Source of the DNA: Chlamydiota bacterium
GTDB taxonomy: Bacteria > Chlamydiota > Chlamydiia > Chlamydiales > JACKPQ01
Direction: 5' to 3'
Length of the DNA: 64,000 bases
NCBI GenBank assembly: GCA_021772435.1
Contig: JAJFLZ010000025.1
Location: 55,502 to 119,501, forward strand
Within the stretch, counting starts at the first letter, position 1. The number at the start of each line of letters is the position of its first letter. The translations under genes were made by a program, and so were the position numbers. Shown here piece by piece: positions 1 to 64,000 of this stretch. The notes under the pieces are model-generated. The model saw only the letters and a list, made by a program, of their open reading frames with translations, was not told the DNA's origin and did not search any database.

Positions 1-288
1 AATAAATAGGCCGATGACAAATTCTTTTAAAGCTAGACCGAGCAGCTTGGTATCAAATGATACCATGATGGTGGAACTTTGAATAATGGTTGGCATGAAA
101 ACGAGGGTTAGGACAATTGCGATCCCAATTCGCGCTGGAGCTGGGCTAAGTTTTGATCCAAAAAAAGGAACGAGGGAAACAATTGGTGCTAGGCGCATTA
201 ACCCAAGTAGAAATAAAGAGAGAACACCAATTGCGGATAGCCCTGGTACGCCTAAAAAGTAGTTGAGGTAGGAGTCAAGACCTGACAC
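1..288 (-). CDS. sctT: Type III secretion export-apparatus protein SctT (CdsT/YscT/FliR family), N-terminal part; the gene runs off the window edge
   Basis: The minus-strand frame from GTG at 288 reads VSGLDSYLNYFLGVPGLSAIGVLSLF..., a hydrophobic polytopic sequence. It lies directly downstream of sctS in the chlamydial J-x-L-R-S-T order. It is absent from the ORF track because it is truncated. Confidence 0.75.
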   Translation of the reverse strand, partial: MSGLDSYLNYFLGVPGLSAIGVLSLFLLGLMRLAPIVSLVPFFGSKLSPAPARIGIAIVLTLVFMPTIIQSSTIMVSFDTKLLGLALKEFVIGLFI

Positions 289-291
289 TAC

Positions 292-561
292 TTACGTGCC
301 CCATTTGTAGAAATTGTCGAAGATGTTGGCAGAGAATTGGACGATTTGAGCGCTTAAAAATCCGCCCATGATCATAATCGTAAGAATCACCGCGACAAGT
401 TTCACGGTAAAAGATAATGTCTGTTCTTGTATTTGTGTTGCGGCTTGAAAAATGGCGACAAAAAGACCAAAAGCCATACTGATTACGATAGGAGGGCCAG
501 ACAAGATCAGAATTAACAGAAGCGATTGATACGCAAGTTCTGTAATCTGGGTACTAAACAT
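292..561 (-). CDS. sctS: Type III secretion export-apparatus protein SctS (CdsS/YscS/FliQ family)
   Basis: 89 aa with two hydrophobic helices. The motif ...LILSGPPIVISMAFGLFVAIFQAATQIQEQTLSF... is typical of FliQ/YscS. Its position between sctR and sctT fits. Confidence 0.9.
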   Translation of the reverse strand: MFSTQITELAYQSLLLILILSGPPIVISMAFGLFVAIFQAATQIQEQTLSFTVKLVAVILTIMIMGGFLSAQIVQFSANIFDNFYKWGT

Positions 562-570
562 TTGTTTCTC

Positions 571-1401
571 CTATCTAAACGTCTTGACAATTCCATCAAT
601 GACTAGTGTCCATCCATCGATCATGACAACGAGCAGCAGTTTTAGTGGCAAAGCAATCGTAAGAGGTGAGAGCATCATCATCCCCATCGCGAGCAAAATA
701 TTTGAGGTGACAAGGTCGATTACAAAGAATGGCAGGTAAATCAAGACACCAATTTCAAAAGCATTTCGCAGCTGCGATGTGATGTAGGCAGGTATCAAAA
801 CGATAAAATCGTTGGGCTTCATTTGCTCTTGCGGCGTGGCGTCAAAATTTTTGATTGCGAGTTTGTAAAAAAGCTGCGTGCTCTTAGAGGAGGTGTTTTT
901 TTCTAGAAAGTGGCGCATGGGCTCTTTAGCCCTTTCCACAACACCGATGAGATAGTAGGCTGTTTGCTCTGAAAACATCTCTTTGGGTGCAGCTTTTTTG
1001 ATAAAGTCTTCCGAGGCGTTGTACATCGCCACTCCCGTCGGATACATGACGTAAATGGCCATGATCAGGGCAATGCCCGTTAAGGCTTGGTTGGGAGGAG
1101 AGTTTTGTACACCAATCGCGTTTCGCATGAGCGATAGGACGATGACCATTTTAAGATAAGAGGTCAAAAGCATGATGGCAAATGGCAAAAGGGCTATACC
1201 TGCTAGCACTGCCATTTCCACAACCACTGAAGGCTGATTGACCTGCGAGCCTTCCCCTTCGCGCATGGAGATGAGCTCTTTTAACGCAGGAGGTAGCGAT
1301 TCATCTTGAGCAGAGAGCTGGTTGGTGGCGCCAAAAGACAAGCACAGCAAAATGAGCAGGGAAAAAAGCAGTGGTTTTCGTCTTAAGATCAGTTTTTTCA
1401 T
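571..1401 (-). CDS. sctR: Type III secretion export-apparatus protein SctR (CdsR/YscR/FliP family)
   Basis: 276 aa with an N-terminal signal-like segment and a FliP-like core (LLPFAIMLLTSYLKMVIVLSLMRNAIG, GMMMLSP). It overlaps sctL by 4 nt. Confidence 0.9.
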   Translation of the reverse strand: MKKLILRRKPLLFSLLILLCLSFGATNQLSAQDESLPPALKELISMREGEGSQVNQPSVVVEMAVLAGIALLPFAIMLLTSYLKMVIVLSLMRNAIGVQNSPPNQALTGIALIMAIYVMYPTGVAMYNASEDFIKKAAPKEMFSEQTAYYLIGVVERAKEPMRHFLEKNTSSKSTQLFYKLAIKNFDATPQEQMKPNDFIVLIPAYITSQLRNAFEIGVLIYLPFFVIDLVTSNILLAMGMMMLSPLTIALPLKLLLVVMIDGWTLVIDGIVKTFR

Positions 1402-2024
1402 GCAGGCTTGCTAAAGGTTTCAAAGGCAGCTTCTAGTGAGCGCCATTGGTTTTCTAAGCTCGCGTTTATAATGCCAGCTTCTGTTTCAATCATGCAGCCG
1501 CCTGGCTCAACATCATCTCTTTCGACGATCGAGAAGCTTTGTACTTGATCGAGAACTTTTTTGATGTCTTCTTTGGCATTTTCCAGAATCTCTTTGTCGG
1601 CTTTATTGACGTAGATTTTAATTTGACGGTACCCTGTAACGGGTCTGAGCGCGCCGGTGACGATATCGATGATGACATTGGGGTCGGCTTCCAGCTCGCG
1701 ATTAACTATTTTTTTTGCAGCTTTTAGAGCAAGTGGTAAAATTTGCCTCTGCGTTTCATGCCGTAGATGCTTGATTTGGTTTTCAAAATGTAAAATGTGC
1801 TCATTGAGTTGATCGAGCCCTTCTTGAAAACCTTCATCTTTGGCTTTCTTGCGCAAATTTTGACAGTTTTTCTTGGTGCGTTTGAGCATTTCTTCAGCAT
1901 CTATCTGTGATTTGTCGAGCAATTCTTTGGCTTCAAGGAGAGTGGAGAATTCATCGGCTGGAATAACCTTGTCTGAACCTGCAGGATGCACAGTTTCTTT
2001 ATCCACGATAGCAAAATATTTCAT
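1398..2024 (-). CDS. sctL: Type III secretion stator/ATPase regulator SctL (CdsL/YscL/FliH family)
   Basis: 208 aa with a charged coiled-coil N-terminal half and a FliH/YscL-like C-terminal half (IKIYVNKADKEIL...GGCMIETEAGIINASLENQW). Its position in the cluster fits. Confidence 0.8.
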   Translation of the reverse strand: MKYFAIVDKETVHPAGSDKVIPADEFSTLLEAKELLDKSQIDAEEMLKRTKKNCQNLRKKAKDEGFQEGLDQLNEHILHFENQIKHLRHETQRQILPLALKAAKKIVNRELEADPNVIIDIVTGALRPVTGYRQIKIYVNKADKEILENAKEDIKKVLDQVQSFSIVERDDVEPGGCMIETEAGIINASLENQWRSLEAAFETFSKPA

Positions 2025-2791
2025 ACAGGCCTCCTAACGTGCTCATATGCTACTTGCACTTCTGCTAAAAGAGCTTGTTGAGCTGAAGGGTTTTTCAAGT
2101 CACTGATTAGTTTTTTTAGCTTATTTCCGGTCGTTTGATCTAGCGTGTGCTCAAAGTACCAAATCACACTGGGACTAGCTGTGACAAGCGCTTTTGCCAA
2201 ACGGTTTAAGCCTCGATTATACAAGACATCTTGCAATGTTTTAGCTTGCTTGTCCCAACGATTGAGATCGAGACGGCCAAAATCAACGCTTGTTGTTTTA
2301 TGTGATAGGGACTGTAAAAATGTTGTTTGCGCAGAATTCAGCGCCGACTTGATCGCTTGGAGAGTTTGTGTTTGCACAATTTTTTTCAAATCAAGAGATA
2401 GATCAAACAGCCCTAGCAAGTGAAAAAGTTTGATGCATTCTTGTTTAGAAAGAGTGAGTAGATTACCGAGGCGCTGTTCTTTGGCTGCTTGAAATGGCAG
2501 CAACTCTGGCAGGTCCTGGGCGAGATTTTTCCAAAGAGTTAGTTTAGCAAAGGTAGCGATGCGAGATGTATTTGATTGACACAACTCATGCAGCCGTAAA
2601 TTTTCTCCAGTTAGCCAAGAGAGATCAATCTTTTCCAGAAAAGGATAAGGATGCTTAATCCAATCGAGGTCTCCCACATGCGTTGTGGGAAATAGATCTA
2701 GCGTATTGCTGAGTGACAGGGTCATGCAATGACGGAAAACTTCGCCTTTGGCATCAATCAGTGTTTTTAAAATGGCTTGCGATGCTCTCAC
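2021..2791 (-). CDS. Hypothetical protein of the T3SS cluster (same position as the uncharacterised gene between cdsJ and cdsL in Chlamydia)
   Basis: 256-aa ORF translationally coupled on both sides by 4-nt overlaps. I recognise no motif. The call rests on synteny only. Confidence 0.6.
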   Translation of the reverse strand: MRASQAILKTLIDAKGEVFRHCMTLSLSNTLDLFPTTHVGDLDWIKHPYPFLEKIDLSWLTGENLRLHELCQSNTSRIATFAKLTLWKNLAQDLPELLPFQAAKEQRLGNLLTLSKQECIKLFHLLGLFDLSLDLKKIVQTQTLQAIKSALNSAQTTFLQSLSHKTTSVDFGRLDLNRWDKQAKTLQDVLYNRGLNRLAKALVTASPSVIWYFEHTLDQTTGNKLKKLISDLKNPSAQQALLAEVQVAYEHVRRPV

Positions 2792-3723
2792 AATTCCTCT
2801 TCACTTTCCAAGGTAGGTGGTGGCATGACAGGTGTGGGGCTGAAGAATTCCTTCATTCCACGCTGTTTTAAAATCGGATAAAACTTCCAAATCATCCAGG
2901 CTAAAGCGATAGCTAGGCCAATGCTTGCAACTAGCAAAGTGAAAAATATAGAACGGAATTTAGCAACGGATGCTTTTGTCATTGTAATCGACCAGATGTT
3001 CACATTGTCTTGAATAGCAGGAGACATTGGATCAACAGAAGGTGAGGGCCTAACGTCGGTAAAGCGTGACCAGTCGGAAACTACAGTGACATCATTCAGA
3101 TCAAGACCTGTGATACTGCCCGATACGATCCGTTTAATTTTTGTTTCCAAGTGACTGTTGGGATCATCGATGACGCCTTGGTGTTTAACATAAACAGCAG
3201 CTGTGATTTTTGTCGAAACGGGTGTCTCACCAGGCGCTGTCTCTTGTGGGGGAAATGAAAGTTGAACAGAAGCGTCGATAACGCCGTCGATCATCAAAAT
3301 CGTATTCGTAATTTGTTGGGCAAGACCCGCTTGATAGCGAATCGTCTCTTCTTTATCTGATGACATTAAACCTTGCTTGGCAAATAAATCGAGCAGGTTC
3401 GTGCCTTGTCTTTGCGGCAGTCCGTTTTGATTCAAAACAGCCATAGCGTTAATTGAAGCTTTTTGATCGACGTGAATACTGAATTTTGGTCCCGTGTTTG
3501 CCGCCCCAACAGCAGGGCCTGAGCTCGATGCGATTTTTTTTGCGGCAATGCCTTTGCTTTCTAAAAAAACGACAATGAGGTTAGCATCTCGCTCATCTAA
3601 ATTACTAATCACTTCAGCATCTTTGCCACAAGCAGTCAGTAGTAGCAAACTCATGCTCAAAACAAGCGTTGAAAAACGGCGCCATTTTATTCTCATCATC
3701 CATACCCTAGTAACGGTGTCCAT
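2788..3723 (-). CDS. sctJ: Type III secretion inner-membrane ring lipoprotein SctJ (CdsJ/YscJ/HrcJ family)
   Basis: 311 aa with a signal peptide and lipobox LLLTAC. It has a YscJ-like N-terminal domain (LDERDANLIVVFLESKGIAAKK) and a C-terminal TM helix. Confidence 0.9.
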   Translation of the reverse strand: MDTVTRVWMMRIKWRRFSTLVLSMSLLLLTACGKDAEVISNLDERDANLIVVFLESKGIAAKKIASSSGPAVGAANTGPKFSIHVDQKASINAMAVLNQNGLPQRQGTNLLDLFAKQGLMSSDKEETIRYQAGLAQQITNTILMIDGVIDASVQLSFPPQETAPGETPVSTKITAAVYVKHQGVIDDPNSHLETKIKRIVSGSITGLDLNDVTVVSDWSRFTDVRPSPSVDPMSPAIQDNVNIWSITMTKASVAKFRSIFFTLLVASIGLAIALAWMIWKFYPILKQRGMKEFFSPTPVMPPPTLESEEEL

Positions 3724-3860
3724 ACCTTCATCATAAGCAGAATTGATTATATTGGCTAGACTAACTTTTATTTTGAAATACAGACGAGAAACGTTTGAAT
3801 AAAAAAGCTATGGGAATGCATACTGTTTTTCATTAAAGATTTTAGAATAGGAAAAATATT

Positions 3861-5774
3861 ATGACAGCCATTGATCATTTAGGTCGAAATTCATCCATTA
3901 CCTCTAAAGGCTCTCAACCTGCAACGAATAAAACGATGTTGATTGCCTTAGGCATTTTGACTGGGGCCGTGCTGCTTGGCACGCTCGTTTATTGGAAATG
4001 GCCAGCCAGTCAAACTGTAGCGCCTCCTAATTCCACTCCTCCAAATAACCATCCTGACCCATTACCAACAGATGAAGCAGGCATCAATCATTTGCTTAAA
4101 ACAAAAACCCTTGATGAAATTCAAAATGCGATTCAAAAAGGATTGAACGTTGATAAGGCAAGTCACATGGAAACGGCGCTCCTGCGCTCAGATGATGATA
4201 TTGCAAGCTTAGTTGCAGAAAAGCTCTCCGATCCAAACGTGCAAGTCAACGGCAAGCCTATTTTAGCTGTTGCTGTGGAAAAAGCATTTGACAAAACAGC
4301 TGCCGCTCTTGTCGGAAACAAGGCGGATGCTGATTTAAATATGGGAGGTTCTGAAAATAAGCCTCTCATTTATTTTGTCATTGAAAAGAAGCTGCCCAAA
4401 ACGCTTGCTCTACTGGCAAAGGATGCGAAGGTCAATGAGAAGACATATAAGATTAGCCCTGAAGAAATATCGACGCCTTTAAGGTATGCGCTGAAAATAA
4501 AATTTGACGAAGGTGTTGCTGCTTTTATCAATGCAGGCTTGTACAAGACCTATGAGGATATAACTGTCCATACATCCATACATGACTCAAAAACTCCATT
4601 ACCGCTTTCTGAAAAAGCTCTTCTAGATAATAAAATAAATAAATCAAATTGTGACAAGTTGTATTGTAAAAACGAAAACGACATCGATGTAGAGGCGTTA
4701 TCTCAAGAGGAAAAAGATCAACTTCTGAGACATGCATCTAACTTAAAGATGTTCACTTTTGCACGCACGCTTGTAGAAAGTGGCGCGAATCAAATGATAA
4801 AGCACTTTGGCGAAGAAGAAGAACCCTTGATGTTTCTGGCAGCAATTCATGACGATATAAACCTTTTTTGGGCGTGCTTAAAACAAAAACCCGACTTAAA
4901 TAAAACTTATGCATGGCAAGGTGAGAAATATACGCCCCTACAGTACTGTGTGGATGAGCAAAAGCATGATTGCACCTCGTTACTTGTGAAAGAGGGTGCC
5001 AACCCTGATTCTAACGTAAGATGGTACAAAGGAGCGTTCATAACCGAATCGGCGCTCCTTTTTTATGGGATCCACCATTCCTCAGAAGAGATTGTTCAAG
5101 CATGTATCGAGCAAGGTGCTAACTTAGATCGTCTAGACAATGGAAAGAGCCTCATGGAATATGCAAATGAGGTTGGGGCAGACAAGCTCATCAAATTGCT
5201 TTACAGAAAAGGAAGGGATTCAATTCGCGATATCATGAGACCTGGCATGGATGACTTTGTTTTGGAGCAGAAGTTAGACGAGCTGAAGCTAGATGATCGC
5301 CCTCATCTGCTAAATTTCCTTATTGATCGGGGCAAAACCAAAGAAGCAAAAGAGCAAGTTGACGTGCTTGATGCATCGAATCAGAGTAAACTCCTTCAAA
5401 ATAAGTCTTTATCGGCTGCCTCACTGTTATGGGTACTTGACGTTTTCAAGCAACATACGCTAACTCTACCCCAGCATGTAAAACTTCTAAATTACCGTCT
5501 TGAGCAAGGTGAAAATGAAGCTGCAAAAGAGCAAATCAATCTACCTAATGATAATCACCGGAAGCAAATCCTTCAACATAAGGATATATCTCCAAAAGTG
5601 CTTTTATGGATGGTCAGCAATAAGAATTTATTTTCGGACGGAGATATTGCCATACACAAGCTTGTTATAGGCCAACTGGAAAGGGGCGACTACGACAAGG
5701 TAGTTGACGCCTTTGGCTCTCAAACACCGTATAATACTTTAAACGATATGACGTTTTCTGATGAGGATTTTTAA
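3861..5774 (+). CDS. Membrane-anchored ankyrin-repeat protein (candidate secreted effector)
   Basis: 637 aa with one N-terminal TM helix (MLIALGILTGAVLLGTLVYW). Ankyrin-like repeats are present (KPILAVAVEK...AAALVGNKADADL; YTPLQYCVDEQKHDCTSLLVKEGANPD; LMEYANEVGADKLIKLL). The C-terminal part contains a tandem duplicated module of about 50 aa. Confidence 0.75.
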   Translation: MTAIDHLGRNSSITSKGSQPATNKTMLIALGILTGAVLLGTLVYWKWPASQTVAPPNSTPPNNHPDPLPTDEAGINHLLKTKTLDEIQNAIQKGLNVDKASHMETALLRSDDDIASLVAEKLSDPNVQVNGKPILAVAVEKAFDKTAAALVGNKADADLNMGGSENKPLIYFVIEKKLPKTLALLAKDAKVNEKTYKISPEEISTPLRYALKIKFDEGVAAFINAGLYKTYEDITVHTSIHDSKTPLPLSEKALLDNKINKSNCDKLYCKNENDIDVEALSQEEKDQLLRHASNLKMFTFARTLVESGANQMIKHFGEEEEPLMFLAAIHDDINLFWACLKQKPDLNKTYAWQGEKYTPLQYCVDEQKHDCTSLLVKEGANPDSNVRWYKGAFITESALLFYGIHHSSEEIVQACIEQGANLDRLDNGKSLMEYANEVGADKLIKLLYRKGRDSIRDIMRPGMDDFVLEQKLDELKLDDRPHLLNFLIDRGKTKEAKEQVDVLDASNQSKLLQNKSLSAASLLWVLDVFKQHTLTLPQHVKLLNYRLEQGENEAAKEQINLPNDNHRKQILQHKDISPKVLLWMVSNKNLFSDGDIAIHKLVIGQLERGDYDKVVDAFGSQTPYNTLNDMTFSDEDF

Positions 5775-5775
5775 G

Positions 5776-6720
5776 CTAACGTTTTTGTTGAAAGATTGAT
5801 TTTGGTGCTGCTCCAAAACGTTTGTATGTAAAATCTTTTACACCTTGCTTGGCTGAGTCTAAAACTTGCAATTGTTTTTTCTTTTCGGGATTGGCAAGGG
5901 ATTGGAGTTTTTTTAAAAGCGAGTGGCGATAGAGTTTGGCAATCTCTGGAATAAAGACTTTGCGTAAAAGGCGACGTTTTTCTTTTGCTGAGCAATTGCG
6001 TTTGATCCAAAGGAGCCGCCCGCGCCAGTCGTAGTAGGTCGTGTGGGGCTTTCCGCCCGTAAAGGAGCTCGAGACCTTATGGTAAACTTTAGCGTTTGGA
6101 CAGGTTTTAATGGTAAAGCCCAGTTTCTTGGCGCGCGCGCAAAAGTCGCTTTCTTCCCAATAGAGAAAAAATAAAGGTTCGAGAAGGCCAGTCGTTTCAA
6201 AAACAGATCGCTTAGCAATGAGGCAGGCGCCGCAAACGTAGTCGACAGCTTGTGGCTTATCGTATGAACCATCGTCGATTTTGCCAGCTGCGATGAGATC
6301 AAAATGCCCTTTGTCAGGGTCCCAAATGCCACCTAGATGATCAAAGCGGTTTTTGTCTTGAGCGGTGTAGAGTTTAGGGCCCATGATGTCATCGTTTTGA
6401 GACAGAAACGCATTTAAAAATTCTGGATCGACGGTGGTGTCGTTGTTTAGCAGTAAAAGGTAGTCGGCGCCTTTAGCCAGGGCATAGCGGATGCCAACGT
6501 TGTTGCCTTCTGCAAATCCTAAGTTTTGATGCGTGGGAATTAGTTTGACATCTGGATGATGTTTTTGAATTTCTAGAATGGAGTTATCTTTGGAACCGTT
6601 ATCGATGACGATTGTTTGGTAATTTTGATAACGGATTTGCTTGAGCGAGCTCAGGCATTCAAGCGTATCTTTTTGGCCGTTAAAGTTTACGAGAATAATA
6701 TAGACTAATGGCTGAGACAT
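5776..6720 (-). CDS. Glycosyltransferase family 2
   Basis: 314 aa. The N-terminal GT-A signature is VYIILVNFNGQKDTLECLSSL...YQTIVIDNGSKDNS, followed by LLLLNNDT. Confidence 0.85.
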   Translation of the reverse strand: MSQPLVYIILVNFNGQKDTLECLSSLKQIRYQNYQTIVIDNGSKDNSILEIQKHHPDVKLIPTHQNLGFAEGNNVGIRYALAKGADYLLLLNNDTTVDPEFLNAFLSQNDDIMGPKLYTAQDKNRFDHLGGIWDPDKGHFDLIAAGKIDDGSYDKPQAVDYVCGACLIAKRSVFETTGLLEPLFFLYWEESDFCARAKKLGFTIKTCPNAKVYHKVSSSFTGGKPHTTYYDWRGRLLWIKRNCSAKEKRRLLRKVFIPEIAKLYRHSLLKKLQSLANPEKKKQLQVLDSAKQGVKDFTYKRFGAAPKSIFQQKR

Positions 6721-7694
6721 TTTTCACCCATGTAAAGCCGCTTTACATCTGCAAGAATTTGGCTTGGACCAAACTGTTTCATACAGAATGGATCGCGGCA
6801 AGATTTTTTTAGACACGGATTGCACGTGCGCGGTTTTGAAAAGATTAAGCAGTTTTGTGCGTGGTGCGGGCCGCAAAGAGTAGGATCAGTGGGACCGAAT
6901 AGAGCGACTGTTTTTACACCTAAGGCAAAGCTGATGTGCATAGGCCCTGTATCATTTGTGATGAAAAGATCAAATTTAGATAGAGCTGCCGCAAAGTTAC
7001 GCAGTGGCAAAAGACCTGCAATGGATTTTGCACCTGGAATTTGACTCGCGATGGCCCCAGCTAGAGGTTTTTCTGTATGATTGCCGGTGACTAAAACTTG
7101 AAATCCGTCCCTAGCTAAGGCTTTGCCAAGTTGAATAAAGTGCTCTTTTGGCCATTGTTTAAATTGATCTTTAGCACCAGGGTGCAGGCCAACAAGTGGT
7201 TTTTTGTAATCGCTTAAAAAAGCATTTGCAAGCAATGTTTCATCAGGAGAAATTGTCCATTCAAGCTGCTCTGAATCTGCACGTACGCCGATTTCTTGAG
7301 TTATGCGCAGGCGCCTTGTAATCTCGTGTTCGTGGTAGGGCTGGATTTGCGTTGTGAGGAGGGTATCTAATCCTTTATTGATCCCTTTTGTTCCTACAAT
7401 CATTTTAGGTTTTGCAAAGCGGCAGATAGGAAGGGCTAAACGCTGCGATGTGTGAAAAATTAAAACGGTGTCGAAAGGATTTTTCTTGAGGCTGTGGATG
7501 AGTTTGGGTGTTTTGGGTAAAAGAGGATCGGCGGCAATGATGGTTTCATCGATATACGGGTTATGTTTGAGGACTTCGCTGCCGATGGGGCTGGTTAAAA
7601 CACTTAAGTGACATTTGGGATAGGTTGTTTTGACAGCGCGGATGGCGGGTGTTGCCCACAGGGTATCGCCAAGGCCAGTAGTCGAGGCGATCAA
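6705..7694 (-). CDS. Glycosyltransferase family 9 (heptosyltransferase-like)
   Basis: 329 aa with GLGDTLWATPAIRA, LHPGAKDQFKQWP, TNDTGPMHI and a C-terminal CNPCLKKSC...C motif typical of GT9. The track start is TTG. The frame stays open to 7781 without a canonical start, so the start is uncertain. Confidence 0.8.
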   Translation of the reverse strand: MIASTTGLGDTLWATPAIRAVKTTYPKCHLSVLTSPIGSEVLKHNPYIDETIIAADPLLPKTPKLIHSLKKNPFDTVLIFHTSQRLALPICRFAKPKMIVGTKGINKGLDTLLTTQIQPYHEHEITRRLRITQEIGVRADSEQLEWTISPDETLLANAFLSDYKKPLVGLHPGAKDQFKQWPKEHFIQLGKALARDGFQVLVTGNHTEKPLAGAIASQIPGAKSIAGLLPLRNFAAALSKFDLFITNDTGPMHISFALGVKTVALFGPTDPTLCGPHHAQNCLIFSKPRTCNPCLKKSCRDPFCMKQFGPSQILADVKRLYMGEKCLSH

Positions 7695-7744
7695 AATCCG
7701 TTCATGACGGTTTTGCCCTGGGCGGATGGCAGGAGATAGAAATT

Positions 7745-8809
7745 TTAAGAGGGCGTTTTTGATAATGCAGGCTCCATTTGATCACCCCATTGTACCAAAG
7801 GCTGGACATATGGGCAAAGGCCTCCTTTACATGCTTTTGGACACTGAAGCCGCTCGTTGCGAATGAGCATTTCATTCGGCACCCGGGGTGTATCATCTAA
7901 AATTTTTACCACGCAGTCGATCCAGTCTGGCGATAGATTGAAGGCAGGGCAGCGATGCGCTTGCAGTCCGGCAGCTCTAATCGGTGGCAGGTACTGGTCT
8001 TCGACCTCGACGAGTGTTTCGACGTGATCCGATGTAAAGCTAAGGGGGATGAAGACGATGGCGGGATTGCCTTGGATGTGATCTTTGATCGATGCAGAGA
8101 CCTCATCAGTGTAGGGTCGTAACCATTCGCCGCGTCCAAATTTGGATTGGTACGCAAGTACAGTTTGCGCATGAGGGAAATTTTGTGCGATGCGTTTGTA
8201 GGTATTTTCGCATTCGCTCTTGTAGGGGTCTCCTGTACAGACGAATGTTTGCGGAACGCCGTGGGGTGAGAAAAAAAGCGCAACATCGGATAGACTTTGT
8301 TCATTTAGATAGCTTTGGATATGGCCGGTGAAGCAGTCGATAAAGGCGGGGTGTTCAGCATATGATTTGATCCAACGTAGTTTGCGCTGAGCGCGAAAAC
8401 TTAGATGCTTTTGGAAAAACCTGGCGATGCTACCTGTTGTGGCGTAGCTAAATTGAGGAAAAAGGGGGAAGATGCAAATTTCATCATGGGGACAGTTTTC
8501 GATAGCTGCTAAACTTTGTGCATGCGTACTTGGTAAGTACCTATGAAAGGTGAGCGTGGGATAGGGTAGACTTGTAGCTAGATCTTCTGTGTCTTGATAG
8601 ATGGGGGATTTGCCATCCATTTTTTTGTATTCTTCACGCATAAAATGGGTGCGCTTTTTTGCGATGCGCCCAAATAGCCACGTTTGCAATGCGCTTGGAA
8701 GCTGTGTGCGAATCACGTCTTCATCTGTTAAGAGCTCGGTTAAAAATGGCCTAATCTCATCTAGATTGCGCGGCCCACCGAAATTGACAAGTAAAAGTGT
8801 TTTTTCCAT
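7745..8809 (-). CDS. hemH: Ferrochelatase
   Basis: 354 aa. LLVNFGGPRNLDEIRPFLTELLTD, FSPHGVP and SFTSDHVETL match the ferrochelatase family. It has a Cys-rich C-terminal extension. Confidence 0.9.
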   Translation of the reverse strand: MEKTLLLVNFGGPRNLDEIRPFLTELLTDEDVIRTQLPSALQTWLFGRIAKKRTHFMREEYKKMDGKSPIYQDTEDLATSLPYPTLTFHRYLPSTHAQSLAAIENCPHDEICIFPLFPQFSYATTGSIARFFQKHLSFRAQRKLRWIKSYAEHPAFIDCFTGHIQSYLNEQSLSDVALFFSPHGVPQTFVCTGDPYKSECENTYKRIAQNFPHAQTVLAYQSKFGRGEWLRPYTDEVSASIKDHIQGNPAIVFIPLSFTSDHVETLVEVEDQYLPPIRAAGLQAHRCPAFNLSPDWIDCVVKILDDTPRVPNEMLIRNERLQCPKACKGGLCPYVQPLVQWGDQMEPALSKTPS

Positions 8810-8830
8810 CTTTTTGATTAAAGGGGATCA

Positions 8831-8868
8831 GGTGCTTTTTGACAAGCACCATCCAGTTGAAGTATAGA
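8831..8868 (+). promoter_or_regulatory. Candidate promoter with overlapping dyad upstream of the metal ATPase
   Basis: TTGACA at 8839-8844, an 18-nt spacer and TATAGA at 8863-8868. A 7+7 dyad, GGTGCTT-tttgac-AAGCACC (8831-8850), covers the -35 element. The ATG at 8877 is only 8 nt after the -10 element and has no SD. Confidence 0.3.
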
Positions 8869-8876
8869 TAATAAGT

Positions 8877-11027
8877 ATGACAAAAGTGGTAACATTTCAA
8901 ATTCAGGGGCTCGATTGCCCCAGCGAAGAAGCGATTTTAAGACGGGTATTAGAGGACCAAGAGGGCGTTTCTGATTTGTCCTTTGATCATTTAAATGGTC
9001 AGATGCAAGTAACATTGGACCAATCAAAGATTGAGATCGACCAGGTGATTCGGCTCGTGCGCTCAGGTGGTATGCGCGCTAAAGTTGCAGATGGTGAAAT
9101 AAATCAAGATCAGCAAACCCTTTGGCAAAAATATGGCAGATCGGTCATGACAGCGATCAGTGGTTTGAGCTTAATCGTTGGTTTTACATGGCATCTGCTT
9201 GAAGAAGGGGGCGCATCGGGCGTTTTAGCAACAGCCGGCGGAGCAAAAGTTCCTCATGGTGCAATCTACTTTTATATTCTTGCCATCATCACTGGCGGCT
9301 ATTTTATCGTACCCAAGGCAATCGCTGCAGCCAAGCTTTTAAAACCCGATATGAATATTTTGATGTTTGTCGCCGTGGTTGGTGCTAGCCTTATCGGGGA
9401 ATGGGCAGAAGCTGCAACCGTGACATTTTTATTTTCGGTTGCCCTATTTTTAGAGCATTGGAGTTTGGGCAGAGCAAAAAAAGCGATCGGTTCGCTCATG
9501 GAACTGAGTCCTCAGCAGGCGCACGTCATTGAGCCTGGCGGCATCGTGTCAAAAAATGTCAATGAAGTAGAAATTGGGCAAACCATTGCAATTAAACCGG
9601 GAGACAAAATTCCGCTAGATGGTCGCGTGATCAAAGGGGTATCAAGCGTTAACCAAGCAGCGATCACAGGCGAGTCTATGCCGGTGTCCAAAGAGCTAGA
9701 TGATTCTGTATTTGCTGGAACGCTCAACGAAGATGGATTGTTAGAAGTTGAAGTGACTAAAAAAGCCGGCGATACGACACTTGCTAAGATGATTGAACTT
9801 GTCAAACAAGCGAGTCACAAAAGAGCCAAGGCACAAAGCTGGGTCGAGAAATTTGCGACTATCTACACACCCGTCATGATTATTTTGGCAGCAGCTTTTA
9901 TTCTCATCCCGCCTTTATTTTTTGGAGGCGCTTGGAATGAGTGGATTTATCGCGGTCTTGTCATTTTAGTCATCGGTTGTCCATGTGCTCTAGTCATCTC
10001 CACGCCAGTTAGTATCGTTGCGGGGCTAACTGCTGCTGCAAAACAAGGCGTACTCATTAAAGGCGGCATCCATTTAGAAACAGCCGGCCGTTTAAAAGCT
10101 CTTGCTTTTGATAAAACGGGAACGCTCACTTATGGTAAACCCGTTGTCCAGCAGATTGTTCCCTTAAACGATCACACCGAAGAGCAGTTGCTTTCCATTG
10201 CGGCATCGCTAGAATCTGTTAGCTCTCATCCCTTAGCTAAAGCGATCATGGCAAAAGCACTTGATGCAAAAGTTGAAATTAAACGACCCGATAACCTGCA
10301 AGTCATCCAGGGCAAAGGCGCTGAAGCTGTGCTTGACGGCGAGAACTATTGGATTGGAAGCCACCGCTTTTTACACGAAAAAAATCTCGAAACGCCTGAA
10401 ATGCATGCCAAAGCAGTGGAAATGGAAGATGCGGGACATTCAATCATCGTCATCGGTACAAGCAAGCACGTTTGTGGCATCATCAGTGTAGCTGACGAGC
10501 CCAGGGAAAATATTGCCGATACTATCGCAGAGTTAAAACGTAGCGGCATTAAAGAAACCTTTATGCTAACAGGTGATAATCAGCCAACAGCTAAAGCTCT
10601 AGCTTCCCATAGTGGTGTCGATCGTTATTTTGCCGAACTGCTTCCCGAAGACAAAGTACGCACGATGCGCCAAATGGTCCAACGTTGGACTTATGCTGGC
10701 ATGGTAGGTGACGGTGTTAACGATGCTCCAGCTATGGCTTCATCTTCACTTGGTATCGCTATGGGAGCCGCGGGCTCTGACAGCGCCATTGAAACAGCAG
10801 ACATTGCTCTTATGGCAGATGATTTGTCTCAGCTGCCCTGGCTCATGCGTCATTCGCGCAAAACGCTTAAAACGATTAAATCTAACATCGCTTTTGCGCT
10901 TGGCATCAAAGCGATCTTTTTGTGCCTAGCGATTTTTGGCTTTGCTAGCCTCTGGATGGCGATCGCTGCCGACACAGGCGCCTCGCTCCTTGTCGTCTCA
11001 TACGGCTTGCGCCTTATCCGTCCGTGA
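8877..11027 (+). CDS. zntA: Heavy-metal translocating P1B-type ATPase (Zn/Cd/Pb type)
   Basis: 716 aa with an HMA-like N-terminal domain, CPC in TM6 (GCPCALVISTP), DKTGTLT, GDGVNDAPA and ADTGASLLV in the last TM helix. Confidence 0.9.
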   Translation: MTKVVTFQIQGLDCPSEEAILRRVLEDQEGVSDLSFDHLNGQMQVTLDQSKIEIDQVIRLVRSGGMRAKVADGEINQDQQTLWQKYGRSVMTAISGLSLIVGFTWHLLEEGGASGVLATAGGAKVPHGAIYFYILAIITGGYFIVPKAIAAAKLLKPDMNILMFVAVVGASLIGEWAEAATVTFLFSVALFLEHWSLGRAKKAIGSLMELSPQQAHVIEPGGIVSKNVNEVEIGQTIAIKPGDKIPLDGRVIKGVSSVNQAAITGESMPVSKELDDSVFAGTLNEDGLLEVEVTKKAGDTTLAKMIELVKQASHKRAKAQSWVEKFATIYTPVMIILAAAFILIPPLFFGGAWNEWIYRGLVILVIGCPCALVISTPVSIVAGLTAAAKQGVLIKGGIHLETAGRLKALAFDKTGTLTYGKPVVQQIVPLNDHTEEQLLSIAASLESVSSHPLAKAIMAKALDAKVEIKRPDNLQVIQGKGAEAVLDGENYWIGSHRFLHEKNLETPEMHAKAVEMEDAGHSIIVIGTSKHVCGIISVADEPRENIADTIAELKRSGIKETFMLTGDNQPTAKALASHSGVDRYFAELLPEDKVRTMRQMVQRWTYAGMVGDGVNDAPAMASSSLGIAMGAAGSDSAIETADIALMADDLSQLPWLMRHSRKTLKTIKSNIAFALGIKAIFLCLAIFGFASLWMAIAADTGASLLVVSYGLRLIRP

Positions 11028-11250
11028 TTTATCGCGAGAAGAGGCTGGTAATCGCTGGGTGATTCCAGGTGTTTATGATAGACGTCGTAATATGGCGAGC
11101 AACTCTAGTCAAGGTGTATAGTTTAAATTTTGACTGATAAACCTAAGGCGCTTTTTTTGTCGGCATCTTCGTTTCGCTTTTGGGAACCACTATAGATGAT
11201 TCTGAATTTACTTATATTGCCTTAATCGGCTGCAGTATATCACCTTTAAC

Positions 11251-11417
11251 TAACCTGAACTCTGGGTTTATATCATTCATCTTCAGGCATCTTAGCCGCC
11301 ATCTTGCACCCTTTTTGAGCTCATCTATAGCTTTTGGCTATAGAATCGCAAAAAATGGCACAATCTGTCACCTAATCTGCTCTGAATCTAAACAATCAAA
11401 ACCCAGAGTTCAGGTTA
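11251..11417. mobile_element. MITE-like element, copy 1 (167 bp including the TA flanks)
   Basis: Perfect terminal inverted repeats: TA-ACCTGAACTCTGGGTTT at 11251-11269 and AAACCCAGAGTTCAGGT-TA at 11399-11417. There is an internal hairpin CTATAGC-ttttg-GCTATAG. It is homologous to 59986-60153, and its right end matches 57534-57585. Confidence 0.7.
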
Positions 11418-14400
11418 ACTAAGTTTTTTGGCTCTTATTTTATACGTATTTTTACATTCAATACCCTTTCCATTCATCCAAGTAAGAGGTTTAGAGATTT
11501 TTTGCATTTCTGCATTTTGGGTGCCGGTATTAAAAACCAAGTAAAGGCGATAGCTATTAGGCTCTTTGTTCATGAGGTCCCATTCATTGCTAGACATCGA
11601 AAAATGAACATCATCTTGTTGTGTCGATTTGATTTCTATGTATTTAGTCACAGGAGGTTTTGCAACTTTTGTCTTAGTTAGCTTCATATCGTAAGGCTCA
11701 TAGCTTTCCTCGTGTTCATTTAGCCATTGAAGTGCTATTTTTGTCCCCTTGTTCGTTGTCAGTTCATATTGGTCATTACCAGTAAGCTGGAAGGAAGATG
11801 GAGATTTCTTTTCATAATGTGCTGTTAGCTCACTGAAAGCAAAGCTTTCGCCCCATTTTCCAATTTCTATTTTTTGTTTTTCTGATGTCCGAGCTTTGTA
11901 TTTTTTCGCAGGTTTTTTTGCTTTAGGTTGCTTACTTGGTAATGGCTCACTTTGAATTTTCAGTTTTTTGATTCCTCTGGGTGGAGGTAATGAAGATAAG
12001 AGAGGATCAGGTGAGTGGGGTATGGAATCGTCTGGCGACCCCGGGCTGCCTACGGGAGCTGTGCTCGGAGGGTCTGTTACCGGATTTGGGGGAAAGAATT
12101 CATCCGATTCTACATTAAGATCTGGGATATCAGGTGATGGAGGTTGGGATAGTTCAGGGGAGGTGGGACAAGGGATTGGTATGGAGCTGGTGTTATTAGA
12201 ACATTTAGTTAGTTGGTCTAAATACGTTTGAAGATCGCATAAGTCTCGTGCAGGTATTCCGTTATCATTTATCCAGTCTTGTATGTTTACTGCCTGTCTA
12301 GTTGATATCCCCTCTTTTAAATAAAAAATATCTTTAAACTCTTTTAGTTGATTAATACCATTAAATTCTAAGTAGTTTCCGATTGCTTCTGTAATTTTTT
12401 CCTCAATGCAACTATTCGTATAATAAATATTATTGTTGAGTTGAGCTATGTGCAGCAGGCGCATGCCTTTGCGCTTCTTTATGGAGCATTCTTTGTATAT
12501 ATTTAACTGATTAAGCAGATTAAATAGATTTTTCAACACATCTTTATTAGGCTGATTTAAATAATGGGCAGCGCTCCATGCTAGTAAGGGAAGTCTTTTT
12601 TTGACTCTATCTTTGTAAACTGTATCCAGTTTCTCATCTGATATATCGCTAGGGTTAATGGATCCAAATTCGACGGGGCGTCCAAAGTGCTCTGCTAACA
12701 ACCGCATGTCTGTTTCTTCGAGAATATTTTTAAACCATTGACCAGCCTCAAAGGTTGGATCAGTCCCTTGCACTGCAAAGCACGTAAGCGATTTCACATC
12801 TCTCCACTGATTATTATTTGCTACAAAAAGCCATGGTTTTCTTAAATAACTCTTTTTTTGAACACAGTCATAGCTGTCCCAATTTGTCACTAACTGTCTG
12901 ATGGCGATCTCGTATTTTTTCAGGTCTGGTCGAGATTTTGCTAAATCTATCAGTAGGTCGTAACAAAGCTCTAAGGAAAGATGTGTTTCAAAACCTAAAT
13001 GTTTGATGAGATCATCAGTTAAATCAGACTGAATTTTGGCTGAAGTAACCCTTGCCATATTTAAAGCTTGTAAATCTGGGCTGTAGAGGCTGGTTATCGT
13101 TTCATATTGGTTATCTGTACCCAGAATGCACTTGTTATGCCCTAAGTAATATTGAATGTATGACAATTTTTTGCCAGATAAGGATCTTTTTTGTTTGTTT
13201 CTAGTAACGAATTGGCATTGTTTATCTATTCGCAAAAAATCTTTCGAACTGACTTTTAGGCAATTCCAGAAGTAGTTTGCAAAAGCTGGGTGTTTCATAT
13301 TTTCCATGTTAGGAAAGTAGCAGAAGTTTGTAAATTGGTGTGTTGATGTAATTGGATCTTTAAGAATTTGATTTTGACCACGAACGAGATAGGTTAGGTA
13401 GGAATCTAGGTTGTGTATCCCACATCTTCTCAGCTCTTCAACACTTGTGGGTTCGTCCACACAGTGGAGTTTGAGCTCTGTTTTTAACCCTAGACCAAGA
13501 AAAAACTGTAAACGTTGCTTTTGTTCTTCTCCAGTTAAATAACTCGGACTCAAAAACGCGCTTGTAGAATTTGGCATGAGGTGTTCCAATGGCAGGCTAT
13601 CGGAGGCGCGATAATCTGTAGGAAGGTAAAGTTCGCGTGCCGGGCTAAAGCCTTTTGACTGATTTAAAAGTGACATTGTTTGCAGTGTTGCTAAATGTGA
13701 ATCGTGAATCAGCCCAGTAGAAAACAACCTAAATAAGTACTTGATAATTTGAGAGCTGGTATCCCATTCAATCACATTTTGTGAGAGGTAGCCAGGTATA
13801 TATTTATCAACAACCCGCTCTATTGATAAGGGTTCTATGCCTATTTGTTTAAGCCATCTTCTGAGTTGGCCGTCTTGGTCGAGCTCAAGAATAGCTTCGC
13901 TAATGGTTGGTATTTCAATGAATGATGGTGGTTGTGGGATTTCGCGATCAGGTGGAAAAGAAATCTCAGATAGTTTTTTTGCTTTGCCCGAATTTGAGAT
14001 AACAAAGGCTATATTTTTGAGCTGATCGTCTGAAATCATACCTGAAGAACATCGGTCTTTCAAAAATAATAGCGCACGATAACAAAGCCCTGAGTCAGGG
14101 TTTTGCTGAAAAATCTTCTCTAGATGGGCTAGTATTTCTTTATCTGTGATTTTTTTGGACGTAAATAAGGAGAGCTTGTCTATTTGTTTCAAATCTGGAT
14201 GAGCAAGATCATTAGGAATTAAAGTTCTTGGGAGATCGTTCAGGAATGCTTTATAAAAGCCTGTGCCATCTATTATGCACTCTTTCGCTTTGAGCAGCTG
14301 CTTAGGGTCATGACAGTTTGGAACCCATGCGTAATTGTCTAGCCCAAACATAAATCCATTCTTATAAGAGGAGCAGAACCTATTAGGTACACTTGCGATC

Positions 14401-15467
14401 TCTGGTGGAGCGGAAACACTCACCACATTTTTCCAATCCGAACTTGCAGCAATTTCCCTTAAGCATTCAAAATGTAGAGCAGCAAGCCAGTAAAATATAT
14501 GATCGTTGAAAGTGTCTTCAACGAGGTGCTCTCGTTGTGCTTCTAAGAGAAATTCGGTATTAATCCCAAAGGGAATGCCCAGCTTAACTTTTGTTGGTAA
14601 CGTATTAAAAAGCGGTAAAAGAGTTTGAGGAAAAGCATCGATTTCATTCGTGCTATTTAAAAAGAAAACAAAAGTGACTTTAATTTCGTCCGCATTTTTA
14701 ATTCGATCAGGACAAGTGGTCGTGTTTAAACTTTGCAAGTGTGGGTGGAGGCTTGTGATATTTATGGTTTTTGTCTTAATCAAATAATTGTTTTGTGCTC
14801 TGTTTGTAGACAGGCTCCTGACGGGCTCTTGATCCGTTCGTACAACAGTAGTAGTTTGCCCACCGCTGGCTGTGAACGATATCTTTTTAATATTTCTTAG
14901 AAATAGAAGTGGAGTTGGGTTGTGGATAAAATCATTCATTTGATTGATGTACTTGTCTGGATGAATGAGCTTAAAAATGAAGGTAACCTTGGATGTATCT
15001 ATACCTTCTGGTGCGGATTCCCAAATGGGTAGCATTTGCCAGGGTGCACCTGGAAGTGTGTGCCAATAGTCTTTGTCAAAACAAAAAGTGTAGTTTTGAG
15101 AAATGATGTGGACTTTAGATGCAAGAGACAAAGTTCCCTTAAAGCCGATGCCTTTAAAGCCCGTCATTTCAGTATTCTCAGACTTGTTAACCAATGTTCG
15201 GTTTGCAAAGCTTGTAATTTTTTCTACATCTCTGTAATCAAAGTGTTTGCCATCATGGGTAATCGTAAGTTGGTCCTTATCTAACTTAAAGTAAACATTT
15301 AAGCCTCCAGCATCGTCGGTATTTTGCAAAAGCTCGTTTATAAAACGACCGTCTAAAGTACCCTCGGCAAAGTTGGTTATATCAGCTGCAAGCTGAAACC
15401 ATTGAGGATTGTCATAGCGCTTGTAAAGCTTTTCGACATGAGCCTGAGGACTGATTTTTCCTGCCAT
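11415..15467 (-). CDS. Giant GHKL (sacsin/MORC-like HATPase_c_3) ATPase with a C-terminal DUF3883/NO VEIN-C-like PD-(D/E)xK-type domain
   Basis: 1350 aa. The Bergerat N-box ELLQNTDDA lies at nt 15309-15335, followed by GFKGIGFKG. A Pro/Ser- and Lys-rich linker sits near aa 1095-1190. The C-terminus carries GESFAF, PYDMKL, YIEIKST, FSMSSNEW and YRLYLVFN. Confidence 0.75.
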   Translation of the reverse strand: MAGKISPQAHVEKLYKRYDNPQWFQLAADITNFAEGTLDGRFINELLQNTDDAGGLNVYFKLDKDQLTITHDGKHFDYRDVEKITSFANRTLVNKSENTEMTGFKGIGFKGTLSLASKVHIISQNYTFCFDKDYWHTLPGAPWQMLPIWESAPEGIDTSKVTFIFKLIHPDKYINQMNDFIHNPTPLLFLRNIKKISFTASGGQTTTVVRTDQEPVRSLSTNRAQNNYLIKTKTINITSLHPHLQSLNTTTCPDRIKNADEIKVTFVFFLNSTNEIDAFPQTLLPLFNTLPTKVKLGIPFGINTEFLLEAQREHLVEDTFNDHIFYWLAALHFECLREIAASSDWKNVVSVSAPPEIASVPNRFCSSYKNGFMFGLDNYAWVPNCHDPKQLLKAKECIIDGTGFYKAFLNDLPRTLIPNDLAHPDLKQIDKLSLFTSKKITDKEILAHLEKIFQQNPDSGLCYRALLFLKDRCSSGMISDDQLKNIAFVISNSGKAKKLSEISFPPDREIPQPPSFIEIPTISEAILELDQDGQLRRWLKQIGIEPLSIERVVDKYIPGYLSQNVIEWDTSSQIIKYLFRLFSTGLIHDSHLATLQTMSLLNQSKGFSPARELYLPTDYRASDSLPLEHLMPNSTSAFLSPSYLTGEEQKQRLQFFLGLGLKTELKLHCVDEPTSVEELRRCGIHNLDSYLTYLVRGQNQILKDPITSTHQFTNFCYFPNMENMKHPAFANYFWNCLKVSSKDFLRIDKQCQFVTRNKQKRSLSGKKLSYIQYYLGHNKCILGTDNQYETITSLYSPDLQALNMARVTSAKIQSDLTDDLIKHLGFETHLSLELCYDLLIDLAKSRPDLKKYEIAIRQLVTNWDSYDCVQKKSYLRKPWLFVANNNQWRDVKSLTCFAVQGTDPTFEAGQWFKNILEETDMRLLAEHFGRPVEFGSINPSDISDEKLDTVYKDRVKKRLPLLAWSAAHYLNQPNKDVLKNLFNLLNQLNIYKECSIKKRKGMRLLHIAQLNNNIYYTNSCIEEKITEAIGNYLEFNGINQLKEFKDIFYLKEGISTRQAVNIQDWINDNGIPARDLCDLQTYLDQLTKCSNNTSSIPIPCPTSPELSQPPSPDIPDLNVESDEFFPPNPVTDPPSTAPVGSPGSPDDSIPHSPDPLLSSLPPPRGIKKLKIQSEPLPSKQPKAKKPAKKYKARTSEKQKIEIGKWGESFAFSELTAHYEKKSPSSFQLTGNDQYELTTNKGTKIALQWLNEHEESYEPYDMKLTKTKVAKPPVTKYIEIKSTQQDDVHFSMSSNEWDLMNKEPNSYRLYLVFNTGTQNAEMQKISKPLTWMNGKGIECKNTYKIRAKKLS

Positions 15468-15949
15468 ACTCTACCTAAATGTTTACGGTTTTTTTTACGT
15501 CTAGACCTAGAAAGCAGGTTTGCTAAGTTTTTTGCCCAACTGGTGATGGCTTGTTGAAGCTCATGCACTCCAATTTCTGACAGGCGTTTGTCGTAAGTTG
15601 TGTAGCCCTGGATTAAGTGATCTTTCAAAACCTGGGTAGCCCATTTTCTGAACGCGATCCCTTCTTTTGAGCTGACTCTATAGCCAAGGGAAATGATGGC
15701 ATCAAGGTTGTAGTATTCTACCTGATAAGTCTTTCCATCTTCGGCAGTTGTTGCAAATTTTGCAACAACTGAATTCTTGCTTAACTCTTTGGATTTAAAT
15801 ATATTGGAGAGGTGTTTTGAGATAGAAGATTTATCTCTGTTAAATAATAATTTTAATTGATTCATCGAAAGCCAAACGGTTTCATCAACCAAGCTGACTT
15901 CTAGATTGACCTTTCCTTTTTTGGATGTGTAAATCGCAACTTCTGTCAT
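15377..15949 (-). CDS. RhuM-family protein, short form (N-terminal domain only)
   Basis: 190 aa. EVAIYTSKKGKVNLEVSLVDETVWLSMNQLKLLFNRDKSSISKHLSNIF...YYNLDAIISLGYRVSSKEGIAFRKWATQVLKDHLIQGY matches the RhuM N-terminal region as I recall it. The canonical C-terminal half is missing. The last 91 nt overlap the giant ORF. Confidence 0.7.
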   Translation of the reverse strand: MTEVAIYTSKKGKVNLEVSLVDETVWLSMNQLKLLFNRDKSSISKHLSNIFKSKELSKNSVVAKFATTAEDGKTYQVEYYNLDAIISLGYRVSSKEGIAFRKWATQVLKDHLIQGYTTYDKRLSEIGVHELQQAITSWAKNLANLLSRSRRKKNRKHLGRVWQEKSVLRLMSKSFTSAMTILNGFSLQLI

Positions 15950-15981
15950 AATTTGTCTTTATTCATCTCAGAGTTAGGTGT

Positions 15982-17082
15982 TTATTTCTGTCCGTTGAGA
16001 TCTGCTTGCACCATGATTTTCACGAGGTCTTTAAACGAAGTTTTGGGCTTCCATCCGAGAGATTTTTTTACTTTGCTTGCATCGCCAAGAGCGCAATTGA
16101 TATCGCTTGGACGCATATAGATAGGATCAATTGCCACAATTGTTTTACCGGTGGTTTTGTTGATGCCTTTTTCATTTAGGCCTGTGCCTTGCCACTCCAT
16201 TTCGATGCCGACCTCGCTGAAAGCCATTTCGACAAATTCGCGTACAGAATGGCTCTCGCCCGTGGCGACGACGTAATCATCAGCTTTGTCATGTTGCAGC
16301 GCTTGCCACATCGATTCGACGTAGTCTTTGGCATAGCCCCAGTCGCGCATGCCGTTGAGATCACCCAAATAAAGCGTTTCTTTTTTTCCCATCTTTATTT
16401 TCGCGGCCCCTTCAGTGATTTTACGAGAAGCAAAAGTTTGAGTACGGCGCGGCGATTCATGATTAAATAAGATGCCGTTGCAGGCGAAGAGGCCGTAGGC
16501 GTCGCGGTAGTTTACTGTTATCCAATAGGAGAATAGTTTTGATGTGCCATATGGAGACATAGGATGAGTCGGAGTTTTTTCTGTTTGAGGCATCTCTTGA
16601 ATACCGCCATAAATGTGATTGGAGCTGGCATTATAAAACTTAACATTTTTTGTTTTGCCCAGTAGACGAATTGCTTCTAGGATACGCAGTGTACCCATCG
16701 CATTTACGTCACATGTGTACTCGGGCATTTCAAATGAAGCTTGGACATGGCTTTGGCCAGCGAGGTTGTAAATTTCGTCTGGTGCAATAGTTTGGATAAG
16801 CCTGAAAACGTTGCAGGAGTCTGTCAGGTCACCGTAATGCAAAACAAAACGTCTATTTAATTCTTGGCTATCTTGATAGAGGTGTTCGATGCGTGCGGTG
16901 TTAAAAAGAGAAGCTCGGCGCCTCACGCCGTGAACCTCATAGCCTTTTTCAAGTAAAAATTCTGCTAAATACGCTCCATCTTGTCCAGTTACACCGAAAA
17001 TTAAAGCTTTTTTAGGCACATCATCTGCAAAGCAAAAACACAAAGACAAAAGTGCACTCAAGCCAACAATCAAATTTTTCAT
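15982..17082 (-). CDS. gmd: GDP-mannose 4,6-dehydratase with an N-terminal hydrophobic extension
   Basis: 366 aa with ALIFGVTGQDGAYLAEFLLEKGYEVHG, SSNHIYG and FNHESPRR. GAGGA lies 5 nt upstream of the ATG at 17082. Confidence 0.92.
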   Translation of the reverse strand: MKNLIVGLSALLSLCFCFADDVPKKALIFGVTGQDGAYLAEFLLEKGYEVHGVRRRASLFNTARIEHLYQDSQELNRRFVLHYGDLTDSCNVFRLIQTIAPDEIYNLAGQSHVQASFEMPEYTCDVNAMGTLRILEAIRLLGKTKNVKFYNASSNHIYGGIQEMPQTEKTPTHPMSPYGTSKLFSYWITVNYRDAYGLFACNGILFNHESPRRTQTFASRKITEGAAKIKMGKKETLYLGDLNGMRDWGYAKDYVESMWQALQHDKADDYVVATGESHSVREFVEMAFSEVGIEMEWQGTGLNEKGINKTTGKTIVAIDPIYMRPSDINCALGDASKVKKSLGWKPKTSFKDLVKIMVQADLNGQK

Positions 17083-17178
17083 GCTTTCCTCATACGGTTT
17101 TTTTGAAAGGTGGATTCGATTAAATCAAATCAAACCTTTATTTGCAATTCACTCCTTTTCTGTGCTAAAATTTGGATT

Positions 17179-27002: not shown

Positions 27003-27491
27003 TTATGTAGCTAGGTATTTTTTGAAATACAGAAGGCTAAAAGAGGTTTGCTTTGGAGCGTTTTGCGGATCGCGTAGTTTGGCATAGGCGAGAGCAACAC
27101 CTGGACTGCGCACCTGGCCCTGATAACAGTGGATCAAGACCGTCCAGTTTTTCTCCAGGGCTAGATCTAGAAGTTGAACAATTTCCTTGGCGTTGTGCTT
27201 GTAGCTTTCTGGCAAATCCATGCTTAAAAGGGCGATTTTGTGATGGATAAGGGAGGGGAGGCGTTCCACTTCTACTAGGCTGATCACGACATCGAACTGA
27301 TTTTCTAGCGCAGAACTGTAATCATCAATTCCGCCGGTATAAATTGTTTTGTATATGCAAGTCGTTGTTATGCGAGAGAAGATACTGTATACTAAGAATA
27401 TGGCGCAATTAGTTCTTTTGAGGCATGGCCAGTCGGTCTGGAATGCAAAAAATTTATTCACAGGATGGGTTGATGTCCCTTTGACCCCCAA
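27003..27491 (-). CDS. Dual-specificity (Cys-based) protein phosphatase, eukaryote-like; start uncertain
   Basis: The signature is VLIHCYQGQVRSPGVALAY (HCx5R-S). The only canonical in-frame starts (TTG 27491, GTG 27461) lie inside the divergent gpmA coding region. Confidence 0.7.
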   Translation of the reverse strand: MGVKGTSTHPVNKFFAFQTDWPCLKRTNCAIFLVYSIFSRITTTCIYKTIYTGGIDDYSSALENQFDVVISLVEVERLPSLIHHKIALLSMDLPESYKHNAKEIVQLLDLALEKNWTVLIHCYQGQVRSPGVALAYAKLRDPQNAPKQTSFSLLYFKKYLAT

Positions 27492-28062
27492 GGGGATCGA
27501 AGAGGCACTCGATGCCGGTCAAAAGATAAAAGACATTCCCTTCGATGTGATCTTTGTATCTTCGCTTTGTCGCTCGCAACTCACGGCCATGCTGGCGATG
27601 AGCGTGCATGCGGAAGGGAAAGTACCGTGCGTTTTGCACCCCCGCGAAGGCAAGCAAGAGGAGTGGGGCAAAAGCTATGGCAACCAAGATCTCATTCCTA
27701 CACATGTTGCATCTGAGCTTAATGAGCGCATGTACGGTGAATTGCAGGGCATGAACAAGGACGATGCAAGAGCAAAATTTGGCAAAGAGCAGGTTCACAT
27801 CTGGCGCCGCAGCTATGCAACCCAGCCTCCAGGTGGAGAAAGTCTTAAAGATACAGCTGCTAGAACCTTGCCCTATTTTGAAAACACCATCCTGCCCCAC
27901 CTTAAGCAAGATAAAAACGTCCTCATCTCAGCCCACGGCAATTCTCTGCGCGCGATCATCATGCAACTTGATAGCTTAAGCGAAGATGAAGTGTTAAAAC
28001 TTGAAATTCCAACAGGCGTACCTTTGTTTTATACATACAAAGATCACAAGTTTAGCAAATGA
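27400..28062 (+). CDS. gpmA: 2,3-bisphosphoglycerate-dependent phosphoglycerate mutase
   Basis: MAQLVLLRHGQSVWNAKNLFTGWVDVPL from the ATG at 27400, with RHG and SAHGNSLRA motifs. The track ORF begins at 27349. Confidence 0.93.
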   Translation: MAQLVLLRHGQSVWNAKNLFTGWVDVPLTPKGIEEALDAGQKIKDIPFDVIFVSSLCRSQLTAMLAMSVHAEGKVPCVLHPREGKQEEWGKSYGNQDLIPTHVASELNERMYGELQGMNKDDARAKFGKEQVHIWRRSYATQPPGGESLKDTAARTLPYFENTILPHLKQDKNVLISAHGNSLRAIIMQLDSLSEDEVLKLEIPTGVPLFYTYKDHKFSK

Positions 28063-28988
28063 ATTTCCACTCTCACGTTGGCTCTTTGCCGACAGCAAAT
28101 GTTCCCGATTGTACACAAGCCTTAAAAGATATTTATGCGCTTGTCGGCGCGCATCCTGATGATCAGTTTATCTACGCCCCATCGAGAGCTCATGCCATAT
28201 CACACGTTCTGTATAGTTACTATTTTGATGAAATTACAGAAACGGGACGCAACCATTATCTAACCGTTAGAGGCGAAGATGCCCCTATCGTTCTAACCCT
28301 TGAGCGCCTGGAAAAAGCTGGGTGCTTTGGCAAAAAATGCGCTTTTGATGAAATCGAGCGCTACATCACACCGCGGACGGGCTTAGTCACACTATCCTGG
28401 GCAAATACACTAACAGGCGTTATCCATCCTATCGAAACCATTGCTGCCATCTGCCAAAAAAAAGGTGTCGCCCTGCACGTAGATGCCTCGCCAGTCATTG
28501 GAAAGCTGCATGTCCCATTTCAAGATCTGCCGATTGATTACCTGACAATTCCGCACGGTATTTTTGCGCGCCGTGGTAAAACACTTGGACCGCTTATTTG
28601 TGGTGAGCCGTTAGATCCGCAGGCTATCCTTAGCTTAGGAGAAAAAGCCAAAAACACCATCGCTAATTTAGATGAAGTGGGCTGTGAAGGAGTGCGTTTG
28701 CGTGATCTTTTTGAAAGGCGTCTTTTGGATGCCATCCCTTCTGCCAAAATCTTATTTTCTGGCCATGAGCGCCTTCCAGGTATTAGCGCTGTGGCATTTC
28801 CATCAATCCATGCAGAGCTTTTAGCGTTTCATCTACATCACAAAAACTTAAACGTCACTTTTGGTGGCGGAGCCTATCAAATGCTAGAAAACATCTTAGC
28901 TGGTCACGAGTATGCAGCTAGCACCTTGAGCTTTTCCATCGATCAAGATCCAACGCCGCTTATCGAAGCCTTGCAGGAGATTGTATGA
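28059..28988 (+). CDS. NifS/IscS-like class V aminotransferase-fold protein, apparently catalytically degenerate
   Basis: 309 aa with TGLVTLSWANTLTGVIHPIETIAAICQKKGVALHVDA. The expected S-x-H-K PLP-lysine site reads IPHG. The expected SSGSAC loop reads TFGGGAY. Confidence 0.7.
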   Translation: MNFHSHVGSLPTANVPDCTQALKDIYALVGAHPDDQFIYAPSRAHAISHVLYSYYFDEITETGRNHYLTVRGEDAPIVLTLERLEKAGCFGKKCAFDEIERYITPRTGLVTLSWANTLTGVIHPIETIAAICQKKGVALHVDASPVIGKLHVPFQDLPIDYLTIPHGIFARRGKTLGPLICGEPLDPQAILSLGEKAKNTIANLDEVGCEGVRLRDLFERRLLDAIPSAKILFSGHERLPGISAVAFPSIHAELLAFHLHHKNLNVTFGGGAYQMLENILAGHEYAASTLSFSIDQDPTPLIEALQEIV

Positions 28989-29695
28989 AACCCTACCCCT
29001 GGCAACTTTATTCAAAAAAGCTCACGCAAAAAATCCTAAAACCCACTTGCCAAGGCATGTTAACTGAGCGCGAAGGGATGGTTCTTACTACTGCTCAATC
29101 TGCAAACGTACTGCTTTACTTTTTAGTTGATGAGACAGACGGTGTCATTACAGACAGCAAATTCATAGCCTTTGGTCCATCAGCCTTAATCGGTGCAGCT
29201 CAAGTTGCTTGCGAGCTTTCTTTGCGAAAAAATCATGCACAAGTCAAACGTTTTACAGCAGATCTTTTAGATAGCGAGGTGGGCTTTCCACAGGAGGCGT
29301 ATTCTTATCTCAATCTCATCATCGATCTTACCTTAGAGGCGATGGGACATTGCGAGCATTTGCCCCTTCCAGAAGCCTATATCGAAACGCCCATGCCGCA
29401 TCATGGCCAAGAGTCCTCCGAGTATCCCGGCTTCCAAGAGCTTGCCAAAGAGCAAAAGATAGCTCTTATCGAACAACTCATCGATTCAGATATTCGTCCC
29501 TACATTGAACTCGATGCAGGCGGCATCCGCATCGCCGATCTTAAAGACAACGATATCATCATCGCCTACGAAGGCGCTTGCACATCTTGCTATTCAGCAA
29601 CGGGCGCTACCCTTAACGCGATCCAGCAAATGATCACTACCCGCATCCATCCTGATCTCACCGTCACGCCCGATCCGTCTACCCTCCAATTCTAA
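28985..29695 (+). CDS. NifU-like protein (degenerate IscU-like N-domain plus Nfu-type C-domain with CxxC)
   Basis: 236 aa. The C-terminal region IRPYIELDAGGIRIADLKDNDIIIAYEGACTSCYSATGATL is Nfu-like. The N-domain aligns to IscU but lacks the scaffold cysteines. It has a 4-nt overlap with the upstream gene. Confidence 0.75.
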   Translation: MKPYPWQLYSKKLTQKILKPTCQGMLTEREGMVLTTAQSANVLLYFLVDETDGVITDSKFIAFGPSALIGAAQVACELSLRKNHAQVKRFTADLLDSEVGFPQEAYSYLNLIIDLTLEAMGHCEHLPLPEAYIETPMPHHGQESSEYPGFQELAKEQKIALIEQLIDSDIRPYIELDAGGIRIADLKDNDIIIAYEGACTSCYSATGATLNAIQQMITTRIHPDLTVTPDPSTLQF

Positions 29696-29698
29696 CAA

Positions 29699-29740
29699 AA
29701 GATATGGCCACTTATAGATTTTTATAATTGGCCATATCTT
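29699..29740. promoter_or_regulatory. 12-bp perfect inverted repeat (hairpin or operator) between nifU-like and the AAA+ gene
   Basis: AAGATATGGCCA (29699-29710), an 18-nt AT-rich loop, then TGGCCATATCTT (29729-29740). A third GGCCAgTTATAA half-site lies at about 29759-29771. Confidence 0.5.
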
Positions 29741-29816
29741 CTTGAGTAAAATAGATGCGGCCAGTTATAATAAAATTCAAGTTCCTTAAGCGTCTAAAAA
29801 TCAATAGATAACAAAA

Positions 29817-31283
29817 ATGAAAAAGCAAAAAATTATAGGTCGCGAAAATGAGATTGGAATTTTTCGAGAAATTGAGCGTTCAAAAAAAGCTCATTTTGTT
29901 GCTGTTTATGGACGTAGACGGGTTGGCAAAACTTATCTAATACGACAGTATTTTTCGCATAGCAAAAGTCTTTACCTAGAAGCGACTGGCGTAAAAGATG
30001 CTTCCATAAAAGATCAGCTGAAGAAATTTGGGGAAGCCATCGCTAAGGCATTTTTCGATAATGCGCCCATAGAAACTCCAGCGAGCTGGGATAAAGCTTT
30101 TAAGACGGTAACAGAGCGAATTCAAAAACTTTCTCACAGAAAGAAAATTGTGATGTTTTTGGATGAATTGCCGTGGCTTGCAACCAAAAGATCAAAACTT
30201 GTTCAAGCCCTCGACTATTACTGGAATGCTCATTGGTCGGAGCTTCAAAACTTTACTCTCATTGTGTGTGGTTCTGCTGCATCATGGATGTTGGATAACC
30301 TCATCCACGCAAAAGGCGGATTATACAATCGTATTACAAATAAAATTCATTTAGAACCTTTTGATTTGAAAGACACGGAGACATTTTTAAGAAGCTTGTC
30401 CATTAGACTCAGTCGCAGTCAAATTGTTGAACTCTACATGGTGACAGGCGGTATTCCTTTTTATCTGAAAGAGGTCAGAAAAGGTCGGTCGGCAACTCAA
30501 ATAATCGATGATCTATGCTTTAAAAAATCTGGTCTTTTACATACGGAGTTTAAAAATCTGCTGTATGCTCTTTTCGATCAAGCGGAAGTCCATCACAAAA
30601 TTATTGGGGAGATAGCCAAGGCTGGATCTACTCTTTCTCGAGAGGCATTACTCAAAGCGTTAAAAATCTCATCCGGGGAGTCGATAAACAGACGCCTATA
30701 CGAATTAGAGGCATCAGGCTTTATCCAATGCTATATTCCATACGGAAAAAAACGCAGAGATAGGTACTACCGCATCGTCGATGAATACACGCTCTTTTAT
30801 CTTAAATGGATCGAACCACTTACGCGAAGTGGAGTCTATTCAGGAAAAGAATCCCACTGGCAAAAGGTGGTTAAAAGTCCTGGTAGATACAGCTGGGCAG
30901 GTTATGCTTTTGAAGGCGTTTGCCTAAAACACGTTCATCAAATCGCAGTAGCTTTAGGTTTGTCGCAAATTCCTTTTCTGGTTGGGACGTGGCGTCTGAT
31001 TCCTCGCAAAGGCTCAAAAGAGCAAGGCGCGCAGATCGATCTATTATTTGATCGAGATGATGGAATCATTACCATTTGCGAAATCAAGTACTGTGAGCAA
31101 AAGTTTGTTATCGAAAAAGTCTATGGCAAAAACCTCATACAGAAAATGGAAGTTTTTGAGTCCCGTCTAAAAATATCCAAGCAGCTTGTTTTGGCCATGA
31201 TCACAACTAAAGGTGTGAAGAAAAACTTATGGTCGCAGGAGCTGATAAACGCTGAAGTTACTCTTGATGATCTGTTTCACTAG
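29817..31283 (+). CDS. AAA+ ATPase (archaeal-ATPase type) with a C-terminal DUF234 PD-(D/E)xK nuclease-like domain
   Basis: 488 aa. Walker A is GRRRVGKT and Walker B is VMFLDELPW. The C-terminus GYAFEGV...QIDLLFDRDDGIITICEIKY carries the D...E-x-K pattern. Confidence 0.8.
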   Translation: MKKQKIIGRENEIGIFREIERSKKAHFVAVYGRRRVGKTYLIRQYFSHSKSLYLEATGVKDASIKDQLKKFGEAIAKAFFDNAPIETPASWDKAFKTVTERIQKLSHRKKIVMFLDELPWLATKRSKLVQALDYYWNAHWSELQNFTLIVCGSAASWMLDNLIHAKGGLYNRITNKIHLEPFDLKDTETFLRSLSIRLSRSQIVELYMVTGGIPFYLKEVRKGRSATQIIDDLCFKKSGLLHTEFKNLLYALFDQAEVHHKIIGEIAKAGSTLSREALLKALKISSGESINRRLYELEASGFIQCYIPYGKKRRDRYYRIVDEYTLFYLKWIEPLTRSGVYSGKESHWQKVVKSPGRYSWAGYAFEGVCLKHVHQIAVALGLSQIPFLVGTWRLIPRKGSKEQGAQIDLLFDRDDGIITICEIKYCEQKFVIEKVYGKNLIQKMEVFESRLKISKQLVLAMITTKGVKKNLWSQELINAEVTLDDLFH

Positions 31284-31968
31284 TCTCGTAATCAGTGGTT
31301 TTGATAATGGTGCCGTTTTCGAGTTTGACCTCCAAGCGACCATCTTGGGAGGCTCCTTGCAGGATGCCTTGCTTGGAATCGATGGTGATAGGCTCCCCTT
31401 TTTTGGCTAGGAGTGTGTTGTAGGCTGATTGAAAGGGTGCAAAACCATCTTTGAAAAAGAGCTTGAGGTCCTGCTCAAGCTGTTTGGAGATGTCGCCTCG
31501 CATGGCTGTAATCGAAAATTCTTTGTTTTTTTCGGCGAGTAGGGAAGTAGCTGGTTGGTCGATGGTGTCACAAAGGTCTTTTGGCATGTTGATGTTAAGG
31601 CCAATGCTGAGGATTGCTGTTTGATCTACGACTTCACAAAGAGTGCCGGCGCATTTTTTTGTGTTGAGCAGGATGTCATTAGGCCATTTGATGACAGGGG
31701 AAAATCCTGCGTTTTTTAAAACGTGCGCAGTTGAAAGGGAAATGATCTGACAAAGATTGTGAGCTGGAGTCTTTGGCGGCAGAAAAAAGACAAATGTGGC
31801 ATAAAGGTTTTGATCTCGGGGAGAGACCCACGAGCGGCTCATGCGTCCGCGTCCAGCGGTTTGTTCATTTGCAGTGATGCAAAGGATAGGATTTGGTTTG
31901 AGCTCGCTTAAGTGGTCTTTGGCCCACGAGTGTGATGATGTAACACTTTCAAGTTCGATGTAATCCAT
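31258..31968 (-). CDS. birA: Biotin--[acetyl-CoA-carboxylase] ligase
   Basis: GRGRMSRSWVSP motif. The likely start is MDYIELES at 31968. The track ORF extends to 32094. Confidence 0.85.
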   Translation of the reverse strand: MDYIELESVTSSHSWAKDHLSELKPNPILCITANEQTAGRGRMSRSWVSPRDQNLYATFVFFLPPKTPAHNLCQIISLSTAHVLKNAGFSPVIKWPNDILLNTKKCAGTLCEVVDQTAILSIGLNINMPKDLCDTIDQPATSLLAEKNKEFSITAMRGDISKQLEQDLKLFFKDGFAPFQSAYNTLLAKKGEPITIDSKQGILQGASQDGRLEVKLENGTIIKTTDYETSETDHQE

Positions 31969-32002
31969 GCTTTGGAACCCTTTGGCTCTTCGCCGCATTG
32001 AC

Positions 32003-33085
32003 ATGCGTCCTATTCCCATCATTTTACTGTTGATGGGGATTAGCTTGCTTGTGCTTGTTGCCACATCGGGCGGCGATATTTTGTTTTGCCCCATCGTTAA
32101 AAAACAACTGCAATGGTTTGCTATTGGATGGGTGGCTTATTTTTTCTGTGCAGGCCTAGATTACCATAATTTGCGCAAATGGGCACCTTTTTTGTATGCG
32201 CTTTCTCTGATTCTTTTGATTGGTTTGTTTTTTACTGATCCGATTCATAATGTGCGCAGATGGTACCGCTTACCACTCATTGGGATTGAAATTCAGCCGG
32301 CAGAGGTAGCCAAACTGGCACTTGTTATTGCTCTGAGCAGCTTTATTGAGAAAAAGGGGCGCAGCATACGCCGGTGGCCGGTGCTTTTTCAGGCGTGCTT
32401 ACTTGTTTTTGCGCCGTTTGTACTGATTTTGAAACAGCCGGATTTGGGCTCGGCGCTTATTTTGATGCCGATTACCTTGGTGATGTTTTATTTTGCAGGA
32501 ATCAAAAGACGAGTGATAGCCCTCATGTCAATTGGAGGACTTGCGCTCTTGTTATTTATCAACATGATGTTTTTGGGTTTTATCTCGCACGAGGGAATGA
32601 GGCCCATTGTAACCAAAGTGCTCAAAGAGTATCAATACGAGCGCCTCAACCCCAACACGTATCACCAGCGGGCATCGCAAACAGCGATTAGCCTTGGGGG
32701 TTTGACCGGTAGTGGTTGGAAAAAAAGCGAATTTACCGGTAATGGATTTTTACCCGAAGCAAGAACAGATTCTGTTTTTGCAGCCTACGCTGAAGAATTT
32801 GGCCTGTTTGGCGTTTTTGGTATGCTGCTTGCTTTTTTCGGTTTGATCTATTTTAGTTTTCAGGTTTCTGCTCTTGCCAAAGATCCCTTCGGCCGGCTAT
32901 TATCAGCAGGAATAGCGGTATACTTGGCGATGCACGTTGTGGTCAATATTGGCATGATGTGTGGCTTTTTGCCCATCACGGGTGTGCCGCTCATTTTAGT
33001 GACTTATGGAGGGTCTTCGATTTTGGCGACGATGAGCGCATTGGGTATTTTACAGAGCATTTTTTCAAAAAGGTTTATGTTTTAA
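32003..33085 (+). CDS. rodA: SEDS-family peptidoglycan glycosyltransferase (RodA/FtsW)
   Basis: Polytopic protein with QPAEVAKLALVI, TDSVFAAYAEEFG and PITGVPLILVTYGGSS. The likely start is MRPIPIILLL at 32003. Confidence 0.88.
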   Translation: MRPIPIILLLMGISLLVLVATSGGDILFCPIVKKQLQWFAIGWVAYFFCAGLDYHNLRKWAPFLYALSLILLIGLFFTDPIHNVRRWYRLPLIGIEIQPAEVAKLALVIALSSFIEKKGRSIRRWPVLFQACLLVFAPFVLILKQPDLGSALILMPITLVMFYFAGIKRRVIALMSIGGLALLLFINMMFLGFISHEGMRPIVTKVLKEYQYERLNPNTYHQRASQTAISLGGLTGSGWKKSEFTGNGFLPEARTDSVFAAYAEEFGLFGVFGMLLAFFGLIYFSFQVSALAKDPFGRLLSAGIAVYLAMHVVVNIGMMCGFLPITGVPLILVTYGGSSILATMSALGILQSIFSKRFMF

Positions 33086-33537
33086 TGCTGGGTCATCATT
33101 TTCTTTTCAAGCCTGGTATTTGGCTAGGTGAAGGCACAATCAATCTCAACATGGTCAATGAAGAGCTGGGGTTTGTTACGCGCTGGCACATTGGCTACAT
33201 CGACAACTATGGCACAATCGAGGCTGTGCAAGAAATTGAGATCAAGGGCCTATCGGAAACCATGCATAACGAGTTCTTGTTATCTAACATCGATGGAAAT
33301 AAATTCGAGATTGAGTTAGAAAATCAATCAATGGGCAAAGTGATTGGCAAGGGCCTAGCTACGGATAAAACGCTTGCTTGGGAATTTCGCCTAAATGACT
33401 TAGGGTTTGAAGGCATGGAATTTTACGAGCTGCAGCCGGATGGCGGATATAAAATGCACGCAGAATACTCAACAACGGATGATTTTCGCACCAAAATTCA
33501 GGGGCGCATCTGGCAAAAATTCGAGGAAGAGAAATGA
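33085..33537 (+). CDS. Hypothetical protein
   Basis: The ATG overlaps the rodA stop (TAATG). About 150 aa beginning MLGHHFLFKPGIWLGEG. I recognise no motif. Confidence 0.55.
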   Translation: MLGHHFLFKPGIWLGEGTINLNMVNEELGFVTRWHIGYIDNYGTIEAVQEIEIKGLSETMHNEFLLSNIDGNKFEIELENQSMGKVIGKGLATDKTLAWEFRLNDLGFEGMEFYELQPDGGYKMHAEYSTTDDFRTKIQGRIWQKFEEEK

Positions 33538-33869
33538 AAAAATGGCTTTTGATCTTACCTCTTTTCTGCGCTTGTTATTCCAATCGCCCGCTCATGACAG
33601 CTGATGAATTTGCTAGTATCCCCATTGGGTCAACAACGGCGCAAGTGCGCCAAGAATACGGAGAGCCCTACGCGATCTATTCACGTGGCGGTAACACCGA
33701 CGAGTGGGAATACATCGAGCGCCTCGATGTGGGTGCCTACGTCGTTAACCAGCGCCATTACTTTCTTATCATCACAAACGGTAAAGTTGTTGGTAAGCGC
33801 ACTGACTTGCAACGTCCACCGCCATACTTGCCAACGCAAACTGACGACCCCTTCCCGCATAATAGTTAA
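33534..33869 (+). CDS. Small lipoprotein, BamE/SmpA-OmlA-like
   Basis: 111 aa with signal MKKWLLILPLFCAC. The core IGSTTAQVRQEYGEPYAI resembles the SmpA_OmlA fold signature. This is a tentative call. Confidence 0.5.
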   Translation: MKKWLLILPLFCACYSNRPLMTADEFASIPIGSTTAQVRQEYGEPYAIYSRGGNTDEWEYIERLDVGAYVVNQRHYFLIITNGKVVGKRTDLQRPPPYLPTQTDDPFPHNS

Positions 33870-33953
33870 ACGCAGCAGCTTAGCAAGGAAGTGGTTGAGT
33901 TAATATCACCAAATGCCTAAGCTTAATCTGCATTCTAATCGAAAGGGTAGGGT

Positions 33954-35078
33954 ATGGCTATTGTTCTTCAATTTGATTCAGTAACCATTGTGCATCGAGA
34001 TAACCCAAGCAGGCATGATGATTTAGACCAGTGCATACAAAACAAAGATATTCAAAAACTGCGCTCATGTTTATTAGCAAAGTCTCTAAGTGATGTGCCG
34101 CCGAAATATATCATAAAAATCATTGAAGCTGACTGGCATGAGGGTGTAGATCTTCTCATTGAAAAGTTTCCTGAAATTAGTCGGCGCAAGATGCGTTATT
34201 TCAAAGCTGCGGTTTCAGAATGCGCTTTTAAAGCTGTGCAGTATTTTTCCCCAGAGCAATTTAGCTTAAGTGACGAATATATTGCTGATGCCATTGAAGC
34301 ATTAGATGGTGATGTTAAAAGTGATGCATTTATTCAGATAGTAGAATGGCTTATTGAGCGCGGGCATCCTGTTTCGGGAAGATTGTTTTATAGTTTTGCC
34401 TTCATAGCCTATTCAGATGCAGATGTTTTACTGAAATTGGCGGAATTGCTGATAAAGCATGGTGCCGACCCTAATTATAAGAGTATAGATGAGGATGAGC
34501 GGGACCTATCTGATCCACTGCTATTTTTATTAGATAGCTATTGTTATCGCAAAACGTCAATTATTCCAAAATACCATGGAAAGCAGGCTCCTGTAAATTT
34601 AGGAGCTGTCAAAGCTTTATTGGCAGTTGGAGCAGATGGGACTGCCGTTGACCGTAGGCATAACAACGTTTTACATCATTTCGGGTTTATTGCTGATCAA
34701 GACGAGGCTTCTATGCAAGAGCTGTATCGTCTGTTAATTGAGCATGGAGCTGATCCCACTGCCAAAAACTCTAGCGGATACCCCCCACTCTTATGGGGAG
34801 TTAATCCAGATTGTAGTTTGTCCAAAATCATCATGATTCAAAATGGTGCTGACTTGACTGTAAGAGGCCCAGACAAATCGACATTTGGCCATATGCTTTT
34901 TATCAATCCGCCAAAAGAAGAGCGCGTGAATCGAATTATAGCTTTGCTTAAGGCGTATGGATTTAATTTCGATTTAAAAGATAATGAGGGCGTCTCAGTT
35001 GCTAAGTGCGTTCAAGGGTGGGAGGATATGCATCCTCACCCATCAAAGCGCATAAAACAAGATGGTGCTTTGCGTTGA
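33954..35078 (+). CDS. Ankyrin-repeat protein
   Basis: 374 aa. Repeats end in LLIKHGADPNYKS, LLAVGADGTAVDRRHNNVLHH, LIEHGADPTAKNSSGYPPLLW and IQNGADLTVRG. Confidence 0.85.
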   Translation: MAIVLQFDSVTIVHRDNPSRHDDLDQCIQNKDIQKLRSCLLAKSLSDVPPKYIIKIIEADWHEGVDLLIEKFPEISRRKMRYFKAAVSECAFKAVQYFSPEQFSLSDEYIADAIEALDGDVKSDAFIQIVEWLIERGHPVSGRLFYSFAFIAYSDADVLLKLAELLIKHGADPNYKSIDEDERDLSDPLLFLLDSYCYRKTSIIPKYHGKQAPVNLGAVKALLAVGADGTAVDRRHNNVLHHFGFIADQDEASMQELYRLLIEHGADPTAKNSSGYPPLLWGVNPDCSLSKIIMIQNGADLTVRGPDKSTFGHMLFINPPKEERVNRIIALLKAYGFNFDLKDNEGVSVAKCVQGWEDMHPHPSKRIKQDGALR

Positions 35079-35135
35079 CTGATTGCTTGTTAAGCTTATT
35101 TGCTTTACCATCCCTATTTAATTAAGGAGACAACT

Positions 35136-35726
35136 ATGGAAGCAAGTCAAAAACTATCATTTTTTTCAATTTGGACAAATCCTAGAGGAGCTTTTCGGTT
35201 CTTTTTAGCTCAGCAATCGGTGAAGATAGAACATGTCTTTTTATTGATTGCATCGGTTCCTATGGCTTTATATTGCGCTACGACGCTTCCAATGCGACCT
35301 GCGGTTGCTGTTCCTTTAGCCGTTGTGTGTCAGTATTTGTTTACCTGGATAGCTTCATTTTTTTATGCGTGGTTCTATACCGTTATTGCAAAGTGGTTTA
35401 ATGGCCAGGGTAATGTTAAAAAAAATCGCATGGTATTTCTTCTTACAAATGTTTCTCTTCTTCCTGTGCTTGGTATTGTGATTCTTTTAAGCATTTTATT
35501 AAAACAGCCCAGCTCTATTGCGCTGAATAGTACTGCGGTTATTCTAGGCCTGGTGTATATCGCTGCGGCTGTTCACTTAGTTACACTGCAACTCAGGTAT
35601 GCGTCTGAGGCCAACCAATTCAGTAAGGTTAGAGCTTTTTTTGCCTCTCTATTGGTCTCGCTTATTCCAGCTGCGGTTGTGGTTGGATTGACATATCTTC
35701 TGATCTTTGTAAAGCAAGTTTGGTAA
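35136..35726 (+). CDS. Hypothetical polytopic membrane protein
   Basis: The ATG at 35136 (MEASQKLSFF) opens a protein with about 5 hydrophobic helices. The track ORF starts at 35100. Confidence 0.6.
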   Translation: MEASQKLSFFSIWTNPRGAFRFFLAQQSVKIEHVFLLIASVPMALYCATTLPMRPAVAVPLAVVCQYLFTWIASFFYAWFYTVIAKWFNGQGNVKKNRMVFLLTNVSLLPVLGIVILLSILLKQPSSIALNSTAVILGLVYIAAAVHLVTLQLRYASEANQFSKVRAFFASLLVSLIPAAVVVGLTYLLIFVKQVW

Positions 35727-35769
35727 GTTAATCTTTTAATGCTGAATATATTGACGCTAGGATATTTCG

Positions 35770-36267
35770 TTAATCAATGTCGATGCGGTCTAAAGCATTA
35801 CCAACACCTTTCCACTGCTGTCCTCTACCTTCAGCTTTATCAAAAGAAGATATTTTTGCACCTTTAAATTCTATGACATTTGGAGTGCGGGGAAAGTGGA
35901 TAAATAAAGATCGTGATGCATTAGCATTACCAGCGTAGAGACAGCCTTCTTTAGGGGTAATACTACCTTGTTCGATGTTGGCAATTTTTTCTAATAAGGA
36001 CATATATTCAATTGGAAAAGAAAAGTGCATAAGTTGAAATTTTTCGAATTTGTATTTTGTTGCGACAAACTTTTCATTGAGGGCTGGTTGATTGGGGTTG
36101 AAGTACATAAATTCTATTGCAATAGCTACAATAAAATCTTTGGAAAGTGGGTCAAAACAAAAAAGATGGCATTGGTGTTGATCAAGACGAGAAGCATCTA
36201 AACTATAGATTACTCTGTCTAATTGAGGATTCCTTACGAAAGGAAGTCTGTTTTCTACTTTAGGCAT
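35770..36267 (-). CDS. Hypothetical protein
   Basis: 165-aa ORF with no recognisable motif. Visibly AT-richer on reading than the ribosomal genes next to it. Confidence 0.5.
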   Translation of the reverse strand: MPKVENRLPFVRNPQLDRVIYSLDASRLDQHQCHLFCFDPLSKDFIVAIAIEFMYFNPNQPALNEKFVATKYKFEKFQLMHFSFPIEYMSLLEKIANIEQGSITPKEGCLYAGNANASRSLFIHFPRTPNVIEFKGAKISSFDKAEGRGQQWKGVGNALDRIDID

Positions 36268-36380
36268 AGTTGTTCTAATGGGTCTAATTGATTAGAGTAA
36301 AGTGTAGTCAGGGTTGTAATATTATTCAATGGTATCTTTTTATAATTTAATAAATATCGGATTGTGATTGGGTTTTGAAT

Positions 36381-36423
36381 AAAAAAGCCTGCTTGTTTAG
36401 GAGGGGGGAGAAAACAAGCAGGC
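36381..36423 (-). terminator. Rho-independent terminator downstream of rpsJ
   Basis: On the minus strand: GCCTGCTTGTTT-loop-AAACAAGCAGGC (12-bp stem, 36387-36398 and 36412-36423) followed by TTTTTT (36381-36386). Confidence 0.7.
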
Positions 36424-36462
36424 AGGGGAGGAACCTTGCCACGAGGGCAAGAATTCTAAGTG

Positions 36463-36795
36463 TTACGCGGCTTTGATGTTGATATCAACGCCAGCTGCGA
36501 TAGGTAGAACTTTGAGTTTGTCGATTGTGTCAGGTGTCGGATTGAGGATGTCAAGTAGGCGAATGTGTGTACGCATCTCGAATTGCTCACGTGATTTGCG
36601 GTCGACGTGTGGAGATCTTAGTACGGTGTAAATTTCTCTTTTAGTCGGTAGTGGGATAGGGCCAACAACTCTAGCGCCAGTGCGCTTAGCAGTCTCGACA
36701 ATATCAGCTGTTGATTTGTCAATCGCTCTAGGGTCATATCCTTTGAGGCGAATGCGAATCTTCTTGCGCGTAGAAGCGCCTTGCGGCTTAGCCAT
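36463..36795 (-). CDS. rpsJ: 30S ribosomal protein S10
   Basis: 110 aa with [16 protein letters not shown]...[32 protein letters not shown]. Confidence 0.97.
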
Positions 36796-36800
36796 TTTTG

Positions 36801-38897
36801 TTATTTCCTTTGCTGTACGATTTCATCTTGTAATTTTTTAGGCACGGCCTCGAAGTGCGATGGTGTCATGGTGTAGGTGGCTCTTCCTGAGCTGATCGTG
36901 CGAAGCTGCGTTGAGTAGCCAAACATTTCAGCTAGTGGCACTTCAGCTTTGATTTTAGCACCTGAGCGCGTGTTTTCTTGGTTCATGATTTTGCCGCGGC
37001 GACGGTTAAGATCGCCAATGACATCACCCATGTGATCTTCAGGTGTTTCCACATCGACACTCATGATAGGTTCTAAAAGCTGTGGCTGGCATTTATTTGC
37101 GCATTCGCGCATTGCCATCGATCCGCAGATTTTAAACGCCATCTCGTTAGAGTCAACATCGTGGTACGATCCGTAGACGATTTTTACATCGACATCGACC
37201 ATTTGGTAGCCAGCTAAGACGCCTGTAGATAAACCTTCTTCGATACCTTTGATAACAGCTGGGATGTATTCTTTTGGAATGACACCACCCACAATTTTAC
37301 TTGTGACGGTATTGCCCTTGCCTTTTTCGTTCGGTTCAATTTCTAGGTTAACGTGAGCGTATTGACCGCGACCACCAGATTGTTTGATGTATTTGGTCTC
37401 GCATTTGCCGGCAACAGTAATCGTTTCTTTGTAGGAGACTTGCGGTTTACCAACGTTGGCCTCAACTTTGAATTCGCGCATCATGCGGTCTTTCAGAATC
37501 TCTAGGTGAAGCTCACCCATACCAGCGATGATCGTCTGGCCGGTTTCTTCATCAGATGAAACGCGGAAGGTGGGGTCTTCTTCAGATAGAGCAGACAAAG
37601 CAAGTGATAGCTTTTCTCGGTCGCCTTTGGATTTTGGCTCAATCGCCATCGAGATCACAGGCTCTGGAAATTCCATTTTCTCTAGAATAATAGGGTCTTT
37701 GTCTAGGCAAAGCGTATCGCCTGTTCCCGTGTATTTTAGGCCAATACATGCTGCGATGTCACCTGTAAAGAAGGCGTCTTTGTCTTCTCGTTGGTTGGCA
37801 TGCATTTCAATCAGACGTGAAACACGCTCTTTTTTCTCTTTAGTTGAGTTATAAATTGTCGAACCTTTTTCAAGTGTTCCTGCGTAGATACGGACAAATG
37901 TTAAACGGCCAACGTATGGATCAGTAATGATTTTAAATGCTAATGCGGCAAGTGGTGCATCATCTTTTGGCTCAACAATAATAGGTTCTTCTGAGTCTTC
38001 TTTCATGCCTTTGACAGCGCCGCGATCTAGCGGTGATGGCATCCAGCGGATGACGTTGTCAAGAAGGGGTTGTACACCTTTGTTTTTGAAAGCAGTTCCA
38101 CAAAGGACTGGATTGATAATGTTGCCGATGACACCTTTTCTGATGACAGCGTGAATTTCGTCTTCAGTTAACGTTTCTGGAGCTTCCAAGACTTTCATCA
38201 TGAAGTCTTCATCTGTCTCGTCCACTGTAGCTAGCTCTTCTAGGAGGGCTGCGCGCATTTCTTGGCATTTGTCTTGAAGATCGGCAGGGATGTCTGTGAC
38301 TTCGTATTCTGCGCCTAGAGTTTCGTCGTTGAAGACGTAAGCTTTCATGCTCACTAGATCAACCATGCCCTTGAAATCGCCTTCAGCGCCAATTGGACAC
38401 TGTGCAGCGATAGCATTTGCGCCAAGTTTTTCTTTCATTGTCTCGATGCAGTTAAAAAAGTCAGCACCAACGCGGTCCATTTTGTTGACAAAGGCAATAC
38501 GAGGAACTCCGTAGCGCTCTGCTTGGCGCCAAACGGTTTCAGATTGAGGCTGAACACCAGCTACCGCACAGAAGACTGCAACGGAGCTGTCTAAAACGCG
38601 CAGTGATCGTTCAACTTCGATGGTGAAGTCAACGTGTCCTGGAGTATCAATAATGTTGATTTTGCATCCCCCCCAGTAGACAACGGTAGCAGCCGATGTA
38701 ATGGTGATGCCACGCTCTTGCTCTTGCTCCATGTAGTCCATGGTTGCGGCGCCCTCGTGAACTTCACCGATTCGGTGAGATTTTCCAGAGTAGTAAAGAA
38801 TGCGTTCTGTACAGGTCGTTTTCCCGGCATCGATGTGAGCCATGATACCGATGTTGCGTACGTTTTCGAGTTTGTCTTTAAGAGGTCTTTCAGCCAT
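36801..38897 (-). CDS. fusA: Elongation factor G
   Basis: 698 aa with [26 protein letters not shown] and full-length EF-G similarity. Confidence 0.98.
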
Positions 38898-38912
38898 TTT
38901 TTGTCTTGTTCC

Positions 38913-39383
38913 TTATTTCAAGCTAGCAAAGGCCTTGTTAGCTTCGGCCATGCGGTGTGTATCGTCTTTTTTCTTAATTGTCGAACCTTGGTTCTGGAAG
39001 CAGTCTGCTAGCTCCATCGATAGGCCATCTTGCATTGAACGGCCAGATTTTGATCTAGCGCTCGTGATAATCCATTTCATGCCCATCGACATGCGGCGCT
39101 CAGGTGAGATTTCAACAGGAACTTGGTAAGTCGCTCCGCCGATACGCTTAGATTTAACTTCTAGGGATGGCATAGCGTTTTCAAGCGCTTGTTCAAATGC
39201 CACAAGGGCATCTTCTTGGTTTACTTTTTTTACAAACTTATCCAAAGCACCATACACAATTGTTTGAGCAGTCGATTTTTTACCACCCTGCATCACACGG
39301 TTGATGAGCTTGGTGACAAGCTCGCTGTTAAAACGGGGGTCTTTTTGAATAGGGCGCTTTTCAGCGCGACGACGACGTGACAT
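38913..39383 (-). CDS. rpsG: 30S ribosomal protein S7
   Basis: 156 aa, with the MSRRRRAEKR... sequence typical of S7. Confidence 0.97.
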   Translation of the reverse strand: MSRRRRAEKRPIQKDPRFNSELVTKLINRVMQGGKKSTAQTIVYGALDKFVKKVNQEDALVAFEQALENAMPSLEVKSKRIGGATYQVPVEISPERRMSMGMKWIITSARSKSGRSMQDGLSMELADCFQNQGSTIKKKDDTHRMAEANKAFASLK

Positions 39384-39393
39384 AGTTCCTCAC

Positions 39394-39765
39394 TTACTTA
39401 GGTTTTTTGGCGCCATATTTGGATCGCGATTGAGTTCTATCTTTTACAGCGGATGTATCAAGTGCTCCGCGTACGATGTGATAACGCACACCGGGAAGGT
39501 CTTTTACACGACCACCGCGCACTAGCACAATACTGTGTTCTTGAAGGTTATGGCCTTCACCACCGATGTAGGCGATGACTTCTTGACCGTTAGATAGGCG
39601 AACCCAAGCCACTTTTCGAAGGGCAGAGTTTGGCTTTTTAGGTGTTTTTGTTTTGACTTGCAAGCAAACGCCACGTCTTTGAGGGCATTTGACAAGTGCT
39701 GGCGATTTGCTGCGGCGCTTTTTAGGAGCACGTGGCTTTCGCAGTAGCTGATTTTTCGTTGGCAT
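39394..39765 (-). CDS. rpsL: 30S ribosomal protein S12
   Basis: 123 aa with [12 protein letters not shown]...[10 protein letters not shown]. Confidence 0.97.
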
Positions 39766-39804
39766 AGGTTCCTTCTACTTTTTCCGATGACAGTTTAAGA
39801 GAAC

Positions 39805-39834
39805 AGTGTAGCGAATGAAGCTATTTCTTGCCAA
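39805..39834 (-). promoter_or_regulatory. Candidate sigma-70/66-type promoter of the str operon
   Basis: On the minus strand: TTGGCA (39829-39834), an 18-nt spacer, then TACACT (39805-39810). It lies in the 73-bp gap upstream of rpsL. Confidence 0.35.
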
Positions 39835-39838
39835 GGGT

Positions 39839-40540
39839 TTATCGAGATAAAAAATTATTTGCTTCGCGAATGGCTTTCCGATCGTACATAATGAGGCTGT
39901 GGCCTCTGGGGACAACCACGAATGTATGGGGTCCTTTGAGCTTGGCTTCATCAACAGAAACTTTGCTATCAAATTCTCCTGCGATCACCATGATGTCCAT
40001 CGTTGGGGGGAATTCCCCTAGAGTGTCGAACCCATCTTGTTCAGTTTCAAGTAATTGCTTTCCTGCCTGCGGCCCAACTATCCAGCGGACAGCTTCAAAA
40101 TCTTTTAAGCTGCGCCCGAAAGCTGATCCGCGATTAGGTGGTGCTAGCAAAACAGCTTTGCCCATTTTGGCCTCATCTGGGCAGTCGGGATGATTAATGG
40201 TAGCTCGCAGCACTAAGGCGCCCATTGAATGCGTGATAAAATGGATGGGTCTGCCAGGATATCTTGCGACTAAAGAATTTAGTTGCAAGATCAAATCGTT
40301 TGCATGTGCTTCAATTGGCTTAGATCTGCTAGGGTAATCGTGGTTGTAAACCCTAAAACCTTCATTTTCCATAAAATGCGACATGCGCGACATACACCAT
40401 TTGGATCGCAAAAATCCATGTAGGCACACAATTGTCTCATCTTTAGGCTGTTTTGGAAGGATCTGATAGGTTGCTTCCAGATTGGCTGTAAATATTATTG
40501 CTAATATTACGATTTTGATTGAATTATTTAATATTCTCAT
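39839..40540 (-). CDS. Alpha/beta-fold hydrolase (esterase/lipase-like), membrane/secretion signal at the N-terminus
   Basis: 233 aa with VCLHGFLRS and the nucleophile elbow THSMGA. Confidence 0.8.
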   Translation of the reverse strand: MRILNNSIKIVILAIIFTANLEATYQILPKQPKDETIVCLHGFLRSKWCMSRMSHFMENEGFRVYNHDYPSRSKPIEAHANDLILQLNSLVARYPGRPIHFITHSMGALVLRATINHPDCPDEAKMGKAVLLAPPNRGSAFGRSLKDFEAVRWIVGPQAGKQLLETEQDGFDTLGEFPPTMDIMVIAGEFDSKVSVDEAKLKGPHTFVVVPRGHSLIMYDRKAIREANNFLSR

Positions 40541-40575
40541 ACATTTATATATATTATAAAACTAAATTAAAAACT

Positions 40576-42516
40576 ATGTTGTATCGTACTTTTATCATTG
40601 CACTGATTCTATGCTTTGGCGGACTTTTTGCCAAGCAGCTATCTTATGATGACATTAAAAAAACTATGCGTGAGATGTTTTATTATCACGTTGAATATAA
40701 GGAACTCACGCCACAACTGGTCAAACGATCTTTTAAAGTCTATATGGAGCAGTTTGATCCAGATAAGTTCTATCTTCTTAAAAGCGATGCACTTCCATAT
40801 CTTGAATTAAGCAAATCTCATGTGAGCCAGGTCATTGACCGCTATCATCGTAATGACTTTTCAGATTATCTAACTGTCAACAGCACGATTTCAACTAGCA
40901 TTAAGCGATCAAGACGTTTGCGCCAGGAGGTGGAGCAGGATTTGCTGAATGGTAAGAAATTAAAGATGAGCGCTACAAATATCCACATGGATTACGCTAG
41001 GTCTGAACAGGAGCTCAAAGAAAGGTTAGCAGGAAGGTTATACAAGCTTTTAAGACTGGATGATCGGGAGCTCGACCCCCAAACCCTCAAAAAAGCGATT
41101 GCCCTTTGGGAGAAAAAGCTGCAAAGGCGTGAGCGTCGATATGCTCTCTTTACTAAAGAGGGTGTGTCCCTTCCTGAACACGAAGTAGAGCACCATGTGA
41201 CTCTTCATACATTAAAGGCTTATGCTCGCAGCTTAGATGCTCATACAGGTTATTACAGCCCAGATGAGGCCTACGAGATCCGCGCTAGTTTAAAAAAACA
41301 GCTTGAAGGGATCGGTGTGATTCTACGAGAAGGTATCGACGGAATTTATATCGCGGATCTAATCGAAAGTGGCCCCGCCATTCAAAGCGGTGGTGTAGCA
41401 GTTGGTGATGTTATCGTTGAGGTCAACGGCAAAGTTGTCACAGAGATGAGTTTTGAAGAGGTCTTAGATGAGCTCAAAGGCTCAGCTGGTAGTAAGGTAG
41501 AGCTTGTTTTGCAGCGTCAGGATGCTCAGTATACGGTGAAGCTCAAGCGAGAAAAGATCGCTATGACTGATGAGCTTGTGACGTATGAGGCTGAACCCTA
41601 TTCAAATGGCATCATCGGTAAAATTAATCTTCCAGCCTTTTACGATAATGGTGGTGAGATCAATGCTGAACGTCATTTGCGAGAGGCCCTGCGCGATCTG
41701 AAAAATCAAGGGGAACTACTCGGTGTTGTTATTGATATGCGCGATAACTCAGGTGGGTTTTTGACTCAGGCTGTCAAAATCGCTGGGATGTTTATTACCC
41801 AAGGTGTGGTTGTGATCTCTAAATACTCCGAGGGTGAGGTGCAGTACATGCGTAACCTCGATGGACGTGTCTATTTTGATGGGCCCATTGTCCTGCTCAC
41901 CTCCAAGGCGTCAGCCTCAGCAGCAGAAATTGTAGCTGGTGCTTTGCAAGATTACGGTGTTGCCCTCGTTGTCGGGGATGAGCGCACCTACGGCAAAGGC
42001 TCGATGCAGTACCAGACCATCACCGACAGCAGGGCGGATTCTTTTTACAAAGTTACTGTTGGCAGATATTACACGGTCTCTGGTAAGTCGACCCAGATTA
42101 ATGGCGTGCCTGCAGATATTCACGTTCCATCGCGCTATTCACCCTACAACATTGGCGAGCGCTACCTCGAATATCCCTTAAGCGGTGATCGTTTGCCTCC
42201 TGCCTACGTTGACCCTCTCACCGGTATCGATTCCAAAACGCAAGAGCTCCTTCAGAAGAAATACGTCCCCTACGTCCAAAAGCGGGATCCCAAGTGGCAA
42301 AAAATGGTCTCCCAGCTCAAGCGTAACAGCAAAAAGCGGATCGCAAGCGATCCCAATTTCCAATGTTTCCTCAAAGTCATTAATGGCAAAGAAACCGCTT
42401 GCACTCTCAAAAACAACTTTGGCACAACCGATTTGCAAATGCAGGAAGCTGTCAACATCATGCGCGATATGGTGGAAATTTCCTCAACAAGATCTATTGC
42501 ACAAAAATCCCTCTAA
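40576..42516 (+). CDS. tsp: Tail-specific (C-terminal processing) protease, peptidase S41 with PDZ domain
   Basis: MLYRTFIIALILCFGGLFA from the ATG at 40576. DMRDNSGGFL and SASAAEIVAGALQDY...GKGSMQ are present. The track ORF starts at 40519. Confidence 0.9.
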   Translation: MLYRTFIIALILCFGGLFAKQLSYDDIKKTMREMFYYHVEYKELTPQLVKRSFKVYMEQFDPDKFYLLKSDALPYLELSKSHVSQVIDRYHRNDFSDYLTVNSTISTSIKRSRRLRQEVEQDLLNGKKLKMSATNIHMDYARSEQELKERLAGRLYKLLRLDDRELDPQTLKKAIALWEKKLQRRERRYALFTKEGVSLPEHEVEHHVTLHTLKAYARSLDAHTGYYSPDEAYEIRASLKKQLEGIGVILREGIDGIYIADLIESGPAIQSGGVAVGDVIVEVNGKVVTEMSFEEVLDELKGSAGSKVELVLQRQDAQYTVKLKREKIAMTDELVTYEAEPYSNGIIGKINLPAFYDNGGEINAERHLREALRDLKNQGELLGVVIDMRDNSGGFLTQAVKIAGMFITQGVVVISKYSEGEVQYMRNLDGRVYFDGPIVLLTSKASASAAEIVAGALQDYGVALVVGDERTYGKGSMQYQTITDSRADSFYKVTVGRYYTVSGKSTQINGVPADIHVPSRYSPYNIGERYLEYPLSGDRLPPAYVDPLTGIDSKTQELLQKKYVPYVQKRDPKWQKMVSQLKRNSKKRIASDPNFQCFLKVINGKETACTLKNNFGTTDLQMQEAVNIMRDMVEISSTRSIAQKSL

Positions 42517-42549
42517 CACGTATCCTGTAGTCTAATCACCAAACGGTGA

Positions 42550-42622
<73 letters not shown>

Positions 42623-42642
42623 AAAAAAGCAAAGCTATCGGT

Positions 42643-42766
42643 GCATTTTGAATCCTTGCTCAGGGTCTTACCTAGAAGGTATATCCCCTTCGCGACGGAC
42701 GAGCCGTTGGCTCGCCTTCGGTGCCTCTGGCACTCTTCAGGTTCAAACTGCCCGCGCTATCTAAAG
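42643..42766. repeat. Structured intergenic repeat, family 2, copy 2
   Basis: It shares the conserved blocks GCATTTTGAATCCTTGCTCAGGG, CCCCTTCGCGACGGACG and CTCTTCAGGTTCAAACTGC with 17951-18050. It has extra hairpins GAGCC-gtt-GGCTC and GTGCC-tct-GGCAC. It begins 21 nt after tRNA-Phe. Confidence 0.55.
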
Positions 42767-42893
42767 CTTTTTTCGCTGCAAGCTGCTTGTTTGCATTCAA
42801 ACTTATTTATCACGATTTTTTAAAACAACTGGATTTGTGGTTTTTTGTGTGGTGGCGTATGGTGACTGCAAACTTATTTTCGAGAGGTGTGAT

Positions 42894-43640
42894 ATGCGTA
42901 CGCTATTGTTGATTTTGGCATGTATGACAAGCTGCTTTGTTTTTGGATGGGGTGAGAATAAATACCATTTAGCTGCAGAACAAGGTGAAGTGGAGGTCTT
43001 TAAAGATTTATATCGTTTGTTAGAAAGGTTTTGTACTGTTTTAGAAATAAGAGAGTGGGAGGAAGGCTCATCTTTAGACCAGCTGTTAAGAGATCGGGAT
43101 GATGAGGCCTTTGTGGAATGGCACAAACGGCTAAATGATAAAGATTCCGACAGAAAGACACCTTTACATCGAGCAGCAGAAAATGGAGAAGCTAAGACAA
43201 TAAAAGCCATTTGCAAGCTATCGCGTCAGTCTTTAAATGCTAAAGATGATGAAGACAAGACGCCCTTGCATTATGCTGCATTAAGTGGAAATGAGGAGGT
43301 TGTTAATGCTATCTATAAGTACTCGACTGAATCCAAAAATGCACAAGACGAGAATGATAAAACCCCACTTCATTATGCAGCTGAAAAAGGTCACGCACGG
43401 GTAATAAAAGCATTATGTAAAGCCTCCTGGATTGAGTTAAACGAAAAGGATAGATCTGGGAAAACACCTCTGCATTATGCGGCAGCCAACGGAAAAGAAG
43501 ACGCCGTACGGGCCTTATGCGATCAATCAGATATAGATCTTAATGTGCGGGACAATAATGGCAACACGCCATTGATTTGTGCAGCTCTTGCAGAATATCT
43601 AGACATCGTTGAACTTCTTCGAGACGAAGGTGCAAATTAA
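42894..43640 (+). CDS. Ankyrin-repeat protein with a Sec-type signal peptide
   Basis: MRTLLLILACMTSCFVFG from the ATG at 42894. There are at least five canonical repeats (KTPLHRAAENGEAKTIKAI, KTPLHYAALSGNEEVV, KTPLHYAAEKGHARVIKAL, KTPLHYAAANGKEDAVRAL, NTPLICAA). Confidence 0.85.
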   Translation: MRTLLLILACMTSCFVFGWGENKYHLAAEQGEVEVFKDLYRLLERFCTVLEIREWEEGSSLDQLLRDRDDEAFVEWHKRLNDKDSDRKTPLHRAAENGEAKTIKAICKLSRQSLNAKDDEDKTPLHYAALSGNEEVVNAIYKYSTESKNAQDENDKTPLHYAAEKGHARVIKALCKASWIELNEKDRSGKTPLHYAAANGKEDAVRALCDQSDIDLNVRDNNGNTPLICAALAEYLDIVELLRDEGAN

Positions 43641-43723
43641 GCATTAGAATTTTGATCACAGATGTTTGTGGTTTTTTGCGCATTTAGCGTATGGTGGTAG
43701 AAACTTTTTTTGTGAGGTCTGGT

Positions 43724-45448
43724 ATGCGTTCGCTTTTGTTGATTTTGGGATTGGTTGTAAGCTGTTTTGCTGGATCGTTTAGCTTTGAAGGCGAGCAGTT
43801 TTTGCTGAATGATGAGCCGTTTGTCGTGATGTCAGGTGAGATGCATTATCCGCGGGTTCCGAAAGAATATTGGCGCGATCGCTGCAAGAAAGCGAGAGCG
43901 ATGGGCTTGAATACGATTTGTACGTATGTGTTTTGGAATGCTCACGAAAAGGTGCCGGGTGAGTTTGATTTTTCAGGTCAGTTGGATGTGGCGCGTTTTG
44001 TGCAAATTGCACAAGAAGAAGGCTTGTGGGTGATTGTGCGTCCTGGGCCGTATGTGTGCGCTGAGTGGGAGTTTGGTGGATTGCCGGCTTGGCTGCTTAA
44101 GGATAGAGAAATGACGGTTAGAAGCATTGATCCACTGTTTTTGGCAGCTGTGAAGCGGTATTTTATGCGCCTGGCAGACGAATTGGCGCCATTGCATATT
44201 TCACGAGGTGGCCCGATCTTGATGACGCAGATAGAAAATGAGTACGGATCGTTTGACAACGACCATGAGTATATGCAGCAGATTGAGCAGATTATGCTGG
44301 AGTCGGGCTTTGATGGAATGTTTTTTACAGCAGATGGCCCAACAGAAAAAATGCTAGATGGCGGAACGCTTCCGCATGTTGTCTCAGCGGTTAATTTTTA
44401 TAATGATCCAGAGATGAGTTTTTCCCAGTTTGCAGAGTTTAGACAGAATGTACCGCGTATGTGCGGTGAGTACTGGACTGGGTGGTTTGATCACTGGGGT
44501 TTTGGGCACCATACGCGGGATGCCGAGACGGTAGCAAGCGAGATTGACTGGATGCTCGCAAAGGGGATTTCGGTGAATCTGTATGTGTTTCACGGAGGCA
44601 CGACATTTGGGTTTATGAACGGCGCAAATGTTGTGGATGGCCAGTATCGCCCAGATGTGTCCAGTTATGATTACGATGCGCCGCTTGATGAGGCAGGCCG
44701 GCCTACGGAAAAGTTTTTTGCTTTAAGAGAGGTGTTTAAAAAGTACAACCGAGATGTGCCGAGCTTGCCAAAACAGCTTTCGATGATTCAACTTCCAGAA
44801 CTTGTGTTTAATGACTCGGCGTCGCTATTTGGTTTGCTGGATGATGTGGTAGAAGGTACAGATCCGCTCACGATGGAGGAGTTAGGTCAAAATACCGGCT
44901 TAGTGCTGTATCGTTATCCGTTTGGCGGCCTTGGAAAAGGTGTTCTTGATTTACAAGAGGTGCGCGATTTTGCGCATATTTACTATGATGGCAAGCTGCT
45001 GGGTAGTCTTAACCGCACACGAGATGAGCATCAACTTGAGCTGGATTTAGAACATGAAGCCCCACTTAGCATACTTGTTGAAAACATGGGACGTGTCAAC
45101 TTTGGCAAGGAGCTCGTGGATGAGAGGAAAGGCATCATCACCGATGTGCTGTGGAACGATCAGACGTTAACTAATTGGGAAATGTACCGTTTGCCCCTGG
45201 ACAGCTTAGATAAACTTATTTTTACTCGCAAAATCAAGCACGCTCCCTATTTTAGAAGAGCTCAATTTGAGCTGGATCAAATTGGCGACGCCTATCTAGA
45301 TACTAAAAATTTTACTCAAGGTCATGCCTGGGTTAATGGGCATCATCTTGGTAGGTTTTGGAACGTCGGCCCTCAGGAGAAGCTATTTGTGCCTGGGCCG
45401 TGGCTTAAATCAGGTTTAAATGAAGTGATCATTCTTGAGTTAGAGTGA
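43724..45448 (+). CDS. Beta-galactosidase, glycoside hydrolase family 35, secreted
   Basis: MRSLLLILGLVVSCFAG from the ATG at 43724. GEMHYPRVP, GPYVCAEWEFGGLPAWL and GPILMTQIENEYG are present. Confidence 0.9.
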   Translation: MRSLLLILGLVVSCFAGSFSFEGEQFLLNDEPFVVMSGEMHYPRVPKEYWRDRCKKARAMGLNTICTYVFWNAHEKVPGEFDFSGQLDVARFVQIAQEEGLWVIVRPGPYVCAEWEFGGLPAWLLKDREMTVRSIDPLFLAAVKRYFMRLADELAPLHISRGGPILMTQIENEYGSFDNDHEYMQQIEQIMLESGFDGMFFTADGPTEKMLDGGTLPHVVSAVNFYNDPEMSFSQFAEFRQNVPRMCGEYWTGWFDHWGFGHHTRDAETVASEIDWMLAKGISVNLYVFHGGTTFGFMNGANVVDGQYRPDVSSYDYDAPLDEAGRPTEKFFALREVFKKYNRDVPSLPKQLSMIQLPELVFNDSASLFGLLDDVVEGTDPLTMEELGQNTGLVLYRYPFGGLGKGVLDLQEVRDFAHIYYDGKLLGSLNRTRDEHQLELDLEHEAPLSILVENMGRVNFGKELVDERKGIITDVLWNDQTLTNWEMYRLPLDSLDKLIFTRKIKHAPYFRRAQFELDQIGDAYLDTKNFTQGHAWVNGHHLGRFWNVGPQEKLFVPGPWLKSGLNEVIILELE

Positions 45449-45467
45449 CAACAAATTAGGAGTAGCT

Positions 45468-46040
45468 ATGAAACTTTTTTGCTTAACACTTATTTGCGTA
45501 AGTAGTCTTTTTTCAAATACCTCTTGGATACGTAGTCATATTGATGCTTACTCAGATTTTCCTAAGCAAGGAGTTGAGTTTCAATGTTATGCTAAGCTCT
45601 TGGGAGATCCAAAAGCTTTTAAAAAAGTGATTAAAACCTTTGCCGAGCGCTATCAAGACGGGCAAATCGATGCGATTGCTGGACTAGATGCAAGGGGGTT
45701 TACCTTTGGAGCGGCTCTTGCTTATGAGCTTGAGCTTCCTTTCATTATGGTGCGGAAACCTGGAAAATTGCCAGGCGACGTAGAGAAAAAGGCCTACTCG
45801 TTGGAATATGGGCAGAATGTTTTAGAAATTCAAAAAAATAGTATTAAACAAGGGCAAAATGTTCTTGTCATTGACGATTTGATTGCAACTGGAGGAACAG
45901 CAAAAGCAGCATGCGATCTGATCGAAAAAATTGGTGGCAATGTTTATGAGGTTTGTGCGCTTATCGAGTTGCCATTTTTAAAGGGGCGAGACCATATCGG
46001 TTGTCCGGTTTATTCTTTGGTTTCAGTTGACTGTAAATAA
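45468..46040 (+). CDS. apt: Adenine phosphoribosyltransferase with an N-terminal hydrophobic extension
   Basis: 190 aa with DFPKQGVEF, GLDARGFTFGAALA and VLVIDDLIATGGTA. AGGAG lies 6 nt upstream of the ATG. Confidence 0.88.
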   Translation: MKLFCLTLICVSSLFSNTSWIRSHIDAYSDFPKQGVEFQCYAKLLGDPKAFKKVIKTFAERYQDGQIDAIAGLDARGFTFGAALAYELELPFIMVRKPGKLPGDVEKKAYSLEYGQNVLEIQKNSIKQGQNVLVIDDLIATGGTAKAACDLIEKIGGNVYEVCALIELPFLKGRDHIGCPVYSLVSVDCK

Positions 46041-46070
46041 ATAAAATTTAACATTAAACTTTATTTATTT

Positions 46071-46096
46071 AAGATAAAAACTTTTTATCTTTTTTT
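46071..46096 (+). terminator. Weak AT-rich hairpin plus T-run downstream of apt
   Basis: AAGATAAAA-act-TTTTATCTT (46071-46091) followed by TTTTT. The stem is almost entirely A/T, so stability is low. Confidence 0.3.
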
Positions 46097-46110
46097 ATTA
46101 TCCTTGTTTT

Positions 46111-46119
46111 TGTTATAAT
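46111..46119 (+). promoter_or_regulatory. Extended -10 element TGTTATAAT upstream of the orphan gene at 46152
   Basis: It is a perfect TGnTATAAT in a very AT-rich 110-bp spacer. AAAGAGGG (SD) lies 8 nt before the ATG at 46152. Confidence 0.35.
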
Positions 46120-46151
46120 TAATCCGATTTAATTACAAAGAGGGTTTAGTT

Positions 46152-47339
46152 ATGAAAATGCCAAATATTATTTATAATCCGAGTATTGACTTGCCACGCG
46201 ATCCGTCAAAATCGGAAGCTGCGCAATACAAAGGCCAAATGGCTATGAAAGCTTTTGCTTTAGTTCCTGTCGTTGGACGTGTCGCATCATTTACGAGCGG
46301 TTATTTGCAACTCAAAGCATTAAACAGTCAGCTGGCTGCTGCAGAGGGCTGGCAAGACCGCGTCTTAACTATGGGCAGCATGGCAAAAACTGCTGGTTTG
46401 ATTGGAGTAAGCGTTTTAAGTCCAACAGCCGGTGCTGTTGCTAGCGGCTTTTTGGGTTCGTTTTCGCATATGTCAGAGTTTATTAGCCACATGGGAAAAG
46501 GAGAAGTTCCATCCGCTGCTCTCGATGCGTTTAGAATGGGAACAAGCGTTGTTTATATGTGGGCGATGATTTCTGGAAATCCTGTTTACATCGCTCTGTC
46601 ACTTGTTGCACAAGGCTCTGAGGATATCGTTGAAGGTGCTTCTATGCTAATCAAGCAGTGGGATGAAAAGGAAAAAGATTGGACTGTGATTGGTTTAGCT
46701 GGCTTGCAGATGGGTCTTGGCGGTCTTCGCGGCTACCAAGGCGCATCGATAGGTGCTAACTATGCCATGGAAAGAATGCACAAGCCGGAGACTAATCACT
46801 TGAAAAATATGTCAAAGGACACAGGTGATTTAACTCAGGAGCAGCTCGATGTTGTAAACAAGGATTTTGAACATGAAACGGATCGTAAAATTACACATGT
46901 AAAGCTTGGTGAAAGTGGACAGGTTGTCTACGCAGAGTTTACTTCTGATGAGTCATGGCAAACAGGGAAAAGTCAAATTGATTTCAAAAGTCCTGATGAG
47001 ATGACGCTGGATTTTGAAACAAATTATACTGATGCAGAAATTGTAGCAGCATATCCACAGGATCATCCTTTAATTACTAAATTTAAAAGACCTGAAGGAT
47101 TTATGTGGCCAAATGGTCGTCTAGGCTGGGAAGTCCTATCTGTCGATGCAGTTGCAGAAGTACAAGGTGACCATGTGTTGGCAATCGCACATGTTGTCAT
47201 TGATGATTCATGGTATATCAGAGATATTCAAAGTGAATTATCGCTTGGTATTCATAAGAGCTTAGCGGGCGAAAATAAAATGGCTCAGGAGCACTTTGGC
47301 TATTATCAAGATTTGTATTCAGACGGATGGTGTATCTAA
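46152..47339 (+). CDS. Hypothetical membrane-associated protein (orphan)
   Basis: 395 aa. The N-terminal half has several Gly/Ala-rich hydrophobic segments and the C-terminal half is soluble. I recognise no family. Confidence 0.6.
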   Translation: MKMPNIIYNPSIDLPRDPSKSEAAQYKGQMAMKAFALVPVVGRVASFTSGYLQLKALNSQLAAAEGWQDRVLTMGSMAKTAGLIGVSVLSPTAGAVASGFLGSFSHMSEFISHMGKGEVPSAALDAFRMGTSVVYMWAMISGNPVYIALSLVAQGSEDIVEGASMLIKQWDEKEKDWTVIGLAGLQMGLGGLRGYQGASIGANYAMERMHKPETNHLKNMSKDTGDLTQEQLDVVNKDFEHETDRKITHVKLGESGQVVYAEFTSDESWQTGKSQIDFKSPDEMTLDFETNYTDAEIVAAYPQDHPLITKFKRPEGFMWPNGRLGWEVLSVDAVAEVQGDHVLAIAHVVIDDSWYIRDIQSELSLGIHKSLAGENKMAQEHFGYYQDLYSDGWCI

Positions 47340-47349
47340 TTTAAATAGC

Positions 47350-47658
47350 ATGAGTATTCAAGGTTTATCATCATATTACCATTCAACACTTAGGCATTTG
47401 CCTGAGATGACAAGAGCTGCGGCGATTGGCTACCAATTTTATGCCATGAGCGGGCTTGAGGCGAATAGCGTTGAGCTTGCTGTTCGTTCATCGGTGGTTG
47501 CTCTATATGCGACGTCTGCAGAACTTGGTGATTATGCAGCCACAGTGAGCCAAGTTGGCTTTAGCATACAAAATGCAGCAGAAAGTCTGTCACAAGGCGA
47601 TACTGTAAGCACCAGTCTTGCATTGGGTAGCGCGCTATATAATTATTATTTTATTTAA
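47350..47658 (+). CDS. Hypothetical small protein (orphan)
   Basis: The ATG at 47350 (MSIQGLSSYYH...) gives about 102 aa. It follows the previous gene after 10 nt. The track ORF begins at 47296. Confidence 0.45.
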   Translation: MSIQGLSSYYHSTLRHLPEMTRAAAIGYQFYAMSGLEANSVELAVRSSVVALYATSAELGDYAATVSQVGFSIQNAAESLSQGDTVSTSLALGSALYNYYFI

Positions 47659-48628
47659 TTGATTGTTTGATAATCCGGACAATGTTTTCTAAGCCGTCGC
47701 CTGTATAGGCTGAGACGGAGAAAATATTGTCTTTTTTGTGCTTGGATTTGAAGGCGACAGCGGCAGGTTCGGTGTCTTCAATGTCGGTTTTATTCAGGAG
47801 GATGTAGTAGGGCTTTTGTAGCATGTCGGCGTTGTAGTTTTGGATTTCACGCTGGAGGGTGAGGAAGTCTTGGTAGGGGTCTTCTTTGGTTAGGTCGATG
47901 ACGTAGAGAAGGGTGGTGGTGCGCTCGATGTGGCGTAGGAATTCTAGCCCAAGGCCACGGTTTTCAGAGGCGTTTTCGATGATTCCTGGGATGTCGGCGA
48001 TGAAGGCACGTGTGTAGTCGTCGAATTGGATGAAGCTTAAAGCAGGTTTAAGTGTGGTGAAGGGGTAGGGAGCGGCTTTTGAGTCGCGGGTTGTGAGAGA
48101 GGAGAAGAGCGTGGATTTACCCGCATTGGGAAAGCCAACAAGACCAATGTCGGCGATGAGTTTAAGCTCGAGCTCAACGTTGCACTCGGTACCGGGCTGA
48201 CCAGGCGAGGCGAAGTTAGGCGCTTGGCGCGTCGATGTTTTAAAGTTATGATTACCAAGACCGCCGCTGCCGCCTTTGCAAAGCTTGATTTCTTGTCCAT
48301 GGGCAGTCAGATCGTGTAAGATTTCGTTTGTTTCAGGGTCTTTGATGAGAGTTCCACAGGGGACTTCGATGATGAGGTTTTTGCCAAGGCGTCCTTGACG
48401 GCAGTTAGGACCGCCCATTTGGCCGTTTTCAGCAGATAGGATGCGTTTGTTGCGGTAGTGGTCAAGAGAGGGGACGTTGGTGGTAGCACGGACGATGACT
48501 GATCCGCCAGGGCCGCCGTTACCGCCGTAGGGACCGCCTTTGGGTAGATATTTTTCACGACGCCAGGCAACGCAGCCATTGCCGCCTTTGCCAGCTTTTA
48601 AGTTAAGTCGTATGTGGTCGACAAACAT
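47651..48628 (-). CDS. obg: GTPase Obg/CgtA
   Basis: 325 aa with MFVDHIRLNLKAGKGGNGCVAWRREKY, a glycine-rich Obg fold, and GFPNAGKST. Confidence 0.95.
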   Translation of the reverse strand: MFVDHIRLNLKAGKGGNGCVAWRREKYLPKGGPYGGNGGPGGSVIVRATTNVPSLDHYRNKRILSAENGQMGGPNCRQGRLGKNLIIEVPCGTLIKDPETNEILHDLTAHGQEIKLCKGGSGGLGNHNFKTSTRQAPNFASPGQPGTECNVELELKLIADIGLVGFPNAGKSTLFSSLTTRDSKAAPYPFTTLKPALSFIQFDDYTRAFIADIPGIIENASENRGLGLEFLRHIERTTTLLYVIDLTKEDPYQDFLTLQREIQNYNADMLQKPYYILLNKTDIEDTEPAAVAFKSKHKKDNIFSVSAYTGDGLENIVRIIKQSIK

Positions 48629-48642
48629 GGTAATTCAATTTT

Positions 48643-48894
48643 TTATTGGGGTGGTACAACAGAGACGCTTGTCACTTTGCTGCTGCGGTATTTTACTACG
48701 CCATCACTTAGTGCAAAGAGTGTATCGTCACGGCCACGGCCAACGTTTTTTGCTGGATGCCATTTGGTGCCACGTTGGCGCACAATGATAGCTCCTGCTC
48801 TAACTGTCTGCCCATCAGCGATTTTAATGCCAAGGCGCTGAGCGTTCGAATCGCGTCCGTTGCGAGACGATCCTTGTCCTTTTTTATGTGCCAT
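48643..48894 (-). CDS. rpmA: 50S ribosomal protein L27
   Basis: 83 aa with [24 protein letters not shown]. Confidence 0.97.
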
Positions 48895-49214
48895 TATTTT
48901 CCTCCGCTAAGGGCGATTTTGGTGATTTTAACTCTAGAGTAGCGCTGACGGTGACCGACTTTACGGTGACTGTTTTTGCGTCTTTTGTATTTGAAATTGA
49001 TAACTTTTTGACCTTTGGCCTCGCCAAGAAGTGTGCCTTGAACAGCGCAGCCAGTCAGGTAAGGGGTGCCAATTTGAATGGAGGTGCCATCGTTGATGAA
49101 GAGAACTTGGTCAAATTGGATAGCATCACCTTCAGCGTGGAGAAGCTCAACATCGATGGTGTCGCCTTCTTCGACGCGAACTTGCTTACCACCGGTTTCG
49201 ATAATTGCGTACAT
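48894..49214 (-). CDS. rplU: 50S ribosomal protein L21
   Basis: 106 aa with [18 protein letters not shown]. There is a TAATG junction with rpmA. Confidence 0.97.
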
Positions 49215-49242
49215 GCGTGTACTCCTTTTTTTAGATGTCCAG

Positions 49243-49270
49243 CATATAACAATTACAAGGGTAAAGTCAA
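49243..49270 (-). promoter_or_regulatory. Candidate promoter of rplU-rpmA-obg
   Basis: On the minus strand: TTGACT (49265-49270), a 16-nt spacer, then TATATG (49243-49248). AAGGAG precedes the rplU ATG. Confidence 0.35.
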
Positions 49271-49277
49271 GAGTGAT

Positions 49278-50090
49278 TTAAATCGTAGTGTATTTTTTAA
49301 TTGATAGGGATAGTAAATAGGCTGCCGTGGCAGTCAAGGCAATGGTTGCACCTGGTGGCCAATCGAGTCCATACGATAGGCTTAAGCCTACACCTGTAAA
49401 GAGGATTCCAAGGAGGCTGGCAAGGCACATCATGCGCGGCAAGTGAAAGGTGAAGCGGCCTGCAATTGCTGCTGGCAAACAGAGCATGGCGATGACTAAA
49501 ATTGCCCCGACGATTTGGATGAGTAGCACAGTTGTAATAGCGACTAAGCATAATAAAAATATGTAGAGCGGCGTTGTGGCAATGCGTTGCAGTTTGGCTT
49601 GCTCTTCATCAAAGCAAATCGCTAGCAGTTTGCGATGCAATGCTAGAACCGAGACGATGATGATGCTATCGACGATAACGAGCATGATAATATCGGTTTT
49701 GTTTACCCATAAAATGTTGCCGAATAGAAAGCCAAAGATTTCGCTGGTGCTCCCAGGCGTGAGAGATAGAAAGATGACGCCAAGTGCCATGCCAGAGGCC
49801 CAGAGGGCTCCGATAACGGTGTCTTCACGCTCTTTGAAGCGCAGTGTAATCCAGCCAATTAGAATTGCAGATAGGATGGCAAAGACAAAAGCTCCAACGA
49901 GTGGGGAGAGCCAGGGCAGGTTGAATGTGCGCTGCAAATAAAGCGATAGACCCAGCCCGCCAAAGACGGCGTGAGAGATGCTGCCGCTGATAAAAACAAT
50001 CCTTTTAATCACGACGTAGGAGCCAATGATGCCGCCGGCAATGGAGGCGAGAGCGCCACCGATAAAGGCTAGAATCAAGAATAAACTCAT
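49278..50090 (-). CDS. Metal (Zn/Mn/Fe) ABC transporter permease, ZnuB/TroC family
   Basis: The likely start is MSLFLILAFIGG at 50090 (ATGA overlap with the ATPase stop). The polytopic ABC-3 family pattern is present. Confidence 0.88.
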   Translation of the reverse strand: MSLFLILAFIGGALASIAGGIIGSYVVIKRIVFISGSISHAVFGGLGLSLYLQRTFNLPWLSPLVGAFVFAILSAILIGWITLRFKEREDTVIGALWASGMALGVIFLSLTPGSTSEIFGFLFGNILWVNKTDIIMLVIVDSIIIVSVLALHRKLLAICFDEEQAKLQRIATTPLYIFLLCLVAITTVLLIQIVGAILVIAMLCLPAAIAGRFTFHLPRMMCLASLLGILFTGVGLSLSYGLDWPPGATIALTATAAYLLSLSIKKYTTI

Positions 50091-50761
50091 GATTTGTCCT
50101 TTCCTAGAAGCGGTTTGTGGTATAGTCCCATCGCAAAGTGCTCGCAAACATCTTTTGGCATGGTAGGTGTAATGGTGCCTTGCACGAGCAAGATGCGGTC
50201 AACCTCTTTGATGATGGTTTGCAAATCGTGCGATACCATCAAAATGGTTATGTCTTTTTTGAGTTTTTTCAGCAGGGTATGGATGTCTTCTTGCGCCCCC
50301 GTGTCGAGATTGGCTGTGGGCTCGTCGAGGAGGAGGAGTTTGGGTTTTGAAACTAGTGCTCTTGCAATTAGAGCTCTTTGTAGTTGGCCGCCTGAGAGCG
50401 CAGCAAAGGATTTGTCTGCATACGAGCTTAGTCCGACTTCTTCTAGTGCTTGGATGGCTCCAGGTTTCCAGTTACGCGTTTTAAGTAGGCCAAGGCCCAC
50501 GAGCTCTAGAACTGAGATAGGGAATTTACGATCGTGGATGCGCCCTTGTGGAACATGCGCGGGACAGTCTTCACTCATAAGTATGGAGCCAGAGGTAGGT
50601 TTTATAAAACCTAAAATCAGTTTTAGAAGCGTTGTTTTTCCGCCGCCATTTGGGCCGATAATCCCGACGTACTCACCTGTTTCAATTTTAAAATTTACAT
50701 CTTTTAAGACAGGGATATCTTCGTAGGCAAAAGAAACGCCTTTAAATTCAATCATTGGCAA
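50087..50761 (-). CDS. Metal ABC transporter ATP-binding protein, ZnuC/TroB family
   Basis: 224 aa with Walker A GPNGGGKTT, signature LSGGQLQR and Walker B LLLLDEP. Confidence 0.9.
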   Translation of the reverse strand: MPMIEFKGVSFAYEDIPVLKDVNFKIETGEYVGIIGPNGGGKTTLLKLILGFIKPTSGSILMSEDCPAHVPQGRIHDRKFPISVLELVGLGLLKTRNWKPGAIQALEEVGLSSYADKSFAALSGGQLQRALIARALVSKPKLLLLDEPTANLDTGAQEDIHTLLKKLKKDITILMVSHDLQTIIKEVDRILLVQGTITPTMPKDVCEHFAMGLYHKPLLGKDKS

Positions 50762-51557
50762 TTAGGTTAGCTAGGTGGTCCATGTTGTAAAGAAAATCCT
50801 CTGCTAAGGGATTGAAAGAGAAGACTGGAAGGTGCATTCTTTCAGCGATTAAGCTGGTGCCTTTGTTGTTACCTTGAGGTACAGTGAAAGCGCAGCGGAA
50901 CTTAGTTGATTTAGTCATCTCAAAAATGACTTGAATTTGCACTGGAATGGGGTTTTTGCCTTCTGCTTCGACAGGAACTTGCACGAGGTTGTAGTCGTTG
51001 CAAAAATAGCCAAAGGAAGCATGGGCTACAAGCAGCGCCTGGCCATGGTAAGGCATAAGTTCTCTAAAAATCTTTTGATCTAGGGTGTCGAGTTTTTTGG
51101 TAAGATCTAGAGCGTTGTTTTTGATTTGTAGGGCCTGGCTTGGCACGATTTTAGCGATGGCCTCGGAGATGACAATGGCTTGTTTTTTCATGAGTCTTAA
51201 ACTCATCCAAATATGCCGATCACCAGTCCCAGTTTGAATGACCGAGGCCAAATCAAGCACTTCGGCTCTCGGATTTGCTGATTTCATGACATGCGTGACG
51301 CGCGCTTCAAACGGCTCGCCCACTCCAACCCAAAGAGCTGCTCGCTCGACTTGTTTCATTTGTTTAGGTGTTGGCTCAAAGGTGTGAGGGTTGTCGTCTT
51401 CTTGAAGAAATGAGATGACGTCGACAGCATCACCAGCAAGCTCCTTGACGATTTCGACATAGGGAGGAATGCTAACGATGACTAGGGGTTTGTTGCTAAC
51501 GGGTCTACCTGTGCAAGCGGTTATCAAAGCTATGATGCAAATAAGGAGTGCTCTCAT
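50748..51557 (-). CDS. Metal ABC transporter substrate-binding lipoprotein, ZnuA/TroA (cluster 9) family
   Basis: 269 aa with lipobox LITAC and NPHTFEPTPKQ. Confidence 0.85.
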   Translation of the reverse strand: MRALLICIIALITACTGRPVSNKPLVIVSIPPYVEIVKELAGDAVDVISFLQEDDNPHTFEPTPKQMKQVERAALWVGVGEPFEARVTHVMKSANPRAEVLDLASVIQTGTGDRHIWMSLRLMKKQAIVISEAIAKIVPSQALQIKNNALDLTKKLDTLDQKIFRELMPYHGQALLVAHASFGYFCNDYNLVQVPVEAEGKNPIPVQIQVIFEMTKSTKFRCAFTVPQGNNKGTSLIAERMHLPVFSFNPLAEDFLYNMDHLANLIAND

Positions 51558-51621
51558 AGATTACAGTATGCTTAAAAAATTGCTACAAATCAAGTTTTTG
51601 ATGTTGTAACTTTGTTTACAT

Positions 51622-51981
51622 ATGAAAAAATATCGATTTCATCATCTGGGAATTCCGACAGATGAGAAAAAAGATGGTGAAGAGCTCCATGAAATGCTCG
51701 GTTTTAGGTTTTATGCTACACCATATGGAGCGAATCCGTACGGCGTGCAGTGGCATAGGTTTCCAGAGGGTCATGGCTTCCCAGAGATTGTAACGAAGGT
51801 CCCACATCTTGCTTTTCAAGTGGATGATTTGGATGAGGTACTTGAGGGGAAGAAGATTTTGTTTGGGCCGCATGAGCCTATTTCTGGCTACCGGTGCGCA
51901 ATGGTCGAAGATGACGGTTTGCCTGTTGAGTTTGTCGAAACTAGCCTATCTGATGAAGATTTAGAAGAGCTCGATAGTTAA
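51622..51981 (+). CDS. VOC (glyoxalase/bleomycin-resistance fold) family protein
   Basis: 119 aa with YRFHHLGIPT...PHLAFQVDDLDE. This is a tentative fold call. Confidence 0.6.
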   Translation: MKKYRFHHLGIPTDEKKDGEELHEMLGFRFYATPYGANPYGVQWHRFPEGHGFPEIVTKVPHLAFQVDDLDEVLEGKKILFGPHEPISGYRCAMVEDDGLPVEFVETSLSDEDLEELDS

Positions 51982-51996
51982 TTATTTAATACCCGT

Positions 51997-52025
51997 TTGT
52001 CAATTTTGGTCGGGTGTGCTATACT
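51997..52025 (+). promoter_or_regulatory. Candidate promoter of tRNA-Ser
   Basis: TTGTCA (51997-52002), an exact 17-nt spacer, then TATACT (52020-52025). It ends 13 nt before the tRNA 5' end. Confidence 0.5.
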
Positions 52026-52038
52026 CGCCTATTCTCCT

Positions 52039-52125
52039 GGAGGAGTGTCCGAGTGGCCGAAGGAGCACGATTGGAAGTCGTGTATACGTGAAAACGTATC
52101 GTGGGTTCGAATCCCACTTCCTCCG
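52039..52125 (+). tRNA. tRNA-Ser (anticodon GGA)
   Basis: 87 nt: GGAGGAG acceptor stem, anticodon stem-loop CACGA-TTGGAAG-TCGTG, long variable arm TATACGTGAAAACGTATC, T arm GTGGG-TTCGAAT-CCCAC. Confidence 0.95.
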
Positions 52126-52171
52126 AAATTTTTTCTGGAAATAAAAGATTTACGTAGCTAGAAGGGTGCTT

Positions 52172-52630
52172 ATGCAATGTCCATTTTGCCACACCGTTGA
52201 ATCGAAGGTTACAGATTCTAGAGACGCCCCAGAGATGAACGCTATTAAACGGCGCCGTCAGTGTTTGGAGTGTGAGAAGCGTTTTACAACGTTTGAAACG
52301 ATCGATCTGACGATTCAAGTGAAAAAACGGGACGGTGGCTATGAGGATTTCCAGACGGGTAAGTTGATTAGAGGATTAGATGCAGCCTGTCGTCACACGC
52401 GCATTAGCCACGATAAGGTTAGGGCGCTAGCTTCTGAGGTTGCAGCGGAATTGATGGAGAAGCAATTGCGTGAAATTAGTACCACACAGCTAGGAGAACT
52501 CGTCATGGATCATTTGAAGAAGCTCGATATGGTTGCCTACATTCGATTTGCGTGTGTGTACAGAAGGTTTAAGGATGTAGATGAGCTGATGGATGCTTTG
52601 AGTTTGGCGTCCCCAGAGGAGAAAAGATGA
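52172..52630 (+). CDS. nrdR: Transcriptional repressor NrdR
   Basis: MQCPFCHTVESKVTDSRD...RRRQCLECEKRFTTFE zinc ribbon plus an ATP-cone. The track ORF starts 2 codons earlier. Confidence 0.92.
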   Translation: MQCPFCHTVESKVTDSRDAPEMNAIKRRRQCLECEKRFTTFETIDLTIQVKKRDGGYEDFQTGKLIRGLDAACRHTRISHDKVRALASEVAAELMEKQLREISTTQLGELVMDHLKKLDMVAYIRFACVYRRFKDVDELMDALSLASPEEKR

Positions 52631-52989
52631 AGAAAAGCGATATCGAAAAAATTAAACAACGTCTTTTAAAGATGCGAGAGCAGATTGTTAATCAAGTGCG
52701 CGAAGCATCAGAAGATGTTAAGTCTGTGGATGAGGTGAAAGGTTATTCTCAACATCAAGCAGATGAGGGCACTGATGATTTTAATCGAACGATTAGTTTG
52801 TCAGTTTCGAGCAAAGAACAAGAGATTTTACGCCAAATCGATCGCGCACTAGAAAAGATCGATGAGGGTACTTATGGCGTTTGCGATGTGACAGGAAAAC
52901 CTATTCCTGCTAAACGGTTAGAAGCGCTTCCTTATGCAGCGATGACTGTTGAGGCGCAAGAGCAAGTAGAAAAAGGATTATTATCATGA
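52627..52989 (+). CDS. dksA: DksA/TraR-family protein, Cys-poor (zinc-independent type) variant
   Basis: 120 aa with a coiled-coil region and C-terminal YGVCDVTGKPIPAKRLEALPYAAMTVEAQ. Only 1 of the 4 canonical Cys positions is retained. Confidence 0.8.
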   Translation: MKKSDIEKIKQRLLKMREQIVNQVREASEDVKSVDEVKGYSQHQADEGTDDFNRTISLSVSSKEQEILRQIDRALEKIDEGTYGVCDVTGKPIPAKRLEALPYAAMTVEAQEQVEKGLLS

Positions 52990-53495
52990 AAAGAGCCCTG
53001 CCGTTTGTTTTGTTGTTTGTTTTACTCCTGGGTGCAGATGCTGCGTCTAAGTGGTGGATTCAAGAGTCATTTGTGCAGATGCCGTTTGCGTCTCACGGAT
53101 ACCCATATGGGGGTATAGGAGTATTCAAGGATTTTTTCGGTATTGAGTGCTCCCTTGTGCATGTATGGAATAGAGGTGCTGCTTGGGGCTCTTTTGCCGG
53201 CGCTTACACGCTTTTGCTGGTTTTACGCATTGTGGTAAGCGTAGCTTTAGCCATCTATTTATTTGTTTGCAAAAGACCTGCACAATCCACTTTGCCCCTC
53301 ACACTCATTTTGTTTGGTGCCGTTGGTAATATCGCCGATTGTTTCTTGTACAACCATGTCATCGACATGATTCATTTAAAATTTTGGGGCTGGTCATACC
53401 CTGTCTTTAATTTAGCAGACGCTGCTATTTGTATTGGGGCTCTTTGGCTGGCTGTTCAGTCTTGGCGCTCTCGTGAACGTATCGAAGTGGCTTAA
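52986..53495 (+). CDS. lspA: Lipoprotein signal peptidase II
   Basis: 169 aa with NRGAAWG and FNLADAAI. Confidence 0.9.
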   Translation: MKRALPFVLLFVLLLGADAASKWWIQESFVQMPFASHGYPYGGIGVFKDFFGIECSLVHVWNRGAAWGSFAGAYTLLLVLRIVVSVALAIYLFVCKRPAQSTLPLTLILFGAVGNIADCFLYNHVIDMIHLKFWGWSYPVFNLADAAICIGALWLAVQSWRSRERIEVA

Positions 53496-54057
53496 GGTTT
53501 ATGCGCTATTAGAAGTAGCCGAGTTAAAAGAATTGCTTGGGGACTCGTGCCTCTATAATGTCTCTGAAGTTTTGACAAATCCCGGTGCGCTCATCGATAA
53601 TAATAGGTTTTTTGCAGCGTACGCAGCGTATGTCGAATCGCTTAAGACTGGGAAAAAACCTGTGATTGATCGCCATTTGTTTTCAGCAGCTATCTCGAAG
53701 GAACCGGTGCCTATTTGTGACCTTGGTAAGGGACGTTTTATCGCTAAGCCTGATAAGCCTGTTATCCAGATGCAACCACATGCTTTTGTGATAGCGGGTG
53801 GTAAGTGCTTATCGATGGTGCACGGAGAGGAAAGCATTAGTTGGGGTTTGCAGTTTGCCTACCCACAAATTGCGATGGACGCGGCTGGCCATTTGGAGAA
53901 AACGCTTCGAACAACTGAAAATGGCGCGCTATTTTTGAGTTTGCAAAAATGGATGCGTGAGAATACTAAACCCGCAAAGCTCACTATCGATGGCAAGCAA
54001 ATGAATGTATCTATCCGCTTAGGTAAGCAATGGACGGGGAGGCTTCCTCATGATTGA
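53434..54057 (+). CDS. Hypothetical protein (start uncertain)
   Basis: The track ORF starts at a TTG inside lspA. Alternative in-frame starts are GTG 53473 and a TTG near 53531. I recognise no motif. Confidence 0.5.
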   Translation: MGLFGWLFSLGALVNVSKWLKVYALLEVAELKELLGDSCLYNVSEVLTNPGALIDNNRFFAAYAAYVESLKTGKKPVIDRHLFSAAISKEPVPICDLGKGRFIAKPDKPVIQMQPHAFVIAGGKCLSMVHGEESISWGLQFAYPQIAMDAAGHLEKTLRTTENGALFLSLQKWMRENTKPAKLTIDGKQMNVSIRLGKQWTGRLPHD

Positions 54058-55195
54058 AATCATCTCAATTGGTGATGAGCTCCTCAATGGGTCGACGCTC
54101 AATACAAATGCTAAATATTTGGCTTCCCAAATTTTTGATATGGGTTATCACGTAGCTCACATGACAACGCTTCCCGATGATGATGACATTTTATTTGCTG
54201 GTATTGAAAAAGCGCTTTCTAGATCAAAAATTGTGATCACAACGGGAGGTTTAGGTCCAACGCTCGATGACAAAACAGAAGAAATTGTGACGAAACTCCT
54301 TCCCGATGGTCTAAAAAAGCTCGATAATACGATCGGATCAGCTAGTGGGTTGCTCTTTGAGGATCAAGGGCTCATTGTTTTGCCTGGTGTGCCGCGTGAG
54401 ATGGAGGCTATGTGGCAAAGTGTTCAGCCATACGTTAAAGAGCGTTTGGCAAGTGAAATACTTACGTATCACAAAAAAATCACGCTGTGCCATTTGCCAG
54501 AGCTCTCTGTTGATCCCACTTTACGCGAGCTGAAAAAAACGCTTCCCGCAATCGATTTTGGAATCTATCCCTCTTACGGCACACTTATTGTACGCATGAG
54601 CGCTTTAAAACCCGATGTGCTGGAAAAGGCGACAGATGTGATCACTGCAAAATTTTCCACCCAGGTCATGGCTCTTTGTGCCTGCAAAGCAGAAGAGGCC
54701 TTGCACACGCTTTTGATTGAAGAGAAAAAAACGCTTAGCTTTGCTGAAAGCTGCACGGGAGGAAGTTTAGCATCTCGCATCACAGCTCTGGCTGATGCAT
54801 CCACTTACTTTTTAGGAAGTGTTGTTTCCTACTCTAATTCAGCTAAAGAGCAAATTTTAGGTGTGAGCAAACAAACGCTAGAAACTCATGGGGCTGTCAG
54901 CGAAGAGATAGCGCGTGAAATGTTAGAGGGCGTGTTTGAAAAATTTGGCTCTGATTATGCCATTAGCGTAACCGGAATTGCAGGCCCCTCTGGTGGAACA
55001 AAAGAAAAACCTGTCGGGACTGTATGGGTAGCACTTGGTAAAAAAGGAGAAAAACCGCATATTGGCCTTGTGCCCAAAACAAAATCAGCGCACAAAAGAG
55101 AAACTATTATCGAAATCACAGCGACATTTGTCTTATCTAGTCTTTGGCGTTTAATCAAATATGGAATACCTCCATTTGAGGAGGACCATGACTAA
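54050..55195 (+). CDS. cinA: CinA-family protein (MoCF-binding domain plus nicotinamide-nucleotide amidase PncC domain)
   Basis: 381 aa with IISIGDELLNGSTLNTNAKYL, ITTGGLGPTLDD and a C-terminal domain carrying ESCTGG...VTGIAGPSGG. Confidence 0.88.
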   Translation: MIEIISIGDELLNGSTLNTNAKYLASQIFDMGYHVAHMTTLPDDDDILFAGIEKALSRSKIVITTGGLGPTLDDKTEEIVTKLLPDGLKKLDNTIGSASGLLFEDQGLIVLPGVPREMEAMWQSVQPYVKERLASEILTYHKKITLCHLPELSVDPTLRELKKTLPAIDFGIYPSYGTLIVRMSALKPDVLEKATDVITAKFSTQVMALCACKAEEALHTLLIEEKKTLSFAESCTGGSLASRITALADASTYFLGSVVSYSNSAKEQILGVSKQTLETHGAVSEEIAREMLEGVFEKFGSDYAISVTGIAGPSGGTKEKPVGTVWVALGKKGEKPHIGLVPKTKSAHKRETIIEITATFVLSSLWRLIKYGIPPFEEDHD

Positions 55196-55979
55196 CTCCT
55201 ATCAGCTGATCGACAGCGGGGAGGGGGAGAAGCTTGAGCAGTTTGGAAAACATCTCATTGCAAGGCCTTGCGCGCAGGCGCTCTGGCCCAAATCTCATCC
55301 AGAAAAATGGACGCCAGATAGCACATTTACGCGCGACCCCGATGGACATTGGGATAAAAAACTCACGTCACAATGGACAATCGAATTTTCAGGGCTAAAA
55401 TTTTTGGTCAAGCAAACTGACTTTGGTCACATGGGGCTTTTTCCCGAGCACGCGGGTCACTGGGATTGGATGCAAAAATGCATTCAGGGTAAAGATGCGC
55501 GCGTTCTTAACTTATTTGCCTACTCGGGAGCTGCAACGCTTGCCTTAGCAAAAGCTGGAGCAAAAGTCACACACCTCGACGCATCTAAGGGCATGGTCGA
55601 CTGGGCCAGGGAAAATGCTAAACTCAATCAGCTAGAAGATGCGCCGGTGCGCTGGATTGTCGATGATGCGATGAAATTTTTGCGCCGTGAGATCAAGCGA
55701 GAATCCTTCTACGAGGGTGTTATTTTAGACCCGCCCTCCTTTGGACGTGGCAAGCAAGGCCAGGTATTTAAAATCGAAGACGACCTGCCCGAGCTGCTCG
55801 CTTTATGCAAAGAAGTGCTCTCTGATACACCGCTCTTCACATTGCTATCTTGCCATACCCCAGGCATCACACCGCTTGTTTTGCGCCACATGCTAGGTGG
55901 TGGTGAATGCGGAGAAATGACAATACCCGGCCCGCTCGACTTGCCTTGCGGTAGCTTTGCTAGGAGATCCTATGCTTGA
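55188..55979 (+). CDS. Class I SAM-dependent (RlmI/RlmK-like) RNA methyltransferase
   Basis: The ATG at 55188 follows GAGGAGGA. LNLFAYSGAATLALAKAGAKVTHLDAS and ILDPPSFGRG are present. Confidence 0.8.
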   Translation: MTNSYQLIDSGEGEKLEQFGKHLIARPCAQALWPKSHPEKWTPDSTFTRDPDGHWDKKLTSQWTIEFSGLKFLVKQTDFGHMGLFPEHAGHWDWMQKCIQGKDARVLNLFAYSGAATLALAKAGAKVTHLDASKGMVDWARENAKLNQLEDAPVRWIVDDAMKFLRREIKRESFYEGVILDPPSFGRGKQGQVFKIEDDLPELLALCKEVLSDTPLFTLLSCHTPGITPLVLRHMLGGGECGEMTIPGPLDLPCGSFARRSYA

Positions 55980-56742
55980 AATTACAAGCGCGCAAAATCC
56001 GCGCCTAAAAGCAGCGCACAAACTTAAAGATCGCAGAGAGCGAGATAAAACCGGCCTATTTGTGATTGAAGGTTTTCGCGAAATCTCAAGGGCTAAATCC
56101 ATCGAGATTGAAACACTTTTCATCTGTCCAGAACTTTTCCTCGGCAGCAACGAGGGAGCGCTGATACAAAGCACCAACGTTGAAACGCTAAAACTATCGC
56201 CAGCCTTATTTAAAAAACTCTCCTTTCGCGATCGCCCCGACGGCCTCTTTGCTGTTGGAAAAAAGCCTGAGTCCCAGCTGCCAAAACTATCAAATAATCC
56301 CTTTTTAGTTATAGCCCAAGCCATTGAAAAGCCTGGTAACCTCGGATCCATTTTGCGCTCTTGCGATGCTGCAGGTGTCGATGGATGCATTGTTGCTGAT
56401 CGCTGCACAGATATCTACAATCCCAACGTAGTAAGAGCAAGCGTTGGTACACTATTCACTGTTCCTACAACTGAAATGCCATCCGATGAGCTCCTGCCGT
56501 GGCTGAAAAAAAACAATATCCAGATTGTTGCGACAACACCTGATACCGATTTAGAATTTACGCACGCTGATCTCACCGGTCCCGTGGCCATTGCTGTGGG
56601 CACGGAGCAGCTCGGGCTTTCCGATGCCTGGCTCTCTCAAGCCGACATCAAAGTGCGCATTCCCATGTTAGGGGAAGCTGACTCACTCAACGTGGCCGCC
56701 GCCACAACGCTGATGCTGTATGAAGTACTTCGTCAACGATAA
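55972..56742 (+). CDS. TrmH/SpoU-family RNA 2'-O-methyltransferase
   Basis: MLEITSAQNPRLK from the ATG at 55972, then IEKPGNLGSILRSCDAAG and IPMLGEADSLNVAAA. Confidence 0.85.
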   Translation: MLEITSAQNPRLKAAHKLKDRRERDKTGLFVIEGFREISRAKSIEIETLFICPELFLGSNEGALIQSTNVETLKLSPALFKKLSFRDRPDGLFAVGKKPESQLPKLSNNPFLVIAQAIEKPGNLGSILRSCDAAGVDGCIVADRCTDIYNPNVVRASVGTLFTVPTTEMPSDELLPWLKKNNIQIVATTPDTDLEFTHADLTGPVAIAVGTEQLGLSDAWLSQADIKVRIPMLGEADSLNVAAATTLMLYEVLRQR

Positions 56743-57457
56743 CCACCTCCTGATTGTCGAAAAGCCGGCCGGCATGCTCACCCAAGGTAACCACAAAGAA
56801 CCAGGCCTAGAAGAGCTTTTGCGAAAAGATTACAAATACCTTTACTGCGTGCACCGTCTCGACAAACCTGTCAGTGGCTTAGTCGTTTTTGCCAAATCCA
56901 GCAAAGCCCTCTCGCGTCTCAATGCCTCTCAGCGCGAGGGCAAATGGACCAAAAAATACCTCGCTCGTGTTGAAGGAAATCTCACTGGCTCTGGCACACT
57001 TAAGCACTACCTTATTCATGGCGATCACAAGGCAGAGATTGATCCATCCGGCAAGCTGTGTATTTTAGATTACGTTGTAAAAGATGGCTCACTGACGTTA
57101 CGCACAGAGGTGGGTTCAGATGCGCTGGCGAAGGTGCCAGGATACAAAAATGACGACGAGGCAAACTCCAAAGAGTTTGGTGAGGAGGAAGATGCCGTAG
57201 ATTGGTGCCTGCAGCAGGCAGATGAATTCAGATATGTGCGTAACGTCAGTGTTTTAGTTGAAATCACCTTGCACACCGGTCGCTACCACCAAATCCGCGC
57301 GCAATTTGGCGTAATTGGTCATCCCATTCTTGGCGATCAAAAATATGGAAGCAAAACATTGTCGGGCGCTATTGCCTTGCATCATAGCTATTTGTCGTTT
57401 CCGCATCCTGTCAAAGACGAGCAGGTAGAAGTAATTTGCCCTACTGATCGGTTTTAA
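56720..57457 (+). CDS. RluA-family pseudouridine synthase with an acidic insertion
   Basis: 245 aa with HRLDKPVSGLVVFAKS and HTGRYHQIRAQF. An insert of about 50 aa (KNDDEANSKEFGEEEDAVDW) lies between the motifs. Confidence 0.85.
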   Translation: MKYFVNDNHLLIVEKPAGMLTQGNHKEPGLEELLRKDYKYLYCVHRLDKPVSGLVVFAKSSKALSRLNASQREGKWTKKYLARVEGNLTGSGTLKHYLIHGDHKAEIDPSGKLCILDYVVKDGSLTLRTEVGSDALAKVPGYKNDDEANSKEFGEEEDAVDWCLQQADEFRYVRNVSVLVEITLHTGRYHQIRAQFGVIGHPILGDQKYGSKTLSGAIALHHSYLSFPHPVKDEQVEVICPTDRF

Positions 57458-57533
57458 TATATCAACCCGCATACAAATATATTTGTTTTAGCTTCGAGTC
57501 TTTTCTACTGCTCTGCCTAATTATCTAGCGCTT

Positions 57534-57585
57534 GTCACCTAATCTGCTCTGAATCTAAACAATCAAAACGAAAGAGTTCAGGTTA
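57534..57585. mobile_element. Solo right-end fragment of the MITE family
   Basis: GTCACCTAATCTGCTCTGAATCTAAACAATCAAAAC is identical to 11367-11402. It is followed by a diverged TIR, gaaAGAGTTCAGGT-TA. No left TIR is present nearby. Confidence 0.6.
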
Positions 57586-57692
57586 TTAGTCCAAGACAAA
57601 GAACCGAAGTGAAGGCGAGAAATTTGCACAAGAATCGGCGCTGCTAAAAACCGGCATTTTGAATTTACTTTGATATACACATGTTGTTTTAC

Positions 57693-58475
57693 TTAGCGCA
57701 AAGCTTCAGTAAGCAGTTTTCTTAGATTTGCGTATTGGTATTTATCTTGTATTTGCTGGCGTTCTGTTTTGTATTTTGCAATCATTGGGTCCGGATCAGA
57801 GAAAGATTTAAACATAGGCAGTGGCAAGTCAGAAAGCGAAATGTTCTTTTTAAACCTGGCATTGAGCAGATCTTTAATAGAGTTAGAAAACTTTGCATTA
57901 GAAGTGTCTATTTTAAATTTTTCAGAATTTTCGATGCCATAACCATAAAAAATGCCGCAAGCAAGATGGTGTTTAAAAATCTTTGTCCAAAAATAGGAAT
58001 CTGGTTCATCAATTGTATTGATGACATCGTCAATATTAAAATCTTCGCCTAAATGCTCAGCAATTTTAGAATAATATTCTTGCAGAGCTGCCCGCACCAA
58101 ATTTTTGTTAACTAAACATAAATCTTCAGAGGATTTTTCTCTGATAGTTACCAAAGAAAAATGGCTAGAGTTTATTGGGCGTCTTTTTTTCCAGTGCTTC
58201 CAAAGATCGGGTAGTTCTTTTTTGAAGTGATTAGATTTTGTAAATTGTAAGCCAAAGATAGGTGTTGGTTCAGCAGGCTTGGAATTGTTGACTTGTTTAT
58301 AGCTAAGCAAAACGCTTGTGATTGGTTTAGATCCAAGCAGAGTATAAATACCGGTCTCGCGAATCAGCAAATACTCTGCAAAAGCTCTTTCAGTTTGTTG
58401 TTTTTTGTATTGATAGGGCAGCCATGAGATGATAGCGAGCCCTACCAAAGAAAAAATGATCCACTTTTTTTTCAT
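57693..58475 (-). CDS. Hypothetical membrane-anchored protein (orphan)
   Basis: 260 aa with an N-terminal TM helix (WIIFSLVGLAIISWLPY). I recognise no family. Confidence 0.55.
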   Translation of the reverse strand: MKKKWIIFSLVGLAIISWLPYQYKKQQTERAFAEYLLIRETGIYTLLGSKPITSVLLSYKQVNNSKPAEPTPIFGLQFTKSNHFKKELPDLWKHWKKRRPINSSHFSLVTIREKSSEDLCLVNKNLVRAALQEYYSKIAEHLGEDFNIDDVINTIDEPDSYFWTKIFKHHLACGIFYGYGIENSEKFKIDTSNAKFSNSIKDLLNARFKKNISLSDLPLPMFKSFSDPDPMIAKYKTERQQIQDKYQYANLRKLLTEALR

Positions 58476-58484
58476 CGATCAACG

Positions 58485-58994
58485 CTAATCGGGGAATACG
58501 TCTGTGGCAGTAAATAAAGTACTATCACAGTCACGTCTTTCGCAAGTTCCAGGATTTGAATTATAAATGGTGCCACACTTATTGCAAATATAGATTACAC
58601 CCCAATATGAGTTCCAGGGTTGAAAGCTTATTTGTTTAAAGCGTGGGGTATTTTCGATTTGGCCATTTATGGATTGGCGAGTCCTGATCCTGTAGGGCTT
58701 GCCATACCAGTCGAGAGTGGCGGAGCGAATGAGATCTGCATAGACCTGAGATTTGTCTTGATCCCCTAACTTAGCGGACAATATCGACGCTTTATGTGCA
58801 CTATCTATGAATAAATCCTGCACGCACGTTGTTTGACAAAGCTTCTCTATGACTTTTTCATAAGAGCTGAGCGCATTGTCGTATTGCTGTTGTTCTAAAT
58901 AATTTTCGGCTTGTTGCCAATCAGAGTCTGCAAAACCAAGTGCAAAAATACTTGTTGCAGCGAAGCACATAATAAAAAACAAAGGTTTTTTCAT
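58485..58994 (-). CDS. Hypothetical secreted protein with a C-terminal CxxC...CxxxxC zinc-ribbon-like motif
   Basis: 169 aa with a signal peptide MKKPLFFIMCFAATSIFALG, a TPR-like helix pair, and CNKCGTIYNSNPGTCERRDC. Confidence 0.55.
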   Translation of the reverse strand: MKKPLFFIMCFAATSIFALGFADSDWQQAENYLEQQQYDNALSSYEKVIEKLCQTTCVQDLFIDSAHKASILSAKLGDQDKSQVYADLIRSATLDWYGKPYRIRTRQSINGQIENTPRFKQISFQPWNSYWGVIYICNKCGTIYNSNPGTCERRDCDSTLFTATDVFPD

Positions 58995-59135
58995 GGAGTC
59001 CTCAAGGAGGTTAAGTTAGTAAACGGCTTCAGAGTATTTTGACAAGCCATTTTTGTAAAACATTATCTCTAGTTCCCGGACAAAATCTATACTGAAACCG
59101 ATTGACAATTTGGGAGTATATCTAGTAAGAGCGAA

Positions 59136-59843
59136 TTAATCTGAAGAGTCTGCTGCAATCCAGTTGCAAACCTGGTTTTTTCGTTTTTTGCACAAAGCGT
59201 TATCTTCGGGAGCAAACCATATCTCCCAGGGAGCATTATCTTCGGGTGCATTGGCCTGGCGGGCGCGGATGGAAAAAATCATGATACCCTCAGGTGTGTT
59301 GAATGTGTAGGTTGCACCAACAAGATTATCTGGAAAAGGTTTGTTGACTTGGATGTCAATAAGGTTGCTGTGTTTTGCTAATTCTTGCAGATAAATTGAT
59401 TGCTGCTCGGGTGATCGTCTTTCTAGACCGCCTTTTGGATAGACAACTTGCAACTGTCCATTTGCAGTTAGAAACTTTCGTAAAATGAGGCTGCGATCCA
59501 AAACAGTTTTGAGCCTTGCTGGGTCGGTTTTAATTTGTTTATCAACTAGGCCTTCGGTGATTTCTAAATGGGGTTTGTTGCATAGAGGAGTTGTCGGCAT
59601 AGGAGTGTGGATGATGCCAAGTAGATCGTTGATTTTGTGGTTTTCTAGTGCTTGAGCTAAGAGGTGTTCGATTTGTCCTTGCAGGCCGACAAAAAGCGGG
59701 CGCCATTTGGCATCGTCGCCAAATTTTGCCACATAACCGTTTTGTTGCAGCTCATGAGTTAGCTCCGCGTATTTTGGATTGACATCATCAAGCAGCGACG
59801 CAAATCCACTGCAAATAAAAACTAGACTGAGCAAAATACGCAT
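59136..59843 (-). CDS. Hypothetical secreted protein (orphan)
   Basis: The likely start is MRILLSLVFICSGFASL at 59843, preceded by GGAGG. The track ORF extends to 59975, right up to the MITE. Confidence 0.55.
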   Translation of the reverse strand: MRILLSLVFICSGFASLLDDVNPKYAELTHELQQNGYVAKFGDDAKWRPLFVGLQGQIEHLLAQALENHKINDLLGIIHTPMPTTPLCNKPHLEITEGLVDKQIKTDPARLKTVLDRSLILRKFLTANGQLQVVYPKGGLERRSPEQQSIYLQELAKHSNLIDIQVNKPFPDNLVGATYTFNTPEGIMIFSIRARQANAPEDNAPWEIWFAPEDNALCKKRKNQVCNWIAADSSD

Positions 59844-59985
59844 ACGACCTCCACGCTCGGATCGCAATTTTACTAGTGTAATATTTTTTGTGCTAGTATT
59901 TTTTTTTGATATAGATAGTACGATTTGCATCTCACGCGTTTTGCTAACGCATCTTACGCGAGAATAGGGTGGCAAGTCGGGCTGT

Positions 59986-60153
59986 TAACCTGAACTCTGG
60001 GTTTTTATCACTTATCTTTAGGAGTCTCAAGTCCTATAATGAGATCATTGGAGCTCAAAAATAGGCATTTGGACTATGTTTTCACTCAAAATGACTCATT
60101 CTAAAACTCGATACTCTCTAAATATCAGCAATCTAAACCCAGAGTTCAGGTTA
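59986..60153. mobile_element. MITE-like element, copy 2 (168 bp including the TA flanks)
   Basis: TA-ACCTGAACTCTGGGTTT (59986-60004) and AAACCCAGAGTTCAGGT-TA (60135-60153) are perfect inverted repeats, identical to those of copy 1. The subterminal sequence is similar (TATCACTTATCTTTAGGAGTCT vs TATCATTCATCTTCAGGCATCT). Confidence 0.7.
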
Positions 60154-60179
60154 TTAAATATTTGAGTATTTGTGCAATA

Positions 60180-60281
60180 AGATTTCGCTCTAGATCTCTA
60201 GTTCCAGAGCGAAATCTACGAAAAAACATGAGATTTGGCTCTGGAATCCGCGTTGGAGAGCGAAATCTATTTTTTTGTTCA
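60180..60281. terminator. Tandem pair of 12-bp-stem hairpins (two units of about 51 bp), a bidirectional terminator-like structure downstream of asd
   Basis: Unit 1 is AGATTTCGCTCT-N14-AGAGCGAAATCT followed by an A-run. Unit 2 is AGATTTGGCTCT-N14-AGAGCGAAATCT followed by a T-run. Read on the minus strand, the first hairpin after asd is followed by TTTTTT. Confidence 0.55.
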
Positions 60282-60329
60282 TGGTTGTTTTTGAGATCTC
60301 GCAGGTGCATGTGGGAGTCTGCGTTGTGC

Positions 60330-61178
60330 TTATCGTACTGCATGAATTGCGCCTTCAGCGATTTGGACGGCGTTGAGTGCTGCTCCTTTGAGGAGTTGAT
60401 CGCCGACGATCCAGAGCTCATAGGCGTGTGGGTTGTCTAGATCTTGACGGATGTCGCAGAGGATGTCTTCGCGAGTAGAGGCATCGTGTGGCGTGGGTGC
60501 AGAGATAAGTTTTATGCCCGGGGCGTTTTGTAGAAGTGTTTCGGCATTTGGAATAGGTTTGTCAAACTCTACATGCACAGATAGGCAATGGGCTCGCATG
60601 ACGGGTACGCGTACGCAGCGGCAAGAAATAGGAAGGTTCGGTAGGTTTAGAATTTTTCGCGTTTCAAAGCGCATTTTTTCTTCTTCGCCGCCTGTGTGCA
60701 AATGAAGGGGATAGTTGAGTGGGTCGTTTTGGAGTTTTTGCATGAGGGGATAGCCGCCGCCGCTGGCTGCTTGATAGGTAGAGACGATGATGCGGTTTAT
60801 CGGTGTATGTTGATGCAGAGGGAAGAGCGCCATGAGCATAATGGATGTGGTGCAGTTTGGAGATGAGACGAGAGGGGCGTTTTCGATGAGGGGTCCGTTG
60901 ATTTCAGGGATGATGAGGGGCGCTGTTTGACGAAAAGCCGAACTTGAGTCGATAACACGACAGCCGGCACCAAGAGCTTTTGGAATGTAGCTTTTGGAAA
61001 CGGCGCTGCCCGCGGCGAAAAAAGCGAGATCAATCGATGCCCAATCGGCTGTATCGATGTTTTGATGTGAGGATTTTGCGAATAGAGATGTTTTTGACGA
61101 TGGAAATTTACGCTTTGTTAAAAGAGTTAAAATTTCACGTCCGACAAGTCCAGTGGCTCCGATGATGGCTATGTGCAT
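60330..61178 (-). CDS. asd: Aspartate-semialdehyde dehydrogenase (short form)
   Basis: MHIAIIGATGLVGRE from the ATG at 61178, with the active-site SPNCTT and STYQAASGGG. The track ORF carries a 57-codon upstream extension. Confidence 0.85.
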   Translation of the reverse strand: MHIAIIGATGLVGREILTLLTKRKFPSSKTSLFAKSSHQNIDTADWASIDLAFFAAGSAVSKSYIPKALGAGCRVIDSSSAFRQTAPLIIPEINGPLIENAPLVSSPNCTTSIMLMALFPLHQHTPINRIIVSTYQAASGGGYPLMQKLQNDPLNYPLHLHTGGEEEKMRFETRKILNLPNLPISCRCVRVPVMRAHCLSVHVEFDKPIPNAETLLQNAPGIKLISAPTPHDASTREDILCDIRQDLDNPHAYELWIVGDQLLKGAALNAVQIAEGAIHAVR

Positions 61179-61255
61179 GAACTTAGTATAAGCGTTTTTC
61201 ATGGAAAAACAAATCGATTTTTGTCTATGCTGGACAGAAATACGGAGTGTGGAAG

Positions 61256-61861
61256 ATGGAAACAATTCTTTTTGATGTGAAAAATGCGATGCAAGAATCG
61301 ATTGATGATGCTGTTTTGGCTGCGAAGAAATTACAAGAGAGCAGCGCAAAAGATTTTATCGAAGCTTTGAGCTTGATGATTGTAGGGTGTTATCAAAGTG
61401 AGAAAAAACTGATCATTGCAGGCAATGGGGGGAGTTTGTGCGATGCGATGCATTTTGCTGAGGAGCTGACCGGTTTTTTTCGCGGAAAAAGGCGCGCGCT
61501 TCCAGCCATTGCTCTATCTGACCCAGGACATATGAGCTGTGTTGGTAATGATGTCGGTTTTGATGAGGTGTTTTCACGAGGTGTTGAAGCTTATGGTGTA
61601 GAGGGCGATGTTTTTATTGCGCTAACCACAAGTGGTAACTCGACAAATTTGGTTAGTGCCATCGAAGCTGCTAAATCTAGAGGATTGAAAACAGTTGCTT
61701 TTTTGGGAAAGACAGGTGGTAGGATGAAGGGTGTGTGCGATTTGGAATGGATCGTAGATGGTTTTAAGTTTTCTGATCGCGTGCAAGAAGCTCATATGGC
61801 GGCGATTCATATTGTAATCGAGATGGTCGAGAGGCTTTTATTTGAAGATTGTAATAAGTAA
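61256..61861 (+). CDS. gmhA: SIS-domain phosphoheptose isomerase (GmhA/DiaA family)
   Basis: GNGGSLCDAMHFAEELTG and ALTTSGNSTN are present. The ATG at 61256 lies within the track ORF that starts at GTG 61247. Confidence 0.8.
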   Translation: METILFDVKNAMQESIDDAVLAAKKLQESSAKDFIEALSLMIVGCYQSEKKLIIAGNGGSLCDAMHFAEELTGFFRGKRRALPAIALSDPGHMSCVGNDVGFDEVFSRGVEAYGVEGDVFIALTTSGNSTNLVSAIEAAKSRGLKTVAFLGKTGGRMKGVCDLEWIVDGFKFSDRVQEAHMAAIHIVIEMVERLLFEDCNK

Positions 61862-62753
61862 GCTTCTTCAAGCTGGAGCATCAGTTAAAAATTATTGTTT
61901 TGCAAATGGGCTGATTAAGCCTCATTCAGTGGGTGTTCCTGTGATCAGTGTTGGGAATTTAGCAGCTGGTGGAAGGGGGAAGACATCTCTTGTGCAGTGG
62001 CTGGCTACACAATTTGATCAGCCAGCGGTTTTAACGCGCGGATATCGCAGCCAGCTGGAACATAAGACGCCAAAACTTATCGATGCTCATTGTGATCCAA
62101 AAGTTTGCGGTGATGAACCGGCCTTGATCGCTAGGATGCAGCAAGCTCCCCTGGTGTTTGTCGGGAAGAACCGGTGCGAGTCTGCAAAGATGGCTGCTTT
62201 AAAAGGGGCAAAAGTCATCATCTTAGATGATGGTATGCAATACCGTTATCTAAAGCGTGATGTTGAAATTGTCCTTGTTAATGAAAAAGATTTTACCGGT
62301 AAAGAGTTTTTAAGAGAGCGATTAAGCGAGTTAAAGCGCGCTGATTTAGTCGTAATTATGGGTGTAGATGACAGAAATGCCTTATCTGTGCTATTAAAGG
62401 ACATCGAGCGTTATACAGATGCTCCAGTTTGCGCTGTGCGCTACCGGTTGAATCCGATGCACGGAAAGAAGATCGCAGCTTTTTGCGCGCTTGGAAATCC
62501 GGAGCGATTTTTTGAAGACTTAAAATCTGCTGGAGCCGAAATTGTAGCCACGATGGTCAAAAGAGACCATCTGCCTTTTAAGGAGCGTGAACTTGCCGAG
62601 CTTGCAAGTCAGGCTGATTTACTGGTTTGTACAGCAAAAGATTGGGTCAAACTGAAAAATATTGATTTGCCAATCGAATGCGTACATGCAGAGCTGGAAT
62701 GGGTGTTTGGTAAAGAACACATACAAAGGATTGTAGATGAAACTATGGATTAA
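61842..62753 (+). CDS. lpxK: Tetraacyldisaccharide 4'-kinase
   Basis: 303 aa with P-loop VGNLAAGGRGKTSLVQWLA and ILDDGMQ. Confidence 0.88.
   Translation: MKIVISKLLQAGASVKNYCFANGLIKPHSVGVPVISVGNLAAGGRGKTSLVQWLATQFDQPAVLTRGYRSQLEHKTPKLIDAHCDPKVCGDEPALIARMQQAPLVFVGKNRCESAKMAALKGAKVIILDDGMQYRYLKRDVEIVLVNEKDFTGKEFLRERLSELKRADLVVIMGVDDRNALSVLLKDIERYTDAPVCAVRYRLNPMHGKKIAAFCALGNPERFFEDLKSAGAEIVATMVKRDHLPFKERELAELASQADLLVCTAKDWVKLKNIDLPIECVHAELEWVFGKEHIQRIVDETMD

Positions 62754-64000: not shown

Follow-up and report, generated by a model that had tools for sequence, protein, structure and literature searches.

The 64,000-nucleotide stretch of DNA analysed here (the window) comes from an uncultured member of the Chlamydiales and contains two full copies, and one fragment, of a short repeat. 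These sequences are probably bacterial MITEs, non-autonomous elements with terminal inverted repeats, and belong to a small family that comprises at least two subfamilies and is most likely mobilised by a mechanism of the IS630/Tc1-mariner type. The data are consistent with derivation from IS630-type elements, and the repeats have the structure of MITEs. The positions of the elements, and of the features surrounding them, are listed in Table 1.

Table 1. Positions of the repeat elements and of adjoining features in the window.
Feature	Start	End	Strand	Description
Copy 1 (subfamily 1)	11251	11417		163-bp element plus TA on each side; imperfect palindrome from end to end; lies between the 3' ends of two convergent genes, a heavy-metal P-type ATPase gene (+) and tmtA (-)
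Copy 1 left terminal inverted repeat	11253	11269	+	ACCTGAACTCTGGGTTT; exact match
Copy 1 right terminal inverted repeat	11399	11415	-	Exact match; AAACCCAGAGTTCAGGT as read before TA
tmtA	11415	15467	-	Tiamat defence protein, 1350 aa, full-length; Sacsin-type ATPase and NOV_C/DUF3883
Degenerate repeat end and flank	15500	15534		27/35 identical to the copy 1 right end and its 13-nt right flank
Subfamily-1 right-end fragment	57533	57585		53 bp; left border of the ORFan block
ORFan block	57586	59985	-	Three genes of 260, 169 and 264-279 aa, situated between the fragment and copy 2
Copy 2 (subfamily 2)	59986	60153		164-bp element plus TA on each side; located 3' of asd, and preceding the start of the 264-aa ORFan gene by 56 nt; both genes are on the minus strand

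Each full copy starts with TA-ACCTGAACTCTGGGTTT and finishes with AAACCCAGAGTTCAGGT-TA. Hence, the sequence bears out an earlier note on this DNA, which had described two full copies bounded by TA and by perfect 17-bp terminal repeats. The count of the 17-mer agrees: there are 4 exact matches in the window compared with 0.16 expected, and none of 100 shuffled sequences had 4 or more. The inverted repeat is perfect for 17 bp (19 bp if TA is included) and continues in imperfect form to 36-41 nt, with 78-83% complementarity. Copies 1 and 2 are in the same orientation and are only ~69% identical; we therefore assign them to two subfamilies of one family. The earlier note had also considered the copies to be alike inside their ends. 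Consistent with this, the interiors are colinear, aligning with a z-score of 7.4 in the same orientation and 1.3 in reverse. Both elements also resemble their own reverse complements, with 69% identity for copy 1 (interior z-score 8.4) and 73% for copy 2 (z-score 9.6).

The coding content of the elements amounts to a single open frame, a 55-codon read-through across the whole of copy 1. Of the three reading frames entering an element end, two hit a stop codon (TAA or TGA) immediately. At 163-164 bp, and with no transposase gene, the elements are within the size range of MITEs (50-800 bp) and their terminal repeats exceed the minimum for such elements (10-15 bp). The description of the repeats as MITE-like was thus apt; they are short, dispersed, non-coding, bounded by inverted repeats and have no transposase nearby.

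A search of related genomes had been recommended in the earlier note. We scanned 185,579 species-representative genomes using the repeat end and two conserved subterminal bases as the query. This identified three loci (L003, L004 and L005), all in Chlamydiae MAGs. The loci are distributed between two MAGs and occupy non-orthologous sites. L004 spans a whole element (~157 nt), the left end of which is decayed; TA follows its right end. A PtsI-like gene takes its last codon and its stop from the ACC-TGA of this element. The stop codon of an RNase Z-like gene is provided by L005, a right-end fragment of 48 nt. L003, in Chlamydiae MAG JABDHB010000008.1, is a solo 21-nt end. In the section of L003 between positions 2130 and 2330, this solo end occupies part of a ~60-nt spacer between the arms (~75-85 nt each) of a large GC-rich inverted repeat, which is possibly another palindromic element family of that MAG.

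JGI metagenomes, scanned with the same query, yielded five loci, one of which duplicates the L003 contig. The remaining four were discarded as chance matches, having no TA, no partner end and no extended similarity. The IMG/VR viral scan, for which the query was the 17-mer alone, produced six loci. All fall in one conserved phage gene, and these were also attributed to chance. The repeat end had no match in the plasmid collection.

We also compared the 55-aa frame of copy 1 with 1.84 billion representative proteins using HMMER. There were two matches, P0190 and P0191, both of which are read-through ORFs; a protein word search with the same 55-aa translation returned nothing. P0190 contains a 95% identical subfamily-1 copy, nested in another palindromic element. 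The sequence surrounding this copy is homologous to the antisense translation of an element at window positions 57090-57251 (see below). In P0191, an unrelated ORF upstream is joined at its 3' end to an 81% identical subfamily-1 copy, which is read through. These two copies are known from protein translations and lie on NCBI contigs of 38 and 88 kb, which plausibly belong to the source assembly. Together, the genome scan and the protein search yielded five further loci (L003-L005, P0190 and P0191). The family thus has the dispersal to non-orthologous sites that is a defining property of MITEs; the copy numbers are small and several copies are decayed.

Logan assemblies of three SRA runs include contigs that are 100% identical to the window. 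These same-strain contigs end at window positions 11278, 11401 and 57561. With a k-mer length of 31, such stops place both ends of the interval 11249-11430, and the fragment up to position 57590, in other sequences as well. By the logic of assembly graphs, this implies that the read sets hold further copies with the same ends as copy 1 and the fragment. Copy 2 was assembled straight through by Logan contigs L012 and L013 and is therefore unique.

A flanking TA is the hallmark of IS630/Tc1-mariner transposition, and of MITEs moved by such transposases. In our data, TA adjoins six of the six intact ends. Because TA is itself palindromic, a 19-bp repeat that included it would give the same pattern. 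The earlier note had regarded TA beside other copies as a check on the family. The right end of L004 has TA beside it; in the short L003 and L005 remnants, a perfect 17-mer is accompanied by TG or TT instead. Outside copies 1 and 2 there is no direct repeat longer than TA. From inspection of the flanks, duplication of TTAA (as for piggyBac-like elements) or of a 3-bp TWA target was rejected.

A Pfam scan of window ORFs of at least 90 aa detected no transposase or integrase domain. There was also none in the precomputed Pfam annotations of the remaining window genes, which were taken mostly from identical Logan contigs and, for positions 52627-56742, by synteny with a relative (L015). The statement that the window lacks a transposase is thus correct at the sensitivity of Pfam. 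A full-length IS with these ends was absent from the 185,579 species-representative genomes, from JGI metagenomes and from IMG/VR. Hence, the IS630-family transposase with matching ends, for which a search had been suggested, was not found in the genome, metagenome or viral scans.

In the mechanism that we favour, a DDE transposase of the IS630/Tc1-mariner type would bind the repeat ends and transfer the element to a TA by cut-and-paste, so that the TA is duplicated. The transposase would be supplied from elsewhere in the genome, or may since have been lost. Alternatively, the elements could be mobile by other means. TA would then be part of a 19-bp repeat, and copies would arise with no duplication, by the action of some other transposase, or through recombination or segmental duplication. 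The lack of a matching transposase in the window and in all three scans is in keeping with this, as is the inseparability of TA from the inverted repeat and its loss from the L003 and L005 remnants. Furthermore, the right end of copy 1 recurs together with 13 nt of its flank, as seen from the contig break at position 11430 and, at 15500-15534, from a degenerate copy. Such recurrence would not be expected from clean transposition into TA and suggests that some copies were made by duplication or recombination. We nevertheless consider this alternative as a whole unlikely, though deserving of some weight, since TA at every intact end, with no longer direct repeat beyond it, is the signature of IS630/Tc1-mariner elements.

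The stop codon of tmtA also argues for duplication of a target TA. The gene was identified using PADLOC (TmtA, E-value 3.8e-146) and by its Pfam SACS and NOV_C domains. Its best homologues, which include sequences from Halobacteriovoraceae and Chlamydiales MAGs, are merely 34-39% identical; tmtA is therefore an accessory gene. It is a horizontally acquired defence gene adjoining copy 1. The TAA stop codon (positions 11415-11417, minus strand) consists of the last T of the copy 1 right repeat and the flanking TA. Beyond a conserved Y-[KE]-[IV] motif, homologues of TmtA have 2-6 further residues and the window protein has 6. Duplication of a target TA would imply an ancestral TAG stop codon in the same place. 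By contrast, a TA that belonged to the element, with nothing duplicated, would imply an ancestral TmtA exceeding every homologue in length by 12 residues. The comparison would thus favour duplication of the target TA, weakly but positively.

The remaining sequences in the window define a second variable region. In the fragment, positions 57533-57569 are 100% identical, over 37 nt, to positions 11366-11402 of copy 1. The 3' part is a diverged repeat end, GAAAGAGTTCAGGT, with 4 mismatches, and is followed by TA. The fragment had previously been reported as 52 bp with a 36-nt identity; it is real, but the correct figures are 53 bp and 37 nt. The genes of the ORFan block, which is given as 2.9 kb, had no Pfam match and no PADLOC match. 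One relative, whose asd is 71% identical, has no ORFan block; asd converges there on the RluA-like gene, with a gap of 40 nt. In relatives with 82% and 77% asd identity, an alpha/beta-hydrolase gene fills the interval between asd and the RluA-like gene. Hence, as had been proposed, the copies are at the borders of accessory blocks; copy 1 adjoins tmtA, and the fragment and copy 2 flank ORFan genes that relatives do not have. We recovered no empty site from the asd orthologues (82%, 77% and 71% identity), which carry no element and have intervals of differing content. At copy 1, there was no close tmtA orthologue with which to make the comparison. That available relatives provide no clean empty site is explained by the location of the elements, at the borders of variable DNA. 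Among the flanking genes in the window are those for type III secretion components, a Legionella_OMP-type porin, ankyrin-repeat proteins and ferrochelatase, and Chlamydiales or Chlamydiia MAGs are the named sources of the nearest asd homologues.

According to our model, the copies that persist would be harmless ones, located in variable accessory DNA or at the very 3' limit of a gene. An insertion in, or next to, a stop codon would leave the protein essentially intact because two of the three entering frames stop at once.

Positions 11396-11430 and the degenerate repeat end at 15500-15534 constitute a direct repeat of 35 nt on either side of tmtA. None of 200 shuffled windows reached a match of 27/35. 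The degenerate end is located a short distance upstream of tmtA, where a RhuM-like gene is truncated. This gene (PDC-S05/S23; positions 15377-15949, minus strand) has homology that ends near residue 148 of ~330. The locus is thus a small defence islet in a Chlamydiales genome, with a full-length TmtA homologue beside a truncated RhuM-like gene. We considered a subpopulation allele from which tmtA had been removed by recombination between 11396-11430 and 15500-15534. This was rejected; Logan contig L011 is unbranched across positions 15523-15553. A second ATPase gene remnant in the left flank of copy 1, suggested by repeat D9, was ruled out by tblastn.

Direct repeats bracketing an accessory gene recall the recombination sites of gene-cassette systems, such as integron attC sites or the VCRs of Vibrio. 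The elements share further properties with such sites. They are imperfect palindromes that start with TAAC and end with GTTA, they are found at the 3' end of accessory genes or bracket them, and their folding is strand-asymmetric (see below). Even so, we rejected this explanation and give it almost no credence. At Pfam sensitivity, the window encodes no integrase or recombinase, and there is no contiguous array; the 46-48 kb between the copies contain housekeeping genes, among them those for ribosomal proteins and EF-G. The RYYYAAC/GTTRRRY core is not matched by the flanking 7-mers. Moreover, perfect ends of 17-19 bp, common to copies that are otherwise diverged, typify transposase substrates.

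We examined folding of the elements as RNA, with z-scores calculated against dinucleotide shuffles. For copy 1, the minus strand folds with an energy of -84.7 kcal/mol (z-score -14) and the plus strand with -59.8 kcal/mol (z-score -8.5). The equivalent values for copy 2 are -76.2 kcal/mol (z-score -12.3) and -60.0 kcal/mol (z-score -9.3). The advantage of the minus strand is therefore ~16-25 kcal/mol for copies 1 and 2. The L004 element has the same strand bias, and the range is 11-25 kcal/mol for all three full elements; DNA energy parameters rank the strands alike. At mismatched arm positions, the minus strand has 6 G.U compared with 1 A.C, as well as 8-11 A.G. The consensus hairpin of the two subfamilies contains 59 pairs, of which 14 have compensatory double changes. 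Slid controls have 0-3 such changes. The predicted hairpin is therefore conserved through substantial divergence. Candidate causes are selection for DNA or RNA structure, fold-back of one end in each subfamily, and repair between the arms, with three sequences available for comparison. The earlier note had drawn attention to an internal hairpin, CTATAGC/GCTATAG, in copy 1. This is present, but it is not a separate internal feature; because the whole element is palindromic, it is merely the apex of one long hairpin.

The earlier note had also suggested that the elements may provide small RNAs or terminators. A scan of the elements for intrinsic terminators found no such signature, although each element is predicted to fold as a whole into a very stable hairpin. 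The elements had no match in Rfam, tRNAs alone reaching threshold in the window, and their sub-threshold matches are to generic long hairpins. A weak sigma-70-like promoter match is located at positions 59961-59988 (minus strand), with a -35 element (TTAACA) that straddles the junction between the left end of copy 2 and its flank. The match is directed towards the 264-aa ORFan gene, and such matches occur at chance frequency in the region.

The folding data raise the possibility that the host retains the elements as structured RNA modules, for example as 3'-UTR hairpins, stabilisers or RNase III sites. Selection would then act on the minus strand, and mobility would be secondary or extinct. 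The 14 compensatory changes, the superior folding of the minus strand in three of three full elements, and the excess of G.U over A.C in the arms all accord with this, and copies 1 and 2 are both directly downstream of minus-strand genes. Conversely, symmetric differences between the arms would also result from fold-back of an IS end or from inter-arm repair, and the asymmetry, seen in just three elements, could come from a common ancestor. Furthermore, the P0191 gene enters its copy from the opposite end, and no intrinsic-terminator signature is present. We consider a primary role in RNA structure to be very unlikely.

In the transposition model, an RNA-level effect may still be a consequence of insertion. 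Co-transcription of an element would place in the 3' UTR, or in intergenic RNA, a hairpin whose stem has about 60-65 base pairs. By analogy with Correia and ERIC sequences, the hairpin could change mRNA stability, processing by RNase III or read-through.

The bracketing of tmtA by the 35-nt direct repeat, and of the ORFan block by the fragment and a full copy, allows a more ambitious proposal. The element ends may serve as recombination boundaries for gain and loss of accessory or defence cassettes, with the hairpin possibly being a selected, strand-specific 3'-UTR RNA. Together with the in-frame element of the RluA-like gene (see below), this would amount to undescribed RPE- or Correia-like repeat biology in the Chlamydiae. 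We regard the proposal as speculative and improbable.

Many short bacterial repeats have similar properties. Correia elements have TA on both flanks and ERIC sequences insert at TA. The RUP elements of pneumococcus and the Nezha elements of cyanobacteria are IS630-derived MITEs that are short, TA-flanked and bounded by inverted repeats; they are presumably moved by a transposase from elsewhere, the IS partners being IS630-Spn1 and an ISNpu3-like element respectively. For the QMITE and RPE families, we know of no reported TA-flank signature. RUP and Nezha differ from the Chlamydiales family in having an identified IS630-family partner with matching ends; we found none for the elements described here.

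The Correia elements (CREE) of Neisseria are ~100-155 bp in length, have long terminal inverted repeats and have no known cognate transposase (PMC10969869). They are often beside genes and, when co-transcribed, form hairpins that are cleaved by RNase III (PMC10969869). The Chlamydiales family is similar in length, in its long terminal inverted repeats and TA flanks, and in having no known partner transposase. However, there is no sequence similarity, and palindromy in the Chlamydiales elements extends from end to end, whereas in Correia elements it is confined to the ends. In addition, Correia elements are present in >100 copies, compared with a handful for the Chlamydiales family, the members of which are known from sequence alone.

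ERIC sequences (also called IRU), found in Enterobacteriaceae and Yersinia, are imperfect palindromes of ~127 bp along their whole length, are located in intergenic DNA or 3' UTRs, and have orientation-dependent effects on mRNA stability (PMC10969869). Whole-length imperfect palindromy is thus shared with the Chlamydiales elements. Conversely, ERIC sequences are unrelated in sequence, belong to another phylum and form large families (30-700 copies). QMITEs, in Coxiella burnetii, and RPEs, in Rickettsia, are small palindromic repeats of obligate intracellular hosts (PMC10969869, PMC5896051). QMITE2 is mostly found in 3' UTRs, and RPEs are inserted in frame into genes (PMC10969869, PMC5896051). 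The element at 57090-57251 is likewise in frame, within an RluA-like gene, and subfamily-1 copies can be read through. The QMITE and RPE sequences are, however, unrelated to the Chlamydiales family.

Full-text searches of the literature did not reveal any account of MITEs from Chlamydiae, or any paper that gives the repeat-end sequence or cites the SRA runs, and Chlamydiae are absent from the list of host taxa in a review of MITEs (PMC10969869). Hence, the Chlamydiales family can be viewed as selfish DNA, consisting of MITEs of the Correia, ERIC or RUP kind, and is apparently undescribed for the phylum. MITEs are a well-known class, so the concept is unchanged and the value of the finding is local. 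The elements mark variable regions in which genes have been gained, namely the Tiamat gene tmtA and the ORFan genes. They break short-read assemblies of these organisms. They also offer a natural test case for whether chlamydial gene expression is influenced by long 3'-UTR hairpins. An active partner transposase, should there be one, would constitute a native TA-targeting system, which may be of practical use in a genetically intractable phylum.

The window contains other small repeats. The palindromic element at 57090-57251 is unrelated to the family described above. It is 162 nt in length (54 codons) and has perfect 17-bp inverted-repeat ends, CACTGACGTTACGCACA, which occur 2 times compared with 0.09 expected. 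The element is in frame within an RluA-like pseudouridine synthase gene (positions 56720-57457, plus strand). In L015, the orthologous RluA-like protein (68% identical) is without nearly all of the ~54-aa stretch. The element is thus a predicted RPE-like in-frame insertion, for which L015 provides a natural empty site. Its plus strand, the mRNA sense, folds better (-77.5 compared with -57.3 kcal/mol). P0190 represents another copy of this element elsewhere, with a subfamily-1 element nested inside.

Directly beside copy 2, at positions 60180-60268, are two tandem REP-like hairpins of 38 nt with arms of AGATTTCGCTCTGGAAC. The arms have 4 matches compared with 0.23 expected, and a half copy (59065-59089) is located between two ORFan genes. 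These hairpins look like a third small repeat family. The intergenic region at 17953-18049 contains short inverted repeats, ATTTTAGAT and ATCTAAAAT, together with motifs that resemble the REP-like hairpins. Logan contig L011 ends within this region, at position 17988, which suggests another repeated sequence.

Follow-up and report, generated by a model that had tools for sequence, protein, structure and literature searches.

The gene at positions 29817-31283 (forward strand) of the window, by which we mean the whole 64,000-nt stretch of DNA that was analysed, encodes an ATPase-nuclease that is a member of PDC-S27, a kind of protein already catalogued. We consider that this PDC-S27 ATPase-nuclease is probably an ATP-controlled switch-nuclease which acts alone, either restricting invaders or working abortively, and that its gene was gained once and lost later. 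PADLOC, proposed in the initial annotation as a check, gives a full-length match to the PDC-S27 HMM PDLC04984 (E = 7e-174, 577 bits) in which residues 4-487 align with profile positions 2-473 of 474. Membership of the single-chain ATPase_2/DUF234 (COG1672) family, and within it of the PDC-S27 subfamily, is therefore supported at the level of sequence. The gene had been described as a plausible stand-alone defence candidate, functionally uncharacterised, and this agrees with the full-length match to a family in whose literature we found no member with demonstrated activity or a solved full-length structure.

The gene and its composition

The ORF is complete (start ATG, stop TAG) and its 488 residues comprise, as judged by ORF, HMM and AF2 model, an AAA+ ATPase, a lid, a winged helix and a PD-(D/E)xK nuclease. 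The Walker A, Walker B and E...D...ExK motifs quoted in the initial annotation are all present, with the nuclease motifs AFEGV, QIDLLFD and ICEIKY at residues 364-368, 406-412 and 420-425, respectively. At its 3' end the gene overlaps the convergent birA by 26 nt (31258..31283); this figure, given earlier, is exact, as the birA stop codon on the reverse strand occupies 31258-31260. Convergent 3' overlaps with birA are also found at loci that have no ATPase gene (NifU/BirA, 32 nt in L016 and 21 nt in L017), hence the overlap reflects compact gene packing and is no special feature.

The GC content of the whole gene is 0.402 compared with 0.443 +/- 0.033 for 61 window genes (z = -1.22, 8th lowest), its GC3 has a z of -0.73 against the window genes, and its immediate neighbours are richer in GC (NifU 0.474, FtsW 0.449). 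The codon-usage distance between the gene and the rest of the window (Karlin B 0.199, rank 16 of 17 long genes) is among the smallest for long window genes, and its codon usage is native. The earlier description of the gene as AT-rich was thus overstated: its GC content does fall below that of the immediate neighbours, but it lies within the normal spread of the window. Likewise, the two 60-nt counts given in its favour have the right values (0.367 for 29881-29940 and 0.317 for 30301-30360) but are unrepresentative of the whole gene. With native codon usage, the argument from composition carries little weight, and recent horizontal transfer, as a reading of the composition, was rejected.

ATPase core, lid and winged helix

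Residues 9-220 (29841..30476, forward strand, as are all features of the protein given below) form an AAA+ ATPase core and lid, as indicated by a match to Pfam ATPase_2 and by fold matches. The ATPase_2 match (PF01637, E = 1.6e-21) scores 77.6 bits against a gathering score of 33.2 and, together with the presence of both Walker motifs, places the protein within ATPase_2/AAA+. Walker A is GRRRVGKT at residues 32-39 (29910..29933) and Walker B is IVMFLDE(LPW) at residues 111-117 (30147..30167), which contains the D116-E117 pair. Across 83 sequences of 34-47% identity, G32, R33, G37, K38 and T39 of Walker A are invariant, as are D116 and E117 of Walker B and S153, while R172 is at least 90% conserved. 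The last two residues are found at canonical AAA+ positions according to the model and conservation (30267..30338), S153 ending the C151-G152-S153 stretch at the end of beta4 and R172 closing G167-G168-L169-x-x-R172 just before beta5. From their position in the AAA+ topology we infer that S153 is the likely sensor-1 and R172 the likely arginine finger.

The conserved lid motif GGIPFYL (residues 211-217, 30447..30467) is of the GxP type as in STAND NTPases, with G212 and Y216 invariant and G211 and P214 at least 90% conserved in the 83 sequences. Weak matches to nSTAND6 were seen in 12 of 68 homologues, and to NB-ARC in 3 of the 68. A winged-helix DNA-binding domain is predicted at about residues 244-320 (30546..30776) from the order of helices and strands in the model; this region of the protein has weak matches to z-alpha, LexA_DNA_bind and HTH_24, the last of which is matched in 18/68 homologues. 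The full-length AF2 model (pLDDT 93, pTM 0.90) shows the AAA+ domain, lid, winged helix and C-terminal domain, and its fold matches comprise PAB2304 (2qen), ORC/Cdc6, RuvB, NLR NB-ARC, and MalT-like and STAND-like proteins.

The C-terminal nuclease domain

The domain model, Foldseek and conservation point to a PD-(D/E)xK nuclease domain of DUF234 type at residues 340-488 (30834..31280). Modelled in isolation (pLDDT 93.8), the domain has the topology alpha-beta-beta-beta-alpha-beta, which is the core fold of the PD-(D/E)xK superfamily. The active-site residues predicted from conservation are E366 (30912-30914) in helix 355-371, D408 (31038-31040) in strand 405-413 and E422-x-K424 (31080-31088) in strand 417-424; E422 is invariant in the 83 sequences, and E366, D408 and K424 are at least 90% conserved. 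The best Foldseek matches in the PDB are mostly PD-(D/E)xK nucleases, among them AF1548, NucS/EndoMS, the Cas4-family ACE1, AspBHI, McrC, LmuA, SduA and the Avs3 nuclease (E about 3e-3 to 0.1); RecU and Exo5 are matched as well, and these matches are modest (best E = 2.8e-3, TM about 0.49). Sequence and profile searches of the domain against PDB sequences returned noise only, and a search of NCBIfam gave nothing relevant.

Pfam DUF234 (PF03008) is not matched by the full protein at E <= 1 or by the isolated C-terminal domain at E <= 10. The family is matched at E <= 0.01 by 61 of 68 homologues (51-73% identical), where it maps to residues about 327-427, so that membership is transitive. Two homologues, P0012 and P0079, pass the gathering score of 22.5 bits with 26.5 and 26.4 bits, and the 73% orthologue reaches 17.3 bits. 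The DUF234 assignment of the domain is thus supported through these 61 homologues. Of the Pfam search by HMMER that had been suggested, the ATPase_2 part was borne out directly but the DUF234 part was not matched by the protein itself; the nuclease-fold reading stood on the fold matches and the conservation of E366, D408, E422 and K424.

Proposed gain and loss, and selection, at the nifU-birA junction

The ATPase gene lies between NifU and BirA in the window and at five other loci (L006-L010), and it is absent at the junction in four relatives (L015-L018) in which NifU directly adjoins BirA. The earlier description of the gene as wedged between the two is therefore apt, and the comparison of relatives that was proposed with it found that the gene is not conserved in this position. 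The synteny loci were collected by exact-protein look-ups, and a scan of genome contigs gave three distant loci. L006-L010 are independent contigs of one species (73% identity) with the gene in the same slot and the frame intact on all five.

The closest relative is L015, which is closer to the window than L006 is in all of the eight to nine flanking proteins. It keeps 74 nt of the 5' leader with all three copies of a repeat described below, lacks the ORF, and has 84 nt in place of window positions 29770-31270; the absence was seen on an 11.6-kb contig, and the gene could sit elsewhere in the L015 genome. Searches by tblastn of the loci that lack the gene found no remnant of the ATPase ORF above chance, only the 5' leader surviving, in L015, and neither target-site duplications nor terminal inverted repeats were found around the insertion.

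In the two species that carry it, the ATPase gene and its flanks have diverged together, by about 25% at the protein level, which argues that it is not a recent arrival. The pN/pS ratio against the 73% orthologue is 0.21 overall and 0.15-0.24 per domain; by this measure the gene is under purifying selection and functional. The data fit a history in which the ancestor of a small clade of environmental Chlamydiales acquired leader and ORF, about 1.6 kb, in a single event at the nifU-birA junction; vertical inheritance of the gene would have followed, with its deletion at a later point in one lineage or more. The locus is a clean natural experiment, since closely related Chlamydiales have an otherwise identical housekeeping block but differ in whether it holds the gene, and it is one where the gene stays functional over the long term in an obligate intracellular lineage.

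The upstream leader

Four nucleotides after the NifU stop there is a hairpin (29699..29740, forward strand; inverted repeat I1) formed by the 18-nt inverted repeat AAGATATGGCCACTTATA / TATAATTGGCCATATCTT, the arms of which are 94% complementary. Its RNA fold has -29.7 kcal/mol (z = -4.08), and it is kept in L006-L010 and L015 and absent from L016-L018. The hairpin is probably the end of the HisPhos-Aminotran_5-NifU transcript, or else a protein-binding site, and Rfam returned only sub-threshold miRNA-like noise for this region.

Three copies of a 16-17-nt repeat, AGATATGGCCAnTTATA, lie between nifU and the ATPase gene. A promoter-like site, TTGAGT-18-TATAAT (29742..29771, forward strand), is found 46 nt upstream of the ATG as a consensus match only (10/12 positions), and its -10 hexamer overlaps the third, 16-nt copy of the repeat (29754-29769). 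The equivalent site in L006 reads TTGCAG-18-TATAAT. The repeats are limited to the clade of the window, with none upstream of distant homologues, and a metagenome-wide scan with the 16-nt repeat gave 120 single-copy matches, which is the chance level for 15 specified bases, and no three-copy arrangement.

The PDC-S27 family

PDC-S27 was put forward by Payne et al. as a single-gene "phage defence candidate" on the basis of guilt-by-embedding, having been derived from genes that lie inside BREX, DISARM and type I RM loci (10.1101/2024.01.29.577857). It has been described as an ATPase fused to a PD-(D/E)xK domain, and is reported to rank with the commonest defence candidates of archaea and to be common in bacteria (PMC12988326). 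One representative was tested in E. coli B against T4, T5 and T7 and was not among the 4/8 candidates that protected (10.1101/2024.09.26.614923); this negative test is the only one published, other papers that mention PDC-S27 giving prevalence only. Our count for the family is about 7,600 clusters at 50% identity.

The window protein has the same length, the same ATPase plus PD-(D/E)xK architecture and the same single-gene layout as PDC-S27, with no structural difference. It does differ in setting, the gene being surrounded by housekeeping genes and not by another defence system: its immediate neighbours in the window, His_Phos, Aminotran_5, NifU, BirA and FtsW, make up no defence island, and the nearest PADLOC match, which is the only other defence-type gene in the window, is TmtA, 14 kb away. 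The single-gene layout is seen in the unrelated neighbours of homologues at six other loci (L011-L014, L019 and L064) and in NifU and BirA in the window, and no conserved partner gene was found for the distant homologues, whose neighbours differ in each of L011-L014. A 49.5% homologue adjoins two transposases on a plasmid of Ca. Paracaedimonas acanthamoebae, and another lies on an IMG/VR contig, preceded by a portal gene and followed, about 4 kb off, by a tyrosine integrase. Comparison of such loci shows a wider PDC-S27 family that apparently moves between genomes, those of amoeba-associated bacteria included. The window ATPase-nuclease is a reasonable representative for biochemical work on PDC-S27, and it is one more case in line with the enrichment of single-gene candidates that has been reported for host-dependent bacteria.

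Proposed mechanism and alternative readings

In the model that we favour, ATP binding and hydrolysis would control self-assembly of the protein, either into a ring or spiral like that of AAA+/ORC-Cdc6 or through a STAND-like switch. The assembly would form on DNA held by the winged helix and would join the nuclease domains, with the result that DNA is cut; the steps of oligomerisation and activation are inferred by analogy. The target would be invading DNA (phage, plasmid or integrative elements), or cleavage would be directed at the cell itself, abortively, upon infection, and the ATPase-nuclease would work without partner genes. The housekeeping neighbours, the lack of embedding in a defence island and the negative test of one PDC-S27 representative count against a defence role, as does the small number of phages known for environmental Chlamydiae.

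A rather unlikely alternative is a role in genome maintenance, in which the protein would be a structure-specific, ATP-dependent nuclease with host DNA as its substrate, serving repair, recombination or the restart of replication, and would not target invaders. The nearest folds to the nuclease domain do include the repair enzymes NucS/EndoMS, RecU and Exo5, the ATPase resembles ORC/Cdc6 and RuvB, the gene shows purifying selection and native codon usage inside a housekeeping block, and one PDC-S27 gave no phage protection. However, the gene is missing from four close relatives, the nearest included, at an otherwise identical locus, and its homologues turn up in unrelated settings, which include plasmids and a viral contig that also carries a portal gene and an integrase; such patchy presence and varied contexts are those of a typical accessory gene and not of a core repair gene. 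We also think it unlikely that PDC-S27 proteins are ATP-gated DNA-surveillance nucleases which police plasmids, integrative elements or aberrant DNA structures and are not anti-phage, with the window copy autoregulated via the triple repeat that overlaps its promoter. Surveillance of this kind is set in host-dependent bacteria that meet few phages; if true, it would explain the negative phage test and the enrichment in amoeba symbionts, as well as why purifying selection has kept the gene for so long in an intracellular lineage.

That the gene is a selfish or mobile-element module, be it cargo, the remnant of an integrative element or a transposition regulator like TnsC, TniB or IstB, persisting by spread or addiction, appears quite improbable. 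No transposase, integrase, terminal inverted repeat or target-site duplication was found around the window copy, nor at four other chlamydial loci (L011-L014), and co-divergence with the flanks over about 25% protein divergence ill suits an actively moving element, even though the ATPase has weak profile similarity to TnsC (E = 7.7e-4) and, in one homologue, to TniB, homologues have transposases beside them on a plasmid or an integrase about 4 kb away on a viral contig, and the ATPase gene shows insertion/deletion polymorphism. There is very little likelihood, in our view, that the protein works as a regulator that binds DNA, or as an NTP-dependent signalling switch, with a winged helix that binds the 16-17-nt repeats and a nuclease fold that is a sensor or DNA clamp. 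Conservation of the full set E366/D408/E422/K424 across the family is unexpected for a non-catalytic domain, and against the three upstream copies of the repeat, one of them overlapping the -10 of the candidate promoter, stands the clade-limited distribution of the repeats, which are absent upstream of distant homologues; the winged helix itself and the MalT-like and STAND-like fold matches do favour such a role. Binding to the repeats would then amount to autoregulation or to control of the nifU or birA operons. As the repeats persist in L015 without the gene, they do not depend on the ATPase gene. Finally, it is scarcely conceivable that the gene no longer functions and is decaying as the relic of an old insertion. 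It is lost in the closest relative and its GC content is slightly below that of its neighbours, but the 488-codon frame is intact in the window and likewise on the sister species' five independent contigs, no catalytic residue has been lost and the promoter-like site is conserved; with pN/pS at about 0.2 in every domain, a pseudogene was rejected.

Comparison with known systems

Among solved ATPase_2/DUF234 (COG1672) proteins, the window protein is matched best, in sequence as in fold, by PAB2304 (PDB 2qen) from Pyrococcus abyssi, but this 350-aa protein aligns with the ATPase, lid and winged helix only and does not reach the C-terminal nuclease domain. In the literature, DUF234 is counted as a PD-(D/E)xK family that occurs in fusion with AAA+ ATPases (PMC3424549). 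ORC/Cdc6 proteins have the same order of AAA+, lid and winged helix but no nuclease. The McrBC system resembles the ATPase-nuclease in having an NTPase-controlled PD-(D/E)xK nuclease, and McrC is among the fold matches, whereas McrBC consists of two proteins, is a GTPase system and reads DNA through a domain of its own. No relationship to ORC/Cdc6 or McrBC was detected at the level of sequence.

The Avs/AVAST systems (Avs3, PDB 8dgc) likewise combine an NTPase switch and a GxP-bearing helical lid with a winged helix and a PD-(D/E)xK effector, and both the NB-ARC domains of NLRs (TMq 0.45-0.48) and the Avs3 nuclease domain were matched by fold. This likeness suggests, by analogy, that the protein may work like an assembly-activated nuclease. 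In Avs3 and Avs4 the nuclease is N-terminal. In contrast, the 488-aa protein carries its nuclease at the C-terminus and has an arginine at the AAA+ arginine-finger position. It also has no C-terminal repeat/sensor domain of the Avs/STAND kind, ending with the nuclease at residue 488, and was for this reason rejected as a member of Avs/STAND.

PADLOC PDC-S01 (AAA_14 + DUF4143) is built to the same design, a P-loop ATPase with a C-terminal PD-(D/E)xK-type domain, and gives a weak cross-match over the ATPase (E = 1.9e-7). It differs in its ATPase and nuclease families, gives no full-length match and is not the same family. At one of the distant chlamydial loci (L013), a PDC-S01 gene lies three genes upstream of the PDC-S27 homologue.

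Protein identity and architecture

The ATPase-nuclease ORF (29817-31283, + strand) runs from ATG to TAG and encodes 488 aa. Its position and the motifs quoted in the initial annotation were exact, namely Walker A GRRRVGKT (residues 32-39), Walker B IVMFLDE-LPW (111-119), AFEGV (364-368), QIDLLFD (406-412) and ICEIKY (420-425). The reported 26-nt overlap with the 3' end of the convergent birA was also confirmed, since the birA stop codon lies at 31258-31260. The start of birA (31258-32094, - strand) is ambiguous: the longest ORF has 278 aa, gene calls of identical contigs give 246 aa (31258-31998), and with either start it overlaps the divergent ftsW ORF, which begins at 31967.

The whole protein matches the PADLOC-DB family PDC-S27 (PDLC04984; E = 7e-174; residues 4-487 on positions 2-473 of the 474-position profile). 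PDCs are "phage defence candidates" identified through guilt-by-embedding, as genes nested in BREX, DISARM or type I RM loci (10.1101/2024.01.29.577857). PDC-S27, described as an ATPase fused to a PD-(D/E)xK domain, is a candidate found abundantly in both archaea and bacteria, and single-gene PDCs are reported to be enriched in host-dependent bacteria, Chlamydiota among them (PMC12988326). The family is large, with more than 8,000 matches listed in a 90%-clustered database, and 7,620 clusters at E ≤ 1e-3 and 893 at E ≤ 1e-30 in a 50%-clustered library, the best 150 of which are nearly all full-length (470-500 aa). The gene is a further member of a known candidate family and of modest interest. 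The initial interpretation, an orphan ATPase-DUF234 protein with a candidate role in defence or DNA surveillance, is supported overall, with the correction that this kind is already in PADLOC as PDC-S27.

Pfam assigns residues 9-220 to ATPase_2 (PF01637; E = 1.6e-21, 77.6 bits vs a gathering score of 33.2) and gives weak winged-helix matches near residues 255-305. The DUF234 assignment holds through homologues but not directly: neither the full protein (E ≤ 1) nor the isolated C-terminal domain (E ≤ 10) matched DUF234 in Pfam, whereas 61 of 68 homologues of 51-73% identity did so (E ≤ 0.01), over residues ~327-427 and with the gathering score exceeded in two, and hence membership is transitive. 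The 73%-identical orthologue scores 17.3 bits against DUF234, and HTH_24 was matched by 18 of the 68. DUF234 has been listed since 2012 as a PD-(D/E)xK family fused to AAA+ ATPases (PMC3424549).

The full-length AlphaFold2 prediction, for which the family alignment served as input, has high confidence (pLDDT 93.0, pTM 0.90). An AAA+ core of five strands is followed by a helical lid, a winged helix (~244-320) and, at the C-terminus, an alpha-beta-beta-beta-alpha-beta domain. Full-length Foldseek matches in the PDB include PAB2304 (2qen, a Walker-type ATPase), ORC/Cdc6, RuvB and plant NLR NB-ARC modules. Modelled alone (pLDDT 93.8), the C-terminal domain has top fold matches that are mostly PD-(D/E)xK nucleases (AF1548, NucS/EndoMS, the Cas4-family ACE1, AspBHI, BstEII, McrC, LmuA, SduA, the Avs3 nuclease, Can2 and RecU), at modest scores (best E = 2.8e-3, TM ~0.45-0.49). 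In the full-length model E366 falls on core helix 1, D408 on strand 2 and E422-x-K424 on strand 3.

Conservation was assessed over 83 cluster representatives, 34-47% identical to the query. G32, R33, G37, K38 and T39 (Walker A), D116 and E117 (Walker B), S153 and E422 are invariant in all 83, and R172, E366, D408, K424 and the lid G211-G212-x-P214 are conserved in at least 90%, indicating family-wide constraint on both enzymatic sites. Computation shows an AAA+ nucleotide site that is complete and has arginine in the trans-acting finger position, a STAND-like GxP motif in the lid, a winged helix, a complete PD-(D/E)xK site and, for the gene, a promoter-like sequence of its own. We regard the identity and architecture of the protein as near-certain.

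Insertion between nifU and birA

The gene had been described as wedged between its neighbours, and this is borne out by relatives in which the flanking block occurs with and without it. The identical protein is found on two more contigs with the same neighbours, and a second Chlamydiales species (GCA_024233455.1 and four other contigs) has its orthologue, 73% identical, in the same slot, in the order His_Phos, Aminotran_5, NifU, ATPase, BirA, FtsW. Four relatives, located via their NifU orthologues, share a conserved block that lacks the gene (phosphorylase, PHO4, PhoU, RluB ... NifU, BirA, FtsW, then ORFs of 150 and 111 aa). There the NifU-BirA spacing is 166 nt in L015, the closest relative, and 27 nt in L018, and the two genes overlap in L016 and L017. 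L015 keeps the initial 74 nt of the post-NifU leader at 84% identity, and beyond it 84 unrelated nt replace window 29770-31270.

Eight to nine flanking proteins give a consistent order of relatedness to the window, with L015 (84-95%) ahead of the sister-species contig L006 (70-91%), followed by L016 and then by L017 and L018. Since the window and L006 carry the gene, and the closer L015 and all outgroups lack it, one gain and one loss is the most parsimonious history. On these comparisons a gain in the ancestor of the window, L015 and L006, followed by loss in L015, is probable; the L015 contig is 11.6 kb long, so the gene could have relocated to another part of the genome. Between window and L006 the divergence of the ATPase (pN 0.158) is similar to that of its slower-evolving neighbours (0.176 for NifU and 0.185 for BirA). 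The insertion is old in this clade, not recent. In L016 a different accessory gene, encoding DUF1016_N (YhcG-type nuclease family; 9404-10021), follows the conserved block in a nearby variable position.

The gene had also been called AT-rich from two 60-nt spot counts, which were numerically correct (0.367 and 0.317). Over its full length this is weakly true and marginal (GC 40.2% vs a mean of 44.3 ± 3.3% for 61 window genes; z = -1.22), but codon usage is native: Karlin B is 0.199, rank 16 of 17 long genes and nearer pooled window usage than almost all. The deficit is partly explained by the protein's high content of F, Y, M, I, N and K (0.317 vs 0.276). With GC3 at 37.6% (z = -0.73), composition provides no evidence for recent import. 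Two other ORFs, 35770-36267 (-) and 57693-58475 (-), have the lowest GC in the window (0.357 and 0.354) and are compositionally more deviant than this gene; neither had a match in Pfam or PADLOC.

Distribution of homologues

Homologues of 57-63% identity in other Chlamydiota lie in wholly different housekeeping neighbourhoods and are always solitary. Among plasmids the best match (49.5%, full length) comes from Ca. Paracaedimonas acanthamoebae, an endosymbiont of Acanthamoeba (plasmid locus CP008939.1 131657-145925); it lies immediately downstream of two transposase genes and is annotated only as 'hypothetical protein'. Relatives are encoded on 45 IMG/VR contigs. The best of these proteins (44%), itself a PDC-S27 match, is encoded on contig 3300045922_001167 (locus 1272-11387). 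Upstream of it lie genes for a phage portal and a sulfate permease, and downstream of it genes for an ankyrin protein and a tyrosine integrase, an arrangement that resembles the border of a symbiont's prophage or integrative element. Plasmid and viral-contig homologues and varied neighbourhoods point to mobility over longer time scales. The source names of the best matches, which include Rhabdochlamydiaceae, Simkaniaceae, Anoxychlamydiales, Algichlamydia, Verrucomicrobia and Legionellales, suggest amoeba-associated and PVC bacteria as the groups in which the closest relatives circulate. On another Chlamydiota contig (L013) the PDC-S27 homologue (5001-6461) has a PDC-S01 gene (1606-2751; AAA_14 + DUF4143; E = 1.2e-99) three genes upstream, a loose cluster of two candidates that each combine an ATPase with PD-(D/E)xK.

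Possible function

By analogy with ORC/Cdc6, McrBC and Avs-type proteins, the protein may undergo ATP-controlled self-assembly on DNA, which would bring the nuclease domains side by side and so license cleavage. Invading DNA would be the most likely target, given that the gene is accessory, solitary, mobile and of a kind originally found embedded in defence loci. The only functional test of the family found in the literature assayed eight candidates in E. coli B against T4, T5 and T7; four protected, and the PDC-S27 representative was not among them (10.1101/2024.09.26.614923), other papers giving prevalence alone. Because of this negative test, and with no defence island at the window locus, we hold the defence role at roughly an even bet. 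The overall explanation, combining identity, architecture, gain-and-loss history and defence, we consider moderately likely to be correct.

A nuclease of genome maintenance, to which the RuvB, NucS/EndoMS and RecU fold matches might be referred, is an unlikely reading of a gene with this patchy presence. Somewhat less likely still is a selfish or transposition-associated module; transposase genes adjoin the plasmid homologue, and in the window no transposase, integrase, target duplication or terminal repeat was found marking the insertion. A regulator using the upstream repeats is more doubtful again. These repeats are three copies of a 16-17-nt motif, AGATATGGCCAnTTATA, at window 29699-29769: two form an 18-nt hairpin (z = -4.1) 4 nt past the NifU stop, and the remaining copy overlaps the -10 element of a promoter-like site (TTGAGT-18-TATAAT, 29742-29771) upstream of the ATPase gene. 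The motif is kept in the sister species and, in all three copies, in L015, where the ATPase ORF is missing, and is absent from the outgroups and from the loci of distant homologues; it could represent a terminator plus operator, or a recombination scar. That the gene is decaying is scarcely credible, as it is under purifying selection (pN/pS 0.21 between window and L006; 0.24, 0.15 and 0.20 for the three domains).

Other defence-type and ankyrin genes in the window

About 14 kb from the PDC-S27 gene, a 1350-aa ORF of low GC (11415-15467, - strand; 0.388) gives a full-length PADLOC match to TmtA (Tiamat; E = 3.8e-146), with an N-terminal Sacsin-type domain and a C-terminal NOV_C in Pfam. This is presumably the other ATPase-nuclease candidate of the initial annotation. 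Three ankyrin-repeat proteins, of a type typical of effectors in amoeba-associated intracellular bacteria, are encoded at 3861-5774, 33954-35078 and 42894-43640 (all + strand), and their PADLOC matches to PDC-M72A and 'Ankyrin' probably reflect the repeats alone, not a defence function.
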